64,000 nucleotides of DNA from Leidyana gryllorum EB-2025a (lineage: Eukaryota > Protista > Apicomplexa), in assembly GCA_048772705.1 (NCBI GenBank), contig JBLWGC010000230.1, forward strand, positions 434,001 to 498,000, given 5' to 3'. The notes beneath the pieces were generated by a model, which was given only the letters and a program-made list of their open reading frames with translations, made no database searches and was not told the DNA's origin. Made by a program: the position numbers and the translations under genes. Below are positions 1 to 64,000 of this stretch, in pieces (within the stretch, counting starts at the first letter, position 1; every line of letters begins with the position of its first letter).

Positions 1-421
1 CTGGAATGTAACCCTTCATGACAGGATCGTGCTGAAATAACCCTTGTGAGAAGATATTGAAATTGAGATTTCGCAGCCAGAAAAGCTTTGTCGAATCTTC
101 GTTCTCCCTCATGAAACGAAGCATCCCGTGATATTCAGAGGGTGCCAAAGATTCACGAGAATACCTTCTCATCGCACCCCCCACGTTCGCCTCGAAAATC
201 ATTTCAGGCCACGTTTCCTCCTTCAAGATCTGGTCCTGGCATTGCAACGCCCCAGCGGCGGCTAGATGCCGCTCATGTGGGAAGGCCCAACCCAGTTCGT
301 CATTCGAGAAGAGTGGGTAGTCCAAACCGTAACTGCTACTCAAAAGAGCTGCCCAGGCGAGACCCTCGCTGCCAAGGGGCTGACTTGAACGTCGTCCTGA
401 AAAACGAAGTCTACCTGCCAT
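1..421 (-). CDS. 5' part of a third, divergent member of the unknown tandem family; runs off the left edge of the window
   Basis: Manual translation from ATG at 421 is open to position 1: MAGRLRFSGRRSSQPLGSEGLAWAALL...GWAFPHERH...FEANVGGAMRRYSRESLAPSEYHGML...FWLRNLNFNIFSQ...KGYIP. It is collinear with the N-termini of the 754-4332 and 5754-8456 proteins (GLFLHERE; VARINGEQQTYSGCTMAPSEF; YLRNAYLGLYPE; SYWP). Confidence 0.75.
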   Translation of the reverse strand, partial: MAGRLRFSGRRSSQPLGSEGLAWAALLSSSYGLDYPLFSNDELGWAFPHERHLAAAGALQCQDQILKEETWPEMIFEANVGGAMRRYSRESLAPSEYHGMLRFMRENEDSTKLFWLRNLNFNIFSQGLFQHDPVMKGYIP

Positions 422-753
422 CGACTGTGATCGAAAATCACCAGCACAAAAAAAAGCGAGCCAGCAACAAACGAACAGTCGTACATTGGGCTTAGGTGGA
501 GAAACGATCAATAATTAACCTTTCAATGCAATGGCACATCATTTTGAACTATCCATCAAATTCAGTGATTGTTGTTGGGCTGCTGCTGTTCGTCACTCCG
601 AGCAGGGAACACCATAAGCGAGAAGCTTCCGCGCACAAAAATCCTGTCAGCACACGGCATTCTATGTCAATGAATTGCGGTCGCACAATTGTTGCTTATT
701 GCAACTTATTTGACATCCGCGATTTCTTGACTTGCTGAGTGCCCCTGGCGGCT

Positions 754-3700
754 TTACATCTTCCCTTCTGTCATAATGTCACTCAGCCATTCCGCGCCTC
801 CCGGCAAGTGAGACGACCACATATTCCAATGTATCTCAACCGGTTTCTCCGCCTTTCCTCCTTCTCGAATCTCCTTAATCTGTCCCCATCGATCAGTCTC
901 TTTCGCCACGGTCTCCGTCTGAGGAGGCTGCCGCCATCGATCAGTCTCTTTCGCCACGGTCTCCGTCTGAGGAGGCTGCCGCCATCGATCAGTCTCTTTC
1001 GCCACGGTCTCCGTCTGAGGAGGCTGCCGCCATCGATCAGTCTCTTTCGCCACGGTCTCCGTCTGGGGAGGCTGCCGCCATTGCTCAGTCTCTTTCGCCA
1101 CGGTCTCCGTCTGGGGAGGCTGCCGCCATTGCCCGTTCTTTCTTTCTCGCATAAATCGTTTGCGTTCTGATTCCCTGCGATTCGCGTTTCTGCGCCATGT
1201 AGTTGTCAACCAGGATGGTTTTCCTTTCCCCTCCCCACCCACTCTCCACTTGAGCTCTTTCTCTTCACGCTTTGGCGGCAGAGCTCGCGTAAGTGAGGCT
1301 TCGATGTCTCTATCCTCTGGCTGCTCACCAGATCCCTCTTGGCTGCGTTCCAGGTCGCAAGGGCTGGTGGCACCTGAATGCGCGCCTTCCGCACACTCGC
1401 TTGCGCTATGCCAATCAGCCTCAAGAACACTGTCCGTCTCCGTTGCTGTCAAAAAGGCCGCTTCGCACTCTGTTTCTGACTCGGAAGCGAGTCCCTCAGA
1501 GGAGCGCGTCTCAGAGGGAGACTTCTCAAACGGGAGTCCCTCAGAGGGAGACTTCTCAAACGGGAGTCCCTCAGAGGGAGATTTCTCACAGGGGAGTCCC
1601 TCAAAAGAGAGTCCCCCAAAGGGGAGTTCCTCCTCGGAGGGAAGTTCGTCCTCGCGGGGGAGTTCCCTCTCAGTGGCGTATCTCTTTGATCTCCTTGTTA
1701 GTCGAGCGAATGTGAGGACCTTGGTTGGAAGCAGATAGAGTGGGCCCAGATAGCTCGCACTGAGTGGCAACGCGTCATGTGACTCCAGTAGTACGGAGTA
1801 GATGGCTTTTTGTTGTTGGTCGGCAACGAGAAAGTACGGCTTGGTGGGATGGCTGACCAAGAAAAGGTCCTTGGAGATGCGCCAATATGAGAAAGGGGCT
1901 CTCATCATCTTGCTGTTTTGATCTTGTTCGCTGGCGAGGCGACGGCGCACTTGATTACGAAGGGTCGTAAAAAGAATTCTCTGGTCCTCGTTTAGAGGTG
2001 GATACGCTGTCACGCGCTCTCCAGCATCCCAATGTTCCATCGTTGCCTCGGACTCAGTCAATCGAATGATGTGTCCCCGAGATGTTCTCAAGTCTCTCTG
2101 GGACTCCACGAGTCGACACACCGATCGTCGCAACTTTCGCGACTGCACTATCCATTTAACCAGCTCAGATCTGTAGGGGAGGATGGCTAGACAGCCAGTC
2201 GCAGTGTCAATGACATAACTGGAATCCGGTTGATCGACATTGATACGCCAGTAGATGGGGTGCTGATCGGCTTCCGACAAACAGACAAGAGACACGCCGG
2301 GAGTCGAGCACCGGCGGTACCAAGGTGTGCCGACTTTGCATTGCGCAGATTCAGACTTTTGAGCGGATTCTTGAGCAAACTCTGCACTGGTGAGAGAATG
2401 CCACATGCTTGCGTACGCGGAGAACAAACCCTCCATTTCCTCCTGCCGACGCTGTGAGACACTTATCAAATCCGCCTCCACCGCGTCGCTGGAAACCTGA
2501 GCGGAGGAAAGTCTTCCATCTCCATCTGACAAAGGCGCTATCTCTGGTAAATCCACGCGCTCCTGTCCGTATCTTCTTCCACTCTTGCTGAATACTGCGG
2601 ACATATGCTTCCACAAACGCCTCAAAACGGGTTCCAAGTCAGACGGCTCATAAGCCAAAGCGTCAAAGTGATCCCACACAGACTTGGGCGGTGCTGGACT
2701 GCCCTCCCTGACTTGCTCCAGTAGAGAGCTAAAGTTGTCGAGATTCAGCATGTCGTATGCCCCCTTTACGGGATAGTAGGTATCCGCCGTCTCTACAGCC
2801 CCGACTGCGGGCCCGAATGGTTTCCCTTTCACAAAGTTTGAGACCAAAGTTGGGAGATCTTTCGTTCTGCCCACCTCCATAAAGCGAGGCACATTGAGGT
2901 TGGGGTCCCAAGCACCGAGACTCAAGGAATATACTTTGTGTGTTACCGGCTCGATTACCAAACAATAGGGCCGGTAGGGATGGTGGACAATAAATAACGA
3001 CGGCTTTGGCCAGCAGTCAACGAAGAAAGGCTCCATGCCCACATGGCCCTCGTACTGCGACCAAAAACCAGTCGGCTCGCCGAGGCCGTCAGCACTCATC
3101 TTCCAATAGTACGAGTGCATTGATTTTATGGATGGCAACACGGCTTCCGGGTTGCAGTGTTGGCGTGGGGCAGCAGTTTGCAGCAGTGTATGAAGCCACG
3201 CAGCCGCACGCGCCCAGCGTAGTACTTTCGGATCAGTGTGGAAGGTATGTCGGTATAGATAGAAGGATTTTCCGAATATGTTAGCTTCCGCGAAGATGTC
3301 CGGTAGTAATTTCGCGAGATGGATTCTCCAGTGGAGGGGTCCAGAGGGTCCGCCTTCGTGATCCCAAAATCCTGCCACAATATTCTGAGCCATCGCCCAA
3401 AGTCCGTGTCGATTGTTCCAAGCCTTCATCGTCCACGCTAACGCGTCGTCACTGTATTTCAACTTGATCCGAGCGCCTGTTGGGCACACGAGGAGATGAG
3501 ACTCGTCTGGATTCTTATGGTCAATGACCCAATACAGTGGACGGTCTGCCGACTTATAAAGCCATATGTACGATTTCGTTTGATCTCGGTGGACTCGGAA
3601 CCAGGGTTTTGTCGGGTGTGTGGGTGGGGCCAGCAGGCAGTGGAATTCTCGAAACGTATGAGGATCCATACTTACAAAACGCCCTTCCGGGTCGCTCGCG

Positions 3701-4332
3701 CTCACAAGAGCCTTCAACTTATCCAGAAAAGGTTTGCAGCGCCCAGCGGTCCCCTCACCGACCCATTGTGCCACACTTCCCTCAGAGTACTCCTGGAACC
3801 TCCCAACACTCAACTGCCGATGCACGGATTGCTGTTGTGGGATCTCATACGACTGATTATTCAGAGCCCCCGCCCACACATCCCTCAGAAAGGTCAACAG
3901 CCCCAATATGTCCGCCGGGTGGCGTTCGAGGGGATAGAACACGGGCCAGTATGACGCCACTCCTGGAGAATGCCCATCAGTTCCCCGCAACATCATTTCA
4001 GGGTACAATCCCAAGTAGGCGTTGCGCAGATAGCGGAGGGAAGGAGGCAGTGAGCTCATCACGCGCCGAAACTCAGAAGGGGCCATCGTGCATCCGCTGT
4101 ATGTCTGTTGCTCTCCGTTGATTCTGGCGACTACATAAGCGTTGACAGAGCCGTGCGTCGGTGCGTACCGACACATCGCGTCATCGTTCTCTCGCCTGGT
4201 CTTTTCCCTTTCATGGAGAAACAGCCCATCTTTGGTCGACGATGGCCACAACGCGATTGCAGCGAGTACAGCGGTCCCTGACAAACTTAAGGAGTGACTA
4301 GAAACTTCGTGTTTCGTGATTCTGATCCTCAT
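754..4332 (-). CDS. Intronless ~1190-aa protein of unknown function (tandem family copy 2) with repeat-rich acidic C-terminal extension
   Basis: Long uninterrupted ORF. ATG 4332 (MRIRITK) is chosen because the paralogue at 8456 starts MRIRITR. Aligns with 5754-8456 over about 900 aa. Confidence 0.85.
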   Translation of the reverse strand: MRIRITKHEVSSHSLSLSGTAVLAAIALWPSSTKDGLFLHEREKTRRENDDAMCRYAPTHGSVNAYVVARINGEQQTYSGCTMAPSEFRRVMSSLPPSLRYLRNAYLGLYPEMMLRGTDGHSPGVASYWPVFYPLERHPADILGLLTFLRDVWAGALNNQSYEIPQQQSVHRQLSVGRFQEYSEGSVAQWVGEGTAGRCKPFLDKLKALVSASDPEGRFVSMDPHTFREFHCLLAPPTHPTKPWFRVHRDQTKSYIWLYKSADRPLYWVIDHKNPDESHLLVCPTGARIKLKYSDDALAWTMKAWNNRHGLWAMAQNIVAGFWDHEGGPSGPLHWRIHLAKLLPDIFAEANIFGKSFYLYRHTFHTDPKVLRWARAAAWLHTLLQTAAPRQHCNPEAVLPSIKSMHSYYWKMSADGLGEPTGFWSQYEGHVGMEPFFVDCWPKPSLFIVHHPYRPYCLVIEPVTHKVYSLSLGAWDPNLNVPRFMEVGRTKDLPTLVSNFVKGKPFGPAVGAVETADTYYPVKGAYDMLNLDNFSSLLEQVREGSPAPPKSVWDHFDALAYEPSDLEPVLRRLWKHMSAVFSKSGRRYGQERVDLPEIAPLSDGDGRLSSAQVSSDAVEADLISVSQRRQEEMEGLFSAYASMWHSLTSAEFAQESAQKSESAQCKVGTPWYRRCSTPGVSLVCLSEADQHPIYWRINVDQPDSSYVIDTATGCLAILPYRSELVKWIVQSRKLRRSVCRLVESQRDLRTSRGHIIRLTESEATMEHWDAGERVTAYPPLNEDQRILFTTLRNQVRRRLASEQDQNSKMMRAPFSYWRISKDLFLVSHPTKPYFLVADQQQKAIYSVLLESHDALPLSASYLGPLYLLPTKVLTFARLTRRSKRYATERELPREDELPSEEELPFGGLSFEGLPCEKSPSEGLPFEKSPSEGLPFEKSPSETRSSEGLASESETECEAAFLTATETDSVLEADWHSASECAEGAHSGATSPCDLERSQEGSGEQPEDRDIEASLTRALPPKREEKELKWRVGGEGKGKPSWLTTTWRRNANRRESERKRFMRERKNGQWRQPPQTETVAKETEQWRQPPQTETVAKETDRWRQPPQTETVAKETDRWRQPPQTETVAKETDRWRQPPQTETVAKETDRWGQIKEIREGGKAEKPVEIHWNMWSSHLPGGAEWLSDIMTEGKM
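886..1133. repeat. 48-bp coding tandem repeat, about 5 copies (WRQPPQTETVAKETDR)
   Basis: Unit ccatcgatcagtctctttcgccacggtctccgtctgaggaggctgccg repeated at 886, 934, 982, 1030 and 1078 with few substitutions. Confidence 0.95.
1489..1670. repeat. Degenerate 30-bp / 18-bp coding repeats (EGLPFEKSPS, ELPxEx)
   Basis: gagtccctcagagggagacttctcaaacgg repeated and decaying outward. Confidence 0.8.
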
Positions 4333-5753
4333 TTTCACCAACCACCTTTCAACACAAAAAAATACTCGTCTGGTCGCAAATAATTGGGAATCGAGGAGGG
4401 ACCCAAAATCAAATATGTGACCCATTCTGATTTTTACCCTTCGAAAGAGGTCGCCACAGATAGACAGATAGATATATGACCCAGTTTGTAACATTCTTCA
4501 CAAGCAATCACTCATTTGCGTACTCAATGTGCTCAGCAGATTTGTTCCCAACATCTCGCGGCGTTCTTAAGGATTTCGTTACTTAATATCTGGGCATTTG
4601 GATGACGGCCTGATGACTGGCCGATACTCGCTTCTGTCCCCTACGACCCTTTGCGAAGTATCAGTCGTTACTGGGGATCGCACGTGCGTGACCAGGTCTC
4701 GGTCTCGGGTGTCGCTCCTTGGACCATTTCGAGACACGACGCTCGAGTACTTAAGCAATGATGTTCCTGGATTTCCATTAGGAACCGGAACGTTATCCGG
4801 GATTCTATGGTCTCATTGAGTACCAACCATAGTCACAATGTGACCGAGAGCACTGGTGATACGCTTGAACGAAGAACATCGTATACGCCCACCGAAGCAC
4901 TGTCACTCCACCAAAAATCTCCACGGAGGGGCGGTGACCTCCCTTATCCTACGAATTGCAGGTCATCATTACAGAGCTGCAGATTCTGTCACAGTGAGTG
5001 GAGGTACTCTCACTTGAGCCTTTTGACATATCAGTGGTGGTAATGTTGGGTGATCGTTTTCAAAGTCAGCATCTGGCTCCAGAGCCCATTCGTCCGTACC
5101 CTTTGGGTTTCTTTGACGCCGTTTTTAAGCAACTAGTCATCATAGTCAAGCACACGTTTGTGTTCGGTCCTGGTGTCTCCGGGACAGCCGGAGTGCAAAC
5201 CATCAAAATTGGTTGTAGCAAGCAACATACACATCGGACAAGGTATGGAATGTGATCACCTCAATAGCTTCGTCAGGAATGCTGCTGAGCAGCAGCAGAA
5301 CTGGGGACAGCGCAGATGGGTCACAGTCCCGGCTGCCAAAGGTATCACTTTCGGCAGCAACGCTAATCACATCGTTTTAAAAAGTGGCACATACCTTGTG
5401 GCTGGTCGCGAACCACCACGTAAGCTTTTCCATTTCACTCCACCATAAACTGTCGGTTTTATGGTTGAGTGACATCATCTCAATTTCCTAGCACCTTATG
5501 CGAGCGCCTGAGCAGATCTTGTCCAGCCCCCGCTCAGGAAGCGAAATCACAGATTGATACTCAAACACACTCTCCATTCTCTCGCTTTCACTATTGCTCT
5601 GCTGCGCACATTCCCTCGATCTCGAATTCGCCCGCCTCACCCTACGCTTCGGCGCAAGGGGCATGCATCTTAGATCAGCTTTGCCCGATTCACATCTTCG
5701 CAGCCGGTGTGGCAATGAGGCTCGGCATTATGAATCAAAATTGCTGTCAAGGG

Positions 5754-8456
5754 TCACCGAGGTGACTCCCGGCGGCTTGATCGCCTCCGAGCACGCACAA
5801 AAGCGGATATCTTAAACGGGAGCTCCTTAAGAAAGCCGATAAAGGTTGTTACGGGCATCTCCGCCCCCGGCTGCGGAGGCTTGAAAGACAGGGAGTGTAT
5901 GGCTTTGTGCCGCATGTCGACGACAAGACAATAGTCTTGAGCAGGATGGCTAACAATGATCAGTTCTTCAGGCAGTTGAGACCACGAGAAGGGTGAATTC
6001 ATCAAATTGCTCTTCTTTGTCTGCTCCGTCGCGAACCGCTCAGGCAACCGATCGCTGAGGCTTCTGAGCAAAGCCCTTTGCTTTTCATCGAGACGTCGAC
6101 GAGGTGCAGTGGATTTCACGGGCTCTCTGAGTTCCGACTGTTCAATCGTAAATTTTGACTCATTTAGTCGAATGATGTGTCCCGCGAATTCAGTCGCGCT
6201 TCTTACCGAACCTACGAGTCGACACAGCGACTGTCGCAACTCTCGCGACCTCACTATCCATTCAATTTTGTCATATTCGTAGGGAAGGGCGACTTGATAG
6301 CCAGTCGCGGTGTCAATGACATAACTGGCTTCCGGTTGAGCGAAATTGATACGCCAGTAGATTGGGTGCTGATCGGATTCCGACAAACAAAGGAGAGACA
6401 CGCCGGGAGTCGAGCACCGGCGGTACCAAGGTGTGCCGACTTTGCATTGCGCAGGTTCACCAATTTCTGCGAGTTCGCTGAAAGCTCCTTCACTGACGGG
6501 AAATGTCCACAAACTCGCGTGCTCGGCCAGTAGTGTCTCCATTTTCGCCCGTGAATTTCCTTCTCGATTGGTCAGCCATCTCACATTCTCCACCGCCTCG
6601 CTGGACTCCTGGACAGAAGAGTCTTCTTCTTCTGACGAAGGCGCTGTCTCCCAGATCGGCGAGAGGTCCAAGTGTTGCACTCCTTCTTCGTGTCCCTTGT
6701 GGCTCCATTGAACCCAAATACGCCTCAAAATGGGTTCCAAGTCAGACGGCTCACAAGTCAAATTCTCAAAGTGATCCCACACAGATTTGGGCGGTGCTGG
6801 ACTGCCCTTCCTGAATTCATCCAGGAGAGAGCTCCACCTCCACCCCCCAAGACCCAGAATCTCGCACGCCTTCTTCACTGGGCCGTATCCAGTCGCCCTT
6901 CTTAAACCCCCGACTGCGGGCCCGAATGGTTTTCCTTTGACAAAACTTGAGATCAAAGTCGGGAGATCTCTGGTTCTGCCGACCTCCATAACGCGAGGCG
7001 CGTGGCCCTTGAGACCCCAGGCACCGAGACTCAAGGAATATACTTTGTGTGTCATTTTCTCGATGATTAAACAATACGGGCGGTGGGGATGGTGGATAAT
7101 AAGCAGTGGCTGCGGCGGTCGGTCCATCGATGTCGACTGCTGTGCCTCCCAGAGGTCGATGAAGAATGGGTGTTGGTCCAACCGGCCCTCAAAGTCCTTC
7201 CAATAACCCGTCGGCCTGCCGAGGCCGTCAGCACTTACTTGCCGATAGTGCTGTTGGATTGATGCGATGCCCGGTAGCACGGATTCCGGGTTGCAGTGGA
7301 GGCGTGGGGCAGCAGTTTGTAGCAGTGTATGAAGCCACGCAGCTGCATGCACCCATCGGAGCGGGTCCGGGCAAGAGGGTTTGTTAGTTCGATATAAGTA
7401 GAATGATTTCCCCATCATGTTGGCCTCCGCAAACAGGTCCTCTGCGTCGTTTGTGATGTGTATTCTCCATCGGAGGGGTCCAGTGGGTCCGCCTTCGTAG
7501 TCCCAATACCCCGTTACCAGTTTCTGTGCCATTTCCGATACCAACTGTCGATGCCTCCGATTTTTCAATAGAGTTTGCAACACACCGTCAGTGTATTTCA
7601 AGTTGATCCGAGCACCTGTTGGCAGCACGAGGAGATGAGATTCGTCTGGATCGTTGTGGTCAATGACCCAATATAATGGCCCCTGTTTGTCTGAGTATAG
7701 CCATATGTAAGACTTTCTCAGATCTCGGTGGACTCGGAACCAGGGTTTTGTCTCGTCTGTGGGTGGGGCCAGCGAGCAGTAAAATTCTCGAAACATATGA
7801 GGATCCTCGACAACAATACTCATTTTCTTAGTACTCAAAATCTTCAACAATTTATGAAGAAAGACTTTGTGACGCTCATCAGCAGTCCCCACACCGACCC
7901 ACGTTGCCACATCGCTGTTAGAGTACGTCGCGCTCACTCCGTATATCGGAGTCGGATTCGTAGATGGGTCATTTGGAGAACTCTGATCATTCAAAGCTCG
8001 CCACCACACATCTTTCAGAAAAGTCAATAGCCCCAATACGTCGACTGGGTTTCTGTCAAGAGGATAAAACACGGGCCAATATGCCTCTGTCGCAGAACCA
8101 TCGGCTCCTTCCAACACACGGTCAGGATACAGCCCTAATTGATAGTTGCGAAGATACGGCAGGGAAGGCTCCTTCAACAGGCGACCAAGCTGACAGGGTG
8201 CCATCGTCTCTGCATTATGTATGTGTGCCTGTGCGTTGATCGCGCTCATCACATAACCGTCCATGGGCCCGTGGCGCCCAGGTACAACTGTCAGAATCTG
8301 GTCTTTCGTCACCGAAGACGGCTCGTCCGCGTTTTCATGGAGGAACAGCCCCTCTGTGGTCAACAACGGAGGAAAAGCGAGTACAGCGAGCAGGCGTTCA
8401 ATCGAACAGTGGGAAGAACTCCTGAGAGTCTCTTGTCTCGTGATCCTGATCCTCAT
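5754..8456 (-). CDS. Intronless 900-aa protein of unknown function (tandem family copy 1)
   Basis: Uninterrupted ORF. Shares long blocks with 754-4332, e.g. YWPVFYPL, KPWFRVHRD, AAAWLHTLLQTAAPR, KVYSLSLGAW, FVKGKPFGPAVG, AQCKVGTPWYRRCSTPGVSL. Confidence 0.88.
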   Translation of the reverse strand: MRIRITRQETLRSSSHCSIERLLAVLAFPPLLTTEGLFLHENADEPSSVTKDQILTVVPGRHGPMDGYVMSAINAQAHIHNAETMAPCQLGRLLKEPSLPYLRNYQLGLYPDRVLEGADGSATEAYWPVFYPLDRNPVDVLGLLTFLKDVWWRALNDQSSPNDPSTNPTPIYGVSATYSNSDVATWVGVGTADERHKVFLHKLLKILSTKKMSIVVEDPHMFREFYCSLAPPTDETKPWFRVHRDLRKSYIWLYSDKQGPLYWVIDHNDPDESHLLVLPTGARINLKYTDGVLQTLLKNRRHRQLVSEMAQKLVTGYWDYEGGPTGPLRWRIHITNDAEDLFAEANMMGKSFYLYRTNKPSCPDPLRWVHAAAWLHTLLQTAAPRLHCNPESVLPGIASIQQHYRQVSADGLGRPTGYWKDFEGRLDQHPFFIDLWEAQQSTSMDRPPQPLLIIHHPHRPYCLIIEKMTHKVYSLSLGAWGLKGHAPRVMEVGRTRDLPTLISSFVKGKPFGPAVGGLRRATGYGPVKKACEILGLGGWRWSSLLDEFRKGSPAPPKSVWDHFENLTCEPSDLEPILRRIWVQWSHKGHEEGVQHLDLSPIWETAPSSEEEDSSVQESSEAVENVRWLTNREGNSRAKMETLLAEHASLWTFPVSEGAFSELAEIGEPAQCKVGTPWYRRCSTPGVSLLCLSESDQHPIYWRINFAQPEASYVIDTATGYQVALPYEYDKIEWIVRSRELRQSLCRLVGSVRSATEFAGHIIRLNESKFTIEQSELREPVKSTAPRRRLDEKQRALLRSLSDRLPERFATEQTKKSNLMNSPFSWSQLPEELIIVSHPAQDYCLVVDMRHKAIHSLSFKPPQPGAEMPVTTFIGFLKELPFKISAFVRARRRSSRRESPR

Positions 8457-9382
8457 ATGATCTCCTCCCGCGGCGCTCCCGACAATTTTATGAGAAATTA
8501 TTTCACCGTCCGCCTGAAAAATCGGCAGCCACGGTGACGAATTCTTCGTACAACACGCCGTCGTCAGAGACGCTCTAGTCGACTCCCGCTGCGGCCATCT
8601 AAAGTACAGTCAGGCGCATATCAGATGACTTGGAGCGTAGTAAATCAGTATGAGCACCGCCTGATACTCCTCTCCTCTCCTCTCCGTCGTCAAGTCGGTG
8701 GGGGACTGAATACCAATTCGCCATCTTTGACAGTACTCTTTTGCTGTCTCGGCCGAAATAATCATCTCCGCATGAAAACTCAACGTCAATGTCCGCAATG
8801 TGGTAATGCACCAAACCCCACCGACGGAAGCGATGGTTCCGGAGAAAGCGGACAATTTGTCTGTCACCAGTCCCCACGAACTCCGGCCTCGAAGAGAGAA
8901 AAATGACCATTCAGCATAGACGGTTTCAATGAGAGGGCACAAAGTGAAATCGGAAATAATACCACCATAGATAGCTCCCTCGCATTTAGCGCATTCCGAT
9001 GTCCGCCAGACAGAGCAGTTCCACCCCGTATAACGAGTGCAATGGTGGCAGACATTGCGCGGGCGGTTCCTTAGATCACTGTTAGATCGAAAAGTGGCCG
9101 CGGCATGCGTGTGTGTCTATCAATTCCAGGCGGAAGAGGACTCTATAGACTGAGTCAATGAGATGAGCGCGAATTCACTGCAAATTTGGGGTCGGCGGCT
9201 GAGCTCAGTAGTTCGAAATTTTTCAGTTTCGGCTGAGCAAAATGTAGGGAGACACCGGTTATTTGAGGCCACATCTCGACTTGGCATGGAGATCGAAGTT
9301 GACTTTCAAAGAGTTGAGCAATATTTACGTTATTGAACAAATTACTTCTCAACACTGAATCAAAAAAGTTGACAGACAGATC

Positions 9383-9871
9383 TCAAAGAGGGGTGATACC
9401 ATGGGTGCCTGGAACTAGAGGAGGATACTGGGGGTTGAACCCACCGGGTTGCTGGTTGCCGTAGCCAGGCTGCTGGCCACCGTAGCCGGGTTGGTTGCCA
9501 TAGCCGGGCTGCTGTTGATTGCCATAACCGCCTTGTTGTTGATTGCCATAGCCAAAGCCGGGGTTCTGGTTTCCTCCGAAGCCTGGTTGCGGGGGAGGAG
9601 CGTTCCAGTTGCCGCCCGGTCCATGAGGAGGTGGGCCCTGGTGATGAGGCGGCGGCGGCATGCAATGACCCGGAGGAGGGGGCATCTGGCCTTGGTTGTC
9701 AGTAGTAGGCGGGACGTAGAATCCGTTGTTGCCGGCATTGTTGTTGTTGTTAGGCGGGGGGCACATACCAGGACCTCCCATTGGCGGGGGCTGATGATGA
9801 TGGGGCGGGGGAGGCATGTTGTTGTTGTAGCCGCCGTTGTTCCATTGGCCGTTGTTAGGATTCTGATACAT
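9383..9871 (-). CDS. Small Pro/Gly/Asn/Gln/His-rich low-complexity protein (162 aa)
   Basis: MYQNPNNGQWNNGG...PPMGGPGMCPPP...GYGNQQ repeats...VPGTHGITPL*. Paralogous to 10016-10399. Confidence 0.8.
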   Translation of the reverse strand: MYQNPNNGQWNNGGYNNNMPPPPHHHQPPPMGGPGMCPPPNNNNNAGNNGFYVPPTTDNQGQMPPPPGHCMPPPPHHQGPPPHGPGGNWNAPPPQPGFGGNQNPGFGYGNQQQGGYGNQQQPGYGNQPGYGGQQPGYGNQQPGGFNPQYPPLVPGTHGITPL

Positions 9872-10015
9872 CTTCGAGCAACCAAGTAACACACGAGTAA
9901 GCAAGTCTGATCTACAATTAAGCTTGAATAATATAGGTTTGGGACATTTGGATGTGTGTGTGGCGCCTCCGCTTTGGATTGGCGTTTTGTAATATTGTAG
10001 CAAAGCAAAGCAAAG

Positions 10016-10399
10016 ATGTACATGAATCCTGGTGGCAATCATCCTAACAACAACGGCTACGACCAGCCACCGCGGCCTGGCTTTGGCAATCCAGCTGGAG
10101 GTATGCCCGGCGGTATGCCCCCAATGGGCGGCCCAGGAATGTGTCCTCCCCCTCCGGCCCCGGGCCAGATGTACCCGTCTCCCGGACATCACTACCAACC
10201 GCCGTCTCCGTTGCCTGGACAAGTCCACCCACCTCACCACCCGCCTCATCATGGTGCTGGACCTCAGTATCCAAATCACGGCCATCCCGGTCACGGACAT
10301 CCCGGCCATGGACACCCGGGTCAAGGTTATCCCCCCCAGCATGGCTACAACCCAGGTGAAGCCCCGGTTCCTGGCTGGAACAATGTGACGCCTCTGTGA
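10016..10399 (+). CDS. Small Pro/Gly/His-rich low-complexity protein (127 aa)
   Basis: MYMNPGGNHPNNNG...PPMGGPGMCPPP...HGHPG x3...VPGWNNVTPL*. Paralogous to 9383-9871. Confidence 0.8.
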   Translation: MYMNPGGNHPNNNGYDQPPRPGFGNPAGGMPGGMPPMGGPGMCPPPPAPGQMYPSPGHHYQPPSPLPGQVHPPHHPPHHGAGPQYPNHGHPGHGHPGHGHPGQGYPPQHGYNPGEAPVPGWNNVTPL

Positions 10400-10561
10400 G
10401 CTGAGACTTTTTGATGCCTTGCGAGCGGATTGAGACTTTTAGACATTCTAAGTTCTGAGTTCTAAGTCAGCACCAAAGTACAAAGGTTCCCAATAACAAA
10501 TCTGACTATCTCCACTGCACTGAGATTGGCCAGACTGCTTTTTTAGAGCGGAAAAAAGGTG

Positions 10562-11703
10562 ATGGTGGTACAGTCCATTGCTCGTGAGGGCGATTGGGGC
10601 GTTCTCTTCACCTCACACGAGGAAAAGACCCGTGTGAGGCTCGCTAAGGGTGTGATAACGCAGTCGAGGGCTGGTCGATTCTGGCATGATGATCTCATAG
10701 GTGCTGCTTGGGGACAGAAGGTACATTTTTCGTTGGTGATTGGAGCAATAAACTTGATTGGCAGATTTTGGATCGAAAAAGCGACCGGAAATGGGCAGTG
10801 CTCCTCCCTCTCAGCCCCGAGCTGCGGTCTGTTACCATTGATCATCACACACAAATCGTCTATGGACCCGATCTGGCTCTTATAACCTCTCTGCTGGACA
10901 TTGTGGCGGGTCAAAGAATCCTGGAGACAGGAACCGGGTCAGGTTCGGCCACGGTCAGTCTGGCACGGTCTGTCGGATGTAAAGGCAAAGTCTTCACCTA
11001 CGAATTCCACGAAGGCCGATATCAAAAGGCAGTGTAAGTGGCGACGCTCAGAATGCAACGAGACAGACTCCTCCTCCTTCTTTCATATCAGAGACAACTT
11101 TGCTCAGCTGGGTTTGTCAGACATTATCACTTGCACTCACCGAGATGCTTATAACAATGGATTCCTCATTGACAATGAGGTCACTCCCAATTCTATTGAC
11201 GGAGCGATGCTGGATCTGCCATCTCCATGGCTGGCCCTCGATCATCTGAACATTGTCCTTAAGGTGAGCTGCTCCCAGGAGGCGTTCCCACAGTCCGACA
11301 TATATATTTCAGCCCGGCGCTAAAGTGGCAGTGTTTAGTCCGTGTTACGAGCAGGTTCAAGAAGCTGCAGCCAAACTGCGCGCGATGCGATATACAGGTA
11401 ATGCAATGCGGAGACGGCTCTCTCTGCTGACTCTATGTTAACTGGTCTCTTTTGTCAGACATTGATGCGTTTGAGACTATTTGCAAGCCGTGGGGTGCCT
11501 GGACAGAGAGTGATGTAATTCGACGAGCTCGACGGTGCGAGGAAGCGAGGAAGAAGAATCATATGGAAGAGCGGACCACCAAAGAGCCAGCCTCTGTGGC
11601 CATGGAGAAGACTGCGATATTCCAGACCAATCCAACGACGATGTACCAATTGAGTACCCGAGGCCACACTGGTTATATCATGGTGGCCACCAAGCAATGC
11701 TAG
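10562..11703 (+). CDS. TRM61: tRNA (adenine(58)-N1)-methyltransferase catalytic subunit, multi-exon
   Basis: HHTQIVY, ILETGTGSGS SAM-binding motif, VFTYEFHE, MLDLPSPW, FSPCYEQV, C-terminal RGHTGY. Frame changes coincide with GT-AG introns (e.g. 10721-10763). Confidence 0.92.
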
Positions 11704-11774
11704 ATAGCAACTCTCTCTCCTCTAAGACATGGCGAGGTCCACAGCGAGAGCCGCCAGATACAGATCCTGCCCAT

Positions 11775-13756
11775 TTATTGTGTGTGTGTGTGTGTCTGAG
11801 ATGAACTGGCGTCACTAACCTGATCATCATCGATGCGCATGACTACATCAATTTTGTCGCGAAGGTCTTCTAAGGGTCTTCGAGACCGTTTCTTGAAGGC
11901 GGGTGAGAGGCTGACGAGATTGGCCAGTTCATGGATGACTTTTCCCCAGGTTCCCAGAACCACATCTGCTGACAGAAAATCAATAAGTTCTTTGCGTATC
12001 TCTTCGACACTGCCGATTTGATCAAAGTGTGGAACACTTCGGATCTGTTTCAGTAAGAAGGCAGCACAGGTTGGCTTCAGAACTTCGACCCCCTCGACGA
12101 TGATGAGATGGAGAGCTTGCGCCAGTATTGAGCCGGCAGCTCTATCACTGAATCGCTTGACGAATTCTTTGATCCCTTCAGTGTTGGCACGCTGGACTGC
12201 GTCTTCGGGTCCGGACTTTCTCGTCCACAACGCCAAAACTTCGATATACTGCGCGCAACAGTCAAAAACAAGAGACACGCAGCTCTGCCACTCACCTTGG
12301 CCACACACTGTGGGAACGGAACCTGGAATCCGTGTTCAGTTGCAAAGTAAGAGTCTTCGATGGCGGGCAAATAGGTCCACATAATCTCGGCTGACCGCAT
12401 CGCTGTTGAAGGAGAAAAGGTTTGTCACAACCAGTGCAGATAGATTGTCTCGTTCGTTCACTCACTCAGGTACTCAGAGGCGTTATGGCCGTGTTCCGAC
12501 GACAAGGCGTGGGTTGCGAGACACGTTATGGGTTTCCAGAAGGCCCCAAAGATGGAACTTGGCGACAGCGCTAAGCAGACGGGCTGTGGCGTCGGGTAGG
12601 GGTTCCCTCCGTAATGGAGAGAGAGGAGGCATAGGGCGAAGACCCGCGACAAATCCAGAGGAGTGAGCTCGAGGTCACTGATGCGATCTGTTGGCGGCGA
12701 GAGGATATTGACAGCTGTGGCCAACTCAATGATGGAAGAGTGAGGCTGAACCCGCAGTAAGATGTGAATTAGAGACCGCAGTCTGTCCACGATGTATTCG
12801 TTCATCTGTTGATCGGATGAGAATGTCAATGACATTGTCTGCTGATCAATGATGGCGAAATCAGATATTAAGTGGAGGACTCTACCAATGGCAGAATAGA
12901 CACTGTTTCTCGACACGCTATGGACGTCGTCTTTGGGGGTGATATATAATTGGTCTCCCATCCCGTTGCAGTAGGCGAGCACCAAGTCGAGGCCATCGGT
13001 GGGCCAAGGCTTGTATTTGCGATCCAACGGGGCGTAGTCTGCGTCCTCCTCGTGCAGATTGAGTCGCCGAGTGAGGGACATTATCAACGATAGAACACTG
13101 ACGATAAAGTTGGCTCGAGCGTTGTCCATCCGACAGAGGACACCGCAGGTCAACTCGATCGGAACGACTGCATATTTGGATGGGAACTCGATACAATTGA
13201 TCGCCCCGACCAATATACAATAGGCATCAGGCGGTGTGAGATTCGAGGCGATGACCGACAAGAGACAACACAACTCGTCGACCAATTGAGGCTTTGATTT
13301 ATACTTTAGGTCGGAGAAGCCGAGATCCCAGTTTTGGATCAGCTTTAGTGCCTTTTCCACATAAACAGTGTCATCCTGTTGCGCTCGGGTCAATGGGATT
13401 TGGGCTTCGTGAAGGATCAGTTTGTACAACAAGAGGACCAAATGCTCGAGAATTCTACCCAACTGGGCTCGTCTCTGCTCCGATGCCTCAGCACAGACAG
13501 CCACCGCAGCCCGGATACTAAGGAGGACTGACTGGACGCGTCTCGACCATTCGGCATCCTCTGTGTCTTCAATTCCGTGTTTTATCCACTTTAATATGCT
13601 CGCGGCGAAGGCGAATTCATTATTCTCATTGTCACGGGTCATTCGCTCAGAGGCGCCTTCAGCAAAGACCCCATACGGGTCCGGCGTCTCATTTGTCGTT
13701 TGCTCCCAGTCGGGTAGTCTGAAGAAGGGTAGCCAAGCGGGTTGTGTGGTAGTCAT
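11775..13756 (-). CDS. Multi-exon alpha-helical protein of uncertain function (weakly glomulin/ALF4/Ybp1-like); 3' end approximate
   Basis: 432-aa exon plus downstream exons (12077-12400, 11775-12308). Leucine-rich helical composition. The family resemblance is by eye only. Confidence 0.5.
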
Positions 13757-13780
13757 GTCTCAAAATTTGGCCATGCACTT

Positions 13781-14500
13781 ATGACCGAACAAGAGTGTTC
13801 CAGTCAACCAATGGGGGTGAGATCTTCAACGTGGCTACTCGGTCCCATGTCCGCTAGTCTGAACAAAGCGGCGGACACTAAGATGCTGCCCTCCATTGCC
13901 GTTGCCCCCTCCACCCTCGAAATCACACCCGTCTCGGACAAAGATGACCGATTCTGCAACAACAGCGCCGGGCTGCACGAAACCCCAACTTCCTGCCCAC
14001 CAGTGATGGGCGGCGCGACGACTTACGTTCCACGATCGTCACTGGAAGCAGCTTTGTGGCAAGGACGCGCCGAAGGGATCCTACAGGCACTCGATATCAA
14101 GGCACACAATCCCCTACTGGCTGCCCCCACACACACTCCTCCTCCCTCGCGACAACCCCCCCCGTTCGTAATCCACAATGATGCTCGGACGCTCATCAAT
14201 AACCCAGTCACCCTGCAACCGGCAGCAGCACCAGCCCCCTCCCAGTCTCTAGCGCTTGCAGAGGGCCGCCGACGAGGAGGTTGGTGGACCAGTGCCTGGC
14301 TCCGACAACCATCCAATGTTATTGCTCTGCTGTCAATTGGTGCCATAGCCGGCTACTGTCTGTCCCTACACCTCTTGAAACGTCTACGGAGACCTCATCG
14401 ACCGCGTTTAACGCTCGCTGATGATGTTCGACATCTCCCTCTCTCACAATTGATGCTCGCGTCCCTCGCGGGCAACCCTAGATACTATCGCCGTCGTTAG
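13781..14500 (+). CDS. Hypothetical protein with Pro-rich linker and one C-terminal hydrophobic (TM-like) segment
   Basis: Single ORF; VIALLSIGAIAGYCLSLHLL followed by a basic tail. Confidence 0.6.
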   Translation: MTEQECSSQPMGVRSSTWLLGPMSASLNKAADTKMLPSIAVAPSTLEITPVSDKDDRFCNNSAGLHETPTSCPPVMGGATTYVPRSSLEAALWQGRAEGILQALDIKAHNPLLAAPTHTPPPSRQPPPFVIHNDARTLINNPVTLQPAAAPAPSQSLALAEGRRRGGWWTSAWLRQPSNVIALLSIGAIAGYCLSLHLLKRLRRPHRPRLTLADDVRHLPLSQLMLASLAGNPRYYRRR

Positions 14501-14589
14501 CGTAATGTCAATATCAGTAGCAGAACAGCAGTAAACCGTCAAAAACTTGCGTTCCCAGCGGTCTGCAAGACCGTTTTTGTACGATCACC

Positions 14590-17500
14590 ATGCAGTTTGA
14601 AGAGGTGCGTTCTCAACACCCTCTTCCCACCAAATATCCTCCTCAGGCTCTTGACATAATTACCAACAATTCCGCCGTTCAAGTCACCTCAGAGAAGCTA
14701 TACGAGGCAACAGTCTGCTTACAAGGCGTCGCGGATGAAACAGCGATTCCTGCCTTTGCCAAAATCGCATTTGACAATGCCCAAGAGAGCAGCGTGAGTC
14801 CACTTTCGGCACTCACTCACTGATTATTTCCCCCCTCAGCGCCGGGAAGCGGCACTCGTTCTCCTTCGTGCGCGAGTTCTCACCTGGAACCCTCCCCAGA
14901 ACTCTCCTGTCAAAAGCTATGTCGAGGAGGGTCTCGCCAAAGCTCTGGTTGAAGTACAGAGTCCCCAACTGATTTGGCGTATCGCCTCTGTCATATCGGC
15001 TGTCATCAGCACTCTCGACGATGCAGGCGTAAGCCGCTGCGCTTGGACTGTATTATCTGATAGTTGGGTCTTTGCTGCAGAACCACCAATGGAGCCGATT
15101 GGTCGAAAGCGTCCATACCCATTTGAGTAGCGAGAGGGTCTTGAAGAGCCCTGAGCTACTGTATGGAGCCTTGGAACTCACCAAAGCGATCTTCTCAGAC
15201 GGCCTTCCCGTCACTCTGATGTCCAATCCACCGGACTTTATCGAGGCTCTCTTCATCGCTGGCCTCAGCTCCCCAACCGAAGAGGTGCAGAAAGCGGCGT
15301 TCCCAGCATTGGGGGCTGTTTTGGAAGCGTAAGTCGCTCTCTCTAGCTCTCTTGGAAACACTTCCTTTCTCCCCTCAGCTATGTGCAGAAGAAAGAGACG
15401 CCTGCCAAGTGCCGTGATCTGTTCGTTCACATGCTGACATATCTGAGTACAAAGCTGTCTGACCCAAAGACGACTGACTGGGAGCACTGTGTCCGGTTGT
15501 TGAGCAATGTGGTATCAGTGGTTGATGTCAGCGGATCTTTGCGAATGGTGAAAGTTGACATTTGGAATCCCCAATCGGCTCAAATAATGAGTGATTTATT
15601 GATCAAAAGCCCCATTGACAATTGGGGTCCTCGGGCGGGAATTATGGGCACTAAGATCGTTCATCAGTTATGCCGTGTGGCGGCCGCGTGTGCGGTGGGG
15701 AACTCAAAACAGGAGTCAGTTGTCAAGGTGTGCTGGGATTTCATTATTCATCATCTGACGTATCTCCATATGGGGAGGGGTGAAGAGGACTTGGAACAGA
15801 TCATCACTCAGTGGGAGCTGAGACGTGATGACGATGAGAGTGTAACAGAATTGGAGTTGCCCGATGGAAGCGACGATCTGCCAGCGGTCGCTTGGGAGCT
15901 GCTCGACCGAGTGATCAGTACTCTGGACGGAAAGACGGCCAAAACACTGGTGTCTCTGACGAGTCCAGTCCTCTTCGAGGCCACAGTGGATCGGGCGGGG
16001 TGCGGGAAACTGTACGCTGCTTGGATGTTGTTGGCAATCTTCATTGGATCCAAGTCTGATCAGATGTTGACAGAGGAGATAAAGGTCGGATTGAACCATT
16101 GGAAAGGAATCGTTAATTTACGAACGGATACCAACGGGTTTGATGCCTATGCGTGTGCTCGAGTTCGTTGGGCCGCACTGTTGTTCATGAATGAGGCGTT
16201 GGAGCATTTTAGCGACATATTGACTCATTCTCATGAATACATCCAAGAAATCATCGCTTTCGCCCATATCGAGAAGGTCCCCAGAGTCAAAGCCAAGTGC
16301 TATTTGGCTCTGTGCCAATTCACCACCAGTTTGGAAGACCAGGACGGTGACGGTGACGAGACGGGGACTACGGCGCCTTACTATGACATTCTGTCTCAAA
16401 CCTTCCAGCAGTGGTTGTTGCCTCAGCTGAACTTTGATTCAATGTTACAGACTTGCGAGAGTACCACCAAGCGGCCCTATACCTACGACGAGCAGGGAAT
16501 GTCGATGGAGATCTATTTGCGGGAACTCACAATGTGCTCTATCAGTTCTTGTTTGCCTCATTTGGGTCGTCTCTTACCGCAGTATTACTCACCAATTGTG
16601 GGATACTGCAAAGGTCTCTTGTCCAAAGTGATGGAAGATCCGTTGTCAGACTATGTGGCCGAGGCTGTCTTGGATCTGTTGTCCAGGGCCGTGGAGTGCG
16701 CGGGTGTCTTTGACGGGAGCGAGGAAGAGAGCAGGAAACTCGACAGTGCCGTGGAAGACGCGATTTTCCTATTGCGGTCAATTCTCAGAATACATCGGGC
16801 TCTGGAGACTCAGGAGAACTTGCACCAGCGCTGTCTCTACAAAACCGGTATCTATGCTCAGGGGTTCGAGCGTACTCTGCTGCAAGCCGCTGCTCGCGCG
16901 TTGTCTGTCGCTCGAATCAATTTGGTCCGAACGGAGCTCACTGAGATTGTCAACATTGTGGTACAGAGACTGGAGAGCAATGACACCATCACTGTCACGG
17001 ATCGCATGTCGGGAGGCCCGGCGGGGAAGTCTATTCTGACACACGATGGCACAACTGCCACTCTGATTCTCAATGAGAGCCGAGGCAAACAAAAGACAAT
17101 CAATATCAACACGGCCGCTGTCGAAGAACAAATCGGTTGTCTCAGTTTCATCGGTGTTACGGCCGATCGGGTGTGGGAGCACTTATCCAAAGTGGAGAAG
17201 AACAGAGTGAGTTTCTCTCTAAAAGTTTCCAAATATGAACCCTCACAGGTCGTCGGAGCTCTGTTCGCAGCCACCAAAGGCTCAGCTTTCGGATTAGTCC
17301 GTAAGGCCGGAGTCGAGGCGTGGAAAGAGATTGTTGAGAGTATCGGTGTCCGGATGATGAGACGGGCGAGACAACTGGAGGTGCCGTTCAATGATAATTA
17401 CGGAGTCAACTGCGATGCTCTGTTGGCTGACGATGAGTTTGTTACCACTTTCCAATACTATTTGCTCAGACTGCAAATGGGTTTGGAGTTAGGAACGGAG

Positions 17501-18861
17501 GCTCTGAAACGCGGCGAAGGCACCGAGGACTCTGGGATCCTCTACGCTATTGCTGACATGTGCGATCCGGCCAAGGAACTCGCCATCTTTATCGGTGGCC
17601 CCATTGTAAACTTGGCGCAGGCAGTGCCCCTCGTCGCCCAGTTTGGCGATATGATGCGGGGACTCTTCATGAAATTGGCACCGCTCCTCACGCAAGAGAA
17701 CGGGAATCCCACTGAACCCGAAGATCTCAACGACGAGGATGACGATGAGTCATGCGAGACGGACCCCTTCGGACTCCGCTGTGACGGCACAATGCAAGTC
17801 ATATGCCGTCTCGCCAAAGCCTTTGGTCCCCATTTGGTGCAGCCATTCGAAGAATTCCTCAAAGCTTTCTTCGCCACAATTTTGGTCACAGAAGATATCA
17901 GTATTGTTGCCAGGGTGAGTGTAGTGTAAAGTTGAATCAATCTCACCGTTGCCTCCTCGCAGACCGCGGCTCTGTGTATATTCGGGAACTATCTCGAGAT
18001 CAATGGCCCCTCAACATTGTCGGCTGACCTCCTCCCTGTTGCTCTGGTCTTCACGCGAGCCCGCCCGGTTGAGACCGCACACTACTCGCTGTTCAAGAAA
18101 CACATTCCACAAATGGTCGGCTCCCGCCCGCGCCCCGATATCAATGAGAACACTCTCGATGATCTCGCGGCTGCGTTGCGATCTACGCTGCCCGGGGGAG
18201 CTGACACCTTTGCCGGAATGACTCCAGCCGAGATCAATTCTTCGATCCTCGATGAGTATCAGATCGAAGTCATGAAGATTCAAGCAGCGTGTTTCTGTGT
18301 CGGTGCTGCCGTCTCCAATCTGATGGATGAGAGTATTTTGACAAAGTCAATGCCAGTTATCGATGAGGCCGTAAGTCATCTCTCTTCACGATGTATACCC
18401 ACTTCATCCGTCTCCAGTTCGCAGCGCTGATGAGTCATCCCCTGGCCGCTCTCCAATCGAGACGTGTCATTCTCGACTGTTTGGGCTGTGCCTTTGTCAA
18501 AATCCTGGATCGCTGGGGTGTGGGTGTCTTGGACGACTCTTTGAAACTCTTCAGAAGATCCGATGGCATTTCCACTATGCTGACACTGCTATTCCCACTG
18601 GTCGATGATCACGAAGATGCCTGTCACGCCCACAACGTCCTCCTCAAATGGAGCATCGTCCAACCGCCCAAAGGCTTCCCCGATATGCGATCAGGAGAGA
18701 ACGTTGGCACAGACAACGGCACGAGCGCTCTTCTTGGACCCAACGAGGGCGCCAAGATCAGATTCGAGCTCATGCGCATTTTCCAGGAGCTGCGAGCAGA
18801 TCCCGAAAATGAAGATCTCGTCAGTGATTGGGGACTCCGCTACGCCCTTCCTCGCATTTGA
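14590..18861 (+). CDS. Importin-beta family HEAT-repeat karyopherin (importin-5/Kap121-like), multi-exon
   Basis: About 1200 aa helical protein. RVRWAALLF and EKVPRVKAKCYLALCQF HEAT pair; ININTAAVEEQ resembles the importin-5 I.T..LEEK segment; acidic loop near the C-terminal third. Confidence 0.7.
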
Positions 18862-18894
18862 AAAATATAGTTAGACAGACACATTCTTTACGAT

Positions 18895-19203
18895 ATGGCA
18901 ATTGGAGATAAACTGGCGGATTTTTGGCGGAAACTCACATGTCGCAGCAAGAGTGCTACAAGCGTTCGCCCCAGCGTTCCCGGACCCGAAACCGCCAGGG
19001 CGGCTGCCGCAGCCGCTGCCTCTGCATCGGCATCCGCTGCTGCCGGACATCCAGCCGACAGACCTAACAACCCTTGGGGTGAAGCCGAAGATACTACATA
19101 TAGTGGACTATTCGGTCAAGATGTCAGCTCATCTCCACCCGATGACGAGAAGCCAGCAGCTCGGAAGAACTCGCAAGCCAGCACCGTCTTGGGCGATGAG
19201 TAA
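18895..19203 (+). CDS. Small Ala/Ser-rich hypothetical protein (102 aa)
   Basis: ATG-initiated ORF that almost exactly fills the gap between two genes; amphipathic N-terminus with a Cys (possible acylation). Confidence 0.5.
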   Translation: MAIGDKLADFWRKLTCRSKSATSVRPSVPGPETARAAAAAAASASASAAAGHPADRPNNPWGEAEDTTYSGLFGQDVSSSPPDDEKPAARKNSQASTVLGDE

Positions 19204-19212
19204 TTTTTCTGA

Positions 19213-21035
19213 ATGCGGAAGCTCCGTAGATGGTGGAGAGATAGAAAAGCCTTGGTCGACACCCCTGATAATGCCGAGACAGTGGTAGCAGACCTCACAG
19301 CTGCATTCGTGCAGCCACTTAATAGTCGCATTGACTCAATTATATACACAGCCTTGTCTGCCATCCGTCCATTTCTTGTCCGTAGCCAACAGCCAGAGGA
19401 AGCTTGGCCAGCTCCCTCCACGCCAAAGGCCTCCTTAGAAGATCACTATAAAGATTGGCTGCCCGTATCGTCGCGCCTATTGACTGGTCGCCACACCGCT
19501 GAAGCTAAGCCCTTCCCCACTTCCTCAACACCTCTAGCCACGAGTCCCCAAGTCGAACAGTTGGCACCTCATGCCCGCATATATGCGGTCTGGCGCTCCT
19601 TCTATCCCAAAGTGGTCATGAAGTACTGTCGATCGGGACGCGAAGTCCTTCACACCGCCAACAACTCAATTCAAGTCTACAAAGACAGTAACTTGTGTGC
19701 AGAAGCAATGGTGGACATGATCGATCGCGCGAAGAAACGTGTGTGGGTCGAGACATACTGCTTAGATGAGAGCCCGATGGCGCGTATAATCATGGCCAAG
19801 TTGCGAGCAGCTGCACTCCGAGGTGTTGACGTCATTCTCAGCGTTGACGGCGTCGGCAGTCTGGGAATTGGTGGCATATTACGGCGGACGTTGCGCCAAA
19901 CCCCAGCTCAGGTTGTCTATTTCAATCCGCTATGGCGTCCAATTGGACCACTGGTCTACAGAAACCACCGCAAATTGATGATTTGCGATGACGTGGGGTT
20001 TTGCGGTTCGTTAAACTTTGATTGGCGGTCACTCCGGCTGCCTGAACATCTGCAATCGGCTTTGAAGGCTGCCGATGATGAGTTGGGACCGGCTCCCAAG
20101 TATAGTTTGCAGAAGGCTTTACAGTTCGTGTTCCGCGATACGAGCGCGTCACGTACTCAAGATCTCAATATGCATATGATTGTCAAGGGGCCCGTGGTAG
20201 ATCAGCTTGCTGGAAGTTTCTGGCGTACATTGAACGTCTCCAGGCTCCCTTTGCGTAAGTTAGATCGGAGTTCGAGTTGTGCGGAAGGCTCTGCTGCGAG
20301 TATACCATTGCCTGCTGACTATCCGACTTTTCACGGTGTGGCGCTGCAAGTCCTGGAGAGCGATGGTCGCCTCCTGTCTAAAAGTTCATACCCTCGAATC
20401 CTGCGGGCCGTAACTAAGAATGCTCAGCACTCCCTGGCCTTAGCATCGAGTTACTTTCATCCTCCCCGAATGCTGAGGAAGCCTTTGGCTGACGCTTTGA
20501 GACGGGGGATATTCTCTACCTTAATCTTGAGCGGGATGTCGGACGTAGCTTTTGACTCCCAAGCCACATTGGCTGTTCTCCCGTACTTTCTGGTATGTGA
20601 GGCGATTCGATTGGAAAATGAGATTGCTGCAGGTGGGGCGTCGGAATATGTGCAGAGCCCTCTTCTCTGCCAAGAAGCACTGTCACATGAAGGTGATGAC
20701 AGCAGACAATGTGTGGAGTTGTGTTGGCTCCTTCAATTGGGATCGGTAAGCTTAGAAGAAAGTCAAAACACTGACACTCTCACCGCAGATACTCTGCACG
20801 GCGTAACTTGGAGATTGGGTTGGCGATATGTAATAGGGACGTGACACGCTACATAAATGGACAGCTTCAGGAGGAGACTGAGCGAAAGGAGGAAATGAAA
20901 GAATACACCCTCAAAGACTCTCTCCATATGAACCCCTGGAAACGTTTTGGATGCTTTGCCTCTTATCACATTGTGAGGGCGAGCGGAGCCTCCTTTTTGG
21001 ATGGGTTTGTTAAGCCTAACAAAAATTCGACATGA
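19213..21035 (+). CDS. Phospholipase-D-family (bacterial-type) cardiolipin synthase, multi-exon
   Basis: Two HxKxxxxD motifs: NHRKLMICDD..GFCGSLN and CHMKVMTAD..SCVGSFNWD. Also MIDRAKKRVWVETY, AALRGVDVILSVDGVGS and SSYFHP. Confidence 0.88.
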
Positions 21036-22164
21036 CACAGAGGTTGGCAGCATTCAGCACCAGTACACTCAACGGCCAGCATATAGCCCCACAGATACTC
21101 CCGCCGAGTGCTACAGGAAGCGAAAGGCCCGAAATTGGACTATTTGCTACCGGTCCATTCTCGTGTGGAGATATTGTTTTTGTCGAAGATCCAGTTATAG
21201 CCCACCAACTCACCCCTTCGGCAGCTGTGCTTCTGTGCTGTGCGATCTGTCTGCGTCTCTGCCCCGAGGTCGATCGGCAATCGGCCCATCTTCGCCTCGC
21301 GTCAAAATCCAGCCCTCACCAACAGGAAAAATGGACATGCAGTCCGGAGTGCGAATGTGAACTGGAGGAGGTCAACACCTGTTTTAGGAGATTCGGACAG
21401 AGTCTGGTGCAGGAAGGACTCAAAGTGGACGAGCGAACTGCAATAGCCTTGAGGATATGGTGGAAATGCTGGGTGAATAGAAGTACAAAGTGGAGAAGTA
21501 TTATGCAGTACTTCAGTGGTCCTTCATTGCGGTGTCTATTCGCGGAGTAAGCCTTTGCACCCGGACCTTTTAGATCATCTGATCTGCGCAGACAGCCAGT
21601 GATCGACTGGTTAAATAAAGCGGAACCAGCCTGCGGGCTAATACAGCCGGAGGCAAATCAGAATGAGGACGATTGCTGCACGTTAAATCGCATCTTGGGA
21701 GCCCTAAAGACAGTGAATATCGACATTAACTTTGATCCGCCATGGAGTCTGACTGACTTTACGGATGCTCAGAGCCAGCGTTCGCTAAGAATGTTCAAGT
21801 TGGCCAGTAGGTAGGCGTCTCGATGTCAATAGAGCTCGTGTTCGACATGGTGTGTGTGCGATGTAGTGATGCCGGAGAGGACAGCGATCAGGACACTGAT
21901 GGGCTGCCGCCGGTTTTGGGCACCGGTATGTTCGCGTTGGGATCCACGATGAATCATTCGTGCGCTCCCAACGTCGCTTTGGAATATTTGGAGTTCGGGC
22001 CACGACTAACGTGTCGTGCGTTGAGGGATATAAAGGCAGGGGAGGAATTAGTGATAAGTTATATAGATGAAAGCGTGGAGGCGGATGAGAGATTGGATGA
22101 GCTGCGGGAGAGGTTCGGGTTCAGTAGTTGTTGGTGTAGTCGATGTGAGCATTTTTATGAGTGA
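21032..22164 (+). CDS. SMYD-like split SET-domain lysine methyltransferase, multi-exon
   Basis: GLFATGPFSCGDIVFVEDP, a CxxC insert, MNHSCAPN, ALRDIKAGEELVISYID, post-SET CWCSRC. Confidence 0.88.
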
Positions 22165-22196
22165 GAGAGTTTCTGGATGAAAAGGGGTTGAGCTCA

Positions 22197-24167
22197 ATGT
22201 TCGTGGCCTCGAATGCTGACGATGATGAGGGGTTGCTGAATTGCATCAGGAAGGAGATCGATGAATATGTGCGACGACGCGAAGCTGGCGGGTATCCGGC
22301 CGGGCTTGGTGTACCGAACTTGCGCACTTATGCCGACTTGGAAAGCTTTCAGCGCGACACCCCGATGTATTGGTCTCACTATGACACGAGCAAGCGTCCA
22401 ATACTAATGTGGTCACTGCCGCACTCTGATTCTCTCGAGTTTCGTCATAGACTTGTCTTCCATTTTCTAATTGCTCTAACTTACCGGCGATGGGCGCTAG
22501 AAGGTGAGCCTGGTTTCGCTAGTGGCGAACTACCCTACTTTTGAGCAGAAGCGTCGAGCCGAGGTGTGATGAGTGAGGAGGATCGCCGATTTGTTCTGGT
22601 GGTTTTGTGCGGTAACACCAAATATGAATGGCTCAAACTGTCTGAGTTACGACACTTGCGGGATATCACACGTGACCACTTCCCGAATACACTCGCTCGG
22701 GTGTACATCGAACAAGGGGTCTTTTACGATCAGGTGAGTTCGAACGGACACTTTGTTTGTCACTCTTCTTCAGTCACCCTTATGGGACTTATTTAGTCAG
22801 CTTCTGACCGCAGACGAGAAGAGGTGCATAGAGCTGTTGACGTAAGCTGTGTGGTCGGGGGCCGCTCAATGCGTCATGCTATCTTTCCTGACAGCGATGA
22901 AGTTGCAGCTGTTCTGAAACTGCCCGACGAAGAGAGTGTTCCCGACATTCGGTGGCCATTTCCCATCATCGATTGCCAAGTTAAGCCTCAAACGTGGCAA
23001 GTCGATCAGCCGCCTCCACCGGGCACCCGAAGAGTAGCTCCCATCCCGGCGTCCCCCACACCCGCCGCCTCAGCCCCCACACCCGCCGCCTCGGCAGAGG
23101 TTCTGAGAGAAGTGGCGCGGCAGGGCTCGGAGAGTCCATCGCAGGAAACGCCAATGCCGACCCCGACTTCGGCTGCGACGGAAGATATTGAGCTGCGACG
23201 GATGAGCGAGTTTCCAGCAGCCTACAATACCGAAGCTGTGATGAGCAGTGTCAATCCTCTCTTCTCACTGCCACCTGAGTTCTCTTTGGGAAGAGAGGAG
23301 GACGACGACGACGACGACAAGATAGCCGATAGTGTCAGCCGGAGTCACAGTCGAAGCCCAACCGAGAGTTGCCGCCAGAGCCGGCCCTCGGTGGCCGCTG
23401 AAGAGGAGGTGGCGCCGTTGTCTTCCCCCCTACACGACAGTCTCTTCCTGTGCCGCTCCGAGGTCGGTTTTGCAGCTTCGGCGGGGGCGGCGGTGTTGGC
23501 GGGAGGAGAGATTGAGCACTCGTTTCTCGCGCCGGAGTGTCAGTACGAGAGTTCTTCTTCCTCTTCCTCGTCATCTGAGACGAGCTCGGTCGACCAGGAG
23601 AGGCGACGGTCGTCAGTGCCTCTGTCTCCTGACACGGAATCGATTCTGGCAGCGCTGATCTCAGAGGACTGTGTGTCAGTCGAGGAGGCTGCGACCCCCA
23701 TCAATGTTTATTTGACGGACGATCTGCTCGACGATATGCTACGAAGGGAAGCCATGGCCCGCACGACACACCACCCAACATCCACGTCCTGGACCCCTCG
23801 ATTCTTCGCTCCCGGGCGACGGTTCCTCGAGGACGCGTCGCCCTCTGCCTACCATCCCCACGGAATTATTCCCACACGCAGGCCGCGCCATGTTCCTCCT
23901 CTCTCACAGTCGAAGCCACTCAATCGAAGCCGAAATGCCTTCCATAAACTTTGTAGTGCTATCGTTGCTACTCCTCGTAGTATAGGCTCTACTACAGATC
24001 GCGATAACACCACCACTACGGGTGGCCACTCCACCAGTAACGGACAACTCTCCATTGTCCGACCAGATCTGCATATGGTTACCACTGCTCCACCGTGTAT
24101 AAGTTCTCCCCCTCCCACCTCTCTTAGATCCTCTCGTTTGCTTTCATGCTGTACTAGTCGGTCCTAA
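22197..24167 (+). CDS. Protein with N-terminal CRAL-TRIO/Sec14-like region and long Ser/Pro-rich disordered tail, multi-exon; start uncertain
   Basis: YDTSKRPILMW, FVLVVLC and DHFPNTLARVYI resemble CRAL-TRIO motifs (D..GRP; ..YP.RL..I); 447-aa low-complexity last exon. Confidence 0.55.
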
Positions 24168-24196
24168 AAGAGACATACACACACTCTCGCTTCTCA

Positions 24197-27100
24197 TTAT
24201 TGCAGCAGGAATTTCTTGCGAAACTCATCGTTCGTCAGAGGTGGCGGCTCGCTCTTCTCATTCCGCGACAGCCCAGCTGCCGGTGGCGCCGTCCACTCTT
24301 TCCCGTCCAAGGCTACTCGGCTCTTCATCGGTACTCCTCCTCCGAGCCGTGCAACCGGCGGCGGCCGCTCGGACTCGGGCACTTCCTTCTTGGACTGTTG
24401 CACGTGGACAGCTTTCTTGTCTGATGCAGTGGCGGTGAGACAAAAAGTAACGCGAATAGTGAGTGACTTACCCACCGATTGACCGTCCAGGGAGGACAGC
24501 GCCATAGTGGCGTCCATTGCGTCCTCAAACTCCACGTAAGCTAAGCCCCGACACTTCCCGGGCCTGGCGGGGTCCGCAGGCAGATTGACCCGTCTCAGTC
24601 GGCCAAATGGCTCCAGAAGCGACTTGAGCCTCGCCTCGTTGTAGGATGAAGGCAGATTTGAGATAAAGAGCGTCCGCGACAGCGTGTGCGGATCAGCCCC
24701 TTTTCTCGGACCTTTTGTTAGACTCCCCTTCAGTTGTGCGTTCTGTCAAACACTCAGTTGGAGGGTCGCAACAAATGAACAACGACGCAGAGGAGACGTG
24801 AGACAGACAGACAGACAGACCATTGCCACGTTACATTGCTTCAATAACTCACCCGAGGAGCTTTTACTGCGGACGCATTCGAGCGTTTAGGCACCGAGGG
24901 AGCGGCCACCAATCGATGTCCTCGCAACACCTGTTTGGGAGAAGCCAAGAAGTGTCACTTGGAGATTGAGAACTCACGAATAGAGAAGGGTGCGTTTCTT
25001 GCGCGCGCAAGACATCTTGAACAGCGACTTTACTACTAAGGTCGACGTATCCATATATCTGGCCTCCTTTGTCGTTGTTGTGCCTTAAGCGGACCTCCTC
25101 AACATGCCACGGCTGCTCGCATTCAGACTTGAGATCGGCTTCCTTATTAACGTCATCTGTTGAGCCACGATCACAAATTTCATCACCGAGGGAAGACTTA
25201 CTGTCGCTGACAACCGCATCCTGCTCAGCCGCAGCCACAGGGGAATCTGACGCTGTTTGATCATCAGCTTGGCGGAACCGTTTTCGAGGTTGCGGTTGAT
25301 TCTCCTCGGAACTAATTGCTCCCCGTTTCCTATTCGCCGCACGTTCTGCGCTCCCGCTCTCCCAGCAGACGGCTGATACCTTCTCGAATAAGGCTTTGAG
25401 CTCATCAATTTGGGCATCTGATGGTATATGCGAGACAAACACTGTTTTCTCTTCGTACACGGGCCCCTTGGGAATCGATATAGCAGCTTTAACGCGCATC
25501 CCATTGATCATTCGCCCCCCAAATAGCTTTTCCGCTTCTTTGGCAGCCTCTGCATCCTCGAACTCGACATATGCGAAACCTTTTGATTTCTTGAATCGGT
25601 CTCGGACCAATCGCACTTCTTTCAGCTTCTGGCACCCAACACTGCGGATCTCGTGCTCCAACATCTTCTCGGATACACTCGCCTCAATGTTCGACACCCA
25701 CAATGTGTTCCATTCGATGTGTCCGGCCCCAAGTAAACTCGCGTCCACCACTTTGGACATTTGTGATTTCGCCTGCTGTTGGAACTTCTGTTGGAGAAAG
25801 TGACTGCCAACACGCGGCTCAATAACAGTGGATCCCGAAACCGTTCCTCGAGTCTCGTCGGTGGGCTGATCATCAGTCAGTCCTGGCTGCTGTGTCTCGT
25901 CATCCCGCGCTTCTCCTTCCCCTGCCCTTTCCCCTTCGCCGCCAGCCTCATCCTCCTCGGCCATAACATTGTCCTCAGCCATAACATTCTCCTCAGCCAT
26001 AACATTGTCCTCAGCCATAACATTGCCCTCTGCTCGTCGATCGCGATTCACTCTGCTGCCAACACTCAACGGCGGGAGATGTACGGGTGCTTCATTGATA
26101 CTGGTTGTGGAACTGCAGCTCGGCGTTGATCTCACACTTCTGCTGTTGAGAGCGGCATTCGCATTCTGCATCTGCGCCCGCGTCCACTGGTGGCCTCCAA
26201 AAGTCCCGACAGACTGTGGTATGAGGCTCGGAGACACTGGATGCCCGTCACTACTCAGAGTACCTGTCAGGAGGACGGGGGACCGGGCCGGTGGGAACTC
26301 ATTGGGCTTCAGTGGCATGTGCTCCGACAAAGGAGGAATTGGAGGGGCCAAGGAGGGCAGTGAGGCCTCGTGACCGTCCCGAGTGGCTCGTGTCAAGTGT
26401 TCTACGTCCTCCACGGAGAGTCGTCGCATCGGAGAGGTTATAGGAGAGACATGCCGGTCGCCAATAGACCCATCAGTTGCCATAGGCGACACCTGAGGAG
26501 ACAGCGATGGTCGAGGTGACGTTCTCGCTGGCATCCTCTTGGCGATGAGGGCGTCCATGGCTGCCTGAGCCAAACTTCCTGCATCACTGCTGGAACTTGA
26601 ACTCGACTGCGAGGCCAACTCGGCTGATATTTCGGTTCCGTTGCGCGTGTTGCTGACATGGCGGCGCAAATTCGATGTGTGGAAGGGTCGCGCTTTGAGC
26701 TCCTCCAAGGCCACTCGGACTGGGGCGCCAAGTTTGGGGAATAAAGACGGCGGCGGCAGTGGATAGGCCGTCAGCAATTCCACATTGTCAGGAACTTCTT
26801 CCGGCAAACTCCATTCCTCGCCAGACTTGAGCGAGTCAGATAGTCGTGAGATCCATTCGAACAAGACAAAGATTGGATGTTTCTCAAACACCGCCCCGGC
26901 CGCAACAGTGGCCAATTCTGATAAGACTGCCACCTTTTCCACCAACGGAGGCCGAGTCTTTAGAACTGCAAAGCCATCGTCCTCAGCCAGACGTTGCAAT
27001 ACCAGTTGGAATGATTGGTCGACAGGCTGATTCAACAATGTCTTGGCGATGACTCGCGGATCCAACTCGCCTCGAATCAAACAGGAAGAGATCCAGGAGC

Positions 27101-30100
27101 CTTTGAGATTGTTGAAATATCTGATCAACTTTTTCGTCAGCACATTGATGTGGAAGACTCACCTGACATCACTGCAAACGCAAAAAATCAGGATTAGTCC
27201 GATCTTGAGGTTCCATATAGTGGCCATCACCGTAACGGGATCGGCATCGAGGCCCTGCAGGCGGTTGAAGGCTTCCACAATCCCATCGATCGCATCAAAG
27301 AGGTCAAAGACCTCATTTATTGGTCGGGAAAGTCGAGCCATGAAAATGCCTCGAAGGACCTTTGCCATGAGTAATGTGGTGAAGAAGGCTTGGTACAAAC
27401 TGCTCAAGTCTCCAACACCATCACCGCCATTCAGATAATTGGCCATTTCGAGAACTCTCTGCTCCGTCATGTCCAATACAGTCGACAGGGCCTCATAGAG
27501 GTCGTCACTGTTTCCGGGATTATTGCTGTTGGTCTCTCTATCGGTGGCCACAGCACCGCGGAAGAACAAGTTGTCTTGTGATTGCATGTCTCTGCACAGT
27601 ACATATCAAATTGACTTCAATCCGACTTTGTTGACGAAGTGACTCACCTGAATGTCTCCTCAATCACACGCAGTGCCCGTGTCGTGACATGGAGGAACTC
27701 GGAGGTATGCGACTGTAAAACATCAATGCTCGGAATATTCAGATCTTGAGGTCCTCCGAGCTCTGCAGGAGGAGGCAGAACCTCACTCACCCGCCACCAA
27801 GGCGGAGCCATGAGACATTTGTAGTACGCTCCATTGTCAGGATTCTTGAACGACCCAACGAAAGAGTTTAGATCCTCAAAGTCAGTGGAAGCTTGTTGCT
27901 GAGCGGGGTGATGAGAGAGAAGTTAGTCGTAGTCACCACTTTCGAGTACTCACCTTTATCAATGTGAACAATCTGATCCAACAGCAGCTCTTAAGTGGCT
28001 GATGCCGAGCCGCGCTGTCAGCGATCCAATACAACCAGAAGCTCAGCCATTTCGAGGAAGGGACAAAGATGTTGTCAGTGGCTGCACGATTCAAGAAGTC
28101 CCAAAAGCCTTCAAAGATGTCCAGCCGAACGTCGCCAAGGGCTTCCAAGGCGCGAATGTATGTTGCAGCCACCTGACGCTTCTGCATAATGACTTTGTTG
28201 CGAGTGTGATAAAATATCTTCTCAATGGCACTTAGAATATCCTCCGAGGGACCCAAAGGAGAGGCCCCTCCATTGATAACTTGGGGACAGGGTAACGAGA
28301 CAGATGGGGGAGACGACGGGGTGGTCGCGGTCACCCGGACAACACTTCTTCTACTACCATTATTGGGATTAGGAGGAACACCCATGTCCATTGGACCAGT
28401 CGTATCGCCGCCAGTAGTGGAGGTCTGGTCAAGCCGATCAGTAAGCCTATCCAGGACAGCCTCTTCGAACTGTAAGTATTTGGTCCAAAGAGCACTTCCT
28501 GTGCTCGCATGCCGAGCTTCTCTCCCCTCCCATAACTCGGATCGGTCATTGTCGTCCTCAACCATACCATCGAGATCTTCGTCCATCTGATTAACCAACA
28601 TGATTCGACCAGCCGAACCACGACGCTGGCCTCCATTAGAAGCCGTTGACGGCTGCGCCTGTGGGGACAGTAACATAGGCTGACCGCTGTGTAATTTATT
28701 AGCTGGCCGTCCAACAGTCAGGTCAAATTGTTCACTCGCTTCATCAGACGCTTCTTCATTCTCCATACCGCATGATGATACTGCAGTCTCATACCGCTTG
28801 CGCTTCTTCCATTGCTGACGAACAAACAATCACAAAATGCCAACACCACCTCACCTTTTCGCTTGCATTCACCAATTTCTCTGCCAAACCCACACACCGA
28901 TGTTTCCGTCGATGAACGTCAGCGTGAACAGGTACTTTCAGACACCGATCGACGATGGCGTCTATAACAGTACTCTTGAATTCTTGAGGACGCTGCAAAG
29001 CAGCGCTCACCGGAGCCTCCGTAATACGGAAGTAATCCGGGACATCCGTCTCGAATAGGCGATACTCGTCAAGTATCTCAGAGAGATTCAGCGAAGCCGT
29101 CGATAGCTGCCGATAGTACAGCAACCGGAGTTTCCAGCTCTCGCAAAAGATCATCCACATCAACTCCTTCATTTCTTCACTCGGAGCCTCCCGAAACAAA
29201 GGCTGGGTCTCTTGAGTACCCAGCAACACCCCGCCTGTGCTGGAAAAGCTTCCACGACTCGACCGTCTTCGTCTCACAGGAGGCCCGTTACCGATAGCAG
29301 TAGTGGACTCACTCATTGGCGCTCCTCCGTCGACGCTTGTCGCCGTCGGCACCGGCAACACCTCGTCGCTTTGGTGATGTTGCATAGCGCTTGTCGCAGT
29401 TGCTCCCTGCCACTTCTCCAACAGGTCGCGCAGAGAACGCTGCGAACTTGTGCGTGCGAGATTCCAAAGCTGACTACTCGCTGTTGGATGGTGACCAGCA
29501 ACAGAGAGAGCAGCCACTAGCAGCTGCTCCATCGGAGCGACGTCAATACCGTTGCACAGGGCTTCAATGCCGCTACCAATAGCCTCAATTTCGGGAGAAC
29601 ATCCCGTCCACCTTTGTTTCTGACTCGTAGCCAACCCCAGCGATAAAGGAAAGTCCAACACCCCCAAGAAGAGATCAGGGGCAGGAAAGAGAACCGGAGG
29701 ACCGTTGAAGCCCCCCGCAATTTGGTCGCAACTGAAGTCAACGTCAGGCATCAAGGCCACTTCTATCAACGAGGTCCATAATTCAGGTGATCCTGTTATA
29801 CAGGCAGCTTTGTAATACAAGTCAAAGAGGCCGCCTCCTTCAGCATTAGTGACAACAAAGTCGCGATCCTCCAGAAATGTCTGAAAGAACTTGGTGTTCA
29901 CTGAAAGCAAGAAACCGTCAATAGTTTAGACTTTGCACACTGTCAGAGTTCACCTGGCGATAAGTGGATAGCAGAGTCGAAAAACTGTTTTCGGGTGGCT
30001 TGATCCCCCAGTAGCGCAGTATCTCGGGCCAGCTCCTCTATCAGTCGTAGTGAGGATCCGTGCAGCTCATATCTCTGAAGGCGAAGGTAGTTGTTGGGTA

Positions 30101-30190
30101 CCCCAGAGCATCATATGAGCTCACCAGACTCAAATCGTGTATCTTCAGCTTCAAGATGGCCTCTATCGACTCATCTGTCATCATGGTCAT
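24197..30190 (-). CDS. SART3: U4/U6 snRNP recycling factor SART3/Prp24 (helical N-terminus, several RRMs, C-terminal LSm-binding motif), multi-exon
   Basis: RRMs (LWVSNI..KSKGFAYVEF; VFVSHI..YGYVDL; LFISNL..CRGLAYVEF) and terminal PLTNDEFRKKFL matching the SNxDFRKMFL LSm-interaction motif. Upstream exons contain HAT-like segments (LWTKYLQFEE). Linking all exons into one gene is inferred. Confidence 0.8.
25961..26025. repeat. 18-bp coding tandem repeat, about 4 copies (NVMAE[D/E])
   Basis: ccataacattgtcctcag repeated within the SART3 exon. Confidence 0.85.
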
Positions 30191-30208
30191 TGAGGGAAAA
30201 AAAGTCAA

Positions 30209-31511
30209 TTAAGGCTTTCCGCCAAGTTCCTCAATCATCCGACCTTCTTCCTGAGTTCTGAAGGCTTCTAGACGCTGATTCTCCGAATCTGTCGAACTCT
30301 TCACCAAGGACAAATCGGTCTCTAGGGGTCCTCTAATACTATCGGGGTTGACGTTCATCTCAAGCAGCACTACACACACAAACCGCAATCTGCAACCACA
30401 GATGCCTACTAATGACTCACGATTTTCAGTCAGACGTCGGTCAGCCTCAAAATAGGCACGATGGGCCTCGGCTTGCTCCAAAGCTTGGTTCAGCCTTTTC
30501 TTAATGTCCTCAGAATCCAAATCTGAGAGAGATTATGGGTACAACCTTTGGTGTTCTTGCAACTCACTCATTTCCAGCCCGAATTGCTTCGTGCTCGCAC
30601 TGCCCGGATTGCGAGCCAAGTCATAGTTTATCCTCTTCAAGCTCGTCCTGATGTCCTGTGGGTTCAGCAACTCCATAGGTTTGATATACAGAATCGGAAG
30701 ATGTACTGCCTCCAGATCTCGTTTCGCCAGCTCCACTTCATCATCACCGTACTCCGCGATCAAGTCCGCTTCTTCTTTGGCACGTTTCTCCTCCGGTGTC
30801 ACTTGCTCAGTTTGAGTGTTGTTCGGTGTGACATCTGATTGAGCCCAAGAACTACACTTCTGTTGTACGTTGCACTTTACCTGTTGTGGGGTACTTGATC
30901 GTCAAGTGAAGTTCACCAGGCAAATGTTTGCCGCTGTCATCATCTGCCTCAGCCGGAGCCTCCCGCTCCACTGCTGCCGCAATTCGTTGAGCAGTAGATA
31001 ACAAACTTTGTGTCTGAGTTTCGATATGGGACTAGGGTACTGGTATCGACTATCTACCTCTTTCACTAGGTTTCCTGCCTGGTTGGCATTTGCTGTAAGA
31101 CTAGCTGCGAGATTGGACCTCGCTTTAGCCTGCGCCTCCTGCACTGCGGCAGAAGTCCCAGCCGCAGCTCCATTGGCCCCCACAGTGGCTCCATTGGTTG
31201 TTCCAGAACCACTGGCCGAACTCGACCCCGACCCGGAGCTGGATGACGAGCCAGAACCCGTTCCGTAGTAGTCATCGTCGCCAAAGTCCCAGTCGCTACC
31301 ACCTCCAGCGACAGATGAGGCTGCTGCGTCGGTAGCTGCCGAGCTTGAACCTGTTCGACAACGTGTGTCGGCCCTGCGGATGAAGGATATGCTCACCAAT
31401 AATCTGGTTTAGTAGTGATGTAACAATGCTCATTGGATCCAGCTTAGCCTGTGCTCGTAGTTGAGCGCCATCAACGAGCATCACGGTGGCCAGGAGTGGG
31501 TAGACCTTCAT
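30209..31511 (-). CDS. Putative secreted protein with Gly/Ser/Ala-rich region and helical C-terminus, multi-exon
   Basis: N-terminal MKVYPLLATVMLVDGAQ signal-like peptide; successive short exons 31296-31511, 30902-31399, 30533-30802 and 30209-30520 with GT-AG introns. Confidence 0.6.
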
Positions 31512-31550
31512 GTGTGGCGTGCGTTTGCGCGCGTGTGGCGTTCGAAATTT

Positions 31551-33229
31551 ATGTCTTCCGTCGTCCTTAGAATTGAAGGGAGTGCTGGAAGATGCCGGTT
31601 GGTGTGCAAAGAGAATGATACTCTCTTAACAGTCAGGGCTCAAGTGGCAGAGAAGTTCCAGGTGCCGTTGGCCGAGGTGGCGTTGGTATGCGAGAATCAA
31701 GTGAGTGATGTTCATGGTTAATGGCACTGTTAGTGGGCATCAGATTATCAGCGGTGATAATCGAACTCTCAAGGCTATTGGGCTTCCTTCTGGTTCGACT
31801 TTACGAGTCCACACTGCTACTCCACAGTCCTTCGTGGTGGGAGAATATGGGAATGCAGCATCGATGATGTCGGAACCTATGGGCTCTTCAATTGCAAAGA
31901 GCGTCAGTAGTATGAGCTTGGCGCCGAGCCGGGATGGCGCTCCGAGAAAGAAGAAGAAGGGGGAGCACAACTTCAAACCGTTTGAAGCATACATGAATGA
32001 AGTGGATTATGACACTGCTAGTCTACCGCTGCATCACTGTTTCAAGCCGGTGGCTAAGAACCGGTCTGGTGCAACACCACTGCCTCCTACGATCACTTTG
32101 AAGCATCAGCCGTATCGTCACGTTGACCACTTGGAGGTTATGAATGTGGGTGAGATCACGAGTTTTGTAAGCCATTGGCGTTACGACTTGGAAATGTTGA
32201 CGCAACGCGCTGGGTATTTGATTGGGTATTATCGAGACGATCCGCACTACGAAGGGTGTGGAATTCGCGCTGTTGTTGAGGCCATTTACGAGGCTGATCA
32301 AGTGGGGACGACCGACGACGTGTTTCTCACGGATGATGATGGCATGCTACCTGTAGTCAAAAGGGTGGCAACAGCTCTGGGGTTAGAGATTATTGGATGG
32401 GTATTTACACATCTGCCCCGCGAGAAGCTGATATCGGCGTCGGAGGTGCTGCGCATGGGGAATCTGCAGCTGCAATATCTACATAGAGATCAACATTACA
32501 CAAAGTATCCTATTTCAACCTTTGTCACTATGACAATTAGCCCCAAAGAGGAGCTCAACGGGGAGCCCGCTCCCGATGCCTTCATGGTGTCGGATTTGGT
32601 AAGACTGGCGTCCCTTTGTTCACCGATGGCACTTTTCGCCGATAGGGGCTATCACTCATCCGCGATGGGCTGATCGCGGAAGAGACCACCGGGCATGATT
32701 CAACTCTTCAGACTCGTCCAGCAACTTCGGTGAGCTCAAAGTGGCAATCTGACTCCACAACGTGGCCGCAGGATGAGTTGATGCCCACTGTATTGGAGCA
32801 AGGGCAATCCGTCACCAAGTTCGATGCCGACTGGGTTCTGATTCGAGTGAACGAGTCCGCCCCCAAAATGGTGAGTCTATTCGATCAAAGTATTTCGGCG
32901 CGGGATCACACATTTGTTCCTCTCAAACAGCCACGGAGCCTGTTGAAACGCAGTACCTTCCCGCGGATTGGGCGTCAAACTGCAACTTTCGCAGACGTGG
33001 CGGTACGTATAGTCTCAACTTATCTCTTAACTGAACCACTTTTGTTGTACTCAGACGTTCTTGAATGAATGCCCGCCTGGCCTGGAATCCTGGGAAGTGT
33101 ATGCAGATTTTCACTTCCTCCTCTATGTAGCCCAGCATTTCGGAGTGGAGAGTGCTGAGAGCATTTGCCACGCCATTCGCCATAAGACTGCCATAGACCC
33201 CTCTTTCGAAGAGATTCTCCGCACTTTAG
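31551..33229 (+). CDS. NPL4: Nuclear protein localisation protein 4 (Cdc48/p97 cofactor), multi-exon
   Basis: Ubiquitin-like N-terminus (VLRIEGSAGRCRL), ITLKHQPYRHVDHLE, QRAGYLIGYY, IRAVVEAIYE, IIGWVFTH, AFMVSD. Confidence 0.92.
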
Positions 33230-33244
33230 CTTGAAAAATTCATC

Positions 33245-34743
33245 ATGAAGTTACCCCTTTGGCTCCCATTGGGGATTGCTCTCACTTGTGGGAAGACCAT
33301 TGCACCCCCTTCTCGGCCCCCTGTAGCCCTCACCCACCAAGATAATGTCACACTCCTCAATGAACGACTTGCAGCTCCACTAACTTCCCAGTTGCGTGAC
33401 ATGTCGCTAGCCTCCCGCCACGGAATCATACAAGCTAATGACAAGCTAGTCAAGTGAGTCTCACTCCGTCATCCCCGCCAAAGTGTATCACACATAAAAG
33501 GAAGTATATACTAAGCGAACCCCGCGATTACCATATGATGGTTATGGTCGGGGCGAACGAGGACTTCTGCCCGTATTGTGGGTAAGAGCCAGCGGCCTCT
33601 GATAATGTCGAAATATATACCCAACAGAATGCTGAGGGAAGTGTATGAGCGCGTCATGGAACCCCAGCTACTGAAGACTGGGTACCTCGTTGACAAAGAC
33701 AACTACCCGACCTTCTTCGTGTATCTCAATGGCCAAAAGGACCAGACGCTTGCGAATGTTCTCGATATCTCTAGTGTCCCAGAAATGTTCCTCCTCACCG
33801 ACTACTCGCTGAAATGTGTCGACAAGGACGACAAGGAGATATCACTGGAACGCGATAGCAATAGGCTTGAACGATGCATCGTTCATCCCGACTATTGGAT
33901 GCAAAAAGACATGAGAAGACCCGCACACGATGCCAAGGAGTTCATAGATGTCCTCAAACAACTCCTTGGCAACGAAGCTATCGCAGGATCCGAAGATGGC
34001 GGTTCGAGCAGTAAAAGGGGCAAGAACCTTTACATATTAATCGCAACTGGCCTCGGTTTGATCGGCTTGGGGGTTAGGTACTTTGATACACTGAGAGATC
34101 TTATTGTACGATTCCCAGCCATTGTTGCAACACTCGGTTTGGTGAGTTCCCCCCCTCGCAATACACACCAAGCACGTTGTCAATGTCGCAGATCTCTTTC
34201 TGGCTCAGTACATCCGGCCTCATTTATAATCTCCAGCACGGGATGCGCCTCTACGGTATCGACCGCCAAACCGGATCTCGGGTCTTCCTGTCACGACAGG
34301 GCCGCAGCCAGTATGTGGTGGAAGGGATAGCGTTCTCTGCCTTCAGTGAGTCAAGTCTCCAGCTCCTGTGTCATAACCGCATTCCAGCCATCTGCGCATC
34401 CTTGGCGTTCTATGGATCTCTTCGTCTCAAGCCGTGGGCCTACAGTGTCTGGCAACAGAAAATGAAGGGCTGGCGGAAGGTCATCTTGACGCTGTTCGTT
34501 ATTCTGGGAGTCTTCACCACTTTTGTGTCATATGGCATTGTAAGTGTTTCCTGCCTCCCCAGCTTCTCCCTCCATCCACGCCGCTTTGTACTTCAGTTGG
34601 ACTTCGGAGTCAAAATAAAGCACTCCTATCTGAGACCGACCTTCTTTCCCCAGGGTGAGTTGCTGTCAATTCACTCATGCTCGCTCAACCGTTCAGGAAT
34701 GGTGTGGGGATCGGCCCGAAATGATCGGATGTACGGCATTTGA
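33245..34743 (+). CDS. Oligosaccharyltransferase OST3/OST6-family subunit, multi-exon
   Basis: Signal peptide, thioredoxin-like lumenal region, multiple TM helices with SGLIYN...QYVVEG motif. Confidence 0.8.
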
Positions 34744-34754
34744 GACATACACCT

Positions 34755-36955
34755 CGCTACCTGCGCTCAATCGGGATAGATCACCTTCGAACCCAACGAT
34801 CGTTGAAGCTTGAAGACATCGTTGTCCAACTGTCAGTCGATTTGATTCAAACTAACGCTTGTCAAGTAGTTCCTCACCTGCTCAGAGCTCGTCATCATCG
34901 TTTCATAGGCGCCTTCCTTGGTCACTTTAACGCTTCCGATCAAGCCACTAGCCTCCAACTCTTTCCGCGTAGGGCCTGGAAGTAAAAGTGTATTTCGGGC
35001 TTAAATAATGGTGGTGACTCACGTGTGATGTCGATAGCACGAGCTGAGCACTCGTCCTCAGCGTCCACCTCAAAGTAGTCCTCGATGGTGTCATCCTCGG
35101 CGTGAATAGCGGCCTCGGCCCTCTGGATCTGAAGCGGAGTTGAGCGTGGGAGAGGTAGATCCTCTGGATAGTCATTACCGTTTGGTACAGGGCTGTGATG
35201 AAGTCAGCGTCTCCCTTGCCCTCTGCTTCCTCAGCTTCAGCATGTTCCAAGAGAGTTTGCATGGCGTGTTGCTCGTCTCTCAGATGTTGGGTGAAGTCGA
35301 AGACTTGAGAGGTGCTCAAAGTACATGACGGTCCCGTATACCCTTCGTGACAAACACATTTGTCGTTGATAGTGCAGAAACCCCGACGACAACAGTCCTT
35401 AGGACAAGCCTTTCTCCTCCCACAATTGAGACCCATATAATCTGACAGCCACCAATGGCTCGCTGAGAGTGGGAAATCTTACCTTCGTCACAAATGCATT
35501 GAGATTTCTCATTGCAGAGGCCGTGTCCGGAGCAATCGTCCAAGCAGCGATTCTCGCCGTACTCGCATGAGGGTCCAGAGAAGCCCAAATAGCAGTCGCA
35601 CCGTCCCACATCGAGCATGACCCCATGATTGTGACAGTTTGGGATGGCAGTGTCCTGCATGACGAGCGCGTTACAATCCATGCCTTCTGAGAATCCCGTT
35701 GTACACCTGCATGAGCTTCCTTGACACTTTCCACCTCGCATACATCCTCCTTCACAACCGTTGCCGAGCTTTGCCATCATGGGTATCGTCACTGCATAGT
35801 TCGCCGGCTTCATATCGAGAGTGCCAATGTGACCCCCAAAGGCTACTAGCATTGTATCCAGCGGCCGCATCAGGGCAAAGTGGCTTCTGATTCCAACGCC
35901 ACTCGAATAATGTGTCCATCCAGCAGACGGAGACCGTGTGTCAATGGCCCATGAGCCCTCATAACATATCACTCCTTCTGTAGGATCTTCTCGACAACCC
36001 CCTGTTCGCAGTAACACATATCCGATATTCACGACTCCTGCCCCTTTCACCACAGGAGGACATTTCGGCATTTGCACCGTCATTAGAGTGGGCGGAGTGG
36101 CATCCAGTTTCACATACTCCAAGGAGCAATCAGGCGCGTGTTGAGGATCATGTGCTCTTGCGACAGACAGGTGATCCACCAAGTACAGGTTGTTATCCAA
36201 CAGCACCGTGTGATGATGATACAGTGCACGGCTCGGCCTCGCGCTCAACTGTAACAGAGGGGCAGTACGGTAGATGAAAGCTGAAGAAGACCAAGATTGA
36301 CTGATACGCTTTTGAAGTTGCCATACCATCGGATGGGCCTTTGAACCGCTGTTCCTGAAAATCGATAACCCAGAGATCATCGTGGACATTTCCTGTCTCT
36401 CCAATGCCGCCCGAAAGGAATAGGGTACGACCGTCCGAACTGAGGGCATGTGCTCGCCGTGGCTCGGGTCGTTTGACTGATCTGGTGAAACCAATATTCC
36501 ATATTTGAGCGTCCGTATCCCAGATGTAACAGTCGTTCCGCAGCCCGCCAGTATCTTCGCCTCCGAAAAGAAACACGAAGCGCTCGCCAATAACAGCCAT
36601 TGCGGCCTGCTTGCGGGGACTCGGTCGGTCTGAATCATATCCTTGCTTGCCTCACGCCCCTGAGTCACTCACCTCCGACACTGGGCATAGACTTCCATGA
36701 CTGCTTGGCGGGATCTATTTCTATCAGATCGTCGATGAAGTTGTGAGTCTGTCGAGATCGTTATTCCAACTCAGCTTGGTCGTGAGGTACCTGATTGTAA
36801 CCCCCATAGCGGTAGATCAGCCCGTTGACTGTTGCATGGGCCGCATCATATGCTATTGGCAAAGGGCGCGAGAAGGAGAGCTCGCTGAAAGTCAGACTGC
36901 TGCTCAACGGGTTTTGAACAGCGAGTGTGGCTTGTGACAGTGCGTTAAGCTTCAT
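34755..36955 (-). CDS. Kelch-repeat plus tenascin-type EGF-repeat protein, multi-exon; 3' end approximate
   Basis: Kelch blades (IYRYGGY, FVFLFGGED, LFLSGGI, LRTGGC, VAFGGH) followed by EGF repeats (CHNHGV...CDCYLGFSGPSC, CSGHGLC...CICD, CVCHEGYTGPSC). Confidence 0.75.
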
Positions 36956-36987
36956 CAGTGTTCGCCACACACGTGTGCGATATCCTG

Positions 36988-39900
36988 TCAGCGTTGTGTA
37001 GTAAGCGCGCTGGGGGTGATGGCAGGAACATTTTCACGCCTCGCAGTGATATTCAGGGCATGCCACCAATCGTCTCTACATCCGCAATCATCAAAATAGA
37101 ATCGGACTTTGCTCACCGCAATCCCTTGTCATCGAAGTGGAGTAGGAAGTGTGTGGGTTGGCCCGAAAGGTCTGAACCACAAAGTCGTATGCAGAACATG
37201 GTGGGTGGCTCGGATTGGTCATCTGTGAGGCTCATCGAGCCGGGACCCATCAGCGCATTGGCAACGGTCGCAAAGAGACCCAACGACGGACGATCCTGTG
37301 GCGGAGTCTGGAGTTGGAGGTCAAAGTGATGAATTGCTGTGGACATGTCCATAGCCAACGTTGCCAGTGGGAAAGGGCTGATTGGAGTTTCATAACACAC
37401 GAGGTCGCCTGACGAGGATGTGTGAAGACCCCGAGCCCGAGTAGAAGAGCTGCTCACCATAGCTATACAACAAAGTTACACAAGCTGTGTCTCCCCAGAG
37501 TTTGTCTGAAACATCAATGCTGGACGCAGATTCCGGGCTGTTGAGTGGTGTGGGCGGATTGATGGTGATGCGCAGTGTTGCCGCTCTATAGAGGGGGGCT
37601 GTGAAACGTTTGTAGCAAAGGTCGTTGACATTGGAGATCAGGAGCGCCTCAGCGGGATAGTTGTCGATGGCTGGGGTCAGGAACCCGAGAGCTCCAAGGA
37701 GGTACCCATCCCTGTGATGTATAGGGAAGAAGCAGGGAGCGAGTGTGGTGATCATGGGCAGATCTTCGAGATTGAGGGGAGCAGGCAGAGTGATGGGATT
37801 TTTGTTCTTGTTGAGTTGCAAGGAGGGCAGAAAAGTAGTGAGATTGGTAGCGATCGCGTAGTGTTTCCGAAGGTATCGAATGAATCCTGGCGTATAGAAA
37901 TGTTGGAGAGATTTCGTTGCAGCCTGTTGTTACCTGATGGATCGGAGACTTCAATGACCAAATCATCCTGTCCAGCAATCTCCAGAACAAAGACGGTTGG
38001 GTAGTGATGGAAGGCGTTGACGCGACGCAATTGGGACAGATGCGCTTGAACCGCACTGAGACGGTCGATGGTGAACTCCTTCTTTCGGGTCTTCAAGATA
38101 TGCTCCGCTGTGAGATTCTCGCGGATGTTGGGCGCGTCACTGCGTACAAAAGGCCACACGAGGAGGTTTCCAGCGACCATCGCAACCACACCAACGCAAT
38201 GAGTGACGATGTTCCCCAATATCTCTGATCGATGACATATCCCGGACCATATTACCGCCAGCGCCTCTACGATTAAATGTGTTTGTTAAAGAGCAGAGGA
38301 CAGAGGATCAAACTACTCACGATTGTACGAGGGTTGACGTTCCAAGATGGCTTTGATTGCACGTCTTTTGCGCAGATTGAGTCGATCTGTTGGAGATCAA
38401 ATTGGCGATAGCGGCGGCGCGAATGGCACTTACCTCCTGAGGGTTTCTCAGTCAGCTCGAAATAGTTTTGAATTGATTTGAATTCTTCGCTGATGAGTCT
38501 CTCGTCGTACTTTGACCCCTCTTTGACAAAACTGAACTGCAGATACGTTCGATTTCGGGGTCTCGAGTGTGGTGATATTTCGGTCGATATGAGTGATTCG
38601 ATGTCGGCCCGGCGCGCACTTCTTCTCAGTCCTGGGAAGGCCGAGGTCGGGGTGGGCCAACTCTGGAAACTCCGAACGATTTGACGGAGCTTTGATCGAA
38701 GGGCAGTCGTTCGGGCGTCCAGAGTGATTGTGAGGCCGCTCGCATTGGATACCTCCAGGCACGTGTCCAGTAACAAGTTGAGGAGCGCGGCGCTTTCTTG
38801 CGATTCCACACTCACCGGACAGACAGCAGCGAGCAAAAAGGCGACGTCCACCGAGTGTTCGGGTTTTCGTAAGACTTGCGCTGAGGCCAAATGGAATATC
38901 GAGTTCCCGCGCGCGTCTTTAGTGAGCAGAAGGGCGCTCCAGATTGTCGGACAGTGCCGCATGACAACGGTTTGGAAATGAGTGAAGAGACCCGCGTCGT
39001 CCATGACGACGGCCAAATGCAAGGGATTCCAGCCCAACTCATAGATACACTGAAATAGGGTATGAGGCTCCGCCGTCTCCCCCAGAGCCTCGAGAATGGA
39101 TCTTTTATTGCTGTATAACGCTTGATGCCAGCGACTCCATCCTTCTGGACCCACACCCTCGTTGTCCACAGTGAAGTTTATATCCCCAGGCGTCCCTTGG
39201 CGATGAGAGCTGGCGAAAGCCTCATATGACTCGGCCAATGCCCCTTTGAGAACCTCTCCTTCAGCTGTCCAACTCTTGATCGGACGGTTGTACCGCCGCA
39301 CTCTCGATAGGTATTCAGTCTGCACGCCTTTTGCCCATTTGGTGGCCTGCGGTGCCAAAGCCTCCCACTGACTGACGGCCGATGAGGTAATCGATTTCGA
39401 CACAATCTCTTCGTACCCGACTGCTGGCGAAGAGGGAGACGAGGCGAGGGCAAACGAGACGGATTGTTCACGCAGTTTGAGCACCTGAGATGTGCGCGCA
39501 GAGGTCGAGTGGAGAGAGACACACACACAGAATACCCTTACCTCCTCATTGGCGCTTTTCGCTTTGATGAGAGCTTCGCTCTTCTCAAATCTCTCTCCAG
39601 TCAATTGTGATTGAAGTTCAGTGATTTGAAGCTCGAGATCGGCAATCTTCTGGTGCAAGGCTGCCTTGGCGAAGGCCTCTTCAGCTTTACGGTCGGTGTC
39701 TCTTTTGAGCAGATTGTCTTTGACAGTGGCGATCTCTTCCTCCAATCTCAGTATTTCGTCTTCAGCAGTCTTCGCAGAGCTCTGCCAATACTCTTGCTGA
39801 CTTTGCAGTGAGGCTATTTGGCGCTGCAGATCGGTGATCATATTGTGAGCGTCACGGTCTCGAAGAGCCAAGATGGCCGCCAGATCGTGGCAGACAGTTT

Positions 39901-40218
39901 CCGAGGGACTTCTGACCATAAATAATTGACTCAGTACCGCATTGTGGGCGAGAAAGGTATCCTGAATCGAACTGGCGGCGTCTCCTAAGCCTTCTTTTTC
40001 TACAATCGCCGCTACCACATCTTCGTCTGGGGCATTTGAGAGGAAATGCTCGGCCACTGCACTTCGACTGCCGTCGGACTCGGCAACTTCAGTGCCTCGA
40101 CGGCTGCGGGTGAGACTCGCCAACGAGTCAGAGTCCGCAGAGTCCTCGGGTCTCAGTGTCATTAGATATATATACGACAAGCGACCCGTGCACCTGGTGC
40201 AACCATTACTGTTGTCAT
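36988..40218 (-). CDS. Coiled-coil plus ankyrin-repeat protein with probable C-terminal PH-like regions, multi-exon; boundaries approximate
   Basis: Heptad coiled coil; GWNPLHLAV and KDARGNSIFHLA ankyrin motifs. Spliceable continuation through 37752-38250, 37390-37821 and 37113-37460, ending DDWWHALN...QR*. Confidence 0.6.
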
Positions 40219-40270
40219 AGGTATTCTACAGCGCCCCACAGTCAAATCAATTCTCACATTCTGAGAGCAT

Positions 40271-40853
40271 TTAACATTCAATGTATTCAGAAAGCATTCC
40301 ACAGCCGCCAATGTTGTCGAGTAGGGCGACGGTGGCCTGTTCTTGTTGTGTAGACACAGTCGGGGTGGTGGTGGTGGTGGATTGGTGTCGGAGTCGTCGA
40401 TGCTTTGTCAGATCCCTCTCAGAGACTCGTTGAACTCTATCGGAACTTCCCGGAACCGACCGGTCTTCGGCCATTTTTGGCCGGAAAGTCCATTCTGATA
40501 CCCAATACGGAGGAAGGGGTGGGGTCGGGAGACCCCAGTTCGTTGGCCCGGCCTTGAGCAATATGTACCCGATGTCTGGTGAGCATATAGACTTTGTTCT
40601 CACTCAACATATTGTTGATGAGAGCGACATTGGGAGCTCCACCCAGTGCTGGAGAGTAAGTTAGCCGGCAGTGTGCATTGTAGTCCCGTGCATTCCCACT
40701 GGTGAGGTCGTCCTGGTCCCTGGATTTGATCAGACTAGAGATGAAGTGTTTTTCGCGTGAAGAGAAGCTGCTGAGATCGAGCAATTGGTTCTCCGTGGGA
40801 TCTCGGGCCGATGCAGCAGCCACAACAAGTATTAAGCTTAAAACTTTCCTCAT
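40271..40853 (-). CDS. Small putative secreted protein
   Basis: MRKVLSLILVVAAASA signal peptide. A likely 28-nt intron (about 40576-40603) joins it to the 40271-40603 frame, which has a Thr-rich stretch. Confidence 0.5.
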
Positions 40854-40873
40854 GGTGCATACTGGGGGTGCTA

Positions 40874-42686
40874 TCACATGACCTTCTGGATCTTCTCCGA
40901 AAGCAGTTCGACCACCTGAAAACTGAGCGTCGAACAACGTTGACTGCCATTCTCACCTCCCGTAACTCGTTGAAAGTAGTCACAGAGTCCTCGTAGATCT
41001 GCTGGGGAGCTGCGTCTTGGAATATAATGAATACACCTCGACCCTGATCCAGGGTTCCAGCCACCTTGTGATCCAGGATCATTTCACACAACCTGAGATC
41101 AAAATGACCACCAAATCATCAATTGCTGTCACTCACTTGGCTTGGACTCTGTCCAGTGGCAAACGGCACTTTTGAGCGACATATGGGATCTCCACCCTGA
41201 AATTGTGACGGACGACAGTCTCGCAATGGGTAAGCGCGGTGACACCTCACTCTGAGTAGGGTTGCACGAGCTTTGTGATGGTCTGCTCCAAAAGCTGCTC
41301 GGCTGCTTGATCAATGTGTCGAGCCATCAGTGCATCAGCCTGAATGACTGAAGAGAAACGAAAGATGACGTGAACAGAGGAGATTTTCGATCGACTTACA
41401 GTCGCGATGCTTCAGAATTGCAGCCTCAAATCCTTCGAGGTTCCGGGCCGCATATGCCTTGGCTATCTCGATCAAACATTTGATCTCGTCCAACTCGAGG
41501 TATTTGAGCCCTAAATGTGAGTTTCGAGTCATCTTAGAAGTGGTCGTCGTCGCTGCTCACCAGTGGTTCCCCTGCCAATGTGAGTAATGTTGTCTGCTTG
41601 GTCGGACATGATGCGGCAAAGCATCATATACTTGAGTGCCTGCACCGCTCGATCGTCATTCTGCAGGTTATACGCTTCGAATGCTTCGTAAAAGTAACTG
41701 TAAGCCGTTCTGAAGTCTTTCTCCTCAGCGTGGAGGCAGCCCGCCACCATATCTATACTGGCCTGCAGCATTGGTGGGCAGTGTATGGCATTAGCGTTGG
41801 TCTTGGAGGCGGTAAGGGCAGCTTTGGCCTTTGGAATGTGGCGAATGTTGAAGTTCAACTTGGCTTCGACCAGATGAACCTCAACCAACAATAGTTTATC
41901 GTCCATCTTCTTTATCTCACTCAGTAACGGACCCAACAACTGAAGCCCAGCCTGTACGCGGTTCTGTTGCTCGTATCTGATTAAGAAGGAATGATTGCGC
42001 GCGAGAAAGTGACCCTCAGCACTCACAGGCTGGCGAGTTTGGTCTGAATTCGATGTCGCAAGAATGTCCGTTTCTCCTCAGTGCACCACTCGATACATAA
42101 TTGGCAGAGGTCAATCTGGAGGTCAGCCGAGTTGGGCATCTTGGGTACGAGATCAATTATCATTCGAGCTGCGTGAACACACACTTGGGAGCCAATGACA
42201 TTGGGAGCTCACTGATTTTGGCCATACGCGCCTTGGGAAAGATGTTGATGAGGGGTCGCAGACTGTCAAAGAATCTCCGGAAGTCATCTTGTTTATCCTG
42301 TTGGACCATTAGATTCCCCTCTTCGAGAATAGCCGTCTCTTTTTCCTTCAAAACGTCCAATTCAGCCAATTTGGGATCGATAACAACCGTCGCTGGCTGT
42401 CCCTACAATGTACACGAAATCCACAGTCACTCCTCGCCATACCCCTTCCTATTTACTCACTGCAGCGATAGCCTCCTGACGCATACGAGCAGTTGTAGCC
42501 CGCAACGCAGCTGCATAGTCAGCTTCAACAACCTTCTTCAAGGCATTCAGCTTCTGTTGATACTCCTCATCGCTCAGACGCGCCTGTTAACACGAGTCTC
42601 GTCTCACAAACTCAATCAATCTCCTAGGTTACCTTGACCACACTGCCGTGTAAGGCTTGCTGGATGACAGGAGCGAGCGTTGCCAT
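40874..42686 (-). CDS. RPN6: 26S proteasome regulatory subunit RPN6/PSMD11, multi-exon
   Basis: LLSEIKKMDDKLLLVEVHLVE, KAALTASKTNANAIHCPP, EKDFRTAYSYFYEAFE, MILDHKVAGTLDQG (PCI domain). Confidence 0.95.
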
Positions 42687-42811
42687 TTAGTGGCGAATTT
42701 TTGGTCGCTCTCCAGCTACTATGATAGACAGTCAGTCCTCTTCACCAAATTCACTCAGAACGGACGCCCAATACCCAATACCTATAACGATATTTTTACG
42801 TTTACACCATA

Positions 42812-43750
42812 ATGGCGCGCAAAGCATCCACTGAAAAGGACCAACCGGCAAGTGCTCCCAAGGTGCCTGTAGTGCTCTATTATCCGAACCTTATTGGTAA
42901 CTACCCCAAACGTGTACCTCACCCAGCCTCCTTGACGACGACAGGATATGGACGAATCATATTCACACTCCTAGCCGTGGCCTGCTTCACGCGCTGCCCA
43001 TGGACCGCAGCAACTTTCTACGCCATCTCTCAATTCGCTGATGCCCTCGACGGCCACGTTGCCAGAGCCTACAACCAATGTGAGACCGCTCGCCATCATG
43101 CTACTCAAGTATCTTGTCCTATTCAGGTTCTCAAATGGGCGCTGTTCTGGACATGCTGACCGACAGAATGTCAACGCTAGGCATTTACATCCTTCTGGCA
43201 GCGCAATTCCCCCCCTGGGCAGGCGGTGAGTCAAACTCTCCTCGACCACCAACTTCCTTCACCTAGTGGTCTTCCTCTTTGCTGTCGCTGACATGGCTGG
43301 CCATTGGTGCTATCACCATGCGCAAACTCTCAGAGGAGCCAAGTCCCACAAGTTAGCACCACCATCATGGCCATTGCTGCACTGGTACTATACCGAAAGA
43401 TGTAAGTAGCGATGCACAGGGGTTGCATTGCGATTTTGATACCATCAGCTGTCATGTTCATCTGCCATTTGTCGTATGAAGTAGCATTGAATGCTCTTTT
43501 GGTCTCCTCATTGCTGGAAACTAACATACTCAAGCCGTTCGGTAAGAACACGAACAATCTTTGCTGCCGGGCAACATTGATATGGTAGTCTGGGGACTCT
43601 TCCTGATCGCAGCACCCGGTGCAGGCTTCAAAGCAGTAAGCTTTGATCTCAGACTCCCTTCATCACATTTGATCCCCGCAGTTCACAAACTTCACCCAGA
43701 TATTCTTGGGAGGTAGCCTACTAGTCGCCATTGACGAGGAAGCGAGATAG
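42812..43750 (+). CDS. PIS1: Phosphatidylinositol synthase (CDP-alcohol phosphatidyltransferase), multi-exon
   Basis: VLYYPNLIG, DALDGHVARAYNQ and GAVLDMLTDR forming the CDP-alcohol phosphotransferase motif. Confidence 0.92.
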
Positions 43751-43776
43751 ACAGTTTTGGACGGACCGAAAAACTG

Positions 43777-45182
43777 ATGGGTGGCAATGAAGATACCTTA
43801 GCATCACCAGTATTCAAGATTGGACATGCGCGGTCTCCTACAGCCAATTTGCACACGGGTGTGCTATCCACCAACCATGACAGGCCGAACGCGCTGAGGT
43901 CCAGAACGTCGTCAACAGCTTCGAATCCCGTTATGTACTCAAGTCAGACCTTCTCCGAGACCGCCTCCACGGTGCGTGGCGATGTCGCACCATGTCTGCC
44001 CCCAGGCCCGACGACTGCTTGCAGTAAAGATACAAAGCTGCTATGTCGTTTGATAGGGCTACACAACAAAGTCACGTTGTCTCCCACTGTCAATTTCTCC
44101 ATAGACGGGGGCACACCTAGTGCCTTCCGAATCGTTGAGATGCTGGACATAGGGCGGAACCTCAAATGTATAATTGCTGAGGTATGTGTTATGGACACAT
44201 TACACACCTATCGATTGTGCAGGAACCAATAGCGAAGTATCGGGAACGAGCACGTACATCGCCTCAAGCAAAGTTTGCTCGGTCTTCTGGGCATGAGGAG
44301 TGGCTGAACTCTCTATGGGATAAGGATGAGGATGGACGGCACATCCTAATGGTGTTCAACTGGTTCAGTCCAAAGACAACATGGGACTACATCACCCTGG
44401 GTTTACAAATAGTTACCAACACCGATCTGGATGCCAAGGGCGGACTGTTGGGTTCGATATATATGGAGAAGGCCTCCGATTTCCTCTGGGACTCCCGAAT
44501 GCTGAAGTTTCTGGAAGACAACGGCTTAACAGCTGGTACGGGAGGCCCTGATCTGCCCTCAAATTCGATCAAACTCATAACACTAACTGGTTTTTCCTTC
44601 GGAGGTGCCATTGCCCACGCGTTTGCTTACCTTTTGCGGTAAGGGGGTTTCCTGTGAGAGCAAAGAGCATAATATGGCTTGTTATTCTTCCAGGGAAACA
44701 AAATCTATCCAGCTCCCTCTCCGTATTGTTGGTATGGGTTCTCCACGGCCGGGTTCACCACAATTCACTCAATGGTTCATGGAAAATATGACGCCTGACA
44801 GTATGAATGTGATTTTGTTCGATGAAGTCATCTCTGCTAACGGCGTGGCAGAAGTTGAGTACGATCCGGTGACCCAAGGTCCAGCACGCGGATCCGGATA
44901 TGATTATCACCCTCGATGTTATCTGTTGCATAGAAGATTCGGAACGTTGAGGCCGCTCACTCCGGCAGAGCAGCGTCACATGAGTTCGACAGCCACCGAG
45001 GTGGGTCTACGTCGGTCAGATATTGCAGTCAATGTCTTGTGTAGGCGCAAGGGGCTTCAAGGTGGCAAGCGTTATTACAGGCCATTCCTGGTATCACGGC
45101 TACGACGGAGAGAGACAGGCTCTGGAAGAAATTACACGGAGTGATAAAATACTATGAGGGGATGTTTGGTACAGGGTGTTGA
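43777..45182 (+). CDS. Class 3 (alpha/beta-hydrolase) lipase, multi-exon; start uncertain
   Basis: LTGFSFGGAIA nucleophile elbow, GMGSPRPGS (cf. FGxPRVG), YDPVTQGP acid motif, and a C-terminal His (KLHGVIKYY). Confidence 0.8.
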
Positions 45183-45191
45183 CACGATTAG

Positions 45192-48100
45192 TCAAGTGAC
45201 TGGCTGAACAAGGGCGTGGGGTACGGGAGCGGCAGGCGTAGCTGCTCTTCTGGTTCGCAATGACCCCCAGTAGCGTACATATAACTCCGCCAGTCTCTTG
45301 TCTAGCGGTGGACAACTTTTGAGCGAGGGGCTGTGCTGCAGGGTACACTCGATGTCCATGAGAGGGGGACTCCGTTCCCCCTCCAACCACAGCTCGTTAT
45401 CATACAACCGCCGCATCAACGCGTCCACCAAGTGCAACATGCTCACCGGTTCGCTAGCCAGACGCTGCGGAATGAGCTCAGGATTTATCGAGAAGATAGA
45501 GAGAGATAGAGACAGAATGTATATGGACTTACCGCCAGGAACTCGGTGCAACTCACAACGTCAAATGTCAAGCCTGCTTGTCGGAGGGCGTTTAGCCAGT
45601 CTTTCCAGGACGCTGCCCTCGGATTCCTGACATGATAAACACGTAGCATCTCGTCTCGTCCTGAACGGTTCTCGGCCTCAAGCACCTCGGTGATGCAGGA
45701 GGCGGCTATGTTAACTGGTACAATGGAACAGTCGAGGCTTAGTTCAGGCATCATGCGGAGCTTCGTGCCTCCCATAGTCAAGAGGGCAGCAAAGTTGTCA
45801 ACTCTGTGTGTTTGTTCGGGGGGGCTGATTGAGAAAGAGACTTACGGCCATATTCCATAATGAGTGTCCCCTCCAACAATACCCATTCTACATGTGGAGA
45901 AGTATGAAGTGACAGTTGCGGTGCGGGGGTGTGGGAAGGACGGTGTGGTGGTTTACCTAAAAATACGGACAGGAAGATCAAGGAGAGTGTGTGCCTTTTG
46001 AATGAGTAACTCTCCAATACACTTGGACAAGCTGTAGCCCGAGTCGAGGGCCATACGGAGCTGTCGGCTCGGGGGTAGAAATACATCGGGAGGGATATGA
46101 ATATCGGGATAGCGATGGACTGCTGTCATAGAAGATATGAAGCAAATTCTTCTGCGAGAAGCTGCCTGCGCGTCGTAGCGGGAGCCAGTAGCTCCTTTGG
46201 GTCCCAGAGCCGCGAATCGGACCAAATCGGCCACACTGCGTACGCAATCGTTAACGTATGATTCCAGAGGAAGATTTTGATTGCTTCGCCAAGCACAATG
46301 AATGATCAGAGTGACTTCGTCGCGCATCTCAAGAAGCTTCTCGGGGTCGCAACCGGAGAATCCGGCATTGAGATCGTAAGGTACAGCTTCAATGCGATTG
46401 CGATCCATAGTGTGGTAGAAATCTAGTCCTCTTTCGAGGCATAATTGGCGAAGGCGGGGGCCTACTTGAGAAGCCCCAATGCCCTTGTTATTGATACCAG
46501 GACGAACAAGAAGATATATCTTCTTGAATCGGCGGTTGGGCAACATTGTTTGCACAATATGTGATCCCAAGCTGCCGGTAACTCCAGAAATAAGAACCAC
46601 GTCCTCCCCGTCATCGTCAAGACCGGGGTGCGTGGGTGTTGAGTCACACCTTCGGGGATTTCGATTGCGGTTTGCTCCGCGAGAGACTGCCATAGACTGC
46701 GCTCGTTGCCGCCTACGATGGATCACCTCAGAAGCCAAGGCATCGAGGTAGTCGCTGTAGAAGTCATAGACGGCTTGAGCTGTTCTCAGATTGACACCTC
46801 CTTCAGCTTTGATGTCGACATGGAAGGCGCCAACATTGAAGCGAGGCGTGGGAGTACTCAATAGGCTCTTTCGCACGTGGAAGTCGTGGAAGGGCGATGA
46901 GCCTCCACCACCATCACATCGACAATCCTCTGTGCCGTTAGCATTCACTTGGGCCGACAAGGCGGCGAAGAGGTCCTGCACTCTTGAGTGTTGATATAGC
47001 AAATAGCTGGGGATCGGTAGAGCGAAAGTATGTTCCAAAGTTCGTGCAACAGCCAGCGCCAATTGACTAGTCATTCCGAGGTCGAAGAGGGTCAGGCTGC
47101 TATTTAGCTCTTCAGGTGGCAGGTTCAGCAGGTCCGAGAGTACTTCTATGATTTGCTGGGCGGTTGGCGGCGAGTGCAGGGCCTTGAGGTCAACCAGACT
47201 GCCCTCAATCGGGCTCGGCACACCTCTGTCACGGCCGTAGAAGGCATCTATCTCTCTTGCAAACGTTGTTGAAACTAGTCCCCTGTCCACGCTCCCCTTG
47301 GTAGACAGTGGAATTCGGGAGCAACTAGGCAGTATGTGAACCAAGTCGGGGTAAATATGAGAGTGTTCGGGTAATAACTTGTTGGCTACCTCGATCGCGC
47401 GGAGAACTTCGCTCATAGCGTCCTCCAGTTGGAGAAAGGAGCTCTTTTTGAGCTCAATGATCACTCCTGGTTGAGCCTCGCCTTCACCAACAACCACCGC
47501 CCGACAGATCTTGTTGCTCGCACTCACAATGGCGCTTTCCACAGCTAAGGCATTGGTTCTCATACCATTCAGATGAACCAACGTGTCGTCTCTCCGTCCG
47601 TGGAACGCCCACATGTTCTCTCCATTCACTGTCCATAGAACGAACGAGTTACAACAACAAACCCTTTCTCTCTCAAAACAGCTCGGCTTCGGGGGTGGTC
47701 AGTCACATCACGAAACTCACGCACAAATCCATTGACGACGCTCCACCGCCTCCTCACATTCACACACTGCCACAGACGTGCCCACACTTCATACCCCAGC
47801 CACAAGAACACTCCACCGAGAAGAGACGCTCGCACACACTGCTTACCTGGCACAAAAAGGTCGCGTGTGGCATGCCCATCGAAACAGTTCCGGAGACTTT
47901 CGCTGAATCCAGGAGTGTCGTCAGTAATTATCAACTCGAAAACTCCTTCGTCAACCTCTTCTACTGGAGCCATAACGTACCCGAATGTAGGAAAAGGGCA
48001 CATCCAGGTGGCATCGGTAGGTTTAGTGAAAACACCTGCCAGCAGCGGTCCAAACTCTGTCGAACCATATAAACCCCTAATCCGAATCTGCGTCCAATAA

Positions 48101-49526
48101 CGATTAGTCGGTCCCTTCGTCCTTCCACAGCAAATTGTTGCTCACTCTACGTTCCGCCAACGAACTCTTGAGGGCGTGGTTGAGGTGGGCACCACTGTAC
48201 ATGAGCTCACTAACACTCTGCACGTCAGACCACAACTCAGGTCGTCTTTGGCACAAAGCCATGAGATCCTCAAGTACTAGTGGCAGGGTAATCAAACGCG
48301 CAGGTCGTATGGCCGATATTGTACTGTGCATTTGTGCTCATAAAACATCAAAGAGTGCGACTTACTCAATGATGTCGGTGGGGGAAGGGGGGAAGGTGCG
48401 ACCAAATGGAAGAACCGGAATGCAGGTACCGCAGAGTAAGGGCATGAGTAGGGCTGTGTAAAAGAGAGAGTGATGGGAGGGGCAGATAACAAACTGGCAA
48501 AGTCGAGTTCCCGAGTCAGGCGAAGCCGCCCCGTATAACGCAGCTGTAAGCGAGCGATAGTTGCTCTGAGGCATAGGTCGCGGCGGGCTCGAGGTGTCTG
48601 CAACATTAAGAGTGCATTTTATGATTGGCAGCAGGTCCAGTCGACGCCAGATGCGCGCGCGCACACACGAAGACACACGCCTCCGCCCGCCCTGGTGGAT
48701 GCGAGTGCTTGATCGGCAGTGAGCAATAATACACGACTTGCCTAACAGCAGCGGCACTCACCAGAGCTATGCAGTATCACAGGCGATTCCGAGAGTTGGT
48801 CTTCACGGGGAGGTTTGAGTGGGCGGTTGCTCAGTGAGAGGGTATCCAGCATTCTCATGGATAATTCGGGCAAGACGTTCACTTCCATGCGGGACGTTGC
48901 AGCATATCGATTTCTCAATCTTGGCGAAATCACTAAAACGTCAACTTCGCACGATCTGCAAAGGTCCTGTGTCTGCTTGGGCGATTTGGCTGGATCAATA
49001 ACCATCACGCGCACGTCGGCCCTGAAGGGACGCACGATATCATCAGGGCGGGACGTGGGGAGTCAGCGGGGTACCTTAGAAGGGCTATTGTCAGATGGAG
49101 ACCGATGAGGAGGTCATCGATCATTAAAGCAACTGTGGTTTCATTAGTAGCAGCGCGCAAGAAGGTGAATGTGTGACGAAGGTAAGCGTAGAGGCGGTCG
49201 CAGCGGCACCAAAGGTTGTAGAAAGTCGTTGGCTCAAAAGTGATCGCGTGACCACCATCACATGCCACAAGTTCAGGAGTATAACAGCAAATAGTGTCAG
49301 GGTGCGAGTCTACCCACGAGCGGAATACGTGGATGGGCGATGGGTATTTCGAGATATCTACTGACCAAGCAGGGTCAGTAAGACTCAAGCAGTAGGGTCG
49401 TCGGAGCTGATGAGAGGAAGTTGCAGCTCCCATCACCAAAATTCCACCTATGTTCAGGGATGCTCTGCAGGGGACGACCCCTCCTGTGGTAGGACTTTCT
49501 GAACAAGACGCAGCTCGCCGACTCAT
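45192..49526 (-). CDS. NRPS-like adenylation-thiolation-reductase (carboxylic acid reductase-like) enzyme, intron-containing copy
   Basis: A domain: ILHSSG/TSSPPRP, LYGSTEFG, HATRDLF, FHGRRDDTLVHLNG, PLSTKG. T domain: LFDLGMTSQ. R domain: VLISGVTGSLG, IIHCAW, FISSMT, GYSLSK. Confidence 0.88.
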
Positions 49527-49619
49527 CCAAACAGTCCAAGTGGGTTATTCAGCATAATCACACAACTTATCAGACGGAGCTCAGCCGTTTCGAGACGCGC
49601 AAAGGCCGCTCGAAACGAG

Positions 49620-52600
49620 ATGACCGGAGTCGACTACTCCTCTTACCCGCCCTCGCCGACAGACTGCCCGGCAGCCTCACCTATTTCTGCACAGAAGACG
49701 GTCTCCTCGGTGCTCTATGCCTCATAGGACTGATCCTCACGATGGCCTTCTATGGCTTTTGGCCCCGCGATGATCCACAACTCGACTCCAGTGTCATCGG
49801 ACCCGCAGGACACGGCTTCCCGTGGTCCCTCGTCTTCTGCGTCGCCATCCTCTTTCCCTATCTGCTCTTCAACTCGTACCTCTATCACAGCGCCCGTCGC
49901 GTCGAAGTGAGTCTCCCACCTCTGTCGGTCACCGTAAACACCACTCACCACAGCGGGCCAGAAGCACCATTCAGGTCAAAGAGGCTCTGCAAATGTACGA
50001 AAGGTGTCTCGGTCAATACGAAGGCCACAATTCGTGGGGCGATCACTCTGAAAGGGCTCATCTGGCCAACGAATACGAAATCCCGTCTTGCTGTCTCATC
50101 TCCGTCCTACGTAACGGTAGATGGCGCCGTCTCCCCTACAATTTGGTAAGCTTCTCCTCCCCCCCCACACACACACACATTGCGGTCTGACAGGTGGTGG
50201 AGGGCGACATTATCAAACTGCGTTACGGCGATGTTATGCCATGCGACAGTCGCGCTTGCATTCTGCGGCGGCTGGAGACTTCGACGGATGAGTGGGCCAT
50301 GGAGCTCAAGAAGGAGAGTGTGTGGAAACAGGGAGAAGTGTTCGGTTTGTCGGCGTCGTGCAAGTCTAATCAACGGGCTTCCCCAACATTGATGTACGGC
50401 ACTTTTGTGGCATTGCAGACTCCCTGCGCAAGCCAAGTGCGCAGATACTTGGAGGTGGGACTCTCCTTTTTCGACGACACCTCACTACTTTGTCTGCTTC
50501 GGTTCAGACGTCTGGCGACTCGTCACGACAGAGTCAGCGGATGCGAAGTCGTCTGGAGACTCCTTTCTTCGACATTGTTGAAATGATTCATTGTAACATT
50601 CTGCGACGAATGGGATGGACCTTAGTGCTGATAGGCGTTGTCAACTTGATCTGTCGCCGAATCGCTGGTTCAAAAATGGCCACTCACTACGACCAAAGTC
50701 TAACTTCGCCCATCGTGTGGCCACTGTATCCTTATTATATGCCTCAGCAACTCACCTCAATGACCATTCTGATGGTCCTGGCATTCAGTCCCATCGTTGG
50801 TCGATTGCTTCTGGATCTCACCGATCTCTGGGGGAACGCACGTCTCCAGTCACACTTTCTGTTCCACCACGAACGGAGATACAGTCGGAACGCCGACCCA
50901 AAACCCAAATCCGAAGGGGTGAGCAGTCCTTTGATCACACCACTCAGACAGACACAATTCTTCCTCTCTCGCTCTCAACAGATCCGGGGACTGCTGTCTC
51001 CGTGGCTGTCTCGGCGCAAAGAAGGCTTCGAGACGAAGAACCAAACGAATACCAAACAGGATCTGCACGGGGGCGGCTCTGATAAGAGCAGTCAGAGTGT
51101 TTCATCGGGTTCCTCCTCATCGAGCTTCATTTCCGAGACGGGTTTATCGGTGAGCGTCAAGGCTGAGACAGCTTTCCCTGCCATTGCCTGCAGCGTCCGT
51201 CGTCGGTCGACACGGCTCTTTCGATCTCTCGCGTACCGATGGCGAAACAGCTGCAGGAAATCCGCAGTGTGTTCCATCAGGGACTCGATGGCGAGTGCAA
51301 TTTATTGCACTCGTTGGCATCGACAACATATCTGTGTTTCCTCGACTATGAGGGTTTGCTCACGGAGACGTGTCAGAGAATTGAGGAAGTGGCAATGATC
51401 GCTCCCACAGAAGACGCCGACAGCGGCAATGACCCGGTGGCCTTGGCTGGAGAGGCAGTCGAGCCGGTCAAACCGGTAGTCCTCGCTGTTCAGGAGACAC
51501 GGCAAGATGAAGGCTTTCACGTGCGCGATGACGACGGAGACGAGGATTCCACCTCGTCAGACGGGTCCGTGGCGACCAACGAGTCGACTCTCAGTTCCGA
51601 AGACTCTGTCGGACTCCGATTTGTCGATGAGAGCGACGGATACCGCTATGGGAATGTTCTCAAACCCCTCGCGGTGGCTATGAAAGCCACTCAACTTCCC
51701 CCTTTGGCCCTCCCATTCACCAACAATGTGGGATGGCTGCACACTTTGAGGTTTCGCGACTTCTTTCAGCGAGAGCTATTTGACACTGATCGATGGCAGG
51801 CGTGTCTCTGCGCGTTGGCCTCGTTGACAGGAGTGGGGAACTCGAGTTTCAGTCGTCTGTTGCCGATCGTCCGACACGTGTTGGTGGTCTCCAGCAGCCC
51901 CTCACGGACAAAGGCGGTCAAAGCTGCACAGCAGATGGCCAGTCTTCATCTCAGCGAGACATCCCAAGAGGAGAGCAGTGATGACGACACCACCTCCAAC
52001 GACGATCCGGACTTGACTCTGATGGATTCGCCGCTGTATCACCAGGCGTTGGCAGCGTATTCGCAGTCCAATTTGAGCGTAATGAAACTGAGTCTCGTCA
52101 AAGACGTACGCGACAACAAGCTGCAGCTGTTCGTCAAAGGCAGTACAGAAGAACTGTTAACGCGGTGTCAGTTCTGTTTCGATGGCACTCAAATCCGACC
52201 GATGACTGCTGTACTGCGCGCTCGATTAGACGCTGTTGTGATGCAATGGAAGGGAGAGGGATTCGATGCGTTCGGCTTCGGATACACAGCGCTTCAGCGG
52301 AATGTCCAAACCTTTCTCTTACACAGTCTGGAGGAACACACAGTGGTATCGGTCCATCGCCAACAACGCCGCCGCAGCAGCGACGACGAATTGCAGTTCG
52401 TGGAGCACTGGCGACCTCTCCTCACCAATCCGGGGCCCCGATCGACTCAGCTGCGCCCGGAACCGTTCGTTCTGCCGTACAATTATTCAATGTGCCACAC
52501 AGCCCGTGTTGAAGAAGAGGCGGCAGAAGAGGACGGGGGGGTCGACACGAACATATTGTCGAACCGACCGTCGGACGCCGATCAGCGTCAACAATTGGTA

Positions 52601-54984
52601 CGCAGTCCCACGGCCATTGAGGATCGAGAGACGGCTGCTGGATCAACGGCCATCCATCCGCAACGGCCATTCTCATCCGACAATGTCTGGCGGATACTCA
52701 ACTATGACAATACGGTGGTGACAGTCGACCGATGTGTCAGACCCCCCCCAACGCTCAGACCAGCGACGAAACGCAGCTCGCTGCCACACGTTCAGAGCGA
52801 AGCCAGTTTCCTGTCACATGGCGACACGGAACAGTTTGGAGCGGAAGATCCAAACAGTGCGGCACACCGTGTGTCTTGGCTTCCGATTCGAACAACTCGA
52901 ATGGGGACCGATTTAATGCGAAAGATCGTCGACAAAGAATTGGTTCTGTTGGGACTCGCGGCCATAAAGCAACGGGCGCCTCCGAGTGTGTTAGAACGCA
53001 TATCAGATTTTCATGCCGCGGGAGTAAGATTCCTCTTGTTCTGCAAAGAGAATCTCAACGGCACACGCGCATTGGGCAATCTGTTGGGCTTAGAGACTGG
53101 ATGGAACTGTATGATCAGTCTGGAGGAGTGCGACACCGATGCTGTCCACATAAATCAAGACGGTAACGCTGTCCTCCCCGCCGGTATCCAGGGCATCAAG
53201 AAACACCTGCGCGAGATTGATGACATCCCGCTCCTCGTATCTCTCTATGCCAATGCGAGTCCCCCAACTACGCGAACAATGCTGAGGATTCTACGGGTGA
53301 GTGTGTAAATGAAGTGTGGCGGCGGCAGTTTATTCCAATCATCGTAGAAACGGGGCGAAGTTGTCACCTGCATAGGATCTGCTCTGCGGACATCAAACTT
53401 TGATCTCTTCACCGAGACTGACTGCCCCGTCTCCATTCTCCTACTGCCGTATCCTCTGTGCCAAGACTGCGGCGGTCGCCGGAGTCTCGGGGCGTTCTAT
53501 CATCCAATGCTGTTACCCGAATTCTCATTCTCTGCCGCCCTCACTTCGCTCCCCTGCGCGCTCCAATCCCACGCGGTATCCCTCCAACTCACCCGAGCAG
53601 TGCAGAGGACAGCTGCCGAGTACTACGATAAGGTGAGAGAGTGGTTTTACTCTCTGCTGATATGCCACGGCCCCGCAGCAATCTCCAGCGGCGGTCGATC
53701 CGGAACCCTACCCCTCGTTCCTCCTACAGCTTCTGTACTCCTCGTTCCACGAGGCCCGCCGAGTTGTGGCAGCGATTGAAATGGTTATGATATATTACTG
53801 TCTCTGCTGCTGCGGCATAATCGGTCTTACGCTCACTCTGACGAGTTTCTTCGCTCTCCCCCCAATGCTCTCAGACGTCACCAGTATTAGTCTGACATTC
53901 ATCATTCTTCCCAGTAAGCCACGCATTTGTTGAGAAACAAGTCTCATGTCACCGAATCCCACCTTGCAGTCCCCAGTCTGAGTCTGCTGTTCAATCCGGT
54001 CAGACCCGACACAATGGTAGAATTACCTCGAGGAATGCTCAAACGGAAAAAGAAAGAGGCACCCCATTTGATACCCACAGCTCAATCATTGGAGGCGGAC
54101 CGCTCGTCGTCTTCTTTATCCTCCAACTCCTCCTATTTGGAGGCGAATGACGGTCACGATGATGATGCCGTGGGACGCAGCAGGAAGAACCTTCACCGTT
54201 CTTTGATCACACACGCCACACGCCTCATCGTCCCACTGTTCGGATCAATGGCTCTGTGTATGGCATGGCTCTACCTTGCCTGGACAGATATGGTGAGACT
54301 TGTGTGCGTATGTTTCCCATTTCTCCCATCTCCACTCGCCAGCACCTGAACTACGCAAATCCTCATCTCCCCGAGCACCTAATCTACCGGAGAGACTTTG
54401 CTTGCCGGGAGGAATGGCATCACTTTCGCTCGTGGTTCGACGGGAATTGGTCCAGATGCCTCTATTACTCCGTCCTTACAGCCAAACCGTAAGACTGGTG
54501 ATCGGTCAAATATCGTTCCGTCGCTCCGACAGAGAAGCAAATGCTCATCACTCACTTATGGTCGGGTTGACCACCTACGGAATGCTCCTTTGTATGCTTC
54601 AATTCATAGCCTTTGCGCTATGTAGCGTTAGCAAGTGAGTCGCATCCTTCGGAGACTCGAACTTCTCAATAATGCTGGCGTTTGCGCAGATTCGAGTCCA
54701 TCTTGGTGATGCGGCCGTGGCACAACACCAAGTTGTTGCCGGCCCTACTCGTGACGGTCTTCATTACCGCCACCGTCGAGTGCACAGTTATTTCTATCTA
54801 TCAAGTCTGGAACACCCTGTACGTCCCGCCATGGTGGTGGTGGGTGTTTGCCGTGAGCGGATTCATTGTCACGATCTTGGTTGCCGAGATCTGCAAGTGG
54901 GAGGAAAGGCGGCAGCATAGCCGTGAACAGAAATTCCTTCGATTAGTGTTTAACACCAGATTAGGTATGTGGAGCCCTAAGTGA
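49620..54984 (+). CDS. TMEM94-like (P-type-ATPase-related) multi-pass membrane protein, multi-exon
   Basis: LVEGDIIKLRYGD actuator-like segment, CFLDYEGLL at the phosphorylation-site position, LGLETGWNCMISL, LPAGIQGIKKHLREIDDIPLLVSL, terminal FNTRLGMWSP characteristic of the TMEM94 family. Confidence 0.8.
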
Positions 54985-55104
54985 CACGAGTTGGGTTGCG
55001 TTGGGACACGTGTGTGCGAAATCCTGTGGTTGTTGACGACAGCAATAGCCAGTGCCTAAAGGAACATTGAGCATTGGAATTTGCTTCGACGACTTTAATT
55101 GACA

Positions 55105-58100
55105 ATGACAAGCCACATCTTAGAACGCCACCTCACCGTAGAAGATTACTTCAAGGTGTCTAGCCTGAAAGTCAGTGAACGAACATCGCTTCTTCATATA
55201 TTCTACGATCACGTTGTAAATCAACCTGATGCGGTCTGTTGCTTGTATCCGATCCCCCCTGCGAACATGGAATACGAGAGGATGACTTTTGGACGACTTT
55301 GGACACTGGCGGACAAATTGTTCGGCAAAATCGTTCACCGCGTGCCCAGGCGCAGGGCTGAAGGTTTCTCTTCGCTGTTGCAGCCGGGCAGCGATCGTCC
55401 CGTGATCGGTTTGCTATCGGATAATAATTCGTTCTCATTACTAATGATGATCGCACTGATGCGATGCGATGTTACCATTCTTATGCTTTCTACGCGGAAT
55501 TCAATGGCCGGTTTGGAGAGCTTATGTAACGAGACACACGCTTCCTGTATCCTGACGACCAGCAAGTGGAGTGCCAAGTTCGCCAAATCGAGGTCCCTGA
55601 CATTAGTTGACTTTACCGAAATGAATCTGGATGAAATTGAAGCTTTGCCACCTTCAAATATTCCATTGCGCGAACCGCGACCCAAAGAGATTTTCGAAAC
55701 GGCATTCATTTACCATTCAAGTGGGAGTACCCGTCACCCAAGTCCCATTGCGGAAACTAATCTGGCATGTGTTGTGATAGCGGACGGTGCGCAAGAATGG
55801 AGCGGAGGTGTGACACACGGACTCTCTGTTGCGCCCCTCTTCCACGCGTTCGGATTGTTTGCATTCCTTACACCCTGTCTTTGTGGTGTATCTATTCCAG
55901 CTTTTCCTTTGGCTTCTTCGATGCCCCTCAAAGCGTCGCAACTGATGCGATCTATGGAGAAGGGCCAGATTGATCTATTCGCCACAGTACCTATCATGTA
56001 CGAAAATCTGGTGGAGTATTTGGACGCCCATCCCGAAGAATGGGAGATCTTGAAACGAGTGAAGTGTACCTACGGCGGCGCTCCGTTACCACATAAAGTG
56101 GCACGAAAGATGCACGAACACGGGGTCGCCATCTACAGCGGTTACGGAAGCACTGAGATTGGTTTCGGGATGGTGGGACCTGACACAGACAAAGAAAATC
56201 AAGGACTCGAGGAGCGGTGGAAGTTCCTGAAAGCTGCCAAATACCTGTCTTACAAGATGGTGCCTCAACCTGATGAACCTTCCCTATATGAGTTGGTGGT
56301 TTTGAGTGATTCACCCTGTTTCCTCGAGTCCATCCGGAATTGTGATGATGGCTATGCCACAAAAGATCTGTTCCAACCGGCGCCTTTGTCCAATGTGTGG
56401 ATATATAAGGGAAGACGGGATGATACTATCGTCCATGTCAACGGAGAGAAGACCAACGCTCTTGCCATCGAAAACAGTATCCAGCTTGCCTGCCCGGCCA
56501 TTCAACGTGCCGCTGTCATTGGCGCAGGCAAACCAAGAGCCGGAGTCCTCATAGAACTCAACCCCAACATGTCCGTTGACACCAACGAAGTCCTCAAAGC
56601 GGTCCACCAGGCTAATCAAGAAGCCCCCAACCACTCTCATATCATGGACGAAATGGTATACATCCTGTCAAAAGGTCAAACCCTTCCCGTAACCACCAAA
56701 GGAAACCTCAAACGAAGTCTGGTTACCAAGTTATACGCCACAGAAATTGACAATCTGTATTCCGGATTGCAGGGACACCGACTGCCGGGACAGCCGCATC
56801 CGCAAATAATCAGACGAGCTCGCGCCAGCAGCTCCGAAGACGACAACGATACTGCCAATGGTACCCCGGGTACCCGCTACCAAACTGAACAAGCTGTTCG
56901 TCACCATCTGATCGACAAGATTTCTGTACTACTCGGCATCCCTGCCGAAGATGTGGAAACCGAAACACACATCAGCTTGTTCGATCAAGGCTTGACCAGT
57001 CAAATGGCGCTCAGCTTGAATACTACACTGCAAGAAATCACGGGTATTGAAATGAGTCCCAACTATCTCTTTGAGCACAGCTCGATTGATGCATTAGTAG
57101 AAGCTCTGATGGCCCAAAATGGATTGGCCTCCAGCTCCGCCCAAGACAAATTGGCGATGAGTCATGCCGCCATGCGGAATCTAATTGAACACTACCGCTT
57201 GTCAATGAGTGATATCGCCTCCGTTCTCCCAGCACACGTGCGTTCTGACACACACAAACCTGCCCCTCCTGATGACGCCCCGGAAAACAAATGCATTCTG
57301 ATCACGGGTGCAACTGGTGCCCTAGGATGCCACCTGACATGGCAATTCCTGCTGGATCCTACCGTTAAGAAGGTTTACGCTATGGTGAGGGGCCAGGACG
57401 GGTCTGGACGGATGGGCAGGACTGCGCAGAAAAGGGGTTTGGACTTGAGGATGGCATTGAAGACTGGACGGTTAGAAGTCCTGAATTATGACATGACAGA
57501 TCAGTTTTTGGGTCTGCCTAGGCCCCGATATGACACATTGACGGAAGAAGTGACTCATGTGGTCCACAATGCATGGAAGATGAACTTCAATCTAAAGGTT
57601 GAGGACTTCAACAAGGATTGTATTCGTGGAGCCTTCAATTTACTCAAGTTCTGTATCCTTCCGTTGGACCGAAGCTCCAGCACTGCTTATGCAAAGAAGA
57701 AATTCAGCTTCATCAGTTCGGTTAGTGCGATATGCAACTACCCCGGCGGAAGCATCCCGCCCAAGGTTGTGCCAGATGACCAAGTAACGATGGCCATGCC
57801 CATGGGATACGGGCAGTCGAAGTGTGTGACCGAACTGGTTATTCATTCGGCCGCCAAGGAGTTTGGCATATCAGCGACGATTTTTAGGTGCGGACAACTG
57901 AGTGGTGATACCAAGCTCGGTGTGTGGACTCCTACCGATATGGTTGCCCTACTGACCATCGGTGGCGGTGTGCGATTGGGGAAAATACCCGCAATGATCT
58001 CGGATGCCTCATTCGCACCTATGGACGTAGCTGCGGGTGGGATTGCCGAGTTGATGAGAGTCCCACAAGAGAACGGCGTGTGCCAGGTGTATCACATTAG

Positions 58101-58407
58101 CAACCCGAACCCCGCTGAGTGGGACGACTGGCTGCGGACATTGCGCGAAGAAGGGATTGATTTCGAAACAGTGTCCACCAGCGACTTCCTGAAAGAGATC
58201 AAGAAACACCCCGACAACGAGTGCAATCTGCTCGGTTCCTTCCTGGAGAAGTTGCCGGACATGCCCCTTGGAGGCATTCAGGCGCCAAAGCTGGACATGT
58301 CGGAGTCCGTTGAACGATCTCCTACGTTGCGAGATTGCCCTCCTCTAACAGCCGAACTCACTTCCAAGTATTTGGGATACTGGCGAAGCATTGGCCTGAT
58401 CCAATAG
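55105..58407 (+). CDS. NRPS-like adenylation-thiolation-reductase (carboxylic acid reductase-like) enzyme, intronless copy (~1100 aa)
   Basis: A domain: FIYHSSGSTRHP, PLFHAFG, GYGSTEIG, YATKDLF, YKGRRDDTIVHVNGEK, PVTTKG. T domain: LFDQGLTSQ. R domain: ILITGATGALG, VVHNAW, FISSVS, GYGQSK, FRCGQLSG. Confidence 0.93.
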   Translation: MTSHILERHLTVEDYFKVSSLKVSERTSLLHIFYDHVVNQPDAVCCLYPIPPANMEYERMTFGRLWTLADKLFGKIVHRVPRRRAEGFSSLLQPGSDRPVIGLLSDNNSFSLLMMIALMRCDVTILMLSTRNSMAGLESLCNETHASCILTTSKWSAKFAKSRSLTLVDFTEMNLDEIEALPPSNIPLREPRPKEIFETAFIYHSSGSTRHPSPIAETNLACVVIADGAQEWSGGVTHGLSVAPLFHAFGLFAFLTPCLCGVSIPAFPLASSMPLKASQLMRSMEKGQIDLFATVPIMYENLVEYLDAHPEEWEILKRVKCTYGGAPLPHKVARKMHEHGVAIYSGYGSTEIGFGMVGPDTDKENQGLEERWKFLKAAKYLSYKMVPQPDEPSLYELVVLSDSPCFLESIRNCDDGYATKDLFQPAPLSNVWIYKGRRDDTIVHVNGEKTNALAIENSIQLACPAIQRAAVIGAGKPRAGVLIELNPNMSVDTNEVLKAVHQANQEAPNHSHIMDEMVYILSKGQTLPVTTKGNLKRSLVTKLYATEIDNLYSGLQGHRLPGQPHPQIIRRARASSSEDDNDTANGTPGTRYQTEQAVRHHLIDKISVLLGIPAEDVETETHISLFDQGLTSQMALSLNTTLQEITGIEMSPNYLFEHSSIDALVEALMAQNGLASSSAQDKLAMSHAAMRNLIEHYRLSMSDIASVLPAHVRSDTHKPAPPDDAPENKCILITGATGALGCHLTWQFLLDPTVKKVYAMVRGQDGSGRMGRTAQKRGLDLRMALKTGRLEVLNYDMTDQFLGLPRPRYDTLTEEVTHVVHNAWKMNFNLKVEDFNKDCIRGAFNLLKFCILPLDRSSSTAYAKKKFSFISSVSAICNYPGGSIPPKVVPDDQVTMAMPMGYGQSKCVTELVIHSAAKEFGISATIFRCGQLSGDTKLGVWTPTDMVALLTIGGGVRLGKIPAMISDASFAPMDVAAGGIAELMRVPQENGVCQVYHISNPNPAEWDDWLRTLREEGIDFETVSTSDFLKEIKKHPDNECNLLGSFLEKLPDMPLGGIQAPKLDMSESVERSPTLRDCPPLTAELTSKYLGYWRSIGLIQ

Positions 58408-58601
58408 TGGGTCAATCGATTGATTATTAGTAGATAGATAGCCTAATGAATCATCAACACTTGATTGAGACATCGAGGTACCAATCGTACATCCATCAGT
58501 TTGACCAATCCCGATCAATCGGACCTGGCAAGCTCGCTTGCGTCTTAGGAAACTTGCCTCTCGACAGGTGGACCACCACACAGTCAGTCGGCGCGGTCTC
58601 G

Positions 58602-61139
58602 TCATGAGATCGATCGCGATTTTTTGGGCTTCTTGACTTTTGATCTTCGAGTGATAGTGGGAGGAGTGGCTGAGGGAGACTTCTTCTCTGCCTCCCTCCC
58701 TCCAGCAGATGTTTTTGTGCGGCCCAAAACCGTTTGCACCAAAGGGCCCAAATGAGAATGTCCGTTGTATTTCTCAGACGAAGAAAAGTGTTGTGCAGGT
58801 GAGGAGAGTGTAGGGGTAGTAGACCCAGAAGCATGTGCAAACAGGCGTACTGCCCATTTGTCATTGTCTTTGACCACGAATCCTCCTTTCAGTAAGACAA
58901 CCGGCAGTTTACGAGGAATCGAGACGTCATCGCTCTGTGCCCAACTCTTCTTCGCGTTTGCGGACACCTTAACCATAACCTCCTCCTGCTTCTTTCGTTC
59001 GCTCTTCTTATCATTCAAACCCTCCGAGCTTTTCACCGGACCTTGGGTTACAGGCGGACTTTTTACGTCTCGAGCTTTCGGCTCGGACACCAAGGCTGGC
59101 AACGGACCCGTTGGCGCGGAAGCAGATTCTTTCCGACCAGCCAGCTGATCATCTCCATAGTCAGCCGGGCATGCTGCATCAATCAGCGGGTTGTCCAACG
59201 CGTACTGCCGAAATCAAAAATAGCTTCCAAGTTTACTGAAATCTGCACTTACATTAATCACCGACAAAAGATTCATTATACGTCCCTTCAACATGGGTGG
59301 AATTTGACGGACATGGTCAAACAAATCCGATCGTGATCTTGGTGGTTTGGTGGCCAGGGAGAGATAGAAACGGTCTGCTCCCAGAATAAACGGCGCAACG
59401 TCCAGCTTCCTCGCCTCCCACTCCCGCCAAGCCAGCATGGCGACCAAAACATTCCGCACTTGCACAGACTTGTCCGTCAAATCCCTTGAGGTGATGCGAG
59501 CAGCTTTTTGCTCTATGTTGGGGATGGCAAACGAAACTTGTTGCAAACATATCAAGGAGCTCTGTTGCACGATTTGCGCAATCTGCTTGCGTCCCCGAGG
59601 TGTAGGCAACATAGAAACACTGTATATTCCGGGATTCATCCTGTAGAAGAGACATGTCAAAGGTGTGTGCACACACACTTACAGATTCTCATTGGTTCGC
59701 CCAAGTATCTGGTTTCGTTGGCATTCGAATATATAGGGAAGATAATGAGTATCTGCCCGAGCGTACTCGAGCTGCTCTTTGCTCAGAGGGCGAATTCGCC
59801 AGTCAGACCGTTGCAGTGACTTGTCCAGAATGACACCGCAGTAGTACTGGACAAGACTTGCCAAGCTATTCGGTCCTGTGAGAGCCAAAAGCTGACTGGC
59901 CAGATGTGTATCGAACAAATTGACAATGTATATGGAGAAATCCCGTTGCAACCAAAGTATATCGCTCTTGGCCCCGTGTAGTACCTTGAGCACCAACGGG
60001 CAAGTAAATACTTCATTCAACATGCGTACGTCAGCCGCATCCAGAGTGGCCGGATCCAAGATGTAGTCTTGGCCCAGGTACGTCATTTGAATGAGACAAG
60101 TATATCCGTGATAGCTATAGTCTCCGTGATGTTCAACATCCACAGCTAGAACGTGTGGATCTCGAGAAAGCACCAGGTCAACGAATTCTCGGACATCTTG
60201 AGCACTTGTCAGCATCTTCACCGGGGGAGACTCCTCCATAGGTGCCGGAGGTTGTGGCTTCCCGATTTTGAAGAGAAGATCCTGGACCGCACTCGTGCAT
60301 TCGTAACCCCAAACATCTTCTCCTTCAAACAATAACTTCGGGAGTCCCGTCGCGATTTCGCAGTGATACGGATGCGGGAACAGGTCACAATCTTTATTCA
60401 CCAACGAAGACCCGGCAGCCACCACACTCTTCACAACTTCGGGACTATTGGAAGGCGCACTGGACGCAGGCAGCCCCATTGAACAATACGCTCGGCGCTT
60501 CGCCCGCACTTTGGGATCTGCAATCTGAGCGTCCAATGGCTCCAAACTGTGCGGTTTCTCCTCATTGTCGAATGTTGGAATGAAGGCAAAGTCAAAGTTC
60601 GCTCTGGGACATCGATAGAGAGTTGTGGCTGTGGTATCCTTCTGTTGAGCACCGCCGCCCATTGTCTGCTGCGCCACATTGATGCCCGATGAATGCGCCT
60701 CGTCCGCCGTTGGACTTATTCCAGCCAACGATGTCGCCTCTGTGCGCGCTACTTTACGTCGCAATGCGCATCTCAAAGTCTCGTCCGGCTCGTCCTCGGA
60801 CGGCGCTGCGCGTTTCCGGCTCCGACGGATATAACCCCGCGCTCGGTCCACCCGCCTCAGCATAACGTCTGCGGCCTCCAGCACAGTTTGCAGTCGTGTG
60901 TGCGTATCCCGCCACAGTTCATCTGATGGGCGGCTGGCATTGGGAACAAAACCATTCATCTGCAAAAGCTCGTGCACGGAGGTCCACAGCCGCTCTGATA
61001 CTTGGGCTGCTCTCCGCTTGGTAACGGGGTTCACCGCATACTGCCGAGTGTAGGCAACACCATCTGGCACCTTTCGCGCGGCCACCGATACTCCTACCGC
61101 TGCTCCAAAGAGCTTTGTGGATGCCCCCTCGAGCTCCAT
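58602..61139 (-). CDS. RRP6: Exosome-associated 3'-5' exoribonuclease RRP6/EXOSC10, multi-exon
   Basis: PHPYHCEI, LAVDVEHH...YHGYTCLIQ, KVLHGAKSDILWLQRDF, SDWRIRPL...YARADTHYL (DEDDy), and HRDC domain (LAWREWEARKLD). Confidence 0.93.
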
Positions 61140-61165
61140 CGCAAAAAAAGCCAAATTTGTCCTTA

Positions 61166-62154
61166 ATGACGCCCGAAGTAGTGTACTTTAATGCTCGTGG
61201 ACGCGCAGAGCTCATCCGCTTACTCTTGGCCGAGGCCAAAGTTGACTACGAAGACACTCGTTTTGGAGATGGAGACTCAGCAATGGTTCGTGCGGCTCTA
61301 CCCAGGCTATCCGGCTATGTATGCTAAAACAGACTGACTTTGCTCGATGGAAAGAAAGCGGGAAGCTACCATTTGAGCAAGTACCAATTCTGAGAACAGA
61401 TGGTACTGCGACACGCCAGACGGCCGCTAAGTAATGTATGTGTGCCTTTATAGATCTGATTTTGGCACAATCGAGCGCGATTGTGCGTTACATAGCTCAA
61501 AAGCATGGTACTGCTGCATTTTGGCGGACAAACACACGCGTGTGCCCCCCGCTTTCTGCGTGATCGACTATTGCAGGGCTCGCTGGGACTAATCCCACTG
61601 AGACAGCCATAGCTGATATGGTTGGTGAGTAGTTTATCTCAGGTCTACAGTGACATGTGCGGATTTAGCATGTGGATGCGAAGATTTGAGACAGCGCTTC
61701 GCTACGTCTTTGGCAGCCGACAATGTCACTCGCGACCTGAATAAGGTGAGAAACGTCGGTGGTTTCCCTCGACGTTCGGCTGAGTAGAAGGAGATCAGCA
61801 CGGGGGTGCCAGACGACTTCCTCAAGGCTACACTACCTCGTTGGTGTGGCTATCTGGAGAAGTAAGACTCGTGGTGGCACGCGAGTGAGTGACTGCTCTC
61901 TCTCAGGATGCTAGTGAAGAACGGAGGCGAGTATATGGCCGGAAGTTTTACGTATGCTGATTTGGCGGTGTTTGACACGTTGGAAATGTTTCGCCACTCA
62001 GTTCCTGGTGAGTGTGAGCAAGGCATCAAGCTGACTTGTATGGCTCCCAGACGCTTTGGATGCATTTCCAGCTCTGAAGGGTTTGCTGGAACGAGTAGCA
62101 GCGCGTCCGGCAATCAAGGGGTGGCTGGAGAAGAGGCCAAACACCCCCGTTTGA
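61166..62154 (+). CDS. Glutathione S-transferase (sigma-like), multi-exon
   Basis: YFNARGRAELIRLLL, LPFEQVPIL, AQSSAIVRYIA, FTYADLAVFD, C-terminal WLEKRPNTPV*. Confidence 0.92.
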
Positions 62155-62176
62155 AAAAGAGTAGAGAGCATTTAGA

Positions 62177-63812
62177 ATGATTATGTTAGAACAGTATGGA
62201 GAACGTATACTACAACGAAACGAACCTGTACGGATGGCTGGTTGAAAGGCTCGGGAAGACTTTGGGTGTCTGCAGGTATCTTGGCGACTTATCACAGATG
62301 ACCTAAATCTGCGCCCTGCCGAAGGGAAACGGTGAGGCGATGGTTGTCACGTAGTCATCGGCTTGAGTTTTACAGACAACTGGCGGCTTTGGCTTGCGAT
62401 ATATTAGCGAAACAGAAGTACACATTGCCGCTATCTCTGGCGTTCGTCTGTCCGCGGAAAGATGCTGAGGGCAACCTGTCAGGATTGACGGGACAAGATT
62501 TGATTTGCGCTCCTGGGGCGGCCATCAGTTGGCCGCCAGCAGGGTGGCTGACTGAACGATTTCCTGCAGCGGAGGGCTACGATCCCAACAATATATATTT
62601 AGAACACATAGCGCTCCAGCCGAGCTCCTCGGTTACAGAACGTAACAGGGCACTTCGGGAGGTGAGAGATGAGAGTCGCTGCAGTGGTGAATGGCTGACA
62701 GGAACTGAGTGCCCAGGCGCGGTTGTTCGCAGAGTCGAGGAAGGCTGATGTACTTTATGTCCCTCCGTAAGCAGTGTGGAGCTGATTTACAATCTCGATT
62801 TGTCAGTTCAAATTCCATCCTGCTTGGTGAGTTGACTAAACGCGGCGAGCGTCGTCCAGAGGCCCCTCCCCAAAGTGGGACAGCCAAAGCCACTGCCCCT
62901 GCCGTTGGTGGAGCATCGGCCAGCAGCACTGATAAGCCTCCGGCTGGAAGTGCCAAACAAGTGCCCGAGTCGGCCACCAAGAAACCCACTGCCCCGCCAA
63001 CATTGATAGAGTCGATGACGAAGAAGAGTACCCCGACGCCTCTGACCTTTAGTGCAGCCCCGAAGCCGAAAGCCGCTGGTCACCGAAAGGGTGTCAAACG
63101 GCCGTTGCGAGAGGCCTCTCCCGCACCTTCGCCAACGGGCTCTGATCGTATGACAGATGAAGATCCCAAACCAGCCCCCCCCACTCTTAAGAAGCTGCGG
63201 CGCACCCCCACCCCACCGCCTCTGAGTGCCACTGACACGGCACAGTCTCGGAAGGCTGTGGATGAACCGTTGGCGCCGGCGCCGGCGCCGGCACCCCCCC
63301 CGCCGGCTGCGACAACGAGCGCCAGAGAAGGGGGGGTCAAAGAGGACGTGGTCAGTGCTGAAGACAAAGAGCGCAAACAGCGGGAAGCTCACGCCCTATT
63401 TGACGACTTTAGAGAAGAAATGGAGAACGTATGGCCGGTGCCCAACATTGCGGATCTGAGTGGCAAAGCTTCCACTCCACAAAAACAAGATCCTCAACCT
63501 CCTCTCCCCGCTTCTAATCCACCTCCACCTAAATCCAATATTACCAAACCGTCAACCGTTTCGCAGGACGTTATTCAGATGCGAGAGGAGGGTGATGCCT
63601 TGGGTAAGTTCTCCACAGCAGTCGACTCTCGGTGTCTGAATGTGTGTATGTACCTTCTCTCAGTCTTCCACAAGGCGTTCGTCGCCGCACCGGCCCCGGT
63701 ACCTAAAGGACCTTCTCCATCAAAAGCAGCAACCTCAAAGGGACCTGCCAAGGGCAGACCGGCTGGTCAAGCATCGCTCTCTATGTTCTTCACTGGAAAA
63801 AAACACCCTTAG
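62177..63812 (+). CDS. POLD3: DNA polymerase delta subunit 3 (POLD3/Cdc27)-like, multi-exon
   Basis: N-terminal winged-helix-like segment (VSWRLITDDLNL), long Pro/Lys-rich disordered region, C-terminal PIP box QASLSMFF. Confidence 0.65.
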
Positions 63813-64000
63813 ATGCAAAGGAAGGCAGCCATTAGACAATTCACGCAAACGGCTGAGGTCGACGACGCCACCGCCATCAAGTGGGCCATCAGACGCAATC
63901 ACCATCCCAAACCCACAGATTCCTCTCACGTGCCAACTATAACGTTAATGAAGCTTTGAATGAATACTATTCTTCCGGAGGCCTCGAGGGACGCGTCCGG

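Follow-up and report, generated by a model that had tools for sequence, protein, structure and literature searches.

Apicomplexans are seen as metabolically stripped parasites, and to our knowledge the only carrier-protein enzymes they have are FAS/PKS of bacterial type. A 64,000-nucleotide (nt) stretch of the Leidyana gryllorum EB-2025a genome (here, the window; contig JBLWGC010000230.1, positions 434,001 to 498,000) raises the question of what two stand-alone enzymes with adenylation, carrier, and terminal reductase domains (A-T-R) do in such an organism and how they came to be there. An earlier note had read them as a divergent pair of complete enzymes of the fungal NRPS-like/carboxylic acid reductase (CAR) type in a gregarine-type host. 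As the best overall explanation, which we rate somewhat above even, we propose that these are fungal-family enzymes gained once by an ancestral gregarine and used for acid reduction in the trophozoite.

The two genes, here gene A and gene B, are divergent and flank a multi-exon gene on the plus strand (Table 1). Pfam and tblastn analyses give the A-T-R order, without a condensation domain, for both. They are only 24 to 38% identical, so the duplication that separates them is old. A Pfam scan of two exons of the intervening gene returned zero matches, and as far as shown this gene lies outside the reductase system. Gene A also adjoins a PI-synthase-like gene and a lipase-like gene.

Table 1. 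Features of the reductase locus (positions are those of the window)
Feature	Position	Strand	Remarks
Gene A	45192..49433	-	Nine exons; A-T-R protein of 1175 aa starting at ATG 49433
Gene A exon 1	49075..49433	-	Intron 49022-49074 skipped in run X1
Gene A exon 2	48762..49021	-	Ends in HSS of P-loop
Gene A exon 3	48366..48597	-	Split codon gives Asp for P-loop Gly; PxxH (CPSHH); joint 48597/48762 in X1
Gene A exon 4	48146..48323	-	Loose end 48366 fits exon 4 start; joint 48087/48146
Gene A exon 5	47847..48087	-	YGSTE, ATRDLF; joints in spliced contigs
Gene A exon 6	45957..47628	-	A subdomain, T domain, R domain to YxxxK
Gene A exon 6, A subdomain	47561-47563	-	Met in place of hinge Glu
Gene A exon 6, T domain	46961-47158	-	Ser 47066-47068
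Gene A exon 6, R domain YxxxK	Tyr 46034-46036, Lys 46022-46024	-	
Gene A exon 7	45846..45887	-	From tblastn/gene model; two junctions without read support
Gene A exon 8	45533..45803	-	Loose end 45533 fits exon 9 start
Gene A exon 9	45192..45464	-	Runs to stop
Intervening multi-exon gene ("TMEM94-like")	49742..54984	+	Head-to-head with gene A; gene B begins 120 nt downstream
Gene B	55105..58407	+	Intronless A-T-R reductase, 1100 aa
Gene B adenylation domain	55190..56770	+	P-loop HSSGSTRHPSP 55714-55746; PxxH His 55843; GEK Glu 56446; A10 Lys
Gene B carrier (T) domain	56908..57108	+	Phosphopantetheine Ser 56998-57000 in GLTSQ; PP-binding 37 bits against a cut-off of 20.8
Gene B SDR-type thioester reductase	57295..58400	+	TGxxGxxG; NADPH-type Arg following strand 2; Ser; Tyr 57808/Lys 57820

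Gene B occupies a single stop-free frame (55099-58407; first ATG at 55105) in which four Pfam domains score above their cut-offs (AMP-binding, 5e-25; AMP-binding_C_3, 3e-28; PP-binding, 4e-9; NAD_binding_4, 1e-33), and the scan found no condensation family. It has equivalents of all seven essential NcCAR residues considered (H237, E337, E433, S595, Y844, and K848, together with G184). Fungal CARs are marked by GEK and a catalytic Ser, and bacterial CARs by GEF and Thr (PMC5826065); gene B carries both fungal signatures. The solved structures nearest to its R domain are the Neurospora CAR R domain (8aep) and the MxaA R domain. Its P-loop Lys is replaced by Ser, and in the carrier motif it has TS in place of DS, a change tolerated in NcCAR mutagenesis and present in 6 of 188 kin; the P-loop Ser occurs in gene B and four outside gregarine proteins, and in 1 of 188 other kin. 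Judged by these residues, gene B is probably an active enzyme, and we hold this with good confidence.

For gene A, both the searches and the placement worked from the individual exons by reference rather than from a joined model. Its nine exons have GT-AG ends and remain in frame with no internal stop, with the in-frame ATG at 49526 as an alternative start; tblastn with gene B recovers the same domain arrangement along the minus strand, between ~49420 and ~45260, and junctions are backed by spliced contigs of a relative ~92% identical. The large exon scores above the Pfam cut-offs for AMP-binding_C_3, PP-binding, and NAD_binding_4. The completeness and the HSSGST and NGEK signatures claimed for both enzymes hold for gene B and fail for gene A, in which the corresponding stretches are HSS-D-TSSPPRP, interrupted by an intron, and NGMRTN; gene A keeps the catalytic Ser of the fungal signatures and loses GEK. 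Five of the seven NcCAR-essential residues are present; the equivalent of G184 is Asp (Gly in 180/181 kin) and that of E433 is Met (Glu in 178/188 kin). Within the A domain, gene A differs from the ~92% relative by 25 synonymous versus 9 nonsynonymous codon changes (25/34 silent; P = 2e-8 against 27%). The intact frame and the dominance of silent changes eliminate a pseudogene. The T-R half is intact and under purifying selection; the best explanation for the A domain is that it is changed, being slow, re-specified, or non-adenylating. Gene A is a family member by descent and a putative CAR.

With the fungal CAR and NRPS-like enzymes (NcCAR, type III; TvCAR, type IV; AtCAR and SbCAR, type II; PMC5826065) the pair shares the A-T-R layout, a length of ~1050 to 1180 aa, the PF23562 A subdomain, PxxH, the carrier Ser, and the Ser/YxxxK triad, in addition to GEK and the 8aep-like R domain of gene B. 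It differs in its apicomplexan host, ~30% identity, mostly replaced P-loop Lys, TS carrier motif, tandem-T branch (below), and the two residues missing from gene A. Actinobacterial type I CARs (Nocardia, Segniliparus) have the same layout and the three-step chemistry predicted here, but their model scores 66 bits against a cut-off of 1300 (NF041592), gene B has GEK rather than GEF, and a sister relation to the Nocardia/Gordonia CARs is rejected (AU test, P = 9e-40), which eliminates a bacterial CAR origin. Lys2 aminoadipate reductase shares the A-T-R core, yet its ~1390-position model (TIGR03443) reaches 103 bits against a cut-off of 1030, matches the T-R half only, and has an N-terminal extension that is absent here; we reject it. 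The loading ligase and terminal R domain of apicomplexan FAS1/PKS enzymes (CpFAS1-R; PMC2995488) likewise reduce an acyl-carrier thioester with an SDR-type domain and need the same PPTase, whereas the present enzymes are stand-alone and without KS modules; the PKS R domain of this genome is 26% identical and branches outside the fungal family, so we also discard an origin from FAS/PKS. An amino-acid-activating NRPS module is excluded by TIGR01733 (44 versus 317 bits) and by the missing A4 Asp and condensation domain. Taken together with the tree below, membership in the fungal NRPS-like/CAR family, as first suggested, seems nearly certain from the protein sequences.

What had been described as a pair proved to be a family of five, on three contigs of 0.3 to over 1.5 Mb, shared with cockroach gregarines. 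It comprises A-T-R and A-T-T-R (tandem-T) branches, and the fifth copy is A-T without R. Five intron sites are common to paralogues and lost in gene B, and this sharing implies long residence in a gregarine genome. A search of the genome for a PPTase, as the earlier note had advised, found an Sfp-type enzyme on contig C202 (AASDHPPT_N and ACPS above cut-off). This enzyme would prime the T-domain Ser of gene B, whose A domain would activate a carboxylic acid, aryl or short/medium aliphatic, by ATP-dependent adenylation; the acyl group would pass to the phosphopantetheine, and the NADPH-type R domain would release an aldehyde that other reductases may carry on to the alcohol. A non-amino substrate is predicted because in gene B the residue next after the A4 aromatic position (PxxH) is Ala in place of the amine-binding Asp; gene A has Ser there. 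The motifs and folds are seen directly, and the activity is what we infer from them.

The likeliest role would be acid reduction in the gut-feeding trophozoite, either handling diet-derived aromatic or fatty acids or making a small aldehyde or alcohol metabolite; we hold a role in the feeding stage to be evenly balanced. The enzymes might instead reduce the parasite's own FAS/PKS products or long fatty acids to aldehydes and alcohols for the lipid coat of the gametocyst or oocyst. The parasite genome encodes FAS/PKS in frames of 9878 and ~7300 aa, gene A has lipid-related neighbors (above), and AtCAR and similar fungal A-T-R enzymes act on PKS-made acids. Coccidian oocyst walls, moreover, contain PKS-type lipids (PMC3760245). 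However, these megasynthases end in their own R domains, which lie outside the fungal family, a FAR is also present, the reductase genes are not linked to PKS genes, and homologues come from trophozoite RNA. We consider a lipid coat unlikely; the cyst-wall wax suggested earlier lacks direct support, and both the last of these points and the other fatty-alcohol routes weaken it.

A motif census bears on a second alternative, in which the altered partner would act as a T-R unit that receives its acyl group in trans, whether from the intact A domain or from an acyl-CoA or PKS. The genome has two divergent pairs, each with one intact and one altered gene: B and A in the window, and a plus and a minus gene on contig C33, where the minus copy has His to Leu and hinge Glu to Lys. 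Since the altered copies (gene A and C33 minus) fall in different subclades, the A-residue losses are independent, and both the preserved T and R motifs with selection on gene A and the A-T copy fit such a division of labor. Against it, the hinge Glu is not known to be universal in ANL enzymes and the altered A domain may still work; the silent excess lies in the A domain of gene A itself, as fits a working domain, and seven full-length outside gregarine proteins, like gene B, keep the residues altered here. We regard this reading as rather unlikely. An extension of it, a fungus-derived small-molecule pathway of insect-gut gregarines, new to Apicomplexa, in which paired intact and altered reductases and the A-T copy act in trans to make a dedicated aldehyde or alcohol signal or defense compound in the host gut, is speculative and quite doubtful.

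The nearest kin of the family are unnamed proteins of cockroach gregarines (Gregarina sp. Pseudo9 and Poly1, and Blabericola) that derive from trophozoite transcriptomes; names cover 30 of the 150 best representatives, and other alveolates may stand further down. In LG and mixture trees (quick searches with SH-aLRT supports, built without the characterized NcCAR, TvCAR, AtCAR, and SbCAR), the gregarine proteins form one clade (support 100) that groups with Mucoromycota, a rotifer, and an amoeba (support 84 to 95) in a fungal-family clade of 46 rows (support 100), apart from bacterial CAR and NRPS. Every best tree places the gregarine clade inside the diversity of the fungi; the sister group of this clade shifts when taxa are dropped, and identity to any fungal protein is only ~30%. 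The nearest fungal kin, in Mucoromycota, are themselves uncharacterized. A scan of prokaryote genomes with two patterns found no kin, and metagenome matches of 790 to 860 aa, considered as bacterial relatives, are exons of eukaryote genes.

These results suggest that the ancestor of insect-gut gregarines gained the family once, most likely from a Mucoromycota-like fungus, and that the gene acquired introns and then duplicated into the A-T-R and A-T-T-R branches. By the trees, a single gain in gregarines is highly probable and a fungal donor likely. The gain and subsequent duplication proposed earlier stand. Nesting inside the fungi is likely but short of formal demonstration: the AU test does not reject monophyletic fungi that leave the gregarines outside (P = 0.32). 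That topology would suit an ancient eukaryotic family retained by fungi, gregarines, and some amoebae and lost elsewhere, or a transfer via another protist; so would the family members seen in Dermamoeba, in a bdelloid rotifer, and on unplaced eukaryote contigs. We find this improbable: it requires many losses across alveolates and stramenopiles, the named kin (30 of the best 150) are nearly all fungal, the best trees place gregarines within fungi, and bdelloids are known gene takers (PMC11258130). Shared introns offered no proof of a donor, as none of the sites recurs in three Mucoromycota genes.

A fungal contaminant or chimeric contig, or a Lys2-type enzyme, is rejected: the best named NCBI matches are fungal, but gregarine transcripts are closer relatives, introns are shared among the five copies on three contigs, the neighboring RRP6 gene has its best matches in dinoflagellates, and the genome, with 16 alveolin loci, is that of an alveolate, in keeping with the gregarine-type host first proposed.

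The enzyme class is well known; for gregarines, and for Apicomplexa as a whole, the open-access literature gave us no report of it. A fungal-type family of acid reductases that has been retained, enlarged, and expressed would represent eukaryote-to-eukaryote gene gain in Apicomplexa and a handle on gregarine products or detoxification in insect guts, with relevance to insect rearing. Gene B, being intronless, is directly expressible, and a clade ~30% identical to any fungal CAR may yield new biocatalysts. The GC3 of the reductase genes (0.53 to 0.61) resembles that of neighboring genes.

As the earlier note had proposed, the stretch carries two divergent adenylation-carrier-reductase (A-T-R) genes, A and B, which are transcribed apart and flank a plus-strand gene. 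In gene B, Pfam matches to AMP-binding, AMP-binding_C_3, PP-binding and NAD_binding_4 each exceed the cut-off, and the same search found no condensation domain. Its AlphaFold model (mean pLDDT 76) contains all three folds and matches in structure both ANL adenylation domains and two reductase domains, those of the Neurospora carboxylic acid reductase (NcCAR; 8aep) and of MxaA. Only a very short spacer of 120 nt (window 54984-55105) separates gene B from the stop of the middle gene.

For gene A, a tblastn search with gene B as query recovered the A-T-R order on the minus strand from about 49420 to 45260. Checked exon by exon, it consists of nine exons encoding 1175 aa without an internal stop, and its eight introns (42-218 nt) are all GT-AG. 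One public run of a relative (90-95% alike) yields contigs that lack four of these precisely, and two loose contig ends in it also coincide with the following gene A exons. The run is labelled "DNA?" and would represent either RNA or an intron-free orthologue; in both cases it supports the predicted exon boundaries. Between gene A and this relative, 25 of 34 changed codons are silent (39 to 40 differences listed; p 2e-8 against 27%), and this excess lies inside the adenylation domain, which argues that the domain retains some function. Genes A and the middle gene start head-to-head, about 310 nt apart (window 49433-49742), or 216 nt with the ATG at 49526.

Features of the window and related loci (C, contigs of the same genome; L, contig excerpts; bare positions, window)
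Feature	Position	Strand	Description
Family member 1, gene A	45192-49433	-	A-T-R
Family member 2, gene B	55099-58407, ATG 55105	+	A-T-R; one stop-free frame, 1100 aa
Family members 3-4	C33:142700-151200 (L019)		head-to-head pair, A-T-T-R
Family member 5	C104, L022:900-4755		A-T-T*-X, reductase absent
Sfp/AASDHPPT-type PPTase	C202, L023:880-2450		multi-exon; sole ACPS match in genome
Giant FAS/PKS gene	C2:47159-75142		frame 9878 aa; loading ligase, terminal reductase
Giant FAS/PKS gene	C51:285811-308111		~7300 aa; loading ligase, terminal reductase
Fatty acyl-CoA reductase	C224:39975-41655		PF07993 + PF03015
PLD-like exon	19213-20841	+	
EGF-repeat exon	35319-36668	-	teneurin-type EGF
RRP6-like exon	59682-61154	-	
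Long frames, including	757-4497, 5757-8609, 15347-17926		no Pfam match

The contig exceeds 1.5 Mb in an assembly of 15.5 Mb. Sixteen alveolin loci, an RRP6 neighbour whose best matches are dinoflagellates (by small margins) and giant FAS/PKS frames identify the host as an alveolate, and the closest relatives of the two genes point to a gregarine. The earlier note described a pair, but a search with PF23562, an adenylation subdomain of the family, found exactly five members in the genome. The plus copy on C33 has a low-complexity N-terminal extension of about 280 aa and intact motifs. In the C104 copy, the second carrier lacks its Ser (T*), and a C-terminal tail of about 300 aa, with no Pfam match, stands where the reductase would be. 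The suggested genome search for an Sfp-type PPTase returned one.

Alanine scanning of NcCAR showed H237, E337, E433, S595, Y844 and K848 to be essential and G184 to be required for soluble protein, while the P-loop Ser, Thr, Pro and Lys are dispensable (PMC5826065). Gene B keeps every essential residue and carries both fungal signatures, GEK and Ser. In its P-loop, Ser replaces Lys, a change shared with four gregarine proteins from outside this genome and 1 of 188 others. Amino-acid substrates are bound by an Asp directly after PxxH in A-domain codes. Gene B has Ala at this position and Arg after the second Rossmann strand, so that it most likely would convert a non-amino acid to the aldehyde using ATP and NADPH. 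NcCAR accepts aryl and fatty acids alike, and the sequence does not separate the two for gene B.

The claim of two complete adenylation domains holds for gene B but not for gene A, which has Asp at the G184 position (180 of 181 kin have Gly) and Met at the E433 position (178 of 188 have Glu); likewise, only gene B shows the HSSGST and NGEK signatures. Gene A retains the His, A5 Glu, A10 Lys, carrier Ser and complete reductase triad. In the C33 minus copy, the PxxH His is Leu and the hinge Glu is Lys, the same Glu having been lost independently in gene A. Each divergent pair thus combines one intact and one altered adenylation domain; the altered partner may be loaded in trans.

Against 1.84 billion representatives (1,104 matches with E under 1e-30), Gregarina sp. 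Pseudo9 supplies the two top-scoring proteins, at 540 and 500 bits, with the third match at 406. Other family members are present in Gregarina sp. Poly1, Blabericola migrator and one Logan transcript contig. Among the matches named, Mucoromycota, a bdelloid rotifer, Dermamoeba, chytrids, Mortierella, Entomophthorales and Dikarya follow; the unnamed metagenome matches inspected are eukaryotic, and a prokaryote genome scan for family members gave no match. The enzyme class itself is known, and our search of the open literature found no report of it in gregarines or other apicomplexans. The presence of this known family in an unexpected phylum is real; its apparent lack in other alveolates is judged from the 30 named of the 150 best representatives.

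In trees of the A and R domains (50 rows, 812 columns; exon 6 alone standing for gene A), the ten gregarine rows all fall into one clade (support 100). Every row in it was identified as a gregarine or a close transcript, and genes A and B are sisters (96). This clade lies inside the fungal family (100), where the rotifer, the amoeba and Mucoromycota group with it (support 84 with LG, 95 with a mixture model). The test rejects bacterial CARs as sister group (p 9e-40). Both family membership and a single origin in gregarines are therefore firm. Because monophyletic fungi with gregarines outside are not rejected (p 0.32), and the sister group changes with fewer taxa, a fungal donor is likely rather than certain. 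Of the proposed horizontal acquisition and duplication, the single origin and expansion stand. Members of the fungal-type A-T-R family are also encoded by the amoeba Dermamoeba algensis, by the bdelloid Didymodactylos carnosus and on an unplaced compact eukaryote contig (L033), possibly through further transfers.

Five of the eight gene A intron sites recur, at the same codon and phase, in the C33 or C104 paralogues, which indicates that an ancestral gregarine gene acquired introns before duplicating; none coincides with introns of three Mucoromycota genes. Gene B then shed every intron, probably via a reverse-transcribed copy. GC3 of the genes resembles that of their neighbours. Single-T and tandem-T branches both occur in other gregarines, so the expansion is older than those species.

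The outside gregarine data come from transcriptomes of trophozoites taken from cockroach guts (PMC8051059). We rate gut-stage acid reduction above the synthesis of cyst-wall wax or wall lipid, the transcripts being those of homologues and gene B itself being read from the genome. Coccidian wall lipids and CpFAS1-R set a precedent for such a role (PMC3760245, PMC2995488), but PKS terminal reductases and a fatty acyl-CoA reductase are already encoded in this genome, and the homologues are trophozoite transcripts.
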